From Eubacteriales bacterium (lineage in GTDB: Bacteria; Bacillota; Clostridia; Oscillospirales; CAG-272), in NCBI GenBank assembly GCA_045650025.1, contig JAZRQR010000062.1, positions 1-55,945 on the forward strand: a stretch of DNA of 55,945 bases, read 5' to 3'. The notes under the pieces were generated by a model. That model ran no database searches. It was given only the letters and a program-made list of their open reading frames with translations, and was not told where the DNA came from. The translations under genes and the position numbers were made by a program. Shown here one piece after another: positions 1-55,945 of this stretch. Every line of letters starts with the position of its first letter. Positions within the stretch are counted from its first letter, which is position 1.

Positions 1-33
1 GGCGGGAGCAAGCCCCCGCCCTACGGTGATGAC

Positions 34-3000
34 TTAAAACAGCGCCTGCGTCATGCTCGCGGTGCCGCCGATCTTGCCGTTTCCTGCCTGACCGCTTGCG
101 TTATCACCTTGTGCAATGATGCGCCCGTCCTCATACAAGAACAAGCTGAACTGATAGCCCGACGCAATATCCTTGACACCGCTTGCAATGATCCTGCCGG
201 GGTTTCCCGAGGTTGCATTGACGCTGCCAAGCGCACCGCCTGTGTTGCTACCATAGCCCCAAACCGATCCGTCCTTCTTCAGGATCAGCATATTGGCGTG
301 GTGCAGCACTGCCTTTTGCACGTTGCTCGTCACCTTGACCGCACCGCCTGCGCCCGTGCCCTGTACCCAGCCGTCCAGCACGCGCCAGCCTGCGTAATAC
401 AAATCACCGCTCTTGGTCACCAGCAGCACCTGGTGCTCGCCCGATGCCATATAGGTAACGTTGGCAAGCAGCTTATGCGGTGTGTTGTATTTTTCCTTGT
501 CCGTGCCAAACTTCTGCCAGCGGTTATCGCCCAGCACGTAGCAAGTATCGTTCTGATCGGTATAGAAGGTGTTTCTTCTGCCTGCGCAAATCTGCTTGAC
601 GCCGCTTGCCACCACCTGGAACGCGGTGGTGTTGCCGCCGTCATGGCTCTTGCCCAGCTGTCCGTAAGCATTGGAGCCAACGCCCCACAAAATGCCTTCC
701 TCATCCAGCACCAGCAAATGGTCATGACCTACGCTGAAGTCCTTGATCTTTTTATCAAAATTGACAACGCCTACCTTATCATCAGTTGACGTTCCGTTTC
801 TGCCAAGCTGTCCTGCGCTGTTCGCGCCAACCGTATAAAGTTTGCCGTCCAGCGTCAGATACGCCATTACGGTGGCGTTGTTATTGTTCTCGGCATCGTT
901 ACTGTGGCAGACCTCCACCTTGGCAACGTCCGTTGCCACCAGCGTGGGCACCGAAACGTTGCCGTCTCCGGGAATGCCCAAAATGCCATGTTTATTCATG
1001 CCCCAGGCATATAGCTCGCCGGTTTCACTCAAATAATACGAGGAATGTGCGCTGGCAGTAATGCCGCTCTGCACGCCTGCAACCGGTGTTTGCGCGCCGT
1101 TTGAGCGCGTGTTGACCACGATCGTGCCCGACGAATTCACGGTAAATTCCGCGCTGTCGCCCTGCACGGTCTGCAGTGTGCCCGACGTGGGCATAAACAC
1201 GATGGAGGCAACGCTATAGCCCTCCTTGGCAGTTACGCTGACCGTAAAGGTCACGCTGCTCTGCCCCGGTTCGGTCTCAAACTTATACTCAGTGCCGGGA
1301 GTGGTAACGCTTTCACCGTTGAAGGTGACCGATGCACGATCGGCATTAAAGCTGACCGCAATCTTCTTTTCCATGCTCATCTGCAGCTCTTCCTCTGAGA
1401 TGCCGAAATACTGGCACAGCATTTTGATCACGTACTCCTTGCGGTTACGGACGAACTTATACATGTTTTCTACCGAAGTATTGTACTGGCTTTCAGATGC
1501 GCCCCAGCGCATGGTCTGCAGCTCAACCAATAATTCACGTTCCAACACAATGGCATCCAGCTCTGCCTCCAGCACCTCGGGTGCATAGACCGTATCAACC
1601 ACGTGCGCAAATCGCTGAATAAACGCCTGCTTAAAGCCCGCGTTTTTGCAAAGCCCGTGCATGATCGAACCAACTACCGTACCCGTAGAGTCGATCCAAC
1701 CAAAGAAGTTGGCCTTCTCAGAGGTATCTGCCCAGTGTCCTTCGGGATACATGGCAATACCCATATCCATATCCAACAGCGTAAAGCGCCACTTGGTATC
1801 CATGCCCGAGGGATCCTCGGGATTGCGGTTCTTAAATACCTTGATGTTATTTTCCGGCCAGTCGCGCGCATTGAAGAACAGACGCGCCACGTACATATCC
1901 ATAAAGGAATAAATGTCCAGTCTGTCGGCTACGTACTGATAATTCTCTTCCACGGAAAGGTCGTGCGTGCGGATGTAGGTAACGATTGCATTAAACTCGT
2001 CCGCCTCCTCCTGCGTAGATTCCATGGGAATGAAGGGCGCATTTGCATTGCCATCGATGACCAGTCCATCGTAGTCACTTTCGATGATGGCAACGTTTTC
2101 CTTGTCTACGCCGTAGTGCGATTCCACGTACTCGGGGCTGTAACGCTCACGCGCATTGTACACGCCCCAGAACTCGCCGTTGATAAACAGCAGCACCGGC
2201 ACGTACGCCATGGTGTGTACGTCCAATTCGCGGCTGACGCGCTGCATATACGCATCGCGGATAAAGGAATCCATGCAGTCGTTGCCCGAGTTACGCAGCA
2301 ACAGACGCGAGAAATCGGTAATGGCATTTCCCTGTTCGTCACGGGCATAGCCCTGGAACAGATCGTAATTGAGGTCGCCCTCAGTGCCAACAGCAGTATT
2401 GTTTGTGCTCTTGTAATACAAGCGCATGGATTTCATCGCCCAGCCCGACGAGCCGTGACCGCTGATCGCAAGCTCTACGTAAGAGGAGCCGTGACGCTCA
2501 CCGTCTGCAGAGAACACCTCCAGCATGCCGGTCTGACGCTGATTGGGTCCGCCGCCTGCACTGCTGTAGTGGTTGTAAAAGCCCGCACTTCCGTAGATCA
2601 GGCTCTTATCCATGGACAGCGACATCATGGTCACGCCATAGTCGTAAAAGGTTTTCGAAATGAAATACGTATTGGTAAATACGTCGGTATACTCAAAGCC
2701 ATTGGTCGCGTACGCCTTGATCACGTGCGCACCGGGAATCGAATCGCTGCTTGAACCATAGCCGCCGCCCATTGCCTTGACAATGCCCTCAATGGTAGGA
2801 CCTACGCCCCTTTCGGAGGTATCGGTCAAGGGAATAGAATCGGTATATTCCTTACCGTACGCCTTGGGGTCAGAGCCGTCGGTCGTGTAATAGATCTTAT
2901 AGCCCTCTTTTGCATAAAGCTTGAGCCAGAATCCCTCGGCGTAAATGCCTGCATCCTCCGAGAACACGACCTCATTGACCAGCGAGCCGACCACAACGTT

Positions 3001-3822
3001 TTTGCCCTGGCTGCTTCTGGGGCACACCTGCGTCAGCTGCGCGGTGGTGGACTCATTGAGGTTGACCTTATGGAAGCCGCTGTAATGCTGCAGCGCAGTA
3101 CGCACCGCTACCTTGCTCTTGGACATGTTGTCCACGGCATAATGGCTGTCGTAGCCCAGCTCGGCAGCTACAAAGTAGGAAACCGTGCCGTCGATCTTTT
3201 CTACAGGGGTATCCTCGCTGATCTCCTGCCCTGCGGGTGCCAGCGAGATCTGCATATCCTTATTGTCCAGAATGACCGCCCATTCGGCGTCAAATGACTC
3301 AATGGAAAGCACGGCAAACGACTCGTCGTAAGCCTCGCCATTCTTCTCTCTTGCCGCCTGCATGCGGACCAGGTAATAGCCGCCTGCCTCAATGGTGGCA
3401 TCTGCGGGGAAAGCAAATTCGCGGTACGCATCCCCCGTGTCCTCACGGTAGTACAGCGCTGCGCCTGCGAGCGGCACGTTCTCGGTGCCGGTGTTATACA
3501 GCTGGATAAAGCCGTGGCCCACCGCTGCATCCTTGTTCTGACCCGTACCGTACACGGCAGAGATCAGCACGTTCTTAAACACCTTTGCGACCTCGTAGGT
3601 CGGGTCATCGGGTCGGAGAAGCTCATCCCCCGTGCTCTGCTCTCCGCCCTGCTCTCCGTTTGAGTCTCCACCCTGCTGTGTGGTGTCCTCCCCCGTGCCG
3701 GGCTGAGTTTCGGTGCCCTCATTGGACGGCGTATCCGGCTGGCACGCAGCCAAAGCGCCCAGCAATAATATGGAAGCCAAGAAAAGCGCAAGAATGCTCT
3801 TGACAGATATTCTGTGTTTCAT
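34..3822 (-). CDS. Large surface lipoprotein: lamin-tail (LTD) domain, chitobiase-C-like segment, CotH kinase-like domain, C-terminal RCC1-type repeats
   Basis: 1262-aa ORF. Lipobox LLGALAAC after a basic N-terminus. LTD-like FIQLYNTGTENVPLAG...FAFPADATIEAGGYYLV. IYYTTDGSDP motif. CotH-like LLLRNSGNDCMDSFIRDAYM...INGEFWGVYNARERY. Repeated GxLG motifs (AGQLGRNG, YGQLGKSH, GGALGS, SGQAGNG) in the last ~350 aa. RBS AGGAGG 7 nt upstream of the ATG. Confidence 0.8.
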   Translation of the reverse strand: MKHRISVKSILALFLASILLLGALAACQPDTPSNEGTETQPGTGEDTTQQGGDSNGEQGGEQSTGDELLRPDDPTYEVAKVFKNVLISAVYGTGQNKDAAVGHGFIQLYNTGTENVPLAGAALYYREDTGDAYREFAFPADATIEAGGYYLVRMQAAREKNGEAYDESFAVLSIESFDAEWAVILDNKDMQISLAPAGQEISEDTPVEKIDGTVSYFVAAELGYDSHYAVDNMSKSKVAVRTALQHYSGFHKVNLNESTTAQLTQVCPRSSQGKNVVVGSLVNEVVFSEDAGIYAEGFWLKLYAKEGYKIYYTTDGSDPKAYGKEYTDSIPLTDTSERGVGPTIEGIVKAMGGGYGSSSDSIPGAHVIKAYATNGFEYTDVFTNTYFISKTFYDYGVTMMSLSMDKSLIYGSAGFYNHYSSAGGGPNQRQTGMLEVFSADGERHGSSYVELAISGHGSSGWAMKSMRLYYKSTNNTAVGTEGDLNYDLFQGYARDEQGNAITDFSRLLLRNSGNDCMDSFIRDAYMQRVSRELDVHTMAYVPVLLFINGEFWGVYNARERYSPEYVESHYGVDKENVAIIESDYDGLVIDGNANAPFIPMESTQEEADEFNAIVTYIRTHDLSVEENYQYVADRLDIYSFMDMYVARLFFNARDWPENNIKVFKNRNPEDPSGMDTKWRFTLLDMDMGIAMYPEGHWADTSEKANFFGWIDSTGTVVGSIMHGLCKNAGFKQAFIQRFAHVVDTVYAPEVLEAELDAIVLERELLVELQTMRWGASESQYNTSVENMYKFVRNRKEYVIKMLCQYFGISEEELQMSMEKKIAVSFNADRASVTFNGESVTTPGTEYKFETEPGQSSVTFTVSVTAKEGYSVASIVFMPTSGTLQTVQGDSAEFTVNSSGTIVVNTRSNGAQTPVAGVQSGITASAHSSYYLSETGELYAWGMNKHGILGIPGDGNVSVPTLVATDVAKVEVCHSNDAENNNNATVMAYLTLDGKLYTVGANSAGQLGRNGTSTDDKVGVVNFDKKIKDFSVGHDHLLVLDEEGILWGVGSNAYGQLGKSHDGGNTTAFQVVASGVKQICAGRRNTFYTDQNDTCYVLGDNRWQKFGTDKEKYNTPHKLLANVTYMASGEHQVLLVTKSGDLYYAGWRVLDGWVQGTGAGGAVKVTSNVQKAVLHHANMLILKKDGSVWGYGSNTGGALGSVNATSGNPGRIIASGVKDIASGYQFSLFLYEDGRIIAQGDNASGQAGNGKIGGTASMTQALF

Positions 3823-3877
3823 GGAAAGTCCTCCTGCAAGTAGTATCTATATAAGTCCGGATCATCTTCGGTCTTCC

Positions 3878-3906
3878 ATTATATCATAAATTTACAAAGT
3901 TGTAAA
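3878..3906 (-). promoter_or_regulatory. Sigma-A type promoter for the LTD-CotH-RCC1 gene
   Basis: Minus-sense TTTACA (3906..3901), 17 nt, TGaTATAAT (-10 at 3883..3878). Overlapped by inverted repeat ATTTACAA-AG-TTGTAAAT. Confidence 0.6.
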
Positions 3907-3982
3907 TAGCTCAACCCCATCAAAATTGTAAATTCTCCCTCAACATGCACCAAATGTGATGTTTGTCACATAAACGGTACGC

Positions 3983-4011
3983 AAAAAGAGGGCTGCCCGA
4001 GTGGGCAGCCC
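3983..4011 (-). terminator. Rho-independent terminator after the 4031..5542 gene
   Basis: Perfect 9-bp stem GGGCTGCCC/GGGCAGCCC with a 4-nt loop, followed on the minus strand by TCTTTTT. Confidence 0.75.
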
Positions 4012-4030
4012 CTTGCGTATCATTCTATTT

Positions 4031-5542
4031 TTAACCCAGCTTGTTGTATGCTTCCACAACCTGCTCCAGCGCCTTTTGGAAAGCCTTTTGATACTGCGCA
4101 TACCAGGTAGCAAACGTTCCTGAATTTGCATCAAGCAGCTTGCCGAAATACTGTACGGGAAGATTCATCTCACCCATCAGATAGTTGCTGCCGAAATCCA
4201 GCGTCTTGGTGTCCCAGATCAGCATAAGCATCTCTGCATCCTGCGCGGAGCGACATACCTTGGTGGAAATTCTGTCTCTGTAAAGTCCGTTCGAGGTCTG
4301 TGCCAGCGCTTCCAGTGCGTATCCCGCCAAATCGTGATTGCGTGCACTCAGGGGTACCATCACGGCACCTGCCGCGGTGCTGACAAAGGATTGATAGCTT
4401 TCCTGCTCCTCGTTGAGCTTGGGGTAAGGCAGCATGCCAAATTCTACGCCCATCTCTTGCAGGCTAAAGGCGTTCTCCACGGTAGTACCGTACAGCAAAG
4501 CGCGACCGTTCTCAAACACCACCTGAGGCTCCTGCTTTCCGGTAGCCGTAAAAGAATGCGTAGGCAGATACAGCGTTCCGCTGCGCAGGATCATGGCATA
4601 AAACTCGTCATAAGCCTGGAGCATGCGATCCATTCCCGTGTCATTGAGCACGGGCAGATTGTTCGCATCCTTGCCAATCAGCATAGCATCGGCACCGCAA
4701 GCAAACGCATAGGTGCGATCCCCCTCCAGTGCCAATCCAAAGCGATCATCACTATCCGCCTGACCGTTTCCGTTGAGATCCATATACGTCTCATTGACAA
4801 ACGCATGCATCTTTGCCAGCGTCCAGCCGCCCGAGGTGACATAATCGTACATATCCACGCCCATTTCATCCGCCATTTGCTTGTTAAAGGCAATCATCGC
4901 GGTGAGCATATCGGAGGACGGCACCAAAGCACCCGTTGCCATGGGCAGATACGAACCGATTGCCAAGCCCTCTTTGACGGTCACATCCCATGCCGAGCCG
5001 CTCATATTCACGTATGGCAGCGTGTTCAGGTTGGCTAAATAGCCATCCAACGCCATAGGCGCGCCGGTCAGCGCAATCTCTGCCATGACGATATCGTAAT
5101 CCGGGCTGCCCGTCTGCACGGTCACCTTGACCTTGTCCGCGATGGCCGTCCAGCTGCAATACTCGGTATTGATGTGGATGTTAAAGGCGTCCTCCACCAT
5201 CTTGTTGCGCTGGTACGAGAGCTCGTGCACGATGCCGGAAAGCACCTCGGGCGAACCAAGATCGCTGTAATCGCTACCCAAAATCGTCACGCTCTCTCCG
5301 GGATACACGTTCTCGGGCAACTCGAGTCCGGGAGTTGTCTCCTCAATCCAAATATCGGTCTCGATCCACGTTTCTTCGATCGAGGGGTAAGGAAAAACGT
5401 CAGCCGGGCGATCGATCACGCCACCAATCGCGCCGCCATCACCAAACAGCTCACCCACAAGTCCGCCAAATTCCATATCACACGCCGCAAACGAGCCAAT
5501 CAGCAAAAGGCTGACCAATATCAATATCAATCTTTTTTTCAT
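4031..5542 (-). CDS. Solute-binding-protein-like lipoprotein (family-1/LplA-like, putative)
   Basis: ORF 4031..5584 trimmed to the ATG at 5542, which has RBS AAGGAGG 8 nt upstream. Lipobox IGSFAAC. Size ~500 aa. DLNGNGQADSDD motif typical of large Gram-positive sugar SBPs. Confidence 0.6.
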   Translation of the reverse strand: MKKRLILILVSLLLIGSFAACDMEFGGLVGELFGDGGAIGGVIDRPADVFPYPSIEETWIETDIWIEETTPGLELPENVYPGESVTILGSDYSDLGSPEVLSGIVHELSYQRNKMVEDAFNIHINTEYCSWTAIADKVKVTVQTGSPDYDIVMAEIALTGAPMALDGYLANLNTLPYVNMSGSAWDVTVKEGLAIGSYLPMATGALVPSSDMLTAMIAFNKQMADEMGVDMYDYVTSGGWTLAKMHAFVNETYMDLNGNGQADSDDRFGLALEGDRTYAFACGADAMLIGKDANNLPVLNDTGMDRMLQAYDEFYAMILRSGTLYLPTHSFTATGKQEPQVVFENGRALLYGTTVENAFSLQEMGVEFGMLPYPKLNEEQESYQSFVSTAAGAVMVPLSARNHDLAGYALEALAQTSNGLYRDRISTKVCRSAQDAEMLMLIWDTKTLDFGSNYLMGEMNLPVQYFGKLLDANSGTFATWYAQYQKAFQKALEQVVEAYNKLG

Positions 5543-5607
5543 ACGATCATCCTCCTTGAAAAAATCAAATTTGCATTTTCGCATAGCTCACATACGCCTT
5601 GCCAAAA

Positions 5608-7068
5608 TCAATTGTTTTCCCGAACGCTTTGATATACCCCTTCAAGATACGTCACAAACTCTTTTTTGTATGCCTGCAGATAAGTAGCTGTACCCTGGCG
5701 CAACGGCTTTACCTCGTGTCCTCCGACTTGCAGCAGGGTAAGATCCAAACAGCAGCGGGCATTTTCCATGACGGTAAAGCATGCGTTTGCAGAGTTTGGA
5801 TTGGGATTGACCTTATAGATCAGCTCCTCGATCGCGGGCTGCATATGGTTTGCCGCCAGAACGGAAAGCACATTGAGTGCCATGCCCACCTCACCGTCTC
5901 CGCTGCGCGAAACGCTTAAAAAGCTGCCGCGATTACAGCTTGCAACGGCGGGCACGTAGTGACCTAGCATATCAGGCACGGGGACTACGCACACGGGAAA
6001 GCTTGCACAGGTGTACAGGGCATCCTTACCGTCCAGTCCCGCAACGCGGCTGAGCGTGGTTGCGTAAAACAGCGCATTTCCGGAAAGGAACACCTCTTGC
6101 GGATTTTGAGCTTCGCATGACGCGCGTTCCAAATGTGCCCATGAATTGTAAAGCAAATCACAAAACGATACTGTATTCTCTCCGTACGTGCCGTTCGTAA
6201 AGATCTCAATACCGCTGTTTTTAAGCACAAATGCTTCACTTTCGTAGCGTTCATATACCGTGCCGACGCGATCTTCTTGATTGATGCTGCCATTCCCATT
6301 GAGGTCGGATGTCGCCTCGGTACATATATCTATGTATTTCGTGTTTTCCCACGCATCCGAATTCACGATATCGTATATATCCTGATAACCGATCTCGTTC
6401 ATCAAATCCTCGTTAAACACAAGGCAATTCGCGTCAAGCTGCGCGTAAGGTGTCAAATATCCCGCAAAGGAATATTGCGCACCTTCAAATTGCAGATCTG
6501 CATTCATCCGCCCAAACCAGCAGCCGTTATCCATCTCAAAGCCCTCAAGCGAGTTTTGATTATGAAACACTCCCGACATGGCAACCTCACCTGCGCTTGA
6601 CAGAGGCAAGTAGCAAAGCATGATCATACCCGAGCTCACTTGCGTTTCGCTTACGGCAAGCTCAATGATTTCCGCTCCCGTCAGGGTCTGCTTATGATAG
6701 ATCTCATATCCGTAAAGCCCGGTAAACTGCTCCTCCATGGCAACAAACGCCTGATCAATCACTTCGGCACCCGTATCATTGTGAAAGCCGATGCCGTCCG
6801 ACGCCTCAAACATGATCAACTCCTGCGACAAATTCAAGCTGTCGGGAAAGCCGTACAGCTCCTCGCCGGGTCCCATGGTATAGGTTTCCTCGGGATCAAT
6901 CGCGGGACTTGGCGGTACAACGCCGATCAGCGAATCCATAAATCCGCCCTCGGACAGATCCGCGTCCGACAGCAGCTCACCCACCAGTCCGCCAAATTCC
7001 ATGTCGCACGCAACAAAGCTGAACAACAGCGTCAAGCAAAGCAGCGCGACCAATACTCTTTTCTTCAT
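5608..7068 (-). CDS. Divergent solute-binding-protein-like lipoprotein (putative)
   Basis: 486-aa ORF. RBS AAGGAGG. Lipobox LFSFVAC. DLNGNGSINQED motif. Shares the post-lipobox peptide CDMEFGGLVGEL with the downstream gene. Confidence 0.5.
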   Translation of the reverse strand: MKKRVLVALLCLTLLFSFVACDMEFGGLVGELLSDADLSEGGFMDSLIGVVPPSPAIDPEETYTMGPGEELYGFPDSLNLSQELIMFEASDGIGFHNDTGAEVIDQAFVAMEEQFTGLYGYEIYHKQTLTGAEIIELAVSETQVSSGMIMLCYLPLSSAGEVAMSGVFHNQNSLEGFEMDNGCWFGRMNADLQFEGAQYSFAGYLTPYAQLDANCLVFNEDLMNEIGYQDIYDIVNSDAWENTKYIDICTEATSDLNGNGSINQEDRVGTVYERYESEAFVLKNSGIEIFTNGTYGENTVSFCDLLYNSWAHLERASCEAQNPQEVFLSGNALFYATTLSRVAGLDGKDALYTCASFPVCVVPVPDMLGHYVPAVASCNRGSFLSVSRSGDGEVGMALNVLSVLAANHMQPAIEELIYKVNPNPNSANACFTVMENARCCLDLTLLQVGGHEVKPLRQGTATYLQAYKKEFVTYLEGVYQSVRENN

Positions 7069-7100
7069 TTCAGAATCCTCCTTTCGGGGTCTACAAGTTC

Positions 7101-7129
7101 ATTTTAGCACAATCTTTTCCATTTGTAAA
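7101..7129 (-). promoter_or_regulatory. Sigma-A type promoter for the 5608..7068 / 4031..5542 pair
   Basis: Minus-sense TTTACA, 17 nt, TGcTAAAAT. Confidence 0.55.
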
Positions 7130-7291
7130 GGGTTTTGCAGCCCCTCTACTTATATAGACGCCCAAAATGCGCAAAAGTTTCACTTTTTTAGAAAATATTT
7201 GAAAAAATTTTTATTTTACATCGGCAGGAGCAAGCATCGTGTCATTCAGTTCCCCGGCAGGAAAGAGAACGAAACGGACGCGCGTTGAGAG

Positions 7292-7440
7292 GGCGTCCCC
7301 CGAGGGGAAGCTGGCGCGCAGCGACTGAAGGGGAGTTGCGGGCAAAACGGCACGGTTCTCCGTTCGGGTATACTTGTTCAAGCCTAAACTTTCGCATTCC
7401 CCTTCAGCCGCTGCGCGGCAGCTTCCCCCCGGGGGACGCC
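7292..7440. repeat. Long imperfect inverted repeat (43-bp arms, 63-nt spacer)
   Basis: Arm 7292..7334 pairs with arm 7398..7440 at 40 of 43 positions. It lies in a ~390-bp gene-free gap between a terminator and the next promoter. Confidence 0.85.
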
Positions 7441-7522
7441 TTTATAGCGCGTATCCGCATTATTGACTTGCCCATTTCGGTGATAATTTGACATGGGAGC
7501 AAGCACCAGCCCTGCGGCATAC

Positions 7523-7548
7523 AAAAAGGGCTGCCTTGCGGGCAGCCC
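7523..7548 (-). terminator. Rho-independent terminator after the 7567..9036 gene
   Basis: Stem GGGCTGCC/GGCAGCCC with a 5-nt loop, then TTTTTGT on the minus strand. Confidence 0.75.
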
Positions 7549-7566
7549 TGAAAGGTTTTTTTTATA

Positions 7567-9036
7567 TTAGCCTTCGTAGTCGTAGCCGTATGCTTCGTAA
7601 ATGGTCTTGAGCAGCTTCTTGGTCTGCTTTTCGTCCTTGGTGATGTTCTTTACGATAGAGGGGCTCTTGCTGTTGAGCGAGGTCTGAACGATGCTTGCTG
7701 CAGCCAGACCCTTCTCGTGGAAGTGGGTGTAACCAAAGTCAAATACCTTGTGACGGATGATGATGTCAACCATCTCTGCGGACTCGGGGTCACGTGCGGT
7801 CTTGGACTTTGCAACCTTTTCGTACAGGGTTTCGGTAACCATGTAGTAAGAGGAAGAAGCCAGGACTTCCATCATGTAACCTGCCATATCCAGGTTTTCT
7901 GCGGAAACGCTCTTGGGAACGATCACAACGGAAGCGGAGCCGTTTACAAAGCTCAGATACTCTTCCTGCTTCTCATCGTACTTGGGCTGAGGCAGCAGAC
8001 CGTAGTCGTTCTCCATGTCTCTCAGACCGATTGCACTGGACAGATAGCTTGCATACATCAGAGCTCTACCGGACTTGAATACCGCTGCGGGCTCTGCGTA
8101 CATGGAGTTATTTGCCAGGTACTCGTTAACAGTTACGTGGAAGGACTGCTGGGTTACGATCAGCTCATAGATCTTGTCGTAAACAGTCTGCAGTCTGTCG
8201 GTGTTTGCATCGTATACGGGCAGGTGATCGTCGTCAAAGCTGAACAGCGTGCAGCCTGCGCCAAAGAAGAAGTTGTAGTCACAGTCCAGAGACCAGCCAA
8301 CCAGGCCGTAGAAGTCATCCTGATATGCAACCTTACCGTCACCGTTGAGGTCCTTGGTCTGATCCTTGGTCAGGAGCAGCATATCGTCAATGGTCCAGGT
8401 GCCTTCTCTTGCATCGTCATAGGGGTAGTCGATACCCTGCTCATCAAACAGGTTCTTGTTGAAGATAATAGCAGCGGTAATGGTGTTGGTGCTGGGCAGC
8501 AGGTCGCCGCAAGCCAGCAGCATGCTGTCACCGATCATGAAACCGTTCTTGCAGTCCTGGTCCCACCAAGGCTGGTCGAAGTTGACGTGCTCCAGATCGT
8601 TGAGCTTGTAGAGGTTACCGCCCTGTGCCAGGGTGGTTGCAGAGTTTACCATGTGCTGGTAAACGATGTGGTATTCACCGGTACCTGCAGAAACGTCTCT
8701 CTTGACAGTATCGCCCAGCTCGACGTAATCATCGATGACGATGCCGTTGATCTCAATGCCGTAGTAGCTTTCGATCATGTCGTTTCTTCTGTAAACAGCG
8801 TCTTCCAGGGGGTCAGAGGAGTTTTCCTCGGGGCCGGTGTCATCGTCTCTGTTACTGAGGATGACCAGTTCCTTGCCCTTGTACGCGTCGCTGTACTCCA
8901 GATCGGGGCTGACCCAGTGCGATTCTTCCTCGGTTGCGGTGGTGGAGCCTTCGCCCTGATCACCGTTTGCGCAAGCCGCCAGAACGCTGAGCAACATAAC
9001 GCCGCACAAAAGCAGAACTAAAAGCTTTTTGTACAT
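7567..9036 (-). CDS. Solute-binding-protein-like lipoprotein (paralog A)
   Basis: ORF trimmed to the ATG at 9036 (MYKKLLVLLLCG..., RBS GAAGGAA). Lipobox VLAAC. KDLNGDGKVAYQDD motif. By eye ~65% identical to the 9186..10679 product. Confidence 0.65.
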   Translation of the reverse strand: MYKKLLVLLLCGVMLLSVLAACANGDQGEGSTTATEEESHWVSPDLEYSDAYKGKELVILSNRDDDTGPEENSSDPLEDAVYRRNDMIESYYGIEINGIVIDDYVELGDTVKRDVSAGTGEYHIVYQHMVNSATTLAQGGNLYKLNDLEHVNFDQPWWDQDCKNGFMIGDSMLLACGDLLPSTNTITAAIIFNKNLFDEQGIDYPYDDAREGTWTIDDMLLLTKDQTKDLNGDGKVAYQDDFYGLVGWSLDCDYNFFFGAGCTLFSFDDDHLPVYDANTDRLQTVYDKIYELIVTQQSFHVTVNEYLANNSMYAEPAAVFKSGRALMYASYLSSAIGLRDMENDYGLLPQPKYDEKQEEYLSFVNGSASVVIVPKSVSAENLDMAGYMMEVLASSSYYMVTETLYEKVAKSKTARDPESAEMVDIIIRHKVFDFGYTHFHEKGLAAASIVQTSLNSKSPSIVKNITKDEKQTKKLLKTIYEAYGYDYEG

Positions 9037-9077
9037 AGGTTGTATTCCTTCTTTCTTAAAAATTTTCATACAGACAT

Positions 9078-9106
9078 ATTTTATCACAAATTTCACGCGT
9101 TGTCAA
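9078..9106 (-). promoter_or_regulatory. Sigma-A type promoter for 7567..9036
   Basis: Minus-sense TTGACA, 17 nt, TGaTAAAAT. Confidence 0.6.
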
Positions 9107-9145
9107 GTCAAAAATTCATTGTATAACGGACATATGCGCACAAAA

Positions 9146-9173
9146 GCAAAAAAGCCCTTGCCATGCAAGAGCT
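9146..9173 (-). terminator. Rho-independent terminator after 9186..10679
   Basis: 9-bp stem whose single mismatch is a G-U wobble only in minus sense. Followed by TTTTTTGC on the minus strand. A T-run also lies on the plus side. Confidence 0.7.
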
Positions 9174-9185
9174 TTTTTTGCGATT

Positions 9186-10679
9186 TTAGTCGTCGTAGCC
9201 GTACGCCTTGAGGATCTTTTTCAGCTCCTTCTTGGTGTTCTTTTCCGAGCTGGTAATGTCCTTTACGATCGAGGTCTTACCGGACTGCAGCGCGGTCTGC
9301 ACTACGTTGAAGCAGGGCCAGTCGCCATGCGAGTAATGCGAATAACCAAAGTCAAACACCTTGTGACGGATAATGATATCCACCATCTCGGCAGACTCGG
9401 GGTCACGCGCGTTCTTGGACTTTGCCACGACCTCGTACAAGGTATCGGTTACCATGGAATACGAGGACGAGCACAGAGCCTCCAGCATAAAGCCGGCAAT
9501 CTCCAGGTTGTCTTCATCCAGGCTGGTGGGCACGCAAGCCATGCTCGCGCTACCGTTGACCAAGCCCAGGTAGTTTTCCTGGCTTTCCTCGTACTTGGGG
9601 TTGGGCAGAATGCCGTAATCATCCACCATGTCACGCAAGGAAGTGGTGACCGACAGATAGGTCGGGAAGAACAATGCTCTGCCGTCACGGAATACGTTAA
9701 TGGTCTGATTGTACAAGGAATTATCGGTATTGTACTGCGCCCAGGTCACGTGGAAGGAATTCTGCGTGATCAGCAGCGTGTACACCTTTTCGTACATCTC
9801 CTGCAATCTGTCGGTGTTGGGATCAAATACGGGCAGGTGATCCTCGTCATACGAGAACATGGTCGCCCCCGAGCCGTAGAACAGATTGAAGTCCGCGTCA
9901 GCCGCCCAAGCGGTTACGCCGAAAAAGTCATCGGTATAAAAGATCTTGCCGTCGCCGTTGAGGTCCTTGGTCTGATCCTTGGTCAAAAGCAGCATGTCGT
10001 CCAGCGTCCAGGTGCCTGCTCTTGCATCGTCGTAGGGGTATTCCCAGCCGTTTTCCTCAAAGAGATTCTTGTTGAACAGCACGGTTGCCGTGATCAGCAT
10101 ACTGGAGGGCAGCAGGTCGCCGCACACCATCATCATGCTGTCACCGATCATAAAGCCGTTCTTGCAGTCCTGGTCCCACCACTCGCGGTCAAAATCCACG
10201 TAATCCAGCTCGGTCAGGTTGTACAGGTATCCGCCGGGTGCGAGCGAGCGCGCCGCGTCGATCATGTGCTGATATACAATGTGATAGCCACCCGTGCCGG
10301 AGGCAACGTCATTCTTGACGGAGGTGGTGATCTGCGTGTAGTCGGGCTGATACTGGTTGTTGAACTCCACGCCCAGCTCGTTTTGCAGCCTGTCGTCACG
10401 TCTGTAAACGGCGTCCTCCAAGGGGTCGGACGAGTTTTCCTCGGGGCTGACGTCATACTGGTTGTACGCCAGGATCACGATCTCCTTGTCCTTAAGGGAA
10501 ACGCTGAGCTTTTCGGTATCCAGCTCGGGGTTGAGCCAGTACGTTTGCTCCTCCACCGGGCCAGTGCCCTGCGATGCGGTCGTCTGCCCGTCCTCGCCTA
10601 CGTCCTGCCCTTGCGCACAAGCAGCCAGGCAAGCCAGCAGCATACTGCCAAGCAGCAGCCAAATCCATAATTTCTTCAT
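9186..10679 (-). CDS. Solute-binding-protein-like lipoprotein (paralog B)
   Basis: 497-aa ORF. Lipobox CLAAC. KDLNGDGKIFYTDD motif. Paralog of 7567..9036. Confidence 0.65.
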   Translation of the reverse strand: MKKLWIWLLLGSMLLACLAACAQGQDVGEDGQTTASQGTGPVEEQTYWLNPELDTEKLSVSLKDKEIVILAYNQYDVSPEENSSDPLEDAVYRRDDRLQNELGVEFNNQYQPDYTQITTSVKNDVASGTGGYHIVYQHMIDAARSLAPGGYLYNLTELDYVDFDREWWDQDCKNGFMIGDSMMMVCGDLLPSSMLITATVLFNKNLFEENGWEYPYDDARAGTWTLDDMLLLTKDQTKDLNGDGKIFYTDDFFGVTAWAADADFNLFYGSGATMFSYDEDHLPVFDPNTDRLQEMYEKVYTLLITQNSFHVTWAQYNTDNSLYNQTINVFRDGRALFFPTYLSVTTSLRDMVDDYGILPNPKYEESQENYLGLVNGSASMACVPTSLDEDNLEIAGFMLEALCSSSYSMVTDTLYEVVAKSKNARDPESAEMVDIIIRHKVFDFGYSHYSHGDWPCFNVVQTALQSGKTSIVKDITSSEKNTKKELKKILKAYGYDD

Positions 10680-10721
10680 GTCAAATACCTCTCAAAACGC
10701 ATTTTGATTGATCACCCTATC

Positions 10722-10750
10722 AGTTTACCACAGATCGGCAAACATGTCAA
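10722..10750 (-). promoter_or_regulatory. Sigma-A type promoter for 9186..10679
   Basis: Minus-sense TTGACA, 17 nt, TGgTAAACT. Confidence 0.55.
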
Positions 10751-10763
10751 GAGATACCGCCGC

Positions 10764-10790
10764 AAAAAAGGGCTGAGCCAGGCTCAGCCC
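10764..10790 (-). terminator. Rho-independent terminator after 10797..12374
   Basis: GGGCTGAGCC/GGCTCAGCCC palindrome followed by TTTTTTG on the minus strand. Confidence 0.75.
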
Positions 10791-10796
10791 TATAGG

Positions 10797-12374
10797 TTAT
10801 TCCTCCGTTTTGTCCGTGGAAGGCTCGGTCGGATCTTGCCCTTCCTCCTTGGCTTCCGGCACAGTCGCCTCGGTCTGCACTTTACCTTTCGCCGCCTGCT
10901 TGGCACGTTTCTTTTTTCTGCACTTGTACACGATCAGAATCACGATGAGTGCCACGATTGCCACCGGAATTGCCACAGGTAAGATCACGCAGACAAACAG
11001 CACCACCAACACCACAAGCAAATACAGCAATAATACGAAAATCGAATGGTCAAATGCTTTTTGCTTTTCACAGGTGGAGATTACCAGATAGTCAAAATCC
11101 GCATCCCCCTCCCAGTAGTAGCCGTCATCGGTCTGCTCATATTCCTTAAGGCTCGGAGTGGGTCTGTCCTCATTGTACAAATAATGGTTGGTCATAATGC
11201 GCACACTTGTTTTCCCGCACGCGCTCCATGCGTCGGCTACCGTCATGGCAAAAGCGTAGGTATAGACCGTGGGAGAGTAATAATTATGCTCGGACGGATG
11301 CAGCGGTGCCTTGACGGTGACCGTGACGCTCTGCCCGGGAGCCAGCGTCAGATCAAAGCAATTCCATGATTGCAGGTTGTACGCATCCAATTCCACCGCA
11401 TCTCCCATGTACGTCACGGCAGTCCCCTCGGCTTGAGCGCTCATGATATATGCAACAACCGCATTGTAGTAATCGATTTCGGATGCGCCGTCTTGCGCGT
11501 CATAGCTTTGCATGACCAGCTCGTAAAAGGTCATGGTGGTCTTGGATTCCAAGGTCACACTTGCCCCAAGCCGCTCTCCGTCCTCGTCCACCATCCACGC
11601 CACCTCGCCAATGTCCGTACCGATGGAATAGATGGTGGGATTTTTACGGTTAAATCCGGGAAACGAAAATCTGACCTTGTTCTCGCCCGCATTGCGTGGA
11701 TTCCACGCGTCGCACGCAAGCACCACACATTCCGTTGGATCTGCAACCAGCGAGCCCGTCACGTTAAAATAGTCATCCTTTTGTGAGGTATCGTACTCGG
11801 TGACATAAGTATATACATATACGGTCGCATCCGGTGACAAAATGGGATGCGAAACGTATGTATCCGAAAAATAGGGCAGGAACGCTGAGGCCGGGTCAAG
11901 GCGACCAAGCTGTGAGGGCGCATGAAAGTAATCGATGTTTGGCGTATAGGAATATCGCAACTGCGTCTGCACCGATTGTCCGTCGATCTCCACGGTGTAT
12001 TTCTGCGCGTCCGTGCCGTTGGGCAGGTTGGCGTACCAAGGGGCGCCCCCCACCTGCGCCAGCATACGCTCGGTGACGGTTTGCGCGGTGGGATTGCAAA
12101 TCGTATATGTAGCACTCACGCTCGCACCGTACGCCAAATATTCCGCTTCGGTGTCATACCGCTTATCGGGCGGCAGCTCGGTAGCGTCCAGCACGATCTC
12201 GGTACGCTCCAAAGCAAGCGCGGTGGAGCCGTCCGCCACCACGAGTCCGCCCGCAACACTACCCCAATATGGCTGCGCAGGTTCAATCGCCGCAAACGTC
12301 GGCACAACCATGCCTGCGCACAATAGCACGCACGCAAGCGCGGCGAAAACACGTTTGAAGGTTTTATGTTTCAT
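10797..12374 (-). CDS. Type I membrane protein of unknown function (signal peptide, large extracellular domain, C-terminal TM helix and Lys-rich tail)
   Basis: ORF 10797..12524 trimmed to the ATG at 12374 (MKHKTFKRVFAALACVLLCAGMVVPTFA signal peptide, RBS AAAGGAGC). C-terminal hydrophobic stretch followed by YKCRKKKRAKQAAKGK. No family recognised. Confidence 0.6.
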   Translation of the reverse strand: MKHKTFKRVFAALACVLLCAGMVVPTFAAIEPAQPYWGSVAGGLVVADGSTALALERTEIVLDATELPPDKRYDTEAEYLAYGASVSATYTICNPTAQTVTERMLAQVGGAPWYANLPNGTDAQKYTVEIDGQSVQTQLRYSYTPNIDYFHAPSQLGRLDPASAFLPYFSDTYVSHPILSPDATVYVYTYVTEYDTSQKDDYFNVTGSLVADPTECVVLACDAWNPRNAGENKVRFSFPGFNRKNPTIYSIGTDIGEVAWMVDEDGERLGASVTLESKTTMTFYELVMQSYDAQDGASEIDYYNAVVAYIMSAQAEGTAVTYMGDAVELDAYNLQSWNCFDLTLAPGQSVTVTVKAPLHPSEHNYYSPTVYTYAFAMTVADAWSACGKTSVRIMTNHYLYNEDRPTPSLKEYEQTDDGYYWEGDADFDYLVISTCEKQKAFDHSIFVLLLYLLVVLVVLFVCVILPVAIPVAIVALIVILIVYKCRKKKRAKQAAKGKVQTEATVPEAKEEGQDPTEPSTDKTEE

Positions 12375-12493
12375 GAGTTTGCTCCTTTCCGTCTTTTCGT
12401 CCACCGATAAATAAGCATAACGGCAAGGACGCACAGCAAAATTGCCATTGCGCCTGCCGTTATGCACAGATTTGCTTCTTTCAACTTTTTCAT
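12371..12493 (-). CDS. 40-aa single-pass membrane micro-ORF, translationally coupled (ATGA) to the downstream gene
   Basis: My own translation: MKKLKEANLCITAGAMAILLCVLAVMLIYRWTKRRKGANS. RBS AAAGGAGG 7 nt upstream of the ATG at 12493. The stop TGA overlaps the ATG of 10797..12374. Too short for the supplied ORF track. Confidence 0.45.
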   Translation of the reverse strand: MKKLKEANLCITAGAMAILLCVLAVMLIYRWTKRRKGANS

Positions 12494-12604
12494 AGTGAGT
12501 CCTCCTTTGCTTTGGGGTCTTCACCTATATAGACGCAAAAAATGCAAAATTCGTTTCGCGTTTTTTCAAAAAAGTTTGGTTAATAATTTATGAACAGCCG
12601 TAAA

Positions 12605-12976
12605 TCAGTTGCCGTACAGTCTGTCCAGATCGTAAAATTCTCTTGCCTCGCGGGAGAACACGTGCACGATGACGTGACTGTAGTCCAGCACGATCCAGGA
12701 GTTGTTGCCTCTGCCTTCGACAGCCTCTGCCTTGATGTCGCGCTCCTCCATCTTGAACTCGACCTCGCCTGCCAAAGCCTTGACGTGGGTGGAGGAGGTA
12801 CCGTTTGCCAGCACGAAATACTCGGCAATGTCGGTCTTTTCCTTAAGCTCTACGATCTTGATATCCTTTGCTCTGGTATCGTCCAGAATCTCGGCAATGG
12901 CTTCTGCCAGCTGCAGAGGCGTTGCGCCGATCAGCGAGGGCTTCTTTACGTTTTCATTGTTCAGAATCTCTTCCAT
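12605..12976 (-). CDS. rsfS: Ribosome silencing factor RsfS (iojap family)
   Basis: LANGTSSTHVKALAGEVEFKMEE...WIVLDYSHVIVHVFSREAREFYDLDRLYG. Start moved to the ATG at 12976 (MEEILNN), preceded by GAAAGGA. Confidence 0.85.
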   Translation of the reverse strand: MEEILNNENVKKPSLIGATPLQLAEAIAEILDDTRAKDIKIVELKEKTDIAEYFVLANGTSSTHVKALAGEVEFKMEERDIKAEAVEGRGNNSWIVLDYSHVIVHVFSREAREFYDLDRLYGN

Positions 12977-12989
12977 GGTATCTATCCTT

Positions 12990-13634
12990 TCAATTTTCAG
13001 TTGTGTTTTCAATCTTTAATTTCAAAATCAGGTCGTTTCTTGCACAAAACGTATCGGGGCTGACGGGTGCGACGTCCTCCAAAATGCCCGTAATGGTCAT
13101 GTCAAACGACTGCACCAGCACTTGCCACAGGTGCGTTTTCCGCTGCTCTGCGTTCATGCTTTCGGGGTTTGCGCCCCAAAACGCCTCTCGCAACGCCACG
13201 CAATCCGGGAAGGTGCGCGAGTCGTCAATATAGTCGGCAAGGTACACGATCTGCTCGGTCAAGGTCATGCCCTCCCTACCCGTGGTGTGGTAGCGCACGG
13301 CGGAGACGACCTCGTCCGTGGCGTATTCGGAGTACTGCTCGGGAATGAGCAGCGCGGCAGTTTTGGCGTGCAGCGTTTTGGGTGCTGCCAAGTCCAGCGC
13401 GGTGGGCACAATACCGTGCGCGCGCATAAATGCTGCGTGACGCTCGGTCTTCCATTCCTTGGTCACGTCGTGCAGCAGCGCCGCCACGCGCAGCATATGC
13501 TCCTGCTCGGGGCAATACAATTCTGCCAGTCTTGCCGCCATTTGCTCAACTGCCAGGGTGTGACGCGCGCGCTTTTCGGACATATCCGTCACCACGCGCT
13601 CACGCAGTTCTATGATATTCTGCATTTCGTTCAT
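12990..13634 (-). CDS. yqeK: HD-domain phosphohydrolase YqeK
   Basis: HTLAVEQMAARLA...LLHDVTKE HD motif. Conserved position between nadD and rsfS. Confidence 0.85.
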   Translation of the reverse strand: MNEMQNIIELRERVVTDMSEKRARHTLAVEQMAARLAELYCPEQEHMLRVAALLHDVTKEWKTERHAAFMRAHGIVPTALDLAAPKTLHAKTAALLIPEQYSEYATDEVVSAVRYHTTGREGMTLTEQIVYLADYIDDSRTFPDCVALREAFWGANPESMNAEQRKTHLWQVLVQSFDMTITGILEDVAPVSPDTFCARNDLILKLKIENTTEN

Positions 13635-14233
13635 TGGTATAACCCATTCTCCTCTATATATGCGGCAACGCGCGCGGGCACAAGCGCCTCAATGCCCTGC
13701 CCTGCCTTGACGGCGGCGCGGATCTCGGTGGAGCTGACCTCGATGGGATCGGTCACGATCCTGCGCACCACCTTGCCGTAGGTTTGGTTGTACTCTGCAA
13801 TTTTTTGCACGATCTCCTCGTCAAGTGCCTTGTCGCTCTCGCGGCGCACGTACACGGGATAGCAAAGCTCAAAAATGCGTGCGGGATTGCGCCAGGAGCC
13901 AAGAGTGAGCATCATGTCGGTGCCCAGCAGCAAGAACAGACGTCTGTCCTTTCCTGCAAGTGCTTCCAGCGTATCCACCGTAAAGCTCTTGCCCTCGCGG
14001 CGCATTTCCAGATCGCTGACGATCACGCCCTCCACGTCCGCAAACGCAAGCTCGCACATGCGCAGCCTTTGTGCCGACGTGACCTCGCAATCCATTTGCT
14101 TGTGCGGCGTGTTGCCCGTGGGAATGACGTACAAAACGTCCAGCCACATCTGCTCCATAAACGCCTTGGCAGCGGCTACGTGACCGTTATGCACCGGAGA
14201 GAACGTGCCGCCGTAAATACCGATGCGCAGCAT
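13631..14233 (-). CDS. nadD: Nicotinate-nucleotide adenylyltransferase
   Basis: IGIYGGTFSPVHNGHV (HxGH nucleotidyltransferase motif). 200 aa. 4-nt overlap with yqeK. Confidence 0.9.
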   Translation of the reverse strand: MLRIGIYGGTFSPVHNGHVAAAKAFMEQMWLDVLYVIPTGNTPHKQMDCEVTSAQRLRMCELAFADVEGVIVSDLEMRREGKSFTVDTLEALAGKDRRLFLLLGTDMMLTLGSWRNPARIFELCYPVYVRRESDKALDEEIVQKIAEYNQTYGKVVRRIVTDPIEVSSTEIRAAVKAGQGIEALVPARVAAYIEENGLYQ

Positions 14234-14234
14234 A

Positions 14235-14528
14235 TCAGGGCAGCTCGATGCGATTCTTTTTCTTCTCGGAGCGGCGGTACAGAATGATCTTTCTGCCGAT
14301 CACGCCGCAAACCTCTGCCTCCAGCGCCTCGCCAAGCGCATCCGCCATATCGCGGGGAGCGTATTCACAGTTATCAAGGACAGCCAGCTTGATCAGCTCG
14401 CGAGCGTCAAGCGCGTCCGAAAAGGTCTTGAGCATATTCTCGCTCATGCCGCCCTTGCCGATCTGCATAATGGTGGGCAGGTCGGTTGCCAGGCTGCGCA
14501 GGTATGCTCTTTGCTTGGATGTAATCAT
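14235..14528 (-). CDS. yhbY: CRM-domain RNA-binding protein YhbY
   Basis: SKQRAYLRSLATDLPTIMQIGKGGMSENMLKTFSDALDARELIKL. 97 aa. Confidence 0.85.
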   Translation of the reverse strand: MITSKQRAYLRSLATDLPTIMQIGKGGMSENMLKTFSDALDARELIKLAVLDNCEYAPRDMADALGEALEAEVCGVIGRKIILYRRSEKKKNRIELP

Positions 14529-14601
14529 AGTTAATCTCCTTGCCGCCCGTGGCGGCTCAAACAGTTTTGAAAGTTCAACTTAACATGGCTTCTAAGTCAT
14601 G

Positions 14602-15198
14602 TTAAGCGTGCTGCACCAGGAACTCCACCAGCAGCTGCATTGCCTTGCCACGGTGGCTGATGCTGTTTTTCTCTTGTGCCGTCATTTCGGCAAAGGTTTT
14701 TCCCATAGCGGGATAGTAGAACAAGGGATCGTAGCCAAAGCCACCCTCGCCTCTGTACTCGTGCAGGATCACGCCCTCGGTTCTGCCCTCGAAATAATGC
14801 GACTTGGTCAGATCCTCGGGGAATACGCAGGAAATGCCGCACACGAACGCGCCGCTTCTATCCTGCTTGTCCTCCAAGTTTTTGAGCAGCAGCGCATTGT
14901 TGGCTGCGTCGTTGCCGTGATCGCCCGCATATCTTGCGCTGTAAATGCCGGGGGCACGGTCCAGCGCGTAGACCTCCAGTCCCGAGTCATCCCCCACGCC
15001 GATGTAGCCGCTCTTGGCAGCTGCCTGCGCCTTGATAAACGCATTTTCGGCAAAGGTGGTGCCGTCCTCCTCAATCTCGTCGGTCAGCCCCACGTCGTCC
15101 AGGGACAGGATCTCCACGTCCGCGATGTGCGAGGACAAAATCTCACGCAGCTCACGGATCTTCTTTTGGTTATGTGATGCCAGTACGATCTTCATCAT
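14602..15198 (-). CDS. rdgB: Non-canonical purine NTP pyrophosphatase (RdgB/HAM1)
   Basis: KIVLASHNQKKIRELREIL...FGYDPLFYYP...SHRGKA motifs. 198 aa. Confidence 0.9.
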   Translation of the reverse strand: MMKIVLASHNQKKIRELREILSSHIADVEILSLDDVGLTDEIEEDGTTFAENAFIKAQAAAKSGYIGVGDDSGLEVYALDRAPGIYSARYAGDHGNDAANNALLLKNLEDKQDRSGAFVCGISCVFPEDLTKSHYFEGRTEGVILHEYRGEGGFGYDPLFYYPAMGKTFAEMTAQEKNSISHRGKAMQLLVEFLVQHA

Positions 15199-16106
15199 TA
15201 TTGCTCAAAAAGCGCCTTGATAAATTCGGCAGCGTTAAATTCCTGCATATCGTCGATCTTCTCGCCCACACCGATAAACTTGACGGGAATGCCCAGCTCG
15301 CGCTTGATGGACAGCACGATACCGCCCTTTGCGGTGCCGTCCAGCTTGTTGAGCGTCAGGCCGGTAATATTGGCAGCCTTGCCAAATTCCTTTGCCTGCA
15401 TAATGGCGTTCTGACCGGTGGTTGCGTCCAGCACGAGAAGGTTTTCTCTTGCGCAGCCGGGGCACTCGCGGTCAATCACGCGATTGATCTTGGCAAGCTC
15501 GTTCATCAGATTGGTCTTATTGTGCAGTCTGCCTGCCGTGTCAATGATCAGCACGTCGGCATTCTTTTTCTTAGCGTAGCTGATGGCGTCAAACACCACG
15601 GCAGCAGGATCGCTGCCCTCATTCTGGCGCACCATATCCACGCCTGCGCGGTCACACCATACCTGCAGCTGGTCGATTGCTGCTGCACGGAAGGTATCCG
15701 CTGCCGCAACCACGACCTTTTTACCCTGTGCGCGCAATCTGTTGGAGATCTTACCAATCGAGGTGGTCTTGCCCGCGCCGTTGACACCGATGACCAGCAC
15801 GATACTGGGTGTGGTGGACAGGTTGAGTGTGCCGCCGTCACCGATCATGTCGGTCAGCATCTCCTGCAGGGCGCTGAGCACGTCCTCTTTTTCCTTGATT
15901 CTGCCGTCCTTGATGCGCTCACGCAGCTCGTCCATGATCTCCTCAGTCGCGCCAACGCCAACGTCAGCCTCGATGAGCAGCTCCTCCAGCTCGTCCAGCA
16001 TATCCTCATCCACGCGCACAAAGTTGGAAAGTACGTCGTGTACCTTGCCAAACAGCGCGTCCTTGGTCTTTTTCAGTCCGGCCTTGAGTTTATCCAAAAA
16101 TGCCAT
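15198..16106 (-). CDS. ftsY: Signal recognition particle receptor FtsY
   Basis: [14 protein letters not shown]-loop, [16 protein letters not shown] motifs. Start moved to the ATG at 16106 ([21 protein letters not shown]). Confidence 0.9.
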
Positions 16107-19100
16107 CCCAGTTACTCTCCTTCTGCTTTTCAATGTCGTTGACGTCCAGCGTCAGTACCTTGGAAATGCCGTGCTCGGGCATGGTAACGCCGTACAGTCT
16201 GGTGGCAGCCGCCATGGTACCGCGACGGTGCGTGATCATAATGAACTGCGTGCCGTCGGTGTACTTCTTAATGTACTGTGCAAGTCTTTCCACGTTAACC
16301 TCGTCCAGCGCAGCCTCGATCTCGTCGAGAATACAGAACGGGGTGGGATTGACCTTCAGAATTGCAAAGAACAACGCAACGCCGATGAACGCCTGCTCGC
16401 CACCCGAAAGCTGCATCAGGTTCTTGATGATCTTTCCGGGAGGTGCCGCCTTGATCTCGATACCCGACTCCAGAATGTTCTCGGGATCGGACAAGGAAAG
16501 CTCGGCAGAGCCGCCTCCAAACAGCTCGGCAAATACCTTGCCGAAGTTTTCGTTGATCTGATTGAAGGATTCGACAAAGACTGCCTTCATCTCAGCTTCC
16601 AGCTCGGCGATGATCTTCATGGTCTCCGCCTTGGACTTTTCCAGGTCGGTGATCTGCTCGTTCATCTCGTCGTATCTCTTCTTGACCTCCTGGTATTTCT
16701 CCACCGCACCCAGGTCTACGTGACCGATGGCACGCAGCTTGTTGCGGCATTCGGTCTGCAGCTGTACCATTTCGCGACGGTTCTCGGGCGTAATGGCGGG
16801 GTATCCCAGCGCAATTGCGTCAGCTCTGGTCATTTCGTATTCATCCCAGAGCTTGGAGGAAAGCGTATCCAGCTCCTCACGCAGATGTGAGAGCTTGGAT
16901 TCGCACTTGGTATATTCACGGAAGATGATCTCCTTCTGGTTCATCTTCTCGCGCATGCGGGAGTTCATTTCATTGAGCTTTTTCTCAAAGTCCATGCTGT
17001 CGTTTTCAATGCTGGAGCGCTTTGCGTTCAGCTCCGCCAGCTTGGCTTGTCCCGCCTCGTATTTCTGTCTGTTATCTGCCTGGTAGACCGTGTAGCCCTC
17101 GATCATATCCTCCAGCGAGATAATTCTCTCTCTGCCGGCACGGATCTCATCGGCATACATGTCCACGCGCGTGCGGCAAACGTTCAGGAGCGTATGCTCA
17201 GTCTCCACGTCCTTTGCCGTTTCGCTGATCTTGATGATCACGCTCGTCATGCGCTCGTTCAGGTCGGCTACGTGATCCTCCAGATCCAGTCTCTGCTCGT
17301 CCTTTTTCTGGCGCAGAGCGGTGATCTCGTTGACCACGATCTGTGCGCTGCGCTCGTCCGCCTGCAGCACGGCAAGGTCTTCCTCGTAACGCTCACTCAT
17401 GGCAATGATCTGCTCATAGTCCTGGCGCATCTTTTCAAGCAGGGTCGCGTTTGCCTCGATCTTTGCAAGAATCTGCTCCAGCTGTGCGTTCTCGGTGTTC
17501 ATCAGCACGCCCAGCAGCTCGCGGCGATCCTCGCAAGAAGCCTTGTCCTCGGTGGTATCGCGGATGTCCTGCTTTTGCTTGTCTGCCGCCTTTTGCAGCT
17601 TGGCAAGCTCCTGCTCGCATGCAGCACTGGTCTCCTCCAGCTTTTTGATCTCGGCTGCTCTGCCCAGCACGCCGGCGCCCTGACGCACCGAACCACCGGT
17701 AAACGAACCGCCCATATTGATCTGCTGACCGTCCAAGGTAACCACGCGCACGCGGTAGCGCAGCGCCTTTGCCATGGCGGTTGCATTGTCAATGTTATCA
17801 AAAATGACCGTTCTGCCGATCAGCGACGAGATCACGTCACGGAACTTGTCGTCGCAATCCAGCAGCGAATCTGCCACGGCGATATAGCCACGGTAGCCCG
17901 ATGCATCACGCATTTCGGGAGTAGGCGTGGACGCGCGCATGGAGGTCAAGGGGAAGAAGGTTGCTCTGCCCGCCTCGCCCTTCTTGAGCGCATACATAGC
18001 CGCCTTTGCGGTCTCCTCGTCGTCCACCACGATATGCTGCAGGTTAGCACCCAGCGCAGTTTCAATGGCGGTGACGTACTTCTCGTCTACGTTGATCACC
18101 TTGGAAAGCGGACCGTAGATGGTACCGCAGGGCACGCCGCCGGGCGCGGTGATCTTGCCCTCTGCATAGCGGTTCATGACAAAGCGCACGCTGTTTGCAT
18201 AGCCCTCAAAGCTTTCTTCCATGTGCTTGAAGGTCTGAATACGCTGCTGTGCGGCGTCACGGCGCAGTCTTTGGGTATTGATCTGCTCGGAAAGTGCACC
18301 AAACGATGCGTTGAGCTCGACCAGCTTTTTATTGTAGCCCTCGATCTCGGCAGTTGCCTCGTCAATGGCCTTTTGATAATCCGCAACCGTCTTTTGCTTC
18401 TCGGCGCTCTGCTTTTGCAGCGCACGGTCGGCATTCTCATAGGTCTCCATATCCGCAAGAATATCGCTGTTACGGTCACTGCCGCTGTTCTTGGCATTCT
18501 CCAGCACCGAAATACGCACGCGAATGTCGGTTGCCTCTGCCTCCGCCTGGCGAATATCCGAAAGAGCGGTGGCAATATCTGCCTCCAGCACCGCGATCCT
18601 GGCACGGGTGGTGCGGATCTCGTCCGCAATCTCGCCCTGCTGCTTTTCCAGTGCCGCACTCTGCTCACCCAATGCAAGAATGCGCGCGGAGTGCTCACCG
18701 CAAGCCGTTTGCTCCTGCTCCATGTAGGTCTGCGAGAGAGATACGGAGGAGGTTGCCGCCTCGATCAGCTCCTTGGTGTGCGCAATGTTGCTCTCGGTCA
18801 CGCGGAATTCGCTGTCCAGGGTATGGTTTTCCTGCGTTTGCTCGCGGATCTGCGTCAGCAGCTGCTCGGATGCCATTTTGTTGGACTGCGATGCCTCAAA
18901 CAAGCGGTTGTTCTGCGATTCCATGGACTGCAGCGCATCCTCCGCGGTCTGCAGATCAAATGCGGAATGCTTGAGTGCTTCCTCCGCTACGCCGATCTCG
19001 CCTCTGAATCGCTCGGTATCGTACAGCCAGAGGCTGACGTCCGCACGCTTTTTGGAATCCATGAGCTCGATGGCGCGCTTCGCCTTGCCTGCCTCCTTTT

Positions 19101-19743
19101 CCAGAGGACCGACCTGCGACTGCACCTCGGTAAACACGTCCATAATGCGCACCATGTTTTCCTCTGCCTTAGCAAGCTTGCGTTCCGCCTCGTTTTTCTT
19201 ATGGCGGAACTTTGCAATACCCGAAGCATCCTCAAACGTGCTGCGTCGCTCGTCGCTCTTACGCGACACCATCTCCGCAATTCTACCCTGTCCGATGATC
19301 GAGTAACCGTCACGACCGATACCCGTATTCATAAACAGCTCGTAAATATCGCGCAGTCTGACCGCGCGGCGGTTGATGAAATATTCACTCTCGCCCTGAC
19401 GGAAATAACGTCTGGTGACGGTCACCTCGTCGTAAGGGCAATCCAATTTTGCAAATTCACCCGTGTTATCAAAGGTGACAGACACCTCTGCATAACCCAT
19501 GGGGCGGCGGCTGTCTGCACCGCCGAAAATGACGTCCTCCATCTTGGAGCCACGCAGCGTCTTGGAGGAAATTTCACCAAGCACCCAACGCATTGCATCC
19601 GCAATGTTGGACTTGCCGCTTCCGTTCGGACCTACGATGACGGTAACACCCGCCTGCGCATTGACCACGCCGTTATCAAAGACCAGCTTGGTTCTGTCCG
19701 GGAAGGACTTAAAGCCTTGTAATTCTATCGATTTTAAGTACAA
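16090..19743 (-). CDS. smc: Chromosome segregation protein SMC
   Basis: 1217 aa. N-terminal [14 protein letters not shown]...GPNGSGKSN Walker A. Long coiled coils. Hinge region. C-terminal LSGGEQA signature and [10 protein letters not shown] Walker B. Confidence 0.95.
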
Positions 19744-20762
19744 TGCTTTGTCTCCTTTTCATAAATTTGGGGAATTGTCACGTCCGCAGCCACCAGCTGC
19801 AGCTGCGCGCCGAACTCCTCCCGAAGTCGCAAAAGGTTTTGCCTGTGCTGTCCGATCGCCATAGACAGCTCACGGGCAGGAATATCGATACGCTGCACGG
19901 GAGTACTCTCCCCTGCCAGCATATTTCGTAAATTGAGATAGTATAGGTGCGAGCGCACCAGCTCGCCCAGCGCGGGGTGATTGGCTCCCGCAAGCGCCGT
20001 CTCGGGGTCGCTGAGATTATCCGAGGCGCAAAGCCCTATGCGAATGACGCGCACGCCGCCCGCTTCCAGCACACCCAGCACGGCTGCGCTGCGACGGATC
20101 GCCTCATCCAAGGTAAGCGGCTGATAGCTGCCTGCCTGCATCATGCCGCAAAGCGCGGTATCCGCAAACACCACCGTGGGATATATGCGCGCACCCTGCA
20201 CGCCGATCTCGCAAAGCTTTCTTGCCGTTTCCAGCTCACTCTTAGGGGTACTGCCCGGCAGACCGATCATGATCTGCCCTACGACCTCGTATCCCGCGTC
20301 CAGCAGCATCCGGCAGGCACGCTCGGCACACCCTGCATCGTGTCCGCGTCCGCTGGCGCAAAGCACGCCGTCGTCCATGCTCTGCACGCCAAGCTCCACC
20401 GTGCGCACGCTGTAGCGGCGCAAAATCGCAAGGATCTCCTCGGAAATATAATCGGGGCGCGTGGACATGCGAATGCCAAGCACCCGAGCCCTACCCTTGA
20501 TCGGATGCTGCACGAACTGCTCGGCAACGTCCAACAGGTAGCACATCAGGTCGCGGTCAATGCCGGTAAACGAGCCGCCGAAATACGCGATCTCGGCGGT
20601 ATCCTGCTCGCTTGTGGTGGCAAGTGCCTCTCGGATCTTCCCCTCCACGTCCGCTCGGTCAAAGTGCTGCGCACCCGAAATGGTGCGTTGGTTGCAAAAC
20701 ACGCAGGTATGCGGGCAGCCCAGGTGCGGAATGAAAATCGGAATATTTAAGTGCCTGCTCAC
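19734..20762 (-). CDS. Radical SAM protein (ELP3-like family)
   Basis: IPHLGCPHTCVFCNQ CxxxCxxC cluster motif. 342 aa. Overlaps rnc (4 nt) and smc (10 nt). Confidence 0.8.
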   Translation of the reverse strand: MSRHLNIPIFIPHLGCPHTCVFCNQRTISGAQHFDRADVEGKIREALATTSEQDTAEIAYFGGSFTGIDRDLMCYLLDVAEQFVQHPIKGRARVLGIRMSTRPDYISEEILAILRRYSVRTVELGVQSMDDGVLCASGRGHDAGCAERACRMLLDAGYEVVGQIMIGLPGSTPKSELETARKLCEIGVQGARIYPTVVFADTALCGMMQAGSYQPLTLDEAIRRSAAVLGVLEAGGVRVIRIGLCASDNLSDPETALAGANHPALGELVRSHLYYLNLRNMLAGESTPVQRIDIPARELSMAIGQHRQNLLRLREEFGAQLQLVAADVTIPQIYEKETKHCT

Positions 20763-21490
20763 GGCTGCACACCGAACAGCTCCAACGCCTGACGCGCAGC
20801 ATTTTGCTCCGCGCGACGCTTGGATTGCCCCGTGCCGCGACCGATCACGTTGGAATTGAGTCTTGCCTCCACCGTAAAGGTCTTTTGGTGGTCGGGACCG
20901 CTTTCACCCACCGTAACGTATTCCAGAAAATCGCCCTCAGTCTGCTGCACGAACTGCTGCAAAAGCGTTTTGTAATCGCGGCTGCCCTGCGCTCCCGTGT
21001 TGGAGATCTCCTTCTGGATAAACGGCAACAGCAGCTCGCCCACGCAAGCAAGCCCCTGCTCGCCCGCATCCAGATAAATGGCTGCCAGCAGCGCCTCAAA
21101 GGCATCTGCCAGGATCGAGCGGCGCTCTCTGCCGCGGTTTTTTTCCTCACCCACGCCAAGGTATAGGTATTCACCCAGGTGGATCTGATCGGCAAACGAG
21201 GAAAGTGCGCGCTCGCATACCAGCTCGGCACGCAGTCTTGTCAGCTCGCCCTCCGCCATATCGGGATATGCGGTATATAAATAACGGCTGACCACCAGGG
21301 AGAGCACCGAATCACCCAAAAATTCCAAGCGTTCGTTGCAAAGCAGGTGGTGCTGCTTATCCCCTTGCTCGTTGGAGTAAGAGGAGTGCGTCAGCGCTCT
21401 TTGCAGATAAGAATGATTTGTAAAACGGTATCCGATCGTCTCTTGCAAAAGCGCGGTAGGCTTGGGATAACTGTTTGCAAATGAATTCAT
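20759..21490 (-). CDS. rnc: Ribonuclease III
   Basis: NERLEFLGDSVL catalytic signature and a C-terminal dsRBD (SGPDHQKTFTVEARL...GQSKRRAEQNAA). Confidence 0.95.
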   Translation of the reverse strand: MNSFANSYPKPTALLQETIGYRFTNHSYLQRALTHSSYSNEQGDKQHHLLCNERLEFLGDSVLSLVVSRYLYTAYPDMAEGELTRLRAELVCERALSSFADQIHLGEYLYLGVGEEKNRGRERRSILADAFEALLAAIYLDAGEQGLACVGELLLPFIQKEISNTGAQGSRDYKTLLQQFVQQTEGDFLEYVTVGESGPDHQKTFTVEARLNSNVIGRGTGQSKRRAEQNAARQALELFGVQP

Positions 21491-21514
21491 AAGCGTCCTT
21501 TCTCTGTCCGAGCG

Positions 21515-22849
21515 TTACTTGGCAATCTCGGGCAGCATTTCCTGGATGGTTGCAATCGCGGTATCGGCAATGACCTGGTTTCTGGCTGCCTTACCGCCCT
21601 TGACCTTCTTTGCCGGCATTTCAATGATGCCGAAGTTGGCGTTCATGGGCACGAAGGTGCTGCTCACGCCGCCGTTTTGTACGTATTGTGCCATAGCACC
21701 GATCATGGTCTTGCGCGGGAAGATCAGCGCGTCCAGCCCCTTGGCACGGCGTGCGGCGTTAATGCCCGCCACCATACCCGAGCCTGCGGATTCAATATAG
21801 CCCTCCACGCCGGTCATCTGTCCTGCAAAGAACACCTCGGGGCGGCTCTTCATGGAGTAATCCGCCGCCAGCAGACCGGGAGAATTGAGGTAGGTGTTAC
21901 GGTGCATCACGCCATAGCGCAAGAACTCCGCGTTCGCAAGACCCGGGATCATACGGAACACGCGGCGCTGCTCGGGGAAGGTCAGGTGAGTCTGGAAGCC
22001 AACCAGGTTGTACATCGTGCCCTCTGCATTCTCCTTACGCAGCTGCACCACCGCATAGAATTCCTTGCCCACGCGGGGATCGATCAAGCCTACCGGCTTC
22101 AAGGGTCCGTAGCGCAGCGTTTCGTAACCGCGGCGCGCCATGACCTCCACGGGCATGCAGCCCTCAAACACGGTCAGCTCCTTTTGTTGCTCGCGGTCAA
22201 ATTCCTTCAGAGCCGCCTCCTCTGCCGAGATCAGCGCCTCGTAGAACGCGTCGTACTGCTCCTTGTTCATGGGGCAGTTGATATAGTCCGCATCCCCCTT
22301 ATCGTAGCGGGATGCAAAAAACGCAATATCCATGTTGATGCTGTCGGCATCCACAATGGGCGCAGCTGCATCAAAGAAATGCAAGCCGCCGCAGCCAAGC
22401 TCGCTACGGATAAACTCTGCCATGGGATCGCTGGTCAAAGGACCCGTGGCAATGACCGTAATGCCGTCGTCGGGCAGGCGGTCGCATTCGCACTCGATCA
22501 CCTCAATATTCGGGTGATTGCGCACGTGCTCGGTAATATACTCGGAAAACAGCACTCTGTCCACAGCCAGCGCAGATCCTGCGGGCACGCGGGTCGCATC
22601 CGCCGCCTGCATGATCAGCGAGCCCATCTCGCGCATCTCTGCCTTAAGCAGGCCGATGGCGTTGGACGTAGCATCCGAGCGCAGCGAGTTGGAGCACACC
22701 AGCTCGCCAAACGTAGGCGCGTGATGCGCGGGCGTGTACTTTGTCGGCTTCATCTCGTAAAGCTTGACCTTAACGCCGCGCTCTGCAGCCTGCCAGGCAG
22801 CCTCACTGCCTGCAAGCCCTGCGCCGAGAATCGAAATATATTCTGCCAT
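21515..22849 (-). CDS. trmFO: Methylenetetrahydrofolate--tRNA-(uracil-5-)-methyltransferase TrmFO
   Basis: ILGAGLAGSEAAWQ FAD motif, CSNSLRS, GFQT, FAGQMTGVEGYIESAGSG. 444 aa. Confidence 0.95.
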   Translation of the reverse strand: MAEYISILGAGLAGSEAAWQAAERGVKVKLYEMKPTKYTPAHHAPTFGELVCSNSLRSDATSNAIGLLKAEMREMGSLIMQAADATRVPAGSALAVDRVLFSEYITEHVRNHPNIEVIECECDRLPDDGITVIATGPLTSDPMAEFIRSELGCGGLHFFDAAAPIVDADSINMDIAFFASRYDKGDADYINCPMNKEQYDAFYEALISAEEAALKEFDREQQKELTVFEGCMPVEVMARRGYETLRYGPLKPVGLIDPRVGKEFYAVVQLRKENAEGTMYNLVGFQTHLTFPEQRRVFRMIPGLANAEFLRYGVMHRNTYLNSPGLLAADYSMKSRPEVFFAGQMTGVEGYIESAGSGMVAGINAARRAKGLDALIFPRKTMIGAMAQYVQNGGVSSTFVPMNANFGIIEMPAKKVKGGKAARNQVIADTAIATIQEMLPEIAK

Positions 22850-25143
22850 TATGCTTCACCCTCACCGGTCATTTCGGTTTCGGTTGCCTGTCTTTGATAC
22901 GAGCAAGCCTTATCGTGGCATACGATGAGTGCCTTACCCTTCTTGCGGAACAGCATGCCGCCGCAATCGGGGCACTTTTCGCCAATGGGCATATCCCAGG
23001 AGGAGAAGTCACACTCGGGGTACTTTTCGCAGCTATAGAATACGGTCTTGTTCTTGCCGTACTTCATCACCACCTTGCCCGCGCACTTGGGACAGGGCAC
23101 GCCAATATCCTTGGTTCTGGGCTTGGTGAATGCACAGGTGGGATAGTTTGCGCAAGCATAGAAGCTGCCGTAACGGCCGGTACGCAGTACCATATCGCCG
23201 CCGCACTTCTCGCACTTGAAGTCTGCCATAACCACCTTCTTTTCGGTCTGTGCCTCGCCCTCGCCCTCTGCCTTGGGAGCGTTCAGGGGCTTGGTATTCT
23301 TACAGGTGGGATAGTTGGGACAAGCGGCAAACTTGCCAAAGCGGCCGTTCTTGACGATCATGGTCGCGCCGCACTTGTCACAGATGATGTCGGTCTTTTC
23401 CACGGGCAGCTCGTAGCTTGCAGAGGAAAGTGCCTTCTCTGCGCCCTCCAGCTGGCCTGCGAAGTCACCCCAGAACTTTTCCAGCACGCTGTTCATCTGC
23501 ACGCTGCCCTTTTCGATCGAGTCCAGATCGCTCTCCATCAGCGCGGTAAAGCGGTAATCCACAATGCTCTTGAAGTTCTCCTCCATGAGCTTGGTGGTTA
23601 CCTCACCGTATGCGGTGGGCATGAGCGACTTGCCGTCACGGGAAACGTAGTTCTTGGAGATGTTGGTAATGATGGTGGTATAGGTAGAGGGTCTGCCAAT
23701 GCCCTTTTCTTCCAGATTCTTGATCAGCGTTGCCTCGGTATATCTTGCGGGGGGCTCGGTGAAGTGTCTTGCAGGATCGACCGAGTCGGAGAGCCACTGC
23801 TGCCCTGCCTTCATGTCGGGCAGGCGGATGTCGCTCATCTGGTCGGGGTCGTTCTCGTCTGCCTTATCGTCGGTAGACTCCTCGTAAAGCACCATGTAGC
23901 CGGGGAAGGTCACGGTGTAGCCACCCGTACGGAACAGGTAGCCCTCGGCATTGAAGTCCACGCTCAGGGTCGCCAGCTCTGCGGACTGCATCTGGCTTGC
24001 CACGAATCTCTCCCAGATCAGCTTGTACAAGCGATACTGGTCGGTCGTCAGGTACTTGCGGATCTTTGCGGGCTCCAGCTCGGTCTTGGTGGGACGGATC
24101 GCCTCGTGCGCATCCTGCGAGCCTGCCTTGACCTTATAGGTTCTGGGCGTTGCGGGGCAATACTGCTCGCCGTACTTGCCTGCGATGAATGCAAGTGCTG
24201 CGCTCTGTGCCTCGTCCGAAATACGCAGCGAGTCGGTACGCATATAGGTGATCAGACCCTGTACGCCACCGTTCTCGGAGCCGACGTTGATACCTTCATA
24301 CAGCTCCTGTGCCACGCGCATGATACGCTGCGACTGGAAGCCCAGCTTGCGCGATGCCTCCTGCTGCATGGTGGAGGTGGTAAAGGGAGGCGCGGGAGAC
24401 TTATGTCTGGTTGCGCGCTTGACGTCCGCTACGGTAAAGGGCTTGCCCTGCACCGCATTGACGATTGCCTCTGCCTGCTCGCGGCAGGTCAGCTTGGTCT
24501 TGCCGTTTGCGTCGCCCCAGAAGCGGGAGAGCACGTGTGCGCCGTCCTCGGAGTGCAGCTGTGCTGCAATGGTCCAGTATTCCTCGGGCACGAATGCGCG
24601 GATCTCGTTTTCTCTTTCCACGATCATCTTGGTTGCAACGCTCTGCACGCGGCCTGCGGACAAGCCGGGCTTCACGTTCTTCCAGAGTAAGGGGCTGATC
24701 TTATAGCCCACGATTCTGTCCACGATGCGGCGCGCTCTCTGCGAGTCCACCAGATCCATATCGATCTGTCTGGGCTGCTTGATGGCTGCCTTGACCGCCG
24801 TCTTGGTGATCTCGTTAAAGGTCACGCGCTGGGTCTTTTCTACCGGAATGCCCAAAACTGCCGCTAAGTGCCAGGAAATTGCCTCGCCCTCGCGGTCAGG
24901 GTCAGTTGCAAGGAATACCTTGGTGGCATGCTTTGCCTCCTTGCGGATCTCCTTGATCAGATCGCCCTTGCCGCGTACGTTGATGTAACGTGCCTCAAAG
25001 CCGTTTTCAATGTCCACAGCCAGCGTGCTCTTGGGCAGGTCACGCACGTGTCCCTTGGACGCGATGACCTTATAGTTAGAGCCGAGATAGCCCTTGATGG
25101 TTGTTGCCTTGGAGGGTGACTCCACGATTACCAGATTTGCCAT
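22849..25143 (-). CDS. topA: DNA topoisomerase I
   Basis: MANLVIVESPSKATTIKGYLG Toprim start, LITYMRTDS active-site Tyr region, four C-terminal C4 zinc ribbons. 764 aa. Confidence 0.95.
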   Translation of the reverse strand: MANLVIVESPSKATTIKGYLGSNYKVIASKGHVRDLPKSTLAVDIENGFEARYINVRGKGDLIKEIRKEAKHATKVFLATDPDREGEAISWHLAAVLGIPVEKTQRVTFNEITKTAVKAAIKQPRQIDMDLVDSQRARRIVDRIVGYKISPLLWKNVKPGLSAGRVQSVATKMIVERENEIRAFVPEEYWTIAAQLHSEDGAHVLSRFWGDANGKTKLTCREQAEAIVNAVQGKPFTVADVKRATRHKSPAPPFTTSTMQQEASRKLGFQSQRIMRVAQELYEGINVGSENGGVQGLITYMRTDSLRISDEAQSAALAFIAGKYGEQYCPATPRTYKVKAGSQDAHEAIRPTKTELEPAKIRKYLTTDQYRLYKLIWERFVASQMQSAELATLSVDFNAEGYLFRTGGYTVTFPGYMVLYEESTDDKADENDPDQMSDIRLPDMKAGQQWLSDSVDPARHFTEPPARYTEATLIKNLEEKGIGRPSTYTTIITNISKNYVSRDGKSLMPTAYGEVTTKLMEENFKSIVDYRFTALMESDLDSIEKGSVQMNSVLEKFWGDFAGQLEGAEKALSSASYELPVEKTDIICDKCGATMIVKNGRFGKFAACPNYPTCKNTKPLNAPKAEGEGEAQTEKKVVMADFKCEKCGGDMVLRTGRYGSFYACANYPTCAFTKPRTKDIGVPCPKCAGKVVMKYGKNKTVFYSCEKYPECDFSSWDMPIGEKCPDCGGMLFRKKGKALIVCHDKACSYQRQATETEMTGEGEA

Positions 25144-25177
25144 AAAATGATCTATTATCCTTTCCGTTTACGGTAAA

Positions 25178-26500
25178 TTATTTTCGAGTGTAAAGTCCGC
25201 CGGGCAGCGAGGACACAAGTCCCTTGATCTCAAACATGGTCAGCGCCATCATGACCTCGTGCGTGGGGTAACCGCAACGCACCAGCCAATCTGCCGAGAT
25301 TGCCTTATCCAGCGGGATCTGCGCGAACATTTCGCGCTGCTTGGGGGTAAACTGCGCAAGCACGGCGGCGGAATCGTCCTCATGCTTGGGCGATGCGGGC
25401 TGCGGCGCGGCAGCTTCCGCTTGCTTTGCCTGCTCCGGGCTGCTCTTGGCTGCCTTGGGAGCGGCAGGCTTTTGGGGTTCGCTTTGCTCGCGGCGCACCT
25501 CTGCCACGCTCTTGGCGGGCGCTTGGGCGGCGGGCAGCCCGACACCGTAGCGCGCAAAGGCGGCGGGATCGGGATCGGAGCGTTCTTGCGCGCGCAGAAG
25601 CCGTGCACTGTCTACGCTGTCGCGGTATAAAAACGCATAGTTTTGCAGAATGTCGCGTGCGCCCAGCACAACGGCTGCTCCGTCGCGGATCAGCGCATTG
25701 GTGCCCGAGGTATTGGGATCACCCACGTTGCCGGGAATGGCGTAAATGTCCTTTCCCTGCACGATCGCTTCTCTTGCGGTGATCAGCGCACCGCTGCCAA
25801 GATCGGCTTCCACCACCAAAGTGCCCGCACCAAGACCGCTGATAATGCGGTTGCGCAACGGGAAATGGTAGCCTCTGGGCGGCGTGGAGGGCGGGAATTC
25901 GGTCAGCACAAGTCCGCGCTCGGCAATGGCATGCATCAGTCGCTCGTGCTGACGGGGATACGGCACGTCAATACCGCAGCCCAGCACCGCGATGGTGCAG
26001 CCCTTGGCAGCCAGTGCACCCACGGCGCACGCCGCGTCTACACCCAACGCCATGCCGCTGACGATCACGGTTCCCGTGCTTGCCAGCTCGTAGGAGATTC
26101 TGTACGCCATCTCCTTGCCGTATTCACTCATGCTGCGCGTGCCTACCATGCTGATAAACAGGCGCTTTTCAAAGTCGGGCAGCTTGCCCTTGTAGTAAAG
26201 CACGCATGGTGGCGCCTTGATGGCGCGCAGCGTGGAGGGATATGCCTGATCGGTGTAGCACAAAATGCCCACGCCGTGCTTCTGGCAGTACTCCAAAATA
26301 CCGTACGCCTCGTCCAAGGACTTGTTGCACAGTCTTTCCTTGAGTGCTTCACCAATATCCAGAGCCTCAATATCGCTCTCCTCTGCGCAAAACAGCGCGT
26401 ATGCGGAGCCGAACTTGGTAATCAGCGGTGCAAACTCTGCACTCGCCACACCCGTACACAGCGAAAGCCATATGGAAAATAATCTTTCATCACCGTTCAT
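25178..26500 (-). CDS. dprA: DNA-processing protein DprA, with an extended Pro/Ala/Lys-rich linker
   Basis: Rossmann-like core (VSGMALGVDAACAVGAL...YPRQHERL...GTNALIRDGA) and a C-terminal winged-helix-like segment. 440 aa. Confidence 0.9.
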   Translation of the reverse strand: MNGDERLFSIWLSLCTGVASAEFAPLITKFGSAYALFCAEESDIEALDIGEALKERLCNKSLDEAYGILEYCQKHGVGILCYTDQAYPSTLRAIKAPPCVLYYKGKLPDFEKRLFISMVGTRSMSEYGKEMAYRISYELASTGTVIVSGMALGVDAACAVGALAAKGCTIAVLGCGIDVPYPRQHERLMHAIAERGLVLTEFPPSTPPRGYHFPLRNRIISGLGAGTLVVEADLGSGALITAREAIVQGKDIYAIPGNVGDPNTSGTNALIRDGAAVVLGARDILQNYAFLYRDSVDSARLLRAQERSDPDPAAFARYGVGLPAAQAPAKSVAEVRREQSEPQKPAAPKAAKSSPEQAKQAEAAAPQPASPKHEDDSAAVLAQFTPKQREMFAQIPLDKAISADWLVRCGYPTHEVMMALTMFEIKGLVSSLPGGLYTRK

Positions 26501-26536
26501 ACATGCGGCTCCTTTCCGACTTTGGGTTTGTTTTGA

Positions 26537-27391
26537 TCAGCTATTGCGACACATCTCCCACATCAGGACGGATGCCGCCACCGATGCGTTGAGCGATTCC
26601 GCGTCGCCTGCCATGGGAATATACACACTTGCATCGCAAGCCTTGAGCACTGCCTCGGAGAGCCCGTGGCCCTCGTTGCCGATCACGGCAGAATCCGCCT
26701 TGCCAAAGGCAAAGCTGCCAAGCTGCATAGCCTGGTCGTCCAATGCTGCCGAGTACACGTGTCTGCCCTGCTCTCGCATCAGCTTTACAGCCCCTGCAAG
26801 GTCGTCCACGCGCAGAATGCGCTGGGAGAACAACGTGCCCATAGCACCGCGCAGCACCTTGGGATTGTACAGATCCGCGCAATCGCCGCTCAAGATCAGC
26901 CAATCAATGCCAAAGGCATACGCCGTGCGGATGACCGTGCCCACGTTGCCGGGGTCACGCAGCGATTCGCACAGCAAAACGCGGCCGCCTTGGGGCGACA
27001 AAATGTGCGCAAGATCAAGGTTACTACTATCTATTGTAGCGATTTTATGGAATTTGTCAATATATTTCGCAACGCAAATAATGCCCTCAGGCGCATTTTC
27101 ATCCGAAATTTTGACAAACAGATCGTGCGACAGACGCAAAACACGGCAGCCGGCGTCCGCAAGCCCCAATCCGTACAGGCTGTGCGCCTTGGACTCCAGC
27201 GCCGCTTCCTGCGACGCATCCACCAAAACAAAGACAGGCTCTACGCCGCGCTTGACCGCCTCGCAAAACAGCTTGATGCCGTCAAACCGGAACAGCCTTT
27301 CGCTCTGTCTATGCTTCTTTTCCCCCAGCTTGCAGGCTAAAGATACCTGCGCATTTTGTCTGGAAGTAATGATCATAGGGGTTTGTTCCAT
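26537..27391 (-). CDS. TrmH/SpoU-family RNA 2'-O-methyltransferase
   Basis: DPGNVGTVIRTA, VIGNEGHGLS and IPMAGDAESLNASVAASVLMWE SPOUT motifs. Typical position downstream of rplT. Confidence 0.8.
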   Translation of the reverse strand: MEQTPMIITSRQNAQVSLACKLGEKKHRQSERLFRFDGIKLFCEAVKRGVEPVFVLVDASQEAALESKAHSLYGLGLADAGCRVLRLSHDLFVKISDENAPEGIICVAKYIDKFHKIATIDSSNLDLAHILSPQGGRVLLCESLRDPGNVGTVIRTAYAFGIDWLILSGDCADLYNPKVLRGAMGTLFSQRILRVDDLAGAVKLMREQGRHVYSAALDDQAMQLGSFAFGKADSAVIGNEGHGLSEAVLKACDASVYIPMAGDAESLNASVAASVLMWEMCRNS

Positions 27392-27517
27392 ACTAAATTT
27401 CTCCTTGGTAGAGTGCCCCGAAAAGGGGTATTTTCAGGGAAAAGGGGCTGTTGCACCCACGTGCACACAGCCCGAGATGGCACGGTTTTCCCTGATTTTA
27501 CAAGGGTTTTACCTATG

Positions 27518-27564
27518 CCAAAAAACGCAACTGGGGATGCCCGCACACACGTGTAAGCATCCCC
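27518..27564 (-). terminator. Possible terminator or processing hairpin after rplT
   Basis: 9-bp stem TGGGGATGC/GCATCCCCA. The T-run is separated from the stem by 6 nt, so it is atypical. Confidence 0.4.
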
Positions 27565-27573
27565 AATATTCAA

Positions 27574-27927
27574 TTACAGAGCAGCCTTAGCCTGCTCGCA
27601 CAGAGCGGTGAATGCAGCGGGATCGCTGATTGCGATCTCAGACAGCATCTTTCTGTTCAGGGTAACGTTTGCCTTCTTCAGACCGTTCATGAAGCTGGAG
27701 TAGTTCATGCCGTTTGCCTTGCAAGCTGCGGAGATTCTGGTGATCCACAGACGACGGAAGTCTCTCTTCTTCAGCTTTCTGCCGGCGAAAGCGTAGTTAC
27801 CGGACTTCATTACGGCTTGCTTAGCCATCTTGAAGTGCTTGGACTTAGCACCCCAGTAGCCCTTTGCAGCCTTCAGAACTTTATTTCTTCTCTTACGCGC
27901 CATCATAGCGCCCTTAACTCTTGCCAT
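27574..27927 (-). CDS. rplT: 50S ribosomal protein L20
   Basis: [26 protein letters not shown]... canonical L20 sequence. 117 aa. Confidence 0.97.
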
Positions 27928-27959
27928 TTTCTTATCCTCCTTCTGCTAATTTCTTCCGA

Positions 27960-28157
27960 TTACTTCTGAATCAGTTCTCTGATGTTTGCAGCGACCTTTG
28001 CGCTTGCGATGGTTGCACCGGTGCGCAGGTGTCTCTTTCTCTTCTGATCCTTAATGCCAAGCTTGTGGCGGTGGTGGCTGTGGTTCATCTTAACCTTGCC
28101 GGTACCGGTAACGGAAAATCTCTTAGCCGAAGCCTTGTGTGTCTTAACCTTTCCCAT
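27960..28157 (-). CDS. rpmI: 50S ribosomal protein L35
   Basis: [23 protein letters not shown]... Start moved to the ATG at 28157, preceded by GGAGAA. Confidence 0.95.
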
Positions 28158-28267
28158 TTTACTGTTTCTCCTTTTCAATTTTGATTGGTGTGCTCATTGG
28201 CACTATCATTTTTTCCTTGGGGCGCAATGGAAAGGGCGCACCTTTGGAATTATAAAATGAACGAAAA

Positions 28268-28795
28268 TTATTTCTTCTTCACGGGCGAGATGACCACGCT
28301 GAGCAGCTTACCGTTGAGAACGGGCTTCTTGTCGGTGGTGCCGAGATCCTGACAGTCTGCAATAAACTTGTCGATCATGTCCTTACCGAGCTGCTGATGG
28401 CTCATTTCACGGCCGTGGAAGACCAGAACGACCTTGACCTTGTTGCCCTGCTCTAAGAACTTACGGCCTCTCTTCATCTTGGTCTCGTAGTCGTGGGTGT
28501 CAATGCGGCAGGAAAGCTGAATTTCCTTGGTCTCAATGACCTGCTGCTTCTTCTTTGCTTCCTTTTCGCGCTTATCCTTTTCAAAGCGATATTTGCCGTA
28601 GTCCATGATCTTGCACACGGGGGGAACGGCGTCGGGCGACGACATCATAACCAGATCGAGAGATCTGTCATAAGCCATCTGCAGTGCCTGATCCGAGCTC
28701 ATAATGCCCAGCATTGCACCGTCATTGCCAATTACGCGGATCTGATCAAAGTTGATCTCCTCATTGATAAGCGTGTCTTTTTGATTGGTAGCGAT
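28268..28795 (-). CDS. infC: Translation initiation factor IF-3, with a non-canonical ATC start
   Basis: IF-3 sequence INEEINFDQIRVIGNDGAMLGIMSS...KEIQLSCRIDTHDYETK. GGAGGTG lies 7 nt upstream of the in-frame ATC at 28795..28793. The 32 upstream codons of the 207-aa ORF look non-protein-like. Confidence 0.85.
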   Translation of the reverse strand: MATNQKDTLINEEINFDQIRVIGNDGAMLGIMSSDQALQMAYDRSLDLVMMSSPDAVPPVCKIMDYGKYRFEKDKREKEAKKKQQVIETKEIQLSCRIDTHDYETKMKRGRKFLEQGNKVKVVLVFHGREMSHQQLGKDMIDKFIADCQDLGTTDKKPVLNGKLLSVVISPVKKK

Positions 28796-28946
28796 GGGTA
28801 AACACCTCCGGAAAATAAAAATCGTACAGAAGCAATTGCCCCCGTACGCCCACTGCACCGATTCCATCGGCACAAGAAAAGAGAATATCAACCCGTGCGC
28901 GCTCTTTGGCGGCAGGGTGGAAACCGAGGGGCTTCACTTCATTTAC
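28796..28946 (-). promoter_or_regulatory. infC operon leader with an intrinsic attenuator hairpin (candidate L20 leader)
   Basis: ~150-nt 5' UTR between the promoter and infC. Minus-sense hairpin CGTACGGGGGC-AATT-GCTTCTGTACG followed by ATTTTTATTTT (28812..28848), just upstream of the RBS. Confidence 0.45.
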
Positions 28947-28952
28947 CGCGCA

Positions 28953-28981
28953 ATTATACCACACCTTGCGCCGTTTGTCAA
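28953..28981 (-). promoter_or_regulatory. Sigma-A type promoter for infC-rpmI-rplT
   Basis: Minus-sense TTGACA, 17 nt, TGgTATAAT. Confidence 0.65.
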
Positions 28982-29051
28982 TAGGTATTCGAAATTTTTT
29001 TCGTGCCTTTATAAAAATACTGCGCAGCCTCAAAAAAGTGCACCAATCTCA

Positions 29052-29080
29052 TTGACACAAAATGCCCTGTATGATACAAT
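29052..29080 (+). promoter_or_regulatory. Sigma-A type promoter for 29115..31754
   Basis: TTGACA, 17 nt, TGaTACAAT. Divergent from the infC promoter. Confidence 0.6.
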
Positions 29081-29114
29081 ATATACAAATATGATACCGC
29101 AAAGGAGTTCACTT

Positions 29115-31754
29115 ATGAAAAAGCGCACACTCTTTCCCCTGCTGACCTCCGCGCTGCTTTGCACGCTGGTGCTGGCAGCCTGCATCACGGCAGCCATTCT
29201 TCCCGCAGCCGCGGTGGAGATCCCGGTCACGAACGGTACGGGCGGCACACGCAACGCCGTGCGCGTGGAGACCAACTTTGCCTACCGCGCCAAGGTGAAT
29301 GGCGAATTTACCGGATTTTCCTTCTCTATGCCCACTTGGACAGAGACCAACTGCGCATGCACGCTTGCCCTGTACAAATGGACGGGCGATCCCGTAGATT
29401 CCATGAAAGCAGAGCCCATTGCATCGGTTCGCATTGACCCCTTGCGCGACAATGCCACCAACCGTCTGGACTTTGCAGCACAGCCCGCAGGCGAATACCT
29501 GTTTGCCGTTGTGGACGTGCGCGGTACGGTGGGCGTTTGGACCAATACCGACGTGGAGGGTGGCAAGGGCTTTACGTATATTGACGGTAGCGAGAAAAAA
29601 TACGAGCCCGAACTCAAGATCACCTTTACAAGTGCTCCCGACGAGCCGTTCGGACAATGCGAGACCATTGAGGTTCCTGTAGACGGCAACCACACCTCTC
29701 CCGAGGAATACGTCATTCCGGAGGACAGCCTGATCTATACACACGAGGTTATGCCCGACACCTGGGTATTCACCGACGGTCTTGGACGCACCTCGCTGAC
29801 CAACGCCGAGGTAGGAAATCCCCGCGATGACAAAACGGTTGCCATCTTCTTCTGGACCTGGCATCTGGGCAGACCCAAGGTACTCAATATCAACGAGATC
29901 TCGGAGCAGTACCCCGAGGCCATCCGGGACCCCAACCATGAGGTTTGGCAGATCGGCAACTTCCAGGGCTCCTGGAACGAATCTGTTTACGGCTACTACG
30001 AAAGCACCGATACCTGGGTCATCCGCCGCCAGGGAGAGCTGCTTGCCAATGCCGGCATCGACGCCGTATTTACCGATAACACCAACAGCACCGCTACCCA
30101 CAAATCGGGCTACACTGCCCTGTTTGAATCCTGGTCGGACGCCATGGACGACGGCGTGCTGACTCCCAAGGTCTCCTTCATGATGCCCTTTGCGGGAGGC
30201 GCGGACACCAACACGCAGGTACGTGAGCTTTACATGGACTTTTACCGCTCCAGCGAATACCACAAGCTTTGGTTCTACTGGGAAGGCAAGCCCATGCTCA
30301 TGGCACGCAGCGAAGCCATCAGCGCAAGTGATAACGCCGGCAAGGAAATCAAGAAATTCTTTACCTGGCGCGGCGGCCAACCCGCTTACGAGGTCACCAG
30401 GACCAAGAATAAGGAGTGGGGCTGGCTCTCCACTTACCCGCAAGCAACCTACAGCGTATCCAGCAAGGACAAGACCAACGGCATTATCGAGCAGATCACG
30501 GTTGGCATTGCGCAAAACCATAACTACGCGCTGGACATGATCTCGGCAATGAGCGGCAACAACGTCATGGGGCGCTCCTACACGCACGATTACGAAAACC
30601 GCTACGAAGTGGAAGGCAAGGAAGCCTCCAAGTGGGGCTACAACTTCGCAGAGCAATTCAACTACGCTCTGGAGATCGACCCCAAGGTCATCTTCATCAC
30701 GGGCTGGAACGAATGGGCAATGGCACGCATCGACGGCTGGCCCAGCGGATACGCATCCGCCGTCACCAACGCGTTCTGCGACCAGTACAACGACGAATTC
30801 TCGCGCGATATCGAGCCCACCAAGGGCGACCTCAAGGACCATTACTATTACCAGATGGTCAACTTTATCCGTCAGTACAAGGGCGTACGTCCCATCCCCA
30901 CGCCCGGCACTATGGTAACGATTGATATTTCCAAGGATAACGCGCAATGGAGCGCGGTGAAACCCTACTACGCCGCCTACATCGGCAACACCGGTGACCG
31001 CGAGGGCGACGGCTGGGGTGAGCTGACCTACCACGAATACTCCGGCAGAAACGACATCATCGGTGCACGCGTGGCAAGAGACGCTGACTACGTTTACTTC
31101 TACGTAGAGTGCAACGAGGATATCACCCCCTACACCGATCCTTTGTGGATGGTACTGTATCTGGACACCAATCAAAACAACCAGGGCTGGGAGACCTTTG
31201 ACTTTGTCATCAACAAGACCTCTCCCACCGCCACCAAGGCATACTTGGAAAAGTTCACAGGCAACGGCTACGACACCGAGGCAGTGTGCGAGGTAGACTA
31301 CACCGTCAGCGGCAGCTACATGCAGATCAAAGTGCCCAAGAACGCACTGGAGCTTGCAGACTACGACTTCACCATCAACTTTGCCTGGACCGACAACGTG
31401 CACGACGAAGCAGATCAAGGCGCGTACGGCGAGAGCGGCTACGTGTACACCACCTTCTCGGGCGATATTATGGACTTCTACATCTCGGGCGACGTAGCAC
31501 CCTCGGGTCGTTTCAAGTACAGCTACGTCTCGACCAAGGAAAACGCTCTTGGCCCCGAAGCCTCTGAAACGGTGACGGCAGAGCCTGACACCGCTCCCGC
31601 AGAGGATGACGCAACCACCGAGCAGATGCCCGAAACCGACGCCGAGACCGACGCCGAGCAGGCGGGCGGCTGCAAATCGCTGCTGAGCATTGGTGCATTT
31701 GCACTCCTGCTCCCCGCAGCAGTCTTGACCATAATCACCAAAAAGAAAAAGTAA
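29115..31754 (+). CDS. Secreted, C-terminally anchored protein with a putative glycoside-hydrolase-like (TIM-barrel) core
   Basis: ORF 28785..31754 trimmed to the ATG at 29115 (MKKRTLFPLLTSALLCTLVLAA signal peptide, RBS AAAGGAG). ITGWNEW and FFWTWHLG motifs are reminiscent of GH71/GH99-like folds (weak). Acidic linker then GGCKS-TM-KKKK at the C-terminus. Confidence 0.6.
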   Translation: MKKRTLFPLLTSALLCTLVLAACITAAILPAAAVEIPVTNGTGGTRNAVRVETNFAYRAKVNGEFTGFSFSMPTWTETNCACTLALYKWTGDPVDSMKAEPIASVRIDPLRDNATNRLDFAAQPAGEYLFAVVDVRGTVGVWTNTDVEGGKGFTYIDGSEKKYEPELKITFTSAPDEPFGQCETIEVPVDGNHTSPEEYVIPEDSLIYTHEVMPDTWVFTDGLGRTSLTNAEVGNPRDDKTVAIFFWTWHLGRPKVLNINEISEQYPEAIRDPNHEVWQIGNFQGSWNESVYGYYESTDTWVIRRQGELLANAGIDAVFTDNTNSTATHKSGYTALFESWSDAMDDGVLTPKVSFMMPFAGGADTNTQVRELYMDFYRSSEYHKLWFYWEGKPMLMARSEAISASDNAGKEIKKFFTWRGGQPAYEVTRTKNKEWGWLSTYPQATYSVSSKDKTNGIIEQITVGIAQNHNYALDMISAMSGNNVMGRSYTHDYENRYEVEGKEASKWGYNFAEQFNYALEIDPKVIFITGWNEWAMARIDGWPSGYASAVTNAFCDQYNDEFSRDIEPTKGDLKDHYYYQMVNFIRQYKGVRPIPTPGTMVTIDISKDNAQWSAVKPYYAAYIGNTGDREGDGWGELTYHEYSGRNDIIGARVARDADYVYFYVECNEDITPYTDPLWMVLYLDTNQNNQGWETFDFVINKTSPTATKAYLEKFTGNGYDTEAVCEVDYTVSGSYMQIKVPKNALELADYDFTINFAWTDNVHDEADQGAYGESGYVYTTFSGDIMDFYISGDVAPSGRFKYSYVSTKENALGPEASETVTAEPDTAPAEDDATTEQMPETDAETDAEQAGGCKSLLSIGAFALLLPAAVLTIITKKKK

Positions 31755-31761
31755 TTTCCCG

Positions 31762-31800
31762 GCAGCCGCAAGACAAGAGTGCTTGCGGCTGCTTTTCTCT
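31762..31800 (+). terminator. Rho-independent terminator after 29115..31754
   Basis: Stem GCAGCCGCAAG/CTTGCGGCTGC followed by TTTTCTCTCTTCTTTT. Confidence 0.7.
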
Positions 31801-31951
31801 CTTCTTTTGCGGCGGCAAAACGAACAGTTGTTCAGTACGACATGCATGTCTATCGGGAAAATAGCCAAAATAATTTGCAAAAATCACGGCTATTTTCTCA
31901 CCCGTAGTCCTTTTCACGAAATATCTCGCCAAAAATCGTCAACTTTGCCAA

Positions 31952-31980
31952 TTTACAAAATGCGACTTGTGCGGTATAAT
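31952..31980 (+). promoter_or_regulatory. Sigma-A type promoter with no downstream CDS (drives the candidate sRNA)
   Basis: TTTACA, 17 nt, TATAAT. Confidence 0.5.
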
Positions 31981-31986
31981 AATCTT

Positions 31987-32169
31987 GCTCGACGGAAGCA
32001 GGACGTTCCGTCGTTTGAGGCAGCTCAAGTCGGACTTTGCGGAATATCAATCTCATGATATAAAGCGTGCAAAGACGCCAAATGTTGTTCCTCACTCTGC
32101 TTTGCTTGCATAGGACGTTTTGGCAAGCAGGCTCGGAAGCGGGATCGGTTTACACCGATTCCGTTTTTT
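31987..32169 (+). ncRNA. Candidate ~180-nt structured small RNA, family not recognised
   Basis: Bounded by the promoter at 31952..31980 and an intrinsic terminator (stem 32140..32148/32155..32163 with one G-U, then TTTTTT). Several internal hairpins. No RBS-preceded ORF. Confidence 0.35.
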
Positions 32170-32272
32170 CTTTGTATCAGGATGGCGCGCTCAAGCGCTT
32201 TTTTTATGCTTTTTTTGAAAAAAACTATATTATAATTGTAAATAAACCTTGAAACATATAGCATTTCCCGCA

Positions 32273-32287
32273 CAGTTGTGCTATAAT
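32273..32287 (+). promoter_or_regulatory. Extended -10 promoter candidate for lon
   Basis: TGcTATAAT at 32279..32287, with no good -35. Confidence 0.4.
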
Positions 32288-32369
32288 GTTATGTTGATAT
32301 AGTATTATCCCGTCCTCGCGACGTCATATATATCGCACTACCCCAAAATCGAAAGGAACACTATCAGCT

Positions 32370-34814
32370 ATGTCGTCTTACATAGAAAAAGCCGAAATGA
32401 TGACCATGCCCGTAATCGCCTTGCGCGGTATTGTTGCATTCCCCGGCGCCACCATCAATTTTGATATTGCCCAGGATAGCTTTGGCTCTGCGCATGCAGC
32501 AAAGCTTGCCGCACAAGGGTCGCTGCCCGTGCTTTTGGTGACTTTGCGTAATCCCGGTGAGCCCGATGGCGGCGAGCCCTCGCTTGCCAAGCTGCACCGC
32601 GTTGGCACAGTTGCCAAGATCCGTCAGCTGGTCAAGTCGGCTGACGGTCAGAACCGCGCCATTGCCGTAGGTATGTCGCGCGGCATGATCTCTGCCCTGC
32701 ACCCCACCGAGGATGCTACCTATGCCGAGGTCATGTGCAAATCCTACACACTCAAGGACAACGGCGGCATCCGCGCCGAGGCACTCATGCGTCAGGCGCT
32801 GACATCTATGGAGCGCGTGGTGCGCCACCTGCCCGCCTCGGGTGAGGAGCTTATGCACGCGGCGCGCGCGCTTAAGGATCCCGGCATGCTTGCCGATATG
32901 ATCGCTGCCAACGTGCTGCTGCGCTCCGAGGATAAGCAGACCATTCTGGAATGCTTTGACCCCATGATCCGTATTGAGACCGTGACCATGATGCTGGATC
33001 ACGAGGCAGAGGTACTGGAATGTGATGCCATGATCAACGCGCGCGTGCGTGAGCGCATTGCCAGACACCAGAAGGAATACTACATGCGCGAGCAGATCCG
33101 CACCCTGCAGGAGGAGCTTGGCGAGGGTGACAACGAGATCTGGGAAAACAAAAAGCGCATTGAACAGGCGCATCTGCCCGAGGAGGTAGAGAAAAAGCTG
33201 CTCAAGGAAAACGATCGCCTTTCCCGCACCCCCTTCGGCTCTGCGGAAGCAGGCGTGCTGGAGAATTACCTGGACGTTTGCCTCTCCCTGCCCTGGAACA
33301 AGACCACCAAGGACCGCATCAGCATCTCTGCTGCCAAGAAGGTACTGGATGCCGATCACGACGGCATGGAAAAGGTCAAGGAGCGCATTCTTGAGTTCCT
33401 TGCGGTCAAGCAGCTCTCCCCCGAGCTTAAAAATCAGATCATTTGCTTAGTCGGCCCTCCCGGCGTGGGCAAGACCTCGGTTGCCGCGTCCATCGCGCGT
33501 GCCATGAAGCGCAAGTACGTACGCGTTTCTCTGGGCGGCGTGCGTGACGAGGCGGATATCCGCGGTCACAGAAAGACCTATATCGGCGCTATGCCCGGCA
33601 GAATTATCGACGCCCTTTCCCGTGCGGGCGTGCGCAATCCGCTCATCCTGCTTGACGAGATCGACAAGCTCTCGATCAGCGCACACGGTGACCCCTCCTC
33701 CGCACTTCTGGAGGTGCTGGATCCCGAGCAGAACAAATTCTTCCGCGACCACTTTGTGGAGCTGCCCTTCGACCTTTCGGATTGCCTTTTCATTGCAACC
33801 GCCAATACCCTGGAGACCGTACCGCGCCCCTTGATCGACCGTATGGAGATCATTGAGCTTAAGACCTACACTAAGAGTGAGAAGCGCAGCATTGCAAAAA
33901 ATCACCTGATCCCCAAGCAGCTGAAAAGACACGGACTCTCCGCGCGTACGGTAAAACTGACCGACGCTGCCGTGGACGAGCTGATTGAATACTACACCCG
34001 CGAGGCAGGCGTGCGTAATCTGGAGCGCATCATCGCAGACCTGTGCCGTAAGGCGGCAAAGCAGCTGGTGGAGACCGAAGCCAAGCGCATTACCGTTGAC
34101 GCCTGCGACATAGCCGGCTATCTTGGCCCGCGCAAGCGCTTGCCCGACGCGATCTCGCCCGTGGACGAGGTGGGCGAGGTCAACGGCCTTGCCTGGACAG
34201 AGGTGGGCGGTGACGTGCTGCGCGTGGAGGTTGCCGTGACCGACGGCACCGGCAAGATCGAGCTGACCGGCTCGCTGGGCGACGTGATGAAGGAAAGCGC
34301 CAAGGCAGCGCTGACCTACGTGCGCTCGGTTGCCACCACCTACGGCATTCCCACCGACTTTTACACCAAAAAGGATATTCACGTGCACGTACCCGAGGGT
34401 GCTGTGCCCAAGGACGGCCCCAGCGCAGGCGTGACCATGGCAACCGCTATGATCAGCGCGCTATCCGGCATTCCCGTACGCCGCAACGTTGCCATGACCG
34501 GTGAGATCACGCTGCGCGGCAGAGTGCTTGCTATTGGCGGCTTAAAAGAAAAAACGCTTGCCGCTTACGCAGCGGGAGCGGACACCGTGTGCATTCCCGC
34601 CGATAACATGCGCGACATGCACGAGCTTGATCCCGAGGTCAAGCAGCACGTGCGCTTTGTGCCCTGCAGCCGCATGGAGGACGTACTCGCCGTGGCGCTG
34701 GCACGCCCCGAGGCAGGCGAGACCGTCTCTGCTTCCCCCGAAATTTCCCACTACATTCCCGTAGCTACGGACGCTGTGCGCGCACCCGCTACGTCGTTTA
34801 CAGAGGTAAAATAA
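32370..34814 (+). CDS. lon: ATP-dependent Lon protease
   Basis: 814 aa. GPPGVGKTS Walker A, LLDEIDK Walker [15 protein letters not shown] catalytic Ser region. Confidence 0.95.
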
Positions 34815-35428
34815 TGGCTTTGATGACACAAAACTCCCAGCTGCAGATCAGCGCGGGACTTGCCAAGCAGTTCCCCACCAATCCCATTCCCCAGGTCGCC
34901 TTTTCGGGGCGCTCCAACGTGGGCAAGAGCTCGCTGCTCAACACGCTCCTTGGCAGAAAATCCTTGGCGCGCGTTTCCTCCGCGCCGGGTAAGACCATTA
35001 CGGTCAATTTCTACAACGTCGATAAAAAACTGTTTCTGGTCGACCTGCCCGGCTACGGCTTTGCAGCCCGTAACCCTGCGGATAAGGAAAAATGGTCGAC
35101 CCTGACCGACGGCTACTTCACCAATAATCCCAACGTGGATCTGCTTTGTCTGGTGCTGCAGCTGGTGGACAGCCGCGTGGGTCTGACGCGTGACGACGAG
35201 ATGATGGTGGATTTTCTCAACCAGAGCGGCATTCCCTACGCCATCGTTGCCACCAAGGTAGACAAGCTCAACAAGACCGAGCGAGAAAAGAACCTGGCAG
35301 CTCTCGCTTCGCACAAGCTCATCAAGCTCGGCACGCCCATCATTCCGTTCTCTTCCTTGAAGGGCGAGGGCAAAAACGAGGTCTGGAAGGTCATCTGCTC
35401 ACACGCGGATCTTCCTACCCCCAACTGA
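34814..35428 (+). CDS. engB: Ribosome biogenesis GTPase EngB/YsxC
   Basis: FSGRSNVGKSSLLN G1 motif, DLPGYG G3, TKVDK G4. 1-nt overlap with the lon stop, as in the conserved lon-engB pair. Confidence 0.92.
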   Translation: MALMTQNSQLQISAGLAKQFPTNPIPQVAFSGRSNVGKSSLLNTLLGRKSLARVSSAPGKTITVNFYNVDKKLFLVDLPGYGFAARNPADKEKWSTLTDGYFTNNPNVDLLCLVLQLVDSRVGLTRDDEMMVDFLNQSGIPYAIVATKVDKLNKTEREKNLAALASHKLIKLGTPIIPFSSLKGEGKNEVWKVICSHADLPTPN

Positions 35429-35437
35429 CGTTGGGGT

Positions 35438-35564
35438 GAAATATTTCGCTGCGCGAAATGTGAAATGTTTGCCTTTGGCAAACGTGAAATCCGCACTGCG
35501 TGCGGGTGAAATATTGCGCCCCCGGCGCAATGTTGTGGAAGAAATTTGCCCCCAGGCAAATTTC
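35438..35564 (+). repeat. Tandem hairpin array: four GAA-linked stem-loops with 3-nt loops, plus a fifth 10-bp hairpin
   Basis: H1 35441..35461, H2 35465..35485, H3 35489..35507, H4 35511..35533, H5 35541..35564. GAA at 35438, 35462, 35486 and 35508. Each of H1-H4 is closed by A-U then U-G pairs. Inner stems differ in sequence. Confidence 0.8.
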
Positions 35565-35607
35565 GGATTTTATTGAAATTTCCATTCTCTGATTTCGAGG
35601 TATTACC

Positions 35608-36927
35608 ATGCTTCTCTATCCCCATTTTGATATCAACGACCAAGGACACCTGACCGTGGGCGGCTTGGACACGACCGAGCTGGCTGCCGAGTTTGGCACG
35701 CCGGTCAATCTCCTGGACGAAAACGCGGTGCGCGCACAGATGCGTCTGTACCTGCGCTGCGCCAGAGAATCGTTTGGTGAAAGCGCATTGCCGCTGTTTG
35801 CCTCCAAGGCGCTGTGCTGTGCGGAAATTTACCGCATTGCTGCCGAGGAAGGCATGGGCATTGACTGCGTTTCCCCCGGTGAGCTTTATATTGCAGACAG
35901 CGTAGGCTTCCCCGCAGAGCGCATTTATTTTCACGGTAACAACAAGACCGACGCGGATCTGGCGCAGGCGCTGGATATGGGCGTTGGCACGTTTGTGGTG
36001 GATAACGCCGAGGAGCTGGATTCCCTGAGCGCACAGGCACTCGCACGCGGCATGCGCGCCCGCATTCTGTTGCGCATCACCCCCGGCATTGACCCCCACA
36101 CCCACAAGGCGATCTCCACGGGCGGCGTGGATTCCAAATTCGGCTCCGCCATTTACGCAGGCATTGCCGAGCAGATGGTGCTGCGCGCACTTTCCGCTCC
36201 CGGAGTGGATCTGCAGGGATTGCATTGCCACATCGGCTCGCAGATCTTTGATGCCGAGCCCTTCCTGGAGGCGGCACAGATCATGGTTGCATTCATGGCG
36301 GATATGATACACAGGCACGGCGCAAGACTGACCGAGCTCAATCTCGGCGGCGGTCTTGGCGTGCGCTATACCGCCGAGCAGCCTACCATGGACGTACAGA
36401 GCACCATGCAGACCATCGCAGGCGCGGTCAAGGCGCTGTGCGCCGAGCACGGCATGCCCATGCCCCGCGTGATCTTAGAGCCCGGTCGCTCGATCGTGGC
36501 AGGGGCGGGCGCAACGCTCTACACCGTAGGCTCTGTCAAGCAGATCCCCGGCTTTAAGAATTACGTATCGGTGGACGGCGGCATGCCCGACAACCCCCGT
36601 TACGCGCTCTATGGGTCCCCCTATACCGCGCTGATTGCCAACAAGGCGTCCCTGCCCGCAGACTTTTGTGCCACGGTTGCCGGTCGCTGCTGCGAATCGG
36701 GCGACCTGCTCGGCGAGGGCATGATGCTGCAAAAGCCGGTACGCGGCGATATCCTTGCCATGCTGGTTACGGGTGCATACCAGCACTCCATGGCATCCAA
36801 CTATAACAAGATCCCCCGTCCTCCGCTTGTCATGATCCGGGACGGTCAGGCGCGCGTAGTCGTGCGCCGCGAGACCTACCGTGATCTGCTTGCGTATGAC
36901 GTAACCGATCCCGTTTGCACGAGGTAA
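35608..36927 (+). CDS. lysA: Diaminopimelate decarboxylase
   Basis: 439 aa. PLP-dependent ornithine/DAP decarboxylase fold: FASKAL (Lys), HCHIGSQ, GGGLG, ILEPGRSIVA, CESGD motifs. Confidence 0.93.
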   Translation: MLLYPHFDINDQGHLTVGGLDTTELAAEFGTPVNLLDENAVRAQMRLYLRCARESFGESALPLFASKALCCAEIYRIAAEEGMGIDCVSPGELYIADSVGFPAERIYFHGNNKTDADLAQALDMGVGTFVVDNAEELDSLSAQALARGMRARILLRITPGIDPHTHKAISTGGVDSKFGSAIYAGIAEQMVLRALSAPGVDLQGLHCHIGSQIFDAEPFLEAAQIMVAFMADMIHRHGARLTELNLGGGLGVRYTAEQPTMDVQSTMQTIAGAVKALCAEHGMPMPRVILEPGRSIVAGAGATLYTVGSVKQIPGFKNYVSVDGGMPDNPRYALYGSPYTALIANKASLPADFCATVAGRCCESGDLLGEGMMLQKPVRGDILAMLVTGAYQHSMASNYNKIPRPPLVMIRDGQARVVVRRETYRDLLAYDVTDPVCTR

Positions 36928-36930
36928 ATT

Positions 36931-37662
36931 ATGCTTCTCAATTTGTTACAATCGGGTCTGAGTGAAGGCTTTGGCAGCGTGGACTTCAAGCTCTCGCTGG
37001 TCTCCATCCTGCTCTCTCTCCCCATTATCATGTTTGCCCTTTCGGTACACGAGACCGCGCACGGTCTGGCGGCGTACTGGCTGGGTGACTCTACTGCCAA
37101 AAATCTTGGCAGACTGACGCTCAACCCCTTAAAGCACTTAAACCCCATGGGCTTTCTGTGCATGCTGATCGTAGGATTTGGTTGGGCAAATCCCGTGCCC
37201 ATCAACACGCGCAATTTCAAAAATCCGCGCGTTGGCATGGCGCTTTCGGGCATTGCAGGTCCTCTTTCCAATTTCCTGATCGCCACCGTCAGCTGCTTTC
37301 TCTATTTGCTGACCGAGTTTGTGCTGATCCTTTCCGGCGTGGAATCCACCGGCATCTGGATCTGGATACTGGAAAACTTTCTGTTCATGAGCACCTATCT
37401 CAACCTGGCGCTGGCAGTATTCAACCTCATTCCCGTGCCTCCGTTTGACGGCTCGCGCTTTGCATACGTGCTGCTGCCCAGCAAGTGGTACTTCAAGGTC
37501 ATGCAGTACGAGCGCTACACCGGCATTGTGCTGCTCGTGATTCTGATGGTGTGCTCCCGTCTGGGCTTTTCGCCCGTCGGCATTGTGGTCGAATTTTTGC
37601 TTGGCATTCTGGAAGCAATTCTCGCGTTCCCCTTAAATCTGATTCTTACCCTGATTTTATGA
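36931..37662 (+). CDS. Site-2 protease family (M50) membrane metalloprotease
   Basis: HETAHGLAAYWLGD HExxH motif in a TM helix, NLIPVPPFDGS second motif, polytopic membrane protein. Confidence 0.8.
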   Translation: MLLNLLQSGLSEGFGSVDFKLSLVSILLSLPIIMFALSVHETAHGLAAYWLGDSTAKNLGRLTLNPLKHLNPMGFLCMLIVGFGWANPVPINTRNFKNPRVGMALSGIAGPLSNFLIATVSCFLYLLTEFVLILSGVESTGIWIWILENFLFMSTYLNLALAVFNLIPVPPFDGSRFAYVLLPSKWYFKVMQYERYTGIVLLVILMVCSRLGFSPVGIVVEFLLGILEAILAFPLNLILTLIL

Positions 37663-37677
37663 TAACGGCGGTGACTC

Positions 37678-38472
37678 ATGGCTGAACTCAAATATAAAAT
37701 TGAATCATTTGACTTTGAAGGCCCGCTGGATCTGCTGCTGACGCTGATCCAGAAAAACAAGGTCAGCATTGAGGATATTCCCATCTCGCTGATCTGCGAC
37801 CAGTACCTCGCGTACATTCGCGAGGCGAAAAAGCTGGATCTGGAGGTCGCTTCGGAATTTTTGGTCATGGCAAGCGAGCTGATCCTGATCAAGACCAAGA
37901 TGCTGTTGCCACGCGACGAAAAGGCGGACGAAAAGGACCCCCGAGCCGAGCTGGCAGACGCGCTGCTGAAATACCAGCAAGCCAAGGAGGGCGCGGCAAA
38001 GCTCAAGCTGCGCTATGACAAATACGTGGGGCGTATGGTCAAGGATACCGACGAAATTTCGGTAGACAAGACATTTGTGGACGACCAGCAGGTCACCAGC
38101 CTCTGCGCGGCGGTGCGACGCATCATTGCCTACAACGAAGCCAACGACGGCAAGGAAAAGGTGGTATTTACCCCCATGATCGCCAAGCCCATCGTGCCGG
38201 TCGAGGCAAAGATCGTGGGCATTTTACACCGCATGAAGAAAAAGGAATGGACGCAGATCGAGGAGCTGCTCTCGGATTCGGTGTCGCACGCCGATATGAT
38301 CGCTATTTTCTTAGGCGTTCTCGAGCTGCTCAAGGTACGCGACGTACTGCTTGACGATGAGGATGCCGACGAGCATTCGATCTATCGCTCGGGTGCAAGA
38401 CTGCGCATCAATCCCATTCCCGCCGATCAAAGACAGCCCCAAAACCAGAACAGTGAGGTGCAAGAGCAATGA
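37678..38472 (+). CDS. scpA: Segregation and condensation protein A
   Basis: FEGPLDLLLTLIQKNKVSIEDIPISLICDQYL kleisin N-terminus. 264 aa. Followed by scpB. Confidence 0.9.
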   Translation: MAELKYKIESFDFEGPLDLLLTLIQKNKVSIEDIPISLICDQYLAYIREAKKLDLEVASEFLVMASELILIKTKMLLPRDEKADEKDPRAELADALLKYQQAKEGAAKLKLRYDKYVGRMVKDTDEISVDKTFVDDQQVTSLCAAVRRIIAYNEANDGKEKVVFTPMIAKPIVPVEAKIVGILHRMKKKEWTQIEELLSDSVSHADMIAIFLGVLELLKVRDVLLDDEDADEHSIYRSGARLRINPIPADQRQPQNQNSEVQEQ

Positions 38473-39122
38473 ACGAACAACAAACTCCGACCATTTCGGA
38501 TATCGGCGAAGCCATTGAGGCAATCCTCTTTGCCGCAGGATATCCCGTTAAATACGATAAGCTTGCCGAGGTACTGGGTCTTTCCGCCTCCGACGTGCGC
38601 CTGTTTTGCGAGCACATGGCAAGCGAATACCAAAACGCCGGCAGAGGCATCCTGATGCTTTGCCTGCCCGAGACCTGCCAGCTGACCACCAAGGAGCAAT
38701 ATATGCCCTATATCCGTGAGGCGCTGGGCATCAAGCGCGGCGGCAACCTGTCCGCCTCCTCCATGGAGGTGCTTGCCATCGTTGCCTACAACCAGCCTGT
38801 TACCCGCGCTTACGTGGACGCGGTGCGCGGCGTAGACAGCTCGTATGCCGTTGGTTCCTTGCTTGACAAGAACCTGATCGAGGCTTGCGGCAGAATGGAC
38901 GCACCCGGTCGTCCCATGCTGTACGTCACCACCGACAAATTCCTGCGCGTATTCGGTCTGAATTCGCTCTCCGAGCTGCCCGAGACCGAGGCGCTGAGCA
39001 TTGCAGCCGCGCAAGCGGAGCAGGTGTCGATGGAGATCGAGGTCGAGACTCCTGCCGAGGAGCCGCTGCCCGAGGGCGAATACACCGAGGTTGCCGAGGA
39101 CGACAGCCGCGCCGAGGTCTGA
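38469..39122 (+). CDS. scpB: Segregation and condensation protein B
   Basis: IEAILFAAGYPV...LSASSMEVLAIVAYNQPVTRAYVDAVRGVDS...GRPMLYVTTDKFL. Confidence 0.9.
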   Translation: MNEQQTPTISDIGEAIEAILFAAGYPVKYDKLAEVLGLSASDVRLFCEHMASEYQNAGRGILMLCLPETCQLTTKEQYMPYIREALGIKRGGNLSASSMEVLAIVAYNQPVTRAYVDAVRGVDSSYAVGSLLDKNLIEACGRMDAPGRPMLYVTTDKFLRVFGLNSLSELPETEALSIAAAQAEQVSMEIEVETPAEEPLPEGEYTEVAEDDSRAEV

Positions 39123-39156
39123 TTTCCCATACCATTTTTTCGGAAAGGAGGCTGCC

Positions 39157-39933
39157 ATGCCACTCGGACTCAAGATCGCGTTGGTCGTGCTTGCCGCAAT
39201 CGCACTTGTGGTGCTGGCACTGGTGCTGGCGCTGCTTGCGCTGCGCATCAAGATCAAGATCGGCTATTGCGACACGCTGCTGTTCAAGCTATACGTAGGC
39301 GGAATTTTGGTAGTCTCTCTGCCCCGTCCGCCCAAGAAGCTGCGCAGATTGCGCACCTATACCAAAAAGAAGGCGGAGCGCGCCGCCCAAAAATACGCGC
39401 GCCGTCCCCAGGACCGCTTGGAATCCATACGGCAAAACGCGCTTTACCGTGCGCTGATGCAAAAGCGCGCCGAGAGCAAGGCTGCCAAAAAGCAAGCCCC
39501 TGCCCCTAAGGCGGAAAAGCCCAAGCCCCAAAAGAGCGAGGGCAAGCTGGATATTGAAGTATTGCTTTGCATGATCCGCGAGATGATCGAGGCATTCTTC
39601 GAGGGTACGCGCAAGGGACTGCACGTGCACGTCTGCCGCCTGCACTTAGACGTGGTGGGCAAAGACGCCGCACAAACCGCCCTCATTTGCGGCGCTGTCT
39701 GGGCTGCACTTGCCGATCTGCTTGCCGTGCTGGACGCACACACCGTGCTGCGCGTGCGCAAGACCGACGTGGACATCCGCCCCGATTACGCAGGCGAGAT
39801 GACACGCACCGACTTTATGCTGGTCGTGTCCTTCAGCGTCTTCCGCACCCTGCACACGCTGCTTTCCCTGATCCCCGTGGTGCTGCGCCACAAGGATCAC
39901 CTTATCACCAAGAAACCCGAAAACGCGAAATAA
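39157..39933 (+). CDS. DUF2953-like membrane protein (YtfI-like, sporulation-associated)
   Basis: ORF trimmed to the ATG at 39157 (RBS AAAGGAGG). N-terminal TM helix, basic linker. Position directly upstream of ytfJ, as in Bacillus ytfI-ytfJ. Confidence 0.65.
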   Translation: MPLGLKIALVVLAAIALVVLALVLALLALRIKIKIGYCDTLLFKLYVGGILVVSLPRPPKKLRRLRTYTKKKAERAAQKYARRPQDRLESIRQNALYRALMQKRAESKAAKKQAPAPKAEKPKPQKSEGKLDIEVLLCMIREMIEAFFEGTRKGLHVHVCRLHLDVVGKDAAQTALICGAVWAALADLLAVLDAHTVLRVRKTDVDIRPDYAGEMTRTDFMLVVSFSVFRTLHTLLSLIPVVLRHKDHLITKKPENAK

Positions 39934-39966
39934 ATTGATTTTTCATATACGAAAGGAACTGTTAGT

Positions 39967-40419
39967 ATGTCTGAGAACAACAAGATCCAAGAAATCATCA
40001 AGGAATCCCTTGAAAACATCCGCACCATCATTGACGCCAACACGGTGATCGGCACGCCCATGGAGACCTCCAACGGCGTTACCATCATTCCCGTATCCAA
40101 GATCTCCATGGGCTTTGCTTCGGGCGGTCTGGATTTTGACGGCAAAAAGGATGCATCTGCCAAGAACTTCGGCGGTGGCGGCGGCACCGGTCTTTCGGTA
40201 CAGCCCGTGGGCTTCCTGGTTGTTTCCCACGAGGGTCGTGTCGAGATGATCAACGTCGGTCAGAAGGCGCCCAAGGATACGATTGAGCAGGTGGCGGATC
40301 TGCTGGAACGCACCCCCGACATCGTATATCGCCTTAAGAACATCTTTGACAAGTTTGCAGAGATGAAGCAGGACGGCGAGCCCCAGCCCGCCATCGAAAC
40401 CGAAAAAGAAGCGGAATAA
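39967..40419 (+). CDS. ytfJ: Sporulation protein YtfJ (GerW family)
   Basis: VIGTPMETSNGVTIIPVSKISMGFASGG...GGGGGTGLSVQPVGFLVV. 150 aa. Confidence 0.85.
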   Translation: MSENNKIQEIIKESLENIRTIIDANTVIGTPMETSNGVTIIPVSKISMGFASGGLDFDGKKDASAKNFGGGGGTGLSVQPVGFLVVSHEGRVEMINVGQKAPKDTIEQVADLLERTPDIVYRLKNIFDKFAEMKQDGEPQPAIETEKEAE

Positions 40420-40477
40420 GACATACACCCCTCTATAGCACCGTATATTGTAGTATCACGGTCACAATGGGGGTACT

Positions 40478-41647
40478 ATGCAATTACATCCGATCTTGCG
40501 CACCTTATGTGCGTTGCTTTGCCTTGCGCTGTGCGCGCTGAGCAGCTTTTTGCCGATCCATGCCCAAAGCACCGACACGGCATTGCCCGCATCGGTTGGT
40601 GCCGGGGCTGCCGTACTGATCGACGCCGATAGCGGACAGGTGCTGTTCGAGCAGCACGCGCATACCCGCATGCCCATGGCGTCCACCACCAAGATCATAA
40701 CCGCCCTGGTCGTGCTGGAGCGGTGTGCGCTGCAGCAGACGGTATGCGTGGACGCACACGCCGTGGGCGTGGAGGGCTCTTCGGTCTACCTCTATCCGGG
40801 CGAGCGCCTGACGGTGGAGCAGCTGCTGTATGCACTCATGCTCTCCTCTGCTAACGATGCCGCCGCTGCACTGGCATACGAGGTGGCAGGCAGCGTGGAG
40901 GGCTTTGCTGCGCTGATGAACCAAAAGGCTGCAGAGATCGGCGTACAAAACACGCATTTTCAAAATCCGCACGGGCTGGACGCAGACGGACACTACACCA
41001 CCGCCTACGACCTTGCCGTGATCACGGCGTACGCCTTGCAGAATGAGGCGTTTTTGCGCATCGTTTCCACCACTAAAAAGGTCATTCCCCTGCGCGAGCA
41101 GCAAGGGGCGCGTGTGCTGCGCAATCATAACAAGCTGCTCTCCTCGCTGGACGGCTGCATCGGTGTCAAGACCGGCTTTACCAAAAAGAGCGGTCGGTGC
41201 TTAGTCAGCGCTGCCGAGCGCGAGGGCGTGCGCCTTGTGTGCGTTACGCTGGATTGCCCCGACGACTGGCGCACCCATACCGCATTGCACGAGGGCGGCT
41301 TTGCCACCTACGAGCGCGTGACGCTCTCGGAGCACGGCGCGTACCTTGCGTCTGTTCCCGTTGTGGGCGGCACGCAAAACGAGCTGTACCTACAGACCGA
41401 TTCGGACGTATCGCTCACCCTGCCGCGCAAGCGCGGTAACATCACCTGCACGATCCATGCACCGCACGTTTCCTATGCCCCCATCCGGGCGGGCGAGGCA
41501 ATTGGCGAGGCGATATGGTCACTGAACGGCGAGGTGATCGCCCGTCAGCCGCTGTATGCGGCATACGGCATTGATCAAATCCAACACGTGCGCACGCCGT
41601 TTTCATGGCTGCGCAAGCTACTCTATATAATAAAGGAAATTTTATGA
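40478..41647 (+). CDS. D-alanyl-D-alanine carboxypeptidase (peptidase S11, DacB-like)
   Basis: Signal peptide. MASTTKIITA (SxxK), SSAND (SxN), KTGFT (KTG) motifs. 389 aa. Confidence 0.85.
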   Translation: MQLHPILRTLCALLCLALCALSSFLPIHAQSTDTALPASVGAGAAVLIDADSGQVLFEQHAHTRMPMASTTKIITALVVLERCALQQTVCVDAHAVGVEGSSVYLYPGERLTVEQLLYALMLSSANDAAAALAYEVAGSVEGFAALMNQKAAEIGVQNTHFQNPHGLDADGHYTTAYDLAVITAYALQNEAFLRIVSTTKKVIPLREQQGARVLRNHNKLLSSLDGCIGVKTGFTKKSGRCLVSAAEREGVRLVCVTLDCPDDWRTHTALHEGGFATYERVTLSEHGAYLASVPVVGGTQNELYLQTDSDVSLTLPRKRGNITCTIHAPHVSYAPIRAGEAIGEAIWSLNGEVIARQPLYAAYGIDQIQHVRTPFSWLRKLLYIIKEIL

Positions 41648-42378
41648 ACGAACCGATCAGACTTGCAAAATACTTTACCGATTGCGGCGTGCTTTCGCGC
41701 CGTGCGGCAGAGGAAGAAATTAAAAAGGGTCGCGTCAAGGTCAACGGCACCATTGCCGAGCTGGGTCAAAAGATCACCCCCGGAAAGGACGTAGTGGAAT
41801 ACGCAGGCAAGCGCATTCTGCCCTCCAAGCAATCGGGCAAGGTCTATTTGATGCTCAACAAGCCGCGCGGCTTTGTGACCACCATGTCGGACGAAAAGGG
41901 ACGCCCCACCGTTGCGGAGCTGACGCGAAGCATTGGCACGCGCGTCTATCCCGTAGGCAGACTGGACATGGACTCCTCGGGACTGTTGCTCATGACCATC
42001 GACGGTGAGCTTGCCAACCGCCTGACCCACCCTCGCCATGACATTCCCAAGATCTACCACGTGCTGGTGGCAGGTCGCCCCACCACCGCACAAATGACCG
42101 GGCTGGGTGCCCCCACCGAGCTGGACGGTTACCTGACCCAGCCTATCCGCGTGCGCAAGCTTGCCGAGGGCGAGCACGAAACGCTCCTCGAAATGACGCT
42201 TTACGAAGGCAGAAACCGCCAGATCCGCCGCATTTGCGAGCTGCAAAACCTGCGAGTGAAACAGCTGGTGCGCGTGGCGATCGGTGAGGTGGAGCTTGGT
42301 GAGCTTGCCGAGGGCAAGTACGTGCGCCTGAGCGGCAACCAGATTGCTTACCTGAAAGGAGAACGCGACCATGTTTGA
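41644..42378 (+). CDS. rluB: 23S rRNA pseudouridine synthase RluB-type (S4 domain plus RsuA family)
   Basis: Trimmed to the ATG at 41644 (MNEPIRLAKYFTDCGVLSRRAAEEEIKKGRVKVNG S4 domain). VGRLDMDSSGLLLMT catalytic Asp motif. Confidence 0.88.
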   Translation: MNEPIRLAKYFTDCGVLSRRAAEEEIKKGRVKVNGTIAELGQKITPGKDVVEYAGKRILPSKQSGKVYLMLNKPRGFVTTMSDEKGRPTVAELTRSIGTRVYPVGRLDMDSSGLLLMTIDGELANRLTHPRHDIPKIYHVLVAGRPTTAQMTGLGAPTELDGYLTQPIRVRKLAEGEHETLLEMTLYEGRNRQIRRICELQNLRVKQLVRVAIGEVELGELAEGKYVRLSGNQIAYLKGERDHV

Positions 42379-42763
42379 GGTAAAACCCATTCAGGACAAG
42401 CCCACGCAGGAAAAGATCTGCCATCTTTGCGGCGTGGAATACCTTGCCGAGGATTTTTGCTACAGCGTATGGGATGAGGGCGAATTTGCAGGCGTTTGCC
42501 AGTTTAACATCTACGCCGACCACGGCGAGCTGCACTCGCTGATTTCCCTGCCCGATGCCGATGCATTCCAGGCAATGTTCACGGCAGGTCGCGCTGCACT
42601 CAACTTTATAGATTTGTGTGACGTACATCTGGCATACTACACAGGCACGGTACAGGACGAGACGCTGATCAAGGCGATCGGCTTCCGTCAGAGCCCGGAG
42701 GGGCGTTGGGAGATGGATCTGACCGGATTTTTCACCAAGCCCTGCTCCTGCAAAGCAGAATAA
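42371..42763 (+). CDS. Hypothetical 130-aa protein
   Basis: ORF overlaps the rluB end by 8 nt. No motif recognised. Coding-like composition. Confidence 0.5.
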   Translation: MFEVKPIQDKPTQEKICHLCGVEYLAEDFCYSVWDEGEFAGVCQFNIYADHGELHSLISLPDADAFQAMFTAGRAALNFIDLCDVHLAYYTGTVQDETLIKAIGFRQSPEGRWEMDLTGFFTKPCSCKAE

Positions 42764-42818
42764 AAAAATAATAAAATATAAAAAAATAAAAAAATAATAA
42801 AAAATAAGGAGAATTACC

Positions 42819-43661
42819 ATGAGAAACATCTTATCCGCAATCCTGATCGCAGCTCTGCTGATCAGCTGCCTGTCCATTTGCGTTTTCGCAGAGGAAGAGA
42901 CCACCGAGGCAGAAACCGAAGCAGCAAGCGCACAGGCACCCAACCACATCGTGTTCAATTCCGAAATCACCGGCAAGAAGAACATCATTCTGAATGCCAA
43001 CCACATGGTCAAGGGAACGGGCAGCGTTTCCAAGTCCAACGAATGGAAAGGCATCAAGATGGAGATCGACAACGCTGAGGACCCCCACATTGGTCTGGAC
43101 ATCTCCAAGTTCTTCAAGCGCTTTGAATTCGAATCTCTGACCGTTGAGGCAGCTCCTTTTGTCGTAATCAAGGTGCTTGCCGAGGAGATCTTGTTTGACG
43201 ATTTCGAGATCTACTATTGCGCAGGCGACGTTCTCAACTTTTCCGAGGACTACAAGACCAGCAGCGATTTCGTTCACGACAACGGCAACGGCGAGCTCTT
43301 CTTTGTCTACGACCTGACCGACGATGCAGAGGGTCAGTACAGAACCTTCCGCGTTGACATTACAGGCGCTGAAGAGGGTGCTGTGATGTACCTGACCGAC
43401 ATCGTGTTCTTCGCAAGCGAGGAAGAGGCTCTGGAATGGTGCGGCTACAACGAGGAAGCCGAAGAAACCACCACGGAGCAGGTCACCGAGGAGCAGACCG
43501 AAGCAGAGACCGAGCAGGAATCCGCAGAGGAAACCACCAAGAAGCCCGCAACCACCACCAAGGTGGAAGAGGAAAAGGGCTGCGGCAGCGTCATCGGCGC
43601 AGGTCTTGTAACCGTTTCTCTGCTCGCACTGGGTGTTGCTTGCACCAAGAAGAAGGACTGA
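42819..43661 (+). CDS. Secreted acidic protein with a C-terminal Cys-containing membrane anchor
   Basis: Signal peptide MRNILSAILIAALLISCLSICVFA. RBS AAGGAG. Glu/Thr-rich linker then GCGS-TM-KKKD at the C-terminus. Confidence 0.7.
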   Translation: MRNILSAILIAALLISCLSICVFAEEETTEAETEAASAQAPNHIVFNSEITGKKNIILNANHMVKGTGSVSKSNEWKGIKMEIDNAEDPHIGLDISKFFKRFEFESLTVEAAPFVVIKVLAEEILFDDFEIYYCAGDVLNFSEDYKTSSDFVHDNGNGELFFVYDLTDDAEGQYRTFRVDITGAEEGAVMYLTDIVFFASEEEALEWCGYNEEAEETTTEQVTEEQTEAETEQESAEETTKKPATTTKVEEEKGCGSVIGAGLVTVSLLALGVACTKKKD

Positions 43662-43687
43662 TTCAAAACCTTATCCATACATAAATG

Positions 43688-43720
43688 AAATCGGCAGAGG
43701 AAACCCTCTGCCGATTTTTA
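43688..43720. terminator. Bidirectional rho-independent terminator between convergent genes
   Basis: 13-bp stem AAATCGGCAGAGG/CCTCTGCCGATTT with A-run and T-run flanks. Confidence 0.8.
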
Positions 43721-43725
43721 TTGTG

Positions 43726-45447
43726 TTACTTGATCAGGTGTCTCTTGATCTTCTTGGACGTGGTCTTTTCAAACTCGGTCTTGCGCAGCTCGATCAAGCC
43801 GACCTGCTTAAAGCTGGGCAGCTCGCGGTTGATGGCGCGGATGGAAGCCAGAATGGTTGCGCTGACGTTTTCGTCCGAGCAGTCTGCTCCGAACTTCTCA
43901 TAGTTGGGATAGATCACCGCCACAAGCGCAGTAGGCGTGTTCTCGTCAGCCTTTCTGCCCACGACCACGCACTCAGCAACCGTATCCAGCGTGCTAAGGT
44001 ATTCCTCAATCTCCTCGGGGAATACGTTCTTGCCGTTATCCAGCACGATAACCGACTTGCATCTGCCCGTGATGTAGTAGTAGCCCTGCTCGTCCGCATA
44101 TCCTACGTCACCCGTGCGGAACCAGCCGTCGTCGGTAAACACAGCCGCATTTGCCTCGGGATTTTGGTAATAGCCCAGCATGACGTTGCTGCCCTTGACC
44201 TGGATCTCACCCTCGCGATAGCCCTTTTCATTCTTGGCATAGCCGGTGGTATCCAGGCGCAGATTGCAGCTGCTCACGGGTACACCGATCGCGCCGGGCT
44301 TGGGCGCAAAGAAGGGGTTGAGCGTGGTCAAGGGAGAGCATTCGGTAATGCCGCAGCCCTCATAGACCGTAATACCAAAGCTATCAAAGGTGTGGATGAG
44401 CGCGGGATTGAGCTTTGCGCCGCCGCAAATGATGGTGCGCAGATTGCCGCCAAAGGCGTTATGCACGTCCGCGAACAGCTTGCGGCGCATATCCACGCCG
44501 GTCTTGCGCATCGCGTCCGATGCCTTCATAGCAGCACGCAGCGTCTTTGCCTTTCCCTTTTTCTCTGCCTCTGCCCATACCTTTTTCTCCATGGTGTCAA
44601 GGAACAGGGGCACCAGCGTCATAATGGTGGGCTTGAAGCGGTTCATGTTCTTGACCACGTGACGCAGCTTGTCGTTGATGCATACGGTCATACCGAGCAA
44701 CAGCTCTGCCTGCAGGCACATCAGCTCGTAGGTGTGGTGCACGGGCAGTACGCTTAAGGAAACGTCGTCGGGCGTCATGTTGATGTACTGCATTGCCGCG
44801 TTGACCGTGGAATAAATATTCTGCTGGCTGAGCATGACGCACTTGGAGGAGCCTGTCGTGCCCGAGGTAAACAGCATTTGTGCCATTTTGGAGCGATCCT
44901 GAATGCGCGGCAGCGCCCAGCCCTGCTCTGCGCGCTCAGCACCCAATGCCAGCACCTTATCATATGCCGTCACCTTCCGGCAATCGCCACGCTCGGACAC
45001 CATGGGAATATAATGCTTAAGGGTGGGGTGGTTCTCCATCGCGCCGTCAAATTTACTGTTGAAGGATTCCCCATAGATGACTGCCTCGGCATCGACCGAT
45101 GCGATAAACTGCTCGATCTGATCCTGTGCGACCTCCTTATCCATGGGAATGATCACGCTATCCATTGCCAGCACGGCAACGTACGCGCTCAGCCACTTGG
45201 GACTGTTCTCACCGATCAGCGCAATTCTCTTTCCGGAAAGACCCAGCGCAGCAAGTCCTGCTGCCACGTGCAAGATCTGATCGCAAAAGCTTGCGTAGGA
45301 CAGCTGCTTGACCTTGCCGCCCTCAATATAGCGCAGCGCGGTTCTGTCTCCGTGTGCGCGCATAGCGGCATACAGATCCCCTGCATCCCAGATCTTGGGA
45401 CAATAGTTTGCAGACGCCTGCTCGGAATTTCTATACTTTGCCATCAT
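43726..45447 (-). CDS. Long-chain fatty acid--CoA ligase (AMP-forming, FadD-like)
   Basis: FTSGTTGSSKCVMLSQQN AMP-binding motif, YGITE-like GCGITECS, GWFRTGDVGY. 573 aa. Confidence 0.85.
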   Translation of the reverse strand: MMAKYRNSEQASANYCPKIWDAGDLYAAMRAHGDRTALRYIEGGKVKQLSYASFCDQILHVAAGLAALGLSGKRIALIGENSPKWLSAYVAVLAMDSVIIPMDKEVAQDQIEQFIASVDAEAVIYGESFNSKFDGAMENHPTLKHYIPMVSERGDCRKVTAYDKVLALGAERAEQGWALPRIQDRSKMAQMLFTSGTTGSSKCVMLSQQNIYSTVNAAMQYINMTPDDVSLSVLPVHHTYELMCLQAELLLGMTVCINDKLRHVVKNMNRFKPTIMTLVPLFLDTMEKKVWAEAEKKGKAKTLRAAMKASDAMRKTGVDMRRKLFADVHNAFGGNLRTIICGGAKLNPALIHTFDSFGITVYEGCGITECSPLTTLNPFFAPKPGAIGVPVSSCNLRLDTTGYAKNEKGYREGEIQVKGSNVMLGYYQNPEANAAVFTDDGWFRTGDVGYADEQGYYYITGRCKSVIVLDNGKNVFPEEIEEYLSTLDTVAECVVVGRKADENTPTALVAVIYPNYEKFGADCSDENVSATILASIRAINRELPSFKQVGLIELRKTEFEKTTSKKIKRHLIK

Positions 45448-45482
45448 TGTATCCTCTTTTCGTACCGTTTTGATTTTTGAAT

Positions 45483-45511
45483 ATTATAATGACCGTATGC
45501 CACTTTGTCAA
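45483..45511 (-). promoter_or_regulatory. Sigma-A type promoter for the acyl-CoA ligase gene
   Basis: Minus-sense TTGACA, 17 nt, TATAAT. Confidence 0.6.
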
Positions 45512-45549
45512 GCGGGTTGCATATTTGTTCACAATTCCGCCTATGTAAT

Positions 45550-45563
45550 GTTACAATTGTAAC
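45550..45563. promoter_or_regulatory. Perfect 14-bp palindrome GTTACAATTGTAAC (candidate operator)
   Basis: Lies between the divergent promoters at 45483..45511 and 45633..45661. Confidence 0.4.
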
Positions 45564-45632
45564 TCTTCGCATCATGAAAGAATGATCCGCGCATTTTTTT
45601 GCGAAGTCCGATCGTTTTCTTGCGCTTACTTA

Positions 45633-45661
45633 TTGAAATGCTCCAAACAATATGATATAAT
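45633..45661 (+). promoter_or_regulatory. Sigma-A type promoter for 45704..48904
   Basis: TTGAAA, 17 nt, TGaTATAAT. Confidence 0.6.
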
Positions 45662-45703
45662 AAAGATGTCTTTATACAATCTGTATAACCCAGGAGGTAT
45701 TTT

Positions 45704-48700
45704 ATGCGAACGATCCGATTATTTGCATTGCTTCTGTGCGCATGCATGCTGCTCCCGCTTGTAGCCTGCAAGCCCACAACCCATCCGGAAGACACCACCA
45801 CCGAGCAAGCCACGGTTACCGAAGAGATCACGACGGATCCCGGCGAGGTGGAGCCCGAACCGCCCAAGGACGCGATTGAAGCGCAAAAGCAGGAGCTGGC
45901 GGCTATGAAGAGCGCCATCGGCTCTACCAACAGCACCGTATTGTACGTTAAGGACTTTGGCGCTGTGGGTGACGGCAAGACCGATGACGGTACTGCCATC
46001 TTCAACGCAGTAAATGCCGCTGCCGAGCAGCACGCAACCCTGAGGTTCGAGGAAAATAAGACTTATTACGTAGCCTCGGTTCCCGGCGGTCGTCTGACCC
46101 CCTTTACCCTGAACGGCGCGCACGATATGACCATTGACGGCTGCAACTCCACCATTCTGATCGCGCCCGATATGCGTTACATCCGCTTCAACAACTGCGG
46201 CAACATCAAGATGACCAATCTGCATTTTGACTATGCTGTCTCGGTCTATCTGGTGGGTAAGGTCAAGGACGTACAAGGCTCCACGGTCATTTTTGAGTTG
46301 GACCAAAATCCTTACGTAGACCACTTTGACTATTCCGGTGCAAACGGTTTCTCGATCGCGTATAACGAAGGCACGCAGCAGCGTCCGCATGCCTTTATGA
46401 CCCAGATGCACAAGACCGGCGACAAGGAAGTCTCGGTCACCTATAAGGGTCACACCTACAAGGCAGGTCAAACCGTATTCCTGCCCAACCCCGGCGTCGG
46501 TCACGTAGCAGACCAGGTCATTCACGTGGCAGGCTCGGATCAGCCCATGCTGTTTGAAAACATTGGCATCCATGCAGCCTCCAGCTTTGTTTGGGCGCTC
46601 ATGCACAACAAGGATCACCTGTTCTTTGAGAACGTAGATCTCGTACCCGCAGAGAGCAACGACAGAGAGATCAAGATGGTATCCTGGCGTGACGGCTACC
46701 ACTGTAAGAACAATACCGCAGGCATTCACTGGAACAACTGCGAAGCAGACGTGCTCTTTGACGACGTATTCAACATCGCCGCAACCCTGGGCGTTGTGAC
46801 CGAGGTCAGCGGTGACACCTCGTTCACCATCAAAAATTACGAAAACGCCGCAGATGTGTTCACCTGCACCCCCGGTGACACCGTTGACATCTACGATCTC
46901 AAGTCCGGCGCCTACAAGGGCAATGCGCGTGTTCGTGCCGTTGTCGACAATGCCGACGGCTCGCGCACCATCCACCTGTATTACGGTCAGACCATTGAAA
47001 ACGTTTCCGAGGGCTGCGTGGTTGCTAACCGCGATACCGGCGCTCCCGGCTCTACCATTACCAACTGCCATTTCCAGGGCACCTTCCGATTCCTGCGTAA
47101 CCTGTACGTAGAAAACACGGTATTTGATCTGTTGGTCATCTGGATGATGGTAGAAGGCTCGGTAGAAGGTCCTATGCCCGGTAACGTAGACTTTGTGAAC
47201 TGCACCTTCAACGGCGGCGAGATCCAGCTGGACGCTTACAACCGTAACACCGCCAAGCGTATGAAGAACATTGGTGCAGAGATCAAGGACATCGGTTTCT
47301 GGGGCTGTACGCTCAACGGAACCAGAATCCACACCAATACCGGATGCACGCATACCGTAGCAGACACCTTTACCACCGACGATCTGTATACCGTTCAGTA
47401 CCGTGCTGCCAAGGTTGACCCGCAAAGCATTTCTCCCACCAAGGACGATCTTTCCCTGGGCGTAACCTGGGACTGGACGCTGTTTACCATGAATATGACC
47501 GGTGAATCGGCTGCCGTCACTCCCCTGTCCTCTCTGTCCGACCGCGCACTTGCAGACAAGCTCAATGTGGAAAACGTAGGAAACAGCGTGCTGGCACTCA
47601 ATGCTACCACAGGCGAAAAGCTGTATCTGGACGGCTTGAGCAAATCCTCGCTCTCCTACCTGTATGAAAAGAACACCAGCTATATCGTAAAGCTGACCTA
47701 TTATGCAGAATCTCCCGTCAAGGCAAGCCTTGTGATGGGCGAGACAGTCGTCTCCGACGATCTGTTTGCAAAAACGGGCGAGGTGACCACCGTAACCCTG
47801 ATGTACAGCTCGACCGGTAAGGGCAACATTACTTATATTGAATACCAAGGCGCAGGCAAGGTATATCTTGGCGAGCTGACCATAGCAGCCTTTGTCAACG
47901 CCAACCCCTCGCTCAGCCAGCTGGAGGAAGGTCATACCTTTGTATGGGATAGGAACGTGACCATCAAGGGCGGTAAGGCAATCAAGGTTGACGAAATCTC
48001 TAACGCCGATGCCAAGGCAGCAATTCAGGCAGCCCCCGATAAGTTCGGTCAAACCGTACTGCATCTGGATAGCGCTCCCGGTGAATTCACCGGCTTGACC
48101 AAAAAGAACTATTTCACGGCAGGCGTGACCTACCACATCAGCATTGATGCATACATCGCCTCCCCCATGTCCGAAGGCTCCACCATGTATCTGCTCGCAA
48201 TGGACAGCACCCCCGGCAACCGCGTCCTCTGCCAGGGCATTTTCGATGGCGAGGGCATGTACCACTTTGAAATGAATTGGCAGGTTGGCGCTACCGGTGA
48301 AAAGGAGCTGCGCTTCTTCATTGATAACACCCCCACCAACTATGCGGACATTTACGTTGGTAACTTCACCATTACCAAGATGCCCAGTCTCTCCCCCAAC
48401 AAGACCGTCATCCCCTCGCAGATGACCCAGGCAACCCAAGACCAGCTGCGCGCAGGCTTTACCTACGACTTTGCAAGCGGCGTCTTCTTTGAGACCACCG
48501 TCAACTCCTACGTCGATACCTCTTGCCTCAACGATTACACCAAGCAGATGCTTTCCGAGGCAGGATTTGGCGAATACGCGTACTATTTTGCCGAGAACTT
48601 CCACTCCATTGCACTCAACAACCCCGTGCTTGGCGGCAACAAGTATACCATTACCATGCAGGTATACGACTGCAAGGGCAACCTGGACGACAGCGCTCGC

Positions 48701-48904
48701 GGCGCGTTCGTACTGCTTAACATGACGGGCGGCGGTCAGAACAGTGCCGAGGTCAACTACAAGATCACGGCAGATCCCAACGTTCCCGGTCTTTACACCC
48801 TCACCTTTACCGACAACGTTCCCGGTGGCACGGATGACCTTCTGTTCTACCAGATCGAGCCTTGTGAGTTCTATATCAAGTCCATCACCGTAAAGGTTGG
48901 CTAA
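45704..48904 (+). CDS. Surface lipoprotein with a pectate-lyase-superfamily right-handed beta-helix and three C-terminal CBM-like modules
   Basis: Lipobox LPLVAC. VKDFGAVGDGKTDDGTAIFNAVNAAA (Pectate_lyase_3-type N-terminal motif). Three ~150-aa modules ending YLGELTI, YVGNFTI, YIKSITV. RBS AGGAGG. Confidence 0.8.
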   Translation: MRTIRLFALLLCACMLLPLVACKPTTHPEDTTTEQATVTEEITTDPGEVEPEPPKDAIEAQKQELAAMKSAIGSTNSTVLYVKDFGAVGDGKTDDGTAIFNAVNAAAEQHATLRFEENKTYYVASVPGGRLTPFTLNGAHDMTIDGCNSTILIAPDMRYIRFNNCGNIKMTNLHFDYAVSVYLVGKVKDVQGSTVIFELDQNPYVDHFDYSGANGFSIAYNEGTQQRPHAFMTQMHKTGDKEVSVTYKGHTYKAGQTVFLPNPGVGHVADQVIHVAGSDQPMLFENIGIHAASSFVWALMHNKDHLFFENVDLVPAESNDREIKMVSWRDGYHCKNNTAGIHWNNCEADVLFDDVFNIAATLGVVTEVSGDTSFTIKNYENAADVFTCTPGDTVDIYDLKSGAYKGNARVRAVVDNADGSRTIHLYYGQTIENVSEGCVVANRDTGAPGSTITNCHFQGTFRFLRNLYVENTVFDLLVIWMMVEGSVEGPMPGNVDFVNCTFNGGEIQLDAYNRNTAKRMKNIGAEIKDIGFWGCTLNGTRIHTNTGCTHTVADTFTTDDLYTVQYRAAKVDPQSISPTKDDLSLGVTWDWTLFTMNMTGESAAVTPLSSLSDRALADKLNVENVGNSVLALNATTGEKLYLDGLSKSSLSYLYEKNTSYIVKLTYYAESPVKASLVMGETVVSDDLFAKTGEVTTVTLMYSSTGKGNITYIEYQGAGKVYLGELTIAAFVNANPSLSQLEEGHTFVWDRNVTIKGGKAIKVDEISNADAKAAIQAAPDKFGQTVLHLDSAPGEFTGLTKKNYFTAGVTYHISIDAYIASPMSEGSTMYLLAMDSTPGNRVLCQGIFDGEGMYHFEMNWQVGATGEKELRFFIDNTPTNYADIYVGNFTITKMPSLSPNKTVIPSQMTQATQDQLRAGFTYDFASGVFFETTVNSYVDTSCLNDYTKQMLSEAGFGEYAYYFAENFHSIALNNPVLGGNKYTITMQVYDCKGNLDDSARGAFVLLNMTGGGQNSAEVNYKITADPNVPGLYTLTFTDNVPGGTDDLLFYQIEPCEFYIKSITVKVG

Positions 48905-48916
48905 TCGCCACACCAA

Positions 48917-48946
48917 GGGCTGCGCAGCAATGCGCAGCCCTTTTTG
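48917..48946 (+). terminator. Rho-independent terminator
   Basis: GGGCTGCGCA-GCAA-TGCGCAGCCC followed by TTTTTG. Confidence 0.8.
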
Positions 48947-48984
48947 CGTTTCATGCTTATATTTTGACAAAATGCGCGCCACCA

Positions 48985-49013
48985 TTGACAAGTCACAAGA
49001 CTTGTGCTATAAT
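48985..49013 (+). promoter_or_regulatory. Sigma-A type promoter for 49059..51570
   Basis: TTGACA, 17 nt, TGcTATAAT. Confidence 0.65.
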
Positions 49014-49058
49014 GGAATTGTGAAACTATATCTACATTTATAAAAGGAGATAACTACG

Positions 49059-50051
49059 ATGAACAGTACAACAAAAGTGCTTGCCGTTCTGCTGGTGCTT
49101 GGCATGCTGAGCATGTCCTTGATGGCTTGCAGCACGGACAGCAATACCACCGACCCCGGCACCAATCCCGGTGGCACCTCCACCGAAGCAAGCACAGAAG
49201 CAAACTCCGGCAACGTGGCAACCCAATACGGTAACTACTACACCGACAAGCCCGCACGCACGCTGGAGGAAATTTTTGCGGATAAGATCCAGCATACCAA
49301 CAATACCTTTGCAACCGGCTCCTCCTACTCGGATGACAAGATCGGCAAGGTATACAAGATCGCAGACTGCATTGCAAACTACGAGGCATACGTGATCGAA
49401 TACGGCGTGCAGGATCAGCTCAACGATCTGTATGAGCAGACCGGCTTTACCCTGGATCTGGGCTTTGGCGCAGAGATGGTCAAGCACTACATCGACATGA
49501 CCGGCGACACCTACGATTACTCCACCAGAATGGAGGAGCTGCTCGATCACCCCAAGGTAAGCGCCGCACAGGTCACCTGTGTCAACGCAGCCATGAAGGC
49601 AGCTGAAAACCTGGTCAAGGACGGCCAGAGCGGCATTTCTGTCAACCAGAATCAGCCCATGAGCTTCACCAGCCTGAAATCCACGGACGGTACCGTATAT
49701 TTCGCGCTTGGCTCTTACCACACCATGGCTGACCTTTCCAACGTACAGAGAACCGGCGACACCCTGAGCGCAACCCTGACCTTCCGCATCGTGGACTACT
49801 ACGATTGGGCAGAGGATAACCAGACGCCCGAATTCACCTCCTACCTGGAAAAGCTGGATAGCACCTACTATACCCTGCTGGGTGAAATGGTCGATATGCC
49901 CACGCTGGAGGGCTTCTGCCAGGCTGACCTTGCACAGCTGCACTACGCAGGCTTTGCACAGAACTTCTTGGCACATGGCACAATCGTTTACAATATCACC
50001 TGGACCGCAGGTCAGACCTTTGCACAGGCAACCGTAACCCCCGCACAGTAA
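49059..50051 (+). CDS. Lipoprotein of unknown function
   Basis: Lipobox MSLMAC. RBS AAAGGAG. 330 aa. No family recognised. Confidence 0.7.
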   Translation: MNSTTKVLAVLLVLGMLSMSLMACSTDSNTTDPGTNPGGTSTEASTEANSGNVATQYGNYYTDKPARTLEEIFADKIQHTNNTFATGSSYSDDKIGKVYKIADCIANYEAYVIEYGVQDQLNDLYEQTGFTLDLGFGAEMVKHYIDMTGDTYDYSTRMEELLDHPKVSAAQVTCVNAAMKAAENLVKDGQSGISVNQNQPMSFTSLKSTDGTVYFALGSYHTMADLSNVQRTGDTLSATLTFRIVDYYDWAEDNQTPEFTSYLEKLDSTYYTLLGEMVDMPTLEGFCQADLAQLHYAGFAQNFLAHGTIVYNITWTAGQTFAQATVTPAQ

Positions 50052-50088
50052 TCCCATATAGACATTCGTTACGAAAAGGAGAAATCTC

Positions 50089-51570
50089 ATGCGTCAACGT
50101 ATCTTGGCCATTATTCTTGCTGCTTTGTTGCTTCTCCCCTGCCTCTGCGCTTGCGCAGAAACCGATCAAAATGAAGACCCCCAAGCCTCCGGCAATGAGA
50201 CCGTTGTAGAAAACGATCCCTTTGCAGGCGTGGATTTTAAGGATGCTGAATTTTGGATCTACACCAGTGTCAATGCCGCTTCAACCGGTATGGGCAATTC
50301 CAATTTCATGATTGAAGGCGAAGAGGAGGCAGATTCCTCTGACATCGTAGCTTCCGCCGTGTACAAGAGAAATCTGGACACCGAGGAGCTGCTCAACATC
50401 AATCTGGAATACGTACACTCCGATCTCCCCTATACCGACGTTGCAGACGATATCAAAATGTACGTTACGTCCGGCACTGACGAATTTGACCTGATCATCA
50501 ACGACCTGTTCCCTCTGGCAGGCTTGAGCATCAACGGTTATTTCGTCAACACCTTGGATGCCGACTACAATTTCGATTTTGATCAAAAGTACTGGTACGC
50601 CGACTACATGACCAACGTAAGCTTTATCGAAGGTTATCAGTTCCTGCTGGCAGGCGACTATTTTGCAGACGTCATCCGCAGCGGACACTGCTTGCTGTTC
50701 AACAAGGATCTTTACAGAGACAGATACGGCGACCCCGATGAGCTGTATACCCTGGTACTGAATTACGAATGGACGCACGCAAAGATGCTGGAGATCATCT
50801 CCGAAAACTACGTGGACCTCAACGGTAACAGTCAGAAGGACGACGATGACCGCTACGGCTATCTCGTTGGCGATATGTGGGGTAGCTCCATTCCGCTGAT
50901 CGCTTCGGGCGACTGTAATTACATGACCCGTGACGAGGAAGGTTATCCCGTCATGACCATCAACAACGACCGCGCTTATACGTTAGTAGACAGCATTCAC
51001 CATCTGATGTATGGCGAGGGAACGCGCTCGATCAACGAATCGGAGCTGCTGAATGCCTTTATCAACGACAAGGCTTTGATCGTTGGCTATCAGAGACTTG
51101 GCTCGCTGGAAAACATGCGCCACATGGAGCATGACGCAGGCATTATTCCCTATCCCATGCTGCTGGAGACCGACAAGCAGTACAACACCTCCTCGCACGA
51201 TACCACCGAGGTTGGCGTTATTCTGACCACCTCGATCAACGATATGGACTATATCAGCTCGGTGCTGGAGGTGCTCAACCGCGAAACCGACAAAACCGTC
51301 ATGCCGCAGTACTACGAGACCGCACTCAAGGTCAAGTACACCGATGACCCGCAGGCAGGCGCTATGATCGACATCATCCACGACAACTTCCGTAACGTAT
51401 TTGAGCTTGCTTACGATTACGAGCTCGGTATGCCCATGCAGACTGCAATCTACGGCTCGATTGCCAAGAACGCATCGGTGGCTTCCAAGCTCAAGAAAAC
51501 CGAGAGCAGCAGCCAAAAGAAGATTGCCAAGCTGATCGCGGCATGCGAAAAGAACTTTATGAACAATTGA
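50089..51570 (+). CDS. Solute-binding-protein-like lipoprotein (third member of the 7567/9186 family)
   Basis: Lipobox PCLCAC. SSDIVASAVYKRN aligns with SSDPLEDAVYRRN of the paralogs. VDLNGNSQKDDDD motif. RBS AAAGGAG. Confidence 0.65.
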   Translation: MRQRILAIILAALLLLPCLCACAETDQNEDPQASGNETVVENDPFAGVDFKDAEFWIYTSVNAASTGMGNSNFMIEGEEEADSSDIVASAVYKRNLDTEELLNINLEYVHSDLPYTDVADDIKMYVTSGTDEFDLIINDLFPLAGLSINGYFVNTLDADYNFDFDQKYWYADYMTNVSFIEGYQFLLAGDYFADVIRSGHCLLFNKDLYRDRYGDPDELYTLVLNYEWTHAKMLEIISENYVDLNGNSQKDDDDRYGYLVGDMWGSSIPLIASGDCNYMTRDEEGYPVMTINNDRAYTLVDSIHHLMYGEGTRSINESELLNAFINDKALIVGYQRLGSLENMRHMEHDAGIIPYPMLLETDKQYNTSSHDTTEVGVILTTSINDMDYISSVLEVLNRETDKTVMPQYYETALKVKYTDDPQAGAMIDIIHDNFRNVFELAYDYELGMPMQTAIYGSIAKNASVASKLKKTESSSQKKIAKLIAACEKNFMNN

Positions 51571-51577
51571 CCGCATA

Positions 51578-51622
51578 CAAAAAGGACCGAATCATCCAAG
51601 GATGATTCGCTCCTCTTTTTTG
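51578..51622. terminator. Bidirectional terminator between convergent 50089..51570 and tpiA
   Basis: ~14-bp stem AGGACCGAATCATCC/GGATGATTCGCTCCT (one mismatch), flanked by an A-run and a T-run. Confidence 0.75.
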
Positions 51623-51629
51623 AAACAAA

Positions 51630-52391
51630 TTACTGTGCTGCGTCTACGATTGCGGTAAACTTAGCAGCAACCAGAGATGCGCCACCGATCAGACCGCCGT
51701 CAACGTGCTCCTTAGCGAGCAGCTCTGCAGCGTTCTTTTCGTTCATGGAGCCACCGTACTGAATGGTGGTAGCCTCTGCAACCTCTGTGCCGTAGATCTC
51801 AGCCAGAACCTCACGGATCTGACCGCAGGTCTCGTCAGCCTGCTCGGGGGTAGCGGTCAGACCGGTACCGATTGCCCAAACGGGCTCGTACGCGATGGTG
51901 CCGTTAGCCATCTGCTCTGCGGTTACGCCAGCCAGATCCAGCTTGGTCTGCATGGAAACAACCTCACGGGTAATACCGGAAAGTCTCTCCTCCTTAACCT
52001 CACCCAAGCAAAGAATAACCTTCATGCCAGCCTCGAGAGCTGCCTTGGTACGAGCGTTTACGGTAGCGTCAGTCTCGCCGAAGTACTGTCTTCTCTCGGA
52101 GTGACCGATGATAACGTACTCAACGCCGATAGCGGTCAGCATTTCTGCGGAAACCTCACCGGTGTACGCGCCGCTCTTTGCAAAGTGCACGTTCTCAGCG
52201 CCGATCTTAATGTTGGAGCCTGCTGCAGCCTTCTGTGCAGCGTCGATGGTTACGTAAGGAGCGCAGAAAATGATATCGCAGTTGTCCTTACCAGCCACCA
52301 TGGGCTTGATCTCTTCAATAAAAGCAGTTGCCTGTGCGGGGGTGAAGTTCATCTTCCAGTTGCCCGCAATTACAGTTCTTCTGTTAGCCAT
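51630..52391 (-). CDS. tpiA: Triosephosphate isomerase
   Basis: VIAGNWKMN, IIGHSERR, AYEPVWAIGTG, YGGSM motifs. 253 aa. Confidence 0.96.
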   Translation of the reverse strand: MANRRTVIAGNWKMNFTPAQATAFIEEIKPMVAGKDNCDIIFCAPYVTIDAAQKAAAGSNIKIGAENVHFAKSGAYTGEVSAEMLTAIGVEYVIIGHSERRQYFGETDATVNARTKAALEAGMKVILCLGEVKEERLSGITREVVSMQTKLDLAGVTAEQMANGTIAYEPVWAIGTGLTATPEQADETCGQIREVLAEIYGTEVAEATTIQYGGSMNEKNAAELLAKEHVDGGLIGGASLVAAKFTAIVDAAQ

Positions 52392-52411
52392 TGTCGTGTA
52401 TCCTCCGTAGA

Positions 52412-53728
52412 TTATTCCTTGTCAGCAAGGCAAGCGATACCGGGCAGCTCCAGACCCTCAAGGAACTCAAGGGATGCACCGCCACCGGTGGAAATGTGGG
52501 TGATCTTATCAGCATAGCCCAGCTGCTCGCAAGCTGCTGCGCTGTCGCCACCGCCAACGATGGTGGTAGCTGCGGAAGCTGCCAGAGCCTCTGCTACTGC
52601 AATGGTACCCTTTGCAAGAGTGGGGTTCTCGAACACGCCCATAGGACCGTTCCAAACAACCGTCTTTGCATTCTTAACTGCCTCTGCGTACAGAGCCATG
52701 GTCTTAGGACCAATATCAACGCCTTCTCTCTCTGCAGGGATCTTGTCAGCGTCGTAGATCTCAACGTCAACGGGAGCGTCGATGGGGTTGGGGAATTCAG
52801 CAATGGTGGTAACGTCGATGGGGAGCAGCAGCTGAACGCCGTTTGCCTCTGCCTTAGCCATCATATCGCGGCAGTAGTCGATCTTGCTCTCATCAAGCAG
52901 AGACTTACCAACGCCGTAGCCCTTAGCAGCCTGGAAGGTGTAAGCCATACCGCCGCCGATGATCAGGGTGTCAACCTTGCCAAGGAGGTTGTTGATAACG
53001 TTGAGCTTATCGGAAACCTTTGCGCCGCCCAGGATTGCAACGAAGGGACGCTCGGGGTTAGCCAGAGCCTTACCCATAACGGAAATTTCCTTCTGGATCA
53101 GATAGCCGCAAACTGCAGGCAGACCTGCGTGCTGCGCAACACCTGCGGTGGATGCGTGTGCACGGTGAGCAGTACCGAACGCATCGTTTACGAAGATCTC
53201 AGCAAAGCTTGCAAGCTGCTTTGCGAATTCGGGATCGTTCTTCTCTTCCTTCTTGGTAAAGCGGGTATTCTGCAGCAGAACGATGTCGCCGGGCTTCATT
53301 GCAGCAACCTTAGCCTGTGCATCCTCGCCAACGGTATCGTTAGCGAATACTACACCGCCGCCAAGCAGCTCGTTGAGCTTATCAGCAACAACCTGCAGGG
53401 AGAACTTCTTAACGTCGCCCTTTGCCTTTTCAAGCGCTGCAGCGGTAGCAGCTTCTCTTTCAGCCTCAGGCAGCTTTTCGATCTTAGCGATCTCCTTCTT
53501 GTCCAGCTTGAGTTCCTTGTCAAATACGTTGTGGGGCTTACCCATGTGAGAGCACAGGATAACCATAGCGCCCTGCTCCTTGAGGTACTTGATGGTGGGC
53601 AGAGCCTCAACGATTCTCTTCTCGGAGGTGATCACGCCGTCCTTAACGGGTACGTTGAAGTCACAACGAACCAGGCACTTCTTACCGGCAACGTTGATGT
53701 CTTCAATATTCTTCTTGTTGTAAGTCAT
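52412..53728 (-). CDS. pgk: Phosphoglycerate kinase, with a ~35-aa insertion after the GKP motif
   Basis: Trimmed to the ATG at 53728 (RBS AAAGGTGG). [58 protein letters not shown] motifs. Confidence 0.95.
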
Positions 53729-53769
53729 GGATGTATTCCACCTTTCACAAATAATTTTTTCCACCTAAT

Positions 53770-53798
53770 ACTATAACACATTTTCTCCGTATTTGCAA
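53770..53798 (-). promoter_or_regulatory. Sigma-A type promoter for pgk-tpiA
   Basis: Minus-sense TTGCAA, 17 nt, TGtTATAGT. Confidence 0.6.
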
Positions 53799-53825
53799 GA
53801 GAATTTGCGTAAAAAAGCAAATTTC

Positions 53826-53862
53826 TTTAAAAATAATAGACGGGGCGCTTCTGCGCCCCGTC
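53826..53862 (-). terminator. Rho-independent terminator after 53884..54576
   Basis: GACGGGGCGC/GCGCCCCGTC 10-bp stem, then TATTATTTTT on the minus strand. Confidence 0.75.
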
Positions 53863-53883
53863 GGGTTGTGTATTATGCGTATT

Positions 53884-54576
53884 TTAAGCCTCGGGCTCGG
53901 TAATGATCAGAGAGAACTTTGCGATAGTCTTCTTGTTCTGCTTACCGTTGATCCAGGACTCGATCTCATACTTTGCGTACTCCTCAGGCAGGGTGGAAGC
54001 CTTGAAGGGCTTACCGGTCCAAACGCCAACGCCTTCGCCTTCATCGTAAGCATCGCAAACCAGAATCAGAACCTTACCTGCACCAATTACGCCTTCGTCA
54101 AACTCTGCAACCAGAGAAGAGTTGTCGGCAAAGTCAACAAACTCGTCAACCTGCAGGGGCTCGCCTGCAACGGTGGTCTCATAGTCGGTATCCCATCTGT
54201 ACACCTTAATGCTCAGGTTACCGATGTCATCGCTATAGCTGGGAGCCTGAACAGCAGCCTCGTACAGATAGCCGCCCTCGGGAATGGTTACAACAACACC
54301 TACGCCCTTGCTCTTCGATTCGATCTTCAGAGCGTTGTGAGAAGCATCATCGTCATCCCAAACGTCAACGTAAACGTCGGTCATATCCGGCAGACCGTCA
54401 TCGGTGGTTACCTCTTCGGTGGTGGGTTCCTCGGTGGTGGGTTCTTCGGTAGTGGGAGCTTCGGTCTTGGTAGCAGCGGTGGTGTTCTTCTCTTCGGTGG
54501 TTTCACCGTTGTCGCAAGCAACCAGCACGCAGCAGATCATCAAAGCTGCCAGGATCATTGCAAGAATTCTTTTCAT
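53884..54576 (-). CDS. Small surface lipoprotein with a TEEPT-repeat linker and a beta-sandwich-like domain of unknown function
   Basis: Trimmed to the ATG at 54576 (MKRILAMILAALMICCVLVAC lipobox, RBS AAAGGAG). The domain resembles the N-terminal region of the 29115..31754 product (YRW/YKW, AEP, VGVWT landmarks). Confidence 0.7.
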   Translation of the reverse strand: MKRILAMILAALMICCVLVACDNGETTEEKNTTAATKTEAPTTEEPTTEEPTTEEVTTDDGLPDMTDVYVDVWDDDDASHNALKIESKSKGVGVVVTIPEGGYLYEAAVQAPSYSDDIGNLSIKVYRWDTDYETTVAGEPLQVDEFVDFADNSSLVAEFDEGVIGAGKVLILVCDAYDEGEGVGVWTGKPFKASTLPEEYAKYEIESWINGKQNKKTIAKFSLIITEPEA

Positions 54577-54677
54577 GGAATAAACTCCTTTCAAATTTCT
54601 GTAATGCCATTATAACAGAAATGAGACAGTTGTGCAAGAGGATTTTTGTATTTTTTTCAATTTTTTCGCAAATATGC

Positions 54678-54706
54678 TTGACAAATCTCGGGGGCGGTTG
54701 TATAAT
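54678..54706 (+). promoter_or_regulatory. Sigma-A type promoter for the TPP riboswitch and thiT
   Basis: TTGACA, 17 nt, TATAAT. Confidence 0.65.
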
Positions 54707-54724
54707 AGGCGCGAACAACCGCAT

Positions 54725-54825
54725 AAAAAATCAGGGGTGCTGACGGAAAACACGTTTTCCAACGGCTGAGATGCGCAGCGCGCGAACCCTTAACCTGATA
54801 CGGATAATACCGGCGTAGGAAGATT
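54725..54825 (+). promoter_or_regulatory. TPP (THI-box) riboswitch
   Basis: CAGGGGTGCTGA...GGCTGAGA...GAACCCTTAACCTGATACGGATAATACCGGCGTAGGAAG matches the THI-element core (GGGGUGC, CUGAGA, ACCUGAUxxGGAUAAUACCxGCGxAGGGA). Confidence 0.88.
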
Positions 54826-54850
54826 TGCATGAATTTGGGATAAGAATCAT

Positions 54851-54890
54851 CAACCGCACGGAGATTTTTCGTGCGGTTGTATTTTTATTT
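54851..54890 (+). terminator. Riboswitch expression-platform terminator
   Basis: CAACCGCACG/CGTGCGGTTG 10-bp stem followed by TATTTTTATTT, directly upstream of the thiT RBS. Confidence 0.75.
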
Positions 54891-54906
54891 CAAAGGAGGA
54901 GGTTTT

Positions 54907-55584
54907 ATGCATACCTCTCAAAAAACACAGCGGCTGACCGTCAGCGCCATCATGCTGGCAACCGCCACCGTGCTCGCAGCCATTTGCGCGCTCATTCCCT
55001 TTTTGCACCTGCCCTTTGGCGGCGGCTTTACCGTGGCAAGCATGTTGCCCGTGGTGCTCATCGCCTACATGTACGGCACCGGATGGGGCTTGTTTTCGGC
55101 ATTCACCTATTCGGTCATTCAGATCCTGCTGGATCTGATGTCGGGCAAGGGCTCTTTACTGATGGGCTATTTCCTGCCCACAAGTGAGGACTACATGGGC
55201 GCAGGCGTTGCCATCGGCATTCTGGTGCTGGATTATTTCGTTGCCTATACCGCCTTAGGTCTGGGCGGCGTACTGCGCGGCAAGCTGCCCAAAACGCCTG
55301 CCATAGTGCTGGGCGTCATCCTTGCACTTGGCGCACGCTATGCGGTACACGTCGTATCGGGATATTTGTTCTTTGGCACGTGGGCGGAATGGTTCTTTAC
55401 ACAGGAGGGCTTCTACGCCATCGGCAATGTGATTCTGAACGCCTTTAGCGGACAGCTGCTGGCAGTGGTGTACTCGATCTTCTACAACGGTCTTTACATG
55501 ATCCCCGAAATCGTCATCACGGCAATCTGCGCCTCGGGTGTGTCGTTTATCCCCTATATTAAAAAGTATGACGTGAAAGGTTGA
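54907..55584 (+). CDS. thiT: Thiamine transporter S-component (ECF ThiT-like)
   Basis: Trimmed to the ATG at 54907 (RBS AAAGGAGGAGG). ~6 TM helices. Sits behind the TPP riboswitch. C-terminal FFGTWAEWF...AIGNVILNAFSG resembles ThiT. Confidence 0.75.
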   Translation: MHTSQKTQRLTVSAIMLATATVLAAICALIPFLHLPFGGGFTVASMLPVVLIAYMYGTGWGLFSAFTYSVIQILLDLMSGKGSLLMGYFLPTSEDYMGAGVAIGILVLDYFVAYTALGLGGVLRGKLPKTPAIVLGVILALGARYAVHVVSGYLFFGTWAEWFFTQEGFYAIGNVILNAFSGQLLAVVYSIFYNGLYMIPEIVITAICASGVSFIPYIKKYDVKG

Positions 55585-55609
55585 CTTTTCGTCAACATTA
55601 TGCTATAAT
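55581..55609 (+). promoter_or_regulatory. Sigma-A type promoter for rnpB
   Basis: TTGACT, 17 nt, TGcTATAAT. The -35 overlaps the thiT stop codon. Confidence 0.65.
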
Positions 55610-55615
55610 CACTCT

Positions 55616-55945
55616 GCAGCTTTGCTAAACGGCCGCGCCGTATGTTGCCGAAAGGTATTACGGTGAGGAAAGTCCGGGCTTTACAGGGCAAGGGTAGCTG
55701 ATAACGTCAGCCGCGGGTAACCGCCGGGAAAGTGCAACAGAAATAAACCGCCGTGCAAACGGTAAGGATGGAAAGGCGAGGTAAGAGCTCACCCACTCCT
55801 ATGGTAACATAGGTTTGCTGTAAACCCTACACAAAGCAACACCGTTCGGGGTATGTCTGCCCGACAGCCGCAAGGACCCGATGGGTGGCACGAACGCGAA
55901 AGCGTTCGGAGCTTTCTGGCGACAGGGAGCAAAGATAGATGGCCG
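55616..55945 (+). ncRNA. rnpB: RNase P RNA, bacterial class A, truncated at the 3' end by the window edge
   Basis: GAGGAAAGTCCGGGC (55665..55679), AGTGCAACAGAAATAAACCGCC, GGTAAGAGCTCACC and AAGATAGATGGCC correspond to conserved RNase P class A blocks. Roughly the last 40-50 nt are missing. Confidence 0.88.

Follow-up and report, generated by a model that had tools for sequence, protein, structure and literature searches.

What is the regular row of hairpins that separates engB from lysA in the 55,945 nt stretch of DNA analysed here (the window): a new class of RNA, a leader of the gene that follows, or a copy of something that is also found elsewhere?

Architecture of the engB–lysA spacer

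The window holds the gene row lon–engB–lysA–(M50 peptidase)–scpA, with scpB also downstream, and the array lies inside this row in the sense orientation; all features below are on the plus strand. The start of engB (34814..35428; also ysxC or yihA, the gene for a ribosome-biogenesis GTPase; TIGR03598, 192 bits) overlaps the stop of lon at 34814. The downstream gene, lysA (35608..36927; diaminopimelate decarboxylase; TIGR01048, 433.7 bits), begins after a spacer that is 179 nt long (35429–35607), as a preliminary description of the sequence had stated. Directly after the engB stop codon TGA, the order is a C, GTTGGG, four GTGAAAT-hairpin units, a purine box, a terminal hairpin and a tail.

The four GAA-linked hairpins and the fifth hairpin of the preliminary description were all returned, at the positions proposed, by the minimum-free-energy fold. 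H1 (35441..35461; AU-ATTTCGC-UGC-GCGAAAU-GU) and H2 (35465..35485; AU-GUUUGCC-UUU-GGCAAAC-GU) have 9 bp each, H3 (35489..35507; AU-CCGCAC-UGC-GUGCGG-GU) has 8 bp, and H4 (35510/11..35533/34; ATTGCGCC-CCC-GGCGCAAT as DNA, (A)AU-AUUGCGCC-CCC-GGCGCAAU-GU(U) as RNA) has 10–11 bp. A motif count in the sequence gave four GTGAAAT junctions within 35436..35512 (at 35436, 35460, 35484 and 35506), in each of which GU closes the preceding hairpin, GAA is single-stranded and AU opens the following hairpin. Comparison with other copies identified the purine box GTTGTGGAA (35532..35540) as a degenerate last junction. Beyond it stands the AT-rich terminal hairpin H5 (35541..35564; GAAATTTGCC-CCCA-GGCAAATTTC as DNA, arms GAAAUUUGCC/GGCAAAUUUC, 10 bp), identified by the fold, a terminator scan and the alleles of relatives, and then a T-rich tail from the same scan (GGATTTTATTGAA; 35565..35577). 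We identified a further hairpin in the sequence, additional to these five: H0 (35419..35436; CCCCAAC-TGAC-GTTGGGG) spans the engB stop codon (35426–35428), its 5′ arm being the last engB codons and its 3′ arm the inserted element. Measured against the 42 nt spacer of the array-less alleles L120 and L121, the element extends approximately from 35431 to 35567 (~137 nt).

A chance origin of the hairpin array is excluded. The minimum free energy of the spacer RNA is −68.6 kcal/mol (z = −5.2), a stability that none of 200 shuffles reached. Four of the nine GTGAAAT heptamers of the whole window fall within 77 nt, and TGAAAT-N12-24-TGAAAT occurs three times in the window, always at the array, against 0.13 expected. 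The geometry described earlier, with a GAA linker, A-U and U-G closing pairs and variable, perfect stems, is real by both fold and alignment. Because the minus strand folds almost equally well (z = −5.0), the strand of the element cannot be read from the fold alone.

Membership in the Gut-1 family

The engB–lysA array is a copy of the catalogued Gut-1 motif, a dispersed repeat of gut Clostridia. The full Rfam model RF01706 (positions 1–77) matched 35434..35517 at 50.5 bits with E = 4.5e-7 over the entire window, a borderline score given the gathering score of 50, and matched the L249 allele of the same spacer at 53.3 bits; no match was listed at the gathering score for the L126 allele. The Gut-1 consensus has, base for base, the layout of the window copy, in which at least three consecutive hairpins, closed by A-U and U-G, follow one another with GUGAAAU joints and a GAA linker; UGAAAU, C-UNC-G loops and residence in gut bacteria are likewise common to both. 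The preliminary description had recognized no known family here and had named in advance a match to a described family as grounds for abandoning that view, which we now abandon.

Gut-1 was reported from 43 examples in human gut metagenomes and rated as an RNA, and as not cis-regulatory (Weinberg et al. 2010, Genome Biol 11:R31). The published alignment includes GUGAUAU variants, sites behind stop codons or terminators and reverse arrays; no function was given, and insertion polymorphism, convergent pairs and linkage to PF05635 genes were not described (Weinberg et al. 2010). A literature search returned nothing on Gut-1 past that paper and nothing for GUGAAAU. The window copy departs from the catalogued picture in several respects. 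The Gut-1 model has three hairpins, whereas the window copy has four units as well as H0, a purine box and a terminal hairpin. Rfam types Gut-1 as an sRNA gene; this copy sits inside a gene row and does not stand as a gene by itself. The Rfam remark since 2010 has been ‘human gut only’, whereas the window comes from a bovine-gut Ruminococcaceae-like MAG; its sequence is present in bovine-gut and gut metagenome runs.

A member of the family opens with a leading hairpin, continues with three to five short, perfect hairpins that GUGAAAU (or GUGAUAU) joins, and closes with a purine box and an AT-rich terminal hairpin trailed by U-rich sequence. The purine box reads gttaaggaa in the L249 allele and gttaaggtg in L126, and gtgaaggtgg, gttaaggaag and gttgaggagg at unrelated loci; its consensus in other solo copies (GT-N-N-AGG/GGG-purines) resembles a Shine–Dalgarno sequence.

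Transcription through the spacer

The proposal that the array lies inside a lon–engB–lysA transcript is supported by metatranscriptome contigs that cross the spacer, from the end of engB into the array (35360–35476) and from the array to the start of lysA (X23, 35447–35608), at a depth like that of the flanks. These are undirected Logan contigs, which give neither strand nor ends nor proof of a discrete small RNA, and in which DNA carry-over is possible. One RNA contig links another Gut-1 copy with the gene upstream of it. As described earlier, no lysA promoter is evident: the promoter scan of the spacer found none between the array and the lysA ribosome-binding site, and none for an independent small RNA.

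The earlier statement that there is no T-tract terminator was too strong, since a pattern scan lists H5 followed by GGATTTTATT as a terminator-like site, with a T-run that begins 3 nt past the stem. H5 and its T-rich tail may tentatively be seen as a weak intrinsic-terminator-like site. Termination there would be incomplete, because RNA contigs continue past the tail (X23, and X24 at 35420–35617, the latter from a run only guessed to be RNA).

Turnover of the array in close relatives

Four relatives keep the lon–engB–lysA order with array-less spacers of 42, 25, 13 and 2 nt (EngB identity 98, 92, 84 and 90%, respectively). Other relatives carry arrays of three, four and five junctions at engB–lysA, and the number ranges from three to five among strains whose EngB proteins are identical; L249 and L250, one such pair, have arrays that differ by a two-unit duplication. 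The flank CCCCAACTGA is retained in array-less L120. No target-site duplication was seen at the window insertion in comparison with the L120/L121 spacer, and the borders are not sharp.

The H1 homologues read attttgc/gcaaaat in L249 and gtttcgc/gcgaaac in L126, with both arms changed, and the H3 homologue of both alleles reads tcgcgc/gcgcga, with two pairs changed on both sides. H5 keeps its stem in these two alleles and varies in its loop. L249, L250 and L253 have the same H0; the hairpin of L126 is another one, likewise built on the flank. As evidence of compensation we use engB–lysA only; a pairwise count over all units was set aside as circular, near-perfect hairpins having been pre-selected. 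Among perfectly paired homologous units, eight of eight differences were compensated; one G-U pair and one shortened arm also occur in these alleles. Turnover is fast: units come and go through tandem duplication, and stems change in both arms.

The array-less alleles bear directly on the idea that the array is a lysA-specific cis-regulator, such as a leader, attenuator or riboswitch sensing lysine or a related signal. That the array immediately precedes lysA, with no promoter for this gene in sight, would suit such a role. Four relatives, however, lack the array in this spacer, the same element stands beside unrelated genes and tRNAs, and the stems hold no conserved sequence for a ligand pocket. 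No riboswitch matched, and the lysine L-box, already dismissed in the preliminary description, gave no match to its aptamer model even at E ≤ 10. The array is not lysine-responsive and not a lysA-specific regulator; the array-less alleles refute that role for practical purposes, and we give it next to no probability. A role linked to lysA is likewise not supported, given the same alleles and the copies beside unrelated genes.

A dispersed family that follows gene direction

Gut-1 is a multi-copy, intergenic family, which among the matches listed is found mainly in ruminant and human gut Clostridia MAGs. Copies also occur in Akkermansia MAGs, so that two phyla are involved, and chromosomal intergenic copies number at least hundreds, in many genomes. 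One MAG holds three paralogous copies with conserved unit order. The neighbours are unrelated genes, for example rbfA and an rlmH-like gene, and in many other copies the array follows a strong terminator and precedes a promoter, the repeated unit carrying its own terminator.

Orientation was scored in this GC-rich DNA with longest-first non-overlapping ORFs and ARAGORN tRNAs. All 17 Rfam-level copies scored are in sense behind the upstream gene or tRNA, and 15 of 16 are co-oriented with the downstream gene. This context supports the engB-to-lysA polarity proposed earlier. The argument first offered for it, the wobble of the closing T-G pair, proved uninformative: the pair shows no variation across units and so speaks neither for nor against pairing. 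Paired arrays are convergent in 29 of 29 pairs, and a tRNA gene lies upstream of 13 of these pairs and of 9 of 35 Rfam-level matches.

Among the options in the preliminary description, a genome-wide REP-like element fits best, as the family is multi-copy, intergenic, present or absent in close relatives and variable in unit number. Gut-1 resembles REP/BIME elements and REPIN doublets in forming short, multi-copy intergenic palindromes, in arrays and inverted pairs, at the 3′ ends of transcription units and transcribed with their neighbours. A REP family has one palindrome, a GTAG head and a RAYT link, whereas Gut-1 has unit-specific stems and a constant 7 nt junction, its units run in direct order within the array, and no RAYT was found among neighbouring ORFs. 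BOX of Streptococcus pneumoniae (boxA-boxB(n)-boxC) is comparable in having a head, a middle unit of variable number and a tail, and in being intergenic, stably folded as RNA, co-transcribed and without a transposase of its own. Its sequence is unrelated, and its 45 nt boxB units are alike, whereas Gut-1 units measure 18–28 nt and have unrelated stems.

The earlier dismissal of CRISPR stands: repeats of ~23–50 nt, unique non-palindromic spacers and cas genes all fail to fit an array with a conserved unit of 7 nt, variable parts that are 11–21 nt palindromes and no recurrent cas-like neighbour. A type III toxin–antitoxin locus was also rejected. ToxI-like arrays consist of almost identical tandem repeats, with a terminator and then the gene of an endoribonuclease toxin behind them; here the units are dissimilar, the downstream gene is lysA, and the PF05635 genes found beside other copies had no PADLOC match.

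We put a probability of roughly 55% on the array being an intergenic hairpin module that is mobile or turns over rapidly, is transcribed together with engB and lysA, and would by analogy provide structure at RNA 3′ ends and between cistrons. No HUH/Y1 transposase, integrase or RAYT gene recurs among 143 clustered neighbouring ORFs, so the word ‘mobile’ refers only to the presence/absence pattern and the copy number. In the mRNA, the array would fold as a row of stacked hairpins right behind the engB stop codon, giving the upstream message a structured 3′ end and a barrier to 3′-to-5′ exonucleases; H5 would act as a weak terminator, with read-through still sufficient for lysA. REP elements stabilise upstream mRNA, and Gut-1 could act on neighbouring messages as REP/BIME does in E. 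coli and BOX in pneumococci. The invariant single-stranded GAA junction and the biased C-UNC-G loops would imply a sequence-specific reader, either a protein or a nuclease, and such a reader may also explain the spread of the element. Two observations run counter to this module: the mismatch pattern of the stems is untypical of RNA, and the many copies between a strong terminator and a promoter would be expected to yield little sense RNA.

RNA or DNA signal

Across 61 unfiltered units taken from other genomes, the GTGAAAT junction does not vary. Inter-junction segments form hairpins in 75% of cases at gut-bacterial loci, compared with 8% on pattern-matching viral contigs and 2–3% in shuffles; a phage origin was rejected, as the viral contigs with the same pattern, among the matches listed, are nearly all non-hairpin chance repeats. 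Paired cells amount to 92%, versus 58% when shuffled, and the covariation score is 0.80, versus 0.17 for shuffles and 0.08–0.19 for slid partners. All four Watson–Crick pair types occur at each of seven inner pairs.

The mismatches give a different signal. Gut-1 stems are perfect in 81% of cases, the remainder including 11 with a single G-T, 23 with A-C and 20 with other mismatches, whereas terminator-like hairpins in the same loci, taken as a wobble control, have 46 G-T versus 35 A-C (Fisher p = 0.024); because this control is itself noisy, the test is suggestive and not decisive. This pattern fits a palindrome constraint at the DNA level at least as well as it fits RNA stems. The loops are strongly biased to C-UNC-G, which reads C-GNA-G and GNNA on the complementary strand.

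These features raise the prospect of a DNA-level element, acting as single strand or cruciform at sites where a cassette system recognizes, recombines or moves DNA (cf. REP/REPIN-RAYT, integron attC and IS200/IS605 ends) or offering its heptamers as operators to a DNA-binding protein, with RNA folding as a by-product and the window copy as a non-autonomous remnant. Near-perfect palindromes without wobble excess would be expected if both strands, or template-switch correction of quasi-palindromes, maintained the stems. DNA mini-hairpin loops of the d(GCGAAGC) type are very stable, which would suit the complementary-strand loops. Convergent pairing in all 29 pairs recalls REPIN doublets, and the clustering at tRNA genes recalls mobile DNA, of which these genes are a classic landing place. 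The terminator carried within the repeated unit, the spread over two phyla and the partial origin of H0 from flank sequence point the same way. Against this, none of the 143 neighbouring ORFs supplied a recurrent HUH/Y1 transposase, integrase or RAYT, the window insertion shows no target-site duplication, and the variable spacing disfavours phased binding to double-stranded DNA. If replication direction alone decided orientation, ~80% concordance with genes would be expected, and the 17 of 17 co-oriented copies would exceed this. On balance, we consider a DNA-level element unlikely.

Iteron-like direct repeats, bound cooperatively on double-stranded DNA in replication or partition, had also been suggested. 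The 7-mer does recur at roughly two helical turns, and scpA and scpB lie downstream. The spacing of the junctions, however, ranges from 18 to 28 bp and tracks stem length, so they are not helically phased; the DNA between them is palindromic throughout, a property that iterons do not need, no rep or par gene adjoins the copies, and intergenic copies on chromosomes number at least hundreds over many genomes. We regard this idea as very improbable.

Linkage to PF05635 genes

In all 28 loci retrieved, which cover three PF05635 variants, a pair of Gut-1 arrays immediately precedes the PF05635 four-helix-bundle gene. The cassette runs terminator, sense array, antisense array, promoter, four-helix-bundle gene, and because its arrays lie between a terminator and the promoter of the gene, they may be in no abundant transcript. 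The closest solved relative of these proteins is 2RLD, an entry with five chains. The PF05635 family, which comprises the 23S rRNA intervening-sequence protein and the Avd protein of diversity-generating retroelements (DGRs), is known from small cassettes at odd sites with stem-forming repeats at their flanks. Unlike DGRs, the loci here have no reverse transcriptase and no template or variable repeats nearby, and unlike rRNA intervening sequences they lie outside rRNA. A defence-system role for the four-helix-bundle gene was rejected for want of a PADLOC match. The window has no PF05635 gene.

It is possible, if well short of probable, that Gut-1 arrays are the cis partner of the PF05635 (Avd-like, pentameric) proteins, the two making up a small cassette not described before, which would insert directly downstream of tRNA genes and would have spread among gut Clostridia and to Akkermansia. 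The protein would then recognize hairpins joined by GUGAAAU, in either RNA or single-stranded DNA, and solo arrays, including that at engB–lysA, would be dispersed sites or non-autonomous offspring.

A related idea, matching the class under which Rfam lists Gut-1, treats the array as a protein-binding RNA platform or small RNA, whose hairpins display GUGAAAU or GAA to a multimeric protein, with pentameric PF05635 as the best candidate by linkage and the window copy as a dispersed site. CsrB and RsmZ offer a parallel, as their free-sequence hairpins repeatedly display a short invariant single-stranded motif; their GGA motif lies mostly in loops and has a known reader, CsrA, and each is encoded independently, under its own promoter and with its own terminator. 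An invariant junction between variable stems, a geometry that is constant only when folded (spacing 18–28 nt) and the strong loop bias all suit a platform. So do the array pair before PF05635 in every fetched locus, the five chains of 2RLD and the published rating of Gut-1 as RNA but not cis-regulatory (Weinberg et al. 2010). The 200 nt contig X24 covers 35420–35617 alone, with flanks at depth 0, in a run that is guessed to be RNA. The window copy, however, has no promoter of its own and begins at the engB stop codon, with no PF05635 gene in the window; binding by PF05635 is putative, and the cassette arrays may lack an abundant transcript. We judge a platform improbable, about on a par with a DNA-level element.

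Implications

The hairpin row of the window should be annotated as a Gut-1 element, and not as a new RNA class or a lysA leader. New for Gut-1 are its absence from array-less relatives, the variation from three to five junctions, the Akkermansia copies, the gene-sense orientation, the convergent pairs and the PF05635 linkage. Strain turnover, changing unit number, gene direction, convergent pairs, tRNA-gene sites and a tight link to a single four-helix-bundle gene, highly abundant and almost invariant, now make Gut-1 testable. If that link is functional, it would provide PF05635, a large orphan family, with its first role other than in diversity-generating retroelements.

Identity and layout of the engB–lysA array

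The window was scanned against Rfam 15 at gathering scores, and three matches were returned: the RNase P RNA, the TPP riboswitch and Gut-1 (RF01706), the last on the plus strand at 35434–35517, over the full model length, with 50.5 bits against a threshold of 50. The preliminary description had recognized no known family here; the array is real and a member of one, and this copy adds a new locus to it, with four units in the solo layout and a score that is borderline. The RF01706 consensus runs UGAAAU, hairpin, GUGAAAU, hairpin, GUGAAAU, hairpin, UGAAAU, and it is drawn with AU and GU as the outermost pairs of every stem and with GAA as the linker, which is the unit layout first proposed from the sequence alone. 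Gut-1 was described from 43 representatives, found only in human-gut metagenome sequence, and was rated an RNA and not cis-regulatory; no function was assigned, and its supplementary text runs to one sentence (Weinberg et al. 2010, PMC2864571). The alignment file of that study already contains the junction variant GUGAUAU, arrays located downstream of stop codons and of predicted terminators, an array in reverse (AUAUCAC) behind a forward one, and copies exactly 240 nt apart on one contig. We found no later literature on Gut-1.

The 179 nt spacer separates the ORFs at 34814–35428 and 35608–36927, among genes identified by NCBIfam as lon, ysxC/yihA (engB), lysA and scpA, with a one-base overlap between lon and engB. 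Behind the stop codon and GTTGGG stand four copies of the junction GTGAAAT, each leading into a perfect palindrome: ATTTCGC-TGC-GCGAAAT, GTTTGCC-TTT-GGCAAAC, CCGCAC-TGC-GTGCGG and ATTGCGCC-CCC-GGCGCAAT. Next come GTTGTGGAA, a 10 bp hairpin (GAAATTTGCC-CCCA-GGCAAATTTC) and GGATTTTATT. RNAfold reproduced the hairpins at the positions originally assigned to them, and folded the spacer at −68.6 kcal/mol (z=−5.2; 0 of 200 shuffles as good); the opposite strand folds nearly equally well (z=−5.0), which is inevitable for a row of palindromes. Four of the nine GTGAAAT copies in the window fall in the spacer, as do all three occurrences of TGAAAT-N12-24-TGAAAT (0.13 expected). The original inventory of hairpins stands, but it overlooked a leading hairpin, H0 (35419–35436), whose 5′ arm consists of the last codons of engB, a purine-rich degenerate junction (35532–35540), and the nature of the terminal hairpin H5 (35541–35564), which with its T-rich tail scores as terminator-like where no T-tract terminator had been seen.

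The first hairpin of arrays is partly made of older flanking sequence: the engB end in the window (35419–35436), ACTGA of the stop region in another engB–lysA allele (L126:3110–3145) and a tRNA terminator at a further locus (L096). This construction suggests that the element targets, or grows from, an already existing hairpin.

Elsewhere in the window, 3.5 copies of a 15 nt unit (TCTTCGGTGGTGGGT; 54413–54465) precede the TPP riboswitch (54723–54838, 69.2 bits) by about 260 nt. The class A RNase P RNA (55617–55945, 183 bits) is truncated by the window end and represented by its 5′ part, and 42759–42807 holds a tandem repeat that is A-rich and of low complexity (units AATAAAAA / 18 nt).

Polymorphism among relatives

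On the contigs of the closest EngB proteins, the gene order lon-engB-lysA-M50 peptidase-scpA is conserved; the window's 243 aa ORF at 36931–37662 has no NCBIfam match, and its counterpart in relatives matches Pfam Peptidase_M50. The spacer carries no array and measures 42 nt in L120/L121 (EngB 98%), 25 nt in L122–L125 (92%), 2 nt in L254 (90%) and 13 nt in L252 (84%). An array almost base for base that of the window is present in L253 (93%), L249 (92%) has five junctions, L250, with the same EngB protein as L249, has three, and L126–L128 (92%) have four with a different H0. A tandem duplication of two units separates L249 from L250, and the terminal hairpin stem and purine box are common to all array-bearing alleles. 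Homologous units have changed in both arms (atttcgc/gcgaaat, attttgc/gcaaaat and gtttcgc/gcgaaac; ccgcac/gtgcgg vs tcgcgc/gcgcga). These amount to eight compensated differences, besides which L249/L250 show a single G-U pair and a single shortened arm.

Because presence and units vary in this way, the array is an insertion, polymorphic inside a narrow clade and turning over fast, and is not a conserved part of lysA control; a role as lysA regulator, which would fit its place before that gene, is extremely improbable. The presence of the array in L253 and its absence from the closer L120 point to recombination or loss at engB–lysA, and loss, if it occurred, was perhaps recent.

Gut-1 across present-day genomes

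A pattern scan for three GTGAWAT 13–21 nt apart, with one genome per species, yielded at least 119 loci; those listed are mostly MAGs of Oscillospiraceae, Acutalibacteraceae, Ruminococcaceae, Christensenellaceae and unclassified Clostridia from ruminant and human guts. Hairpins with at most one mismatch form in 75% of their inter-junction segments, vs 8% and 15% among the matches listed from viral contigs and all-biome metagenomes, and 2–3% of shuffled segments. When 61 units with 24 nt spacing were aligned with no pairing filter, 92% of cells were paired, against 58% in shuffles, none of which (0 of 500) reached that value, the covariation score was 0.80 (shuffles 0.17, slid partners 0.08–0.19), and all four Watson–Crick types occurred at 7/7 inner pairs. 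C-G closes the loop in 235 of 279 hairpins, and loops run T...C in 163 cases and G...A in 8. Junction-to-junction spacing ranges from 18 to 28 nt, tracking stem length; the repeated heptamer might recall iterons, a very improbable reading given this variable spacing. Rfam-level arrays also occur in Akkermansia/Akkermansiaceae ruminant-gut MAGs (L010:7005–7087, L005:2312–3306 and L005:5650–7050), and lysine and ZMP/ZTP riboswitches lie elsewhere in Gut-1 loci, unlinked to the arrays (L022:655–823; L078:4869–4952).

Gut-1 arrays take two forms. The solo form, that of the window, comprises a leading hairpin (sometimes just the terminator of the upstream gene or tRNA), three to five junction-plus-hairpin units, a purine box (gtgaaggtgg, gttaaggaag or gttgaggagg; gttgtggaa in the window), an AT-rich terminal hairpin and a T-rich tail. 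In the paired form, a short-stem array, lying inside a long-range stem (e.g. GAAATAAATCC...GGATTTATTTC), is followed 26–31 nt on by a long-stem array on the opposite strand. All 29 array pairs within 150 nt are convergent, with none divergent or tandem. The RF01706 model detects solo arrays; in pairs it picks up the short-stem array, and the long-stem array only sometimes.

Polarity was tabulated for 17 Rfam-level matches and the window against gene and tRNA calls: the upstream neighbour is co-oriented with the array in 17/17 scorable cases and the downstream neighbour in 15/16. For the 29 pairs, oriented by their short-stem arrays, the upstream feature is co-oriented in 27, and 13 of these features are tRNA genes 37–74 nt away; outside the window, 9 of 35 Rfam-level matches lie within 130 nt behind a co-oriented tRNA. 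Arrays 37–130 nt behind a co-oriented tRNA (e.g. L047:94–385, L009, L025, L038, L096, L103, L105 and L040) are far commoner, at 13/29 paired and 9/35 Rfam-level, than tRNA gene density predicts.

The unit order is shared by three copies from a single MAG (L006 and two in L008), which differ by compensated changes, so within-genome copies are paralogues of one another. L047 holds two copies 2.7 kb apart, each with the same upstream bidirectional terminator, which is thus part of the repeated unit.

Transcription and the level of constraint

The polarity of the arrays is tied to transcription, and the window copy certainly lies inside a transcript. In X23, a true metatranscriptome, contigs cover 35360–35476 and 35447–35608 at a depth like that of the flanking genes; together they reach from the engB end to the lysA start, in keeping with the earlier placement of the array inside a lon-engB-lysA transcript. 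X24, a run guessed to be RNA, gave one 200 nt contig over just 35420–35617, and a metatranscriptome contig links the L301 copy with the gene upstream of it. Since the RNA contigs of the window spacer extend past H5, lysA is reachable by read-through, which fits the absence of a promoter-like site in our promoter scan, as the preliminary description had suspected for lysA.

Strict sense orientation and a T-rich tail on the sense strand only argue for RNA. The mispairs are at the least unexpected and may point the other way. Perfect hairpins make up 225 of 279 distinct ones, and single mispairs among 1690 pairs comprise 11 G-T, 23 A-C and 20 other mismatches; G-T is not commoner, a pattern that would be expected of neutral transitions in a DNA palindrome and not of a typical RNA stem. 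Terminator-like hairpins in the same loci, a weak control, showed 46 G-T vs 35 A-C. Likewise unexpected for an RNA, many paired copies place their arrays between a strong terminator and a promoter. Hairpins may be kept by RNA selection or else by a process acting on DNA, for example template-switch correction of quasi-palindromes. A DNA-level mobility or recognition element, in keeping with the mispairs, would leave the transcriptional polarity to be explained, and we consider it unlikely.

Linkage to a four-helix-bundle gene

Only one family occurs more often than three times among 143 ORFs adjoining arrays, a protein some 116 aa long that matches PF05635 (23S rRNA intervening-sequence protein) and TIGR02436 (four helix bundle protein). 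At eight scan loci (L009, L056, L103, L080, L040, L022, L019 and L055) its gene, which runs in the direction of the Gut-1 array, starts 15–72 nt from the long-stem array. A follow-up set of 28 loci for three protein variants (within L375–L404, e.g. L375:470–800) had one and the same module directly 5′ of the gene in every case. Starting from the tRNA or gene end, it runs through a bidirectional terminator and caacgaaat... into three GTGAAAT units; four ATTTCAC units follow, and then the promoter-like TAGACA-17-TACAAT and a ribosome-binding site. In these loci it occurs in at least five different upstream contexts. The module, which combines a Gut-1 short-stem array with an antisense long-stem array, also precedes the gene at the eight scan loci, and usually stands just downstream of a tRNA gene. 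The protein is met with extremely often and scarcely varies (7961 matches at E≤1e-20, the best 120 being 87–98% identical); its closest solved relative is 2RLD, with five chains in the entry, and PADLOC returned no match for it.

In an Akkermansia MAG (L005), composite units, each about 195 nt long, are repeated in tandem on either side of a four-helix-bundle gene, and there are three further Rfam-level Gut-1 matches, so the system crosses two phyla. At L029:1000–1500, simple repeats (GAGAAAT/TAGAAAT) flank such a gene, together with a 14 nt tandem repeat of ATTTCAC plus ATTGCTC, the junction heptamer without hairpins.

This linkage is the best lead to a putative reader of the junction, and would suit a protein-binding RNA platform, possibly for the PF05635 protein. 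The window contains no PF05635 gene, and the linkage concerns the family, not this copy, for which such a platform seems doubtful.

Probable role

We favour, at a probability of roughly 0.55, a dispersed polymorphic hairpin module, co-transcribed with engB–lysA, that shapes the 3′ end of the upstream message and read-through beyond it. The array's identity, polymorphism, polarity and transcription are demonstrated here, and its effect on the mRNA is inferred; the module would act in the manner of REP or BOX elements. After comparison with Rfam the window finding itself is ordinary, but Gut-1 is an orphan family, and the genomic context described here suggests direct experiments.
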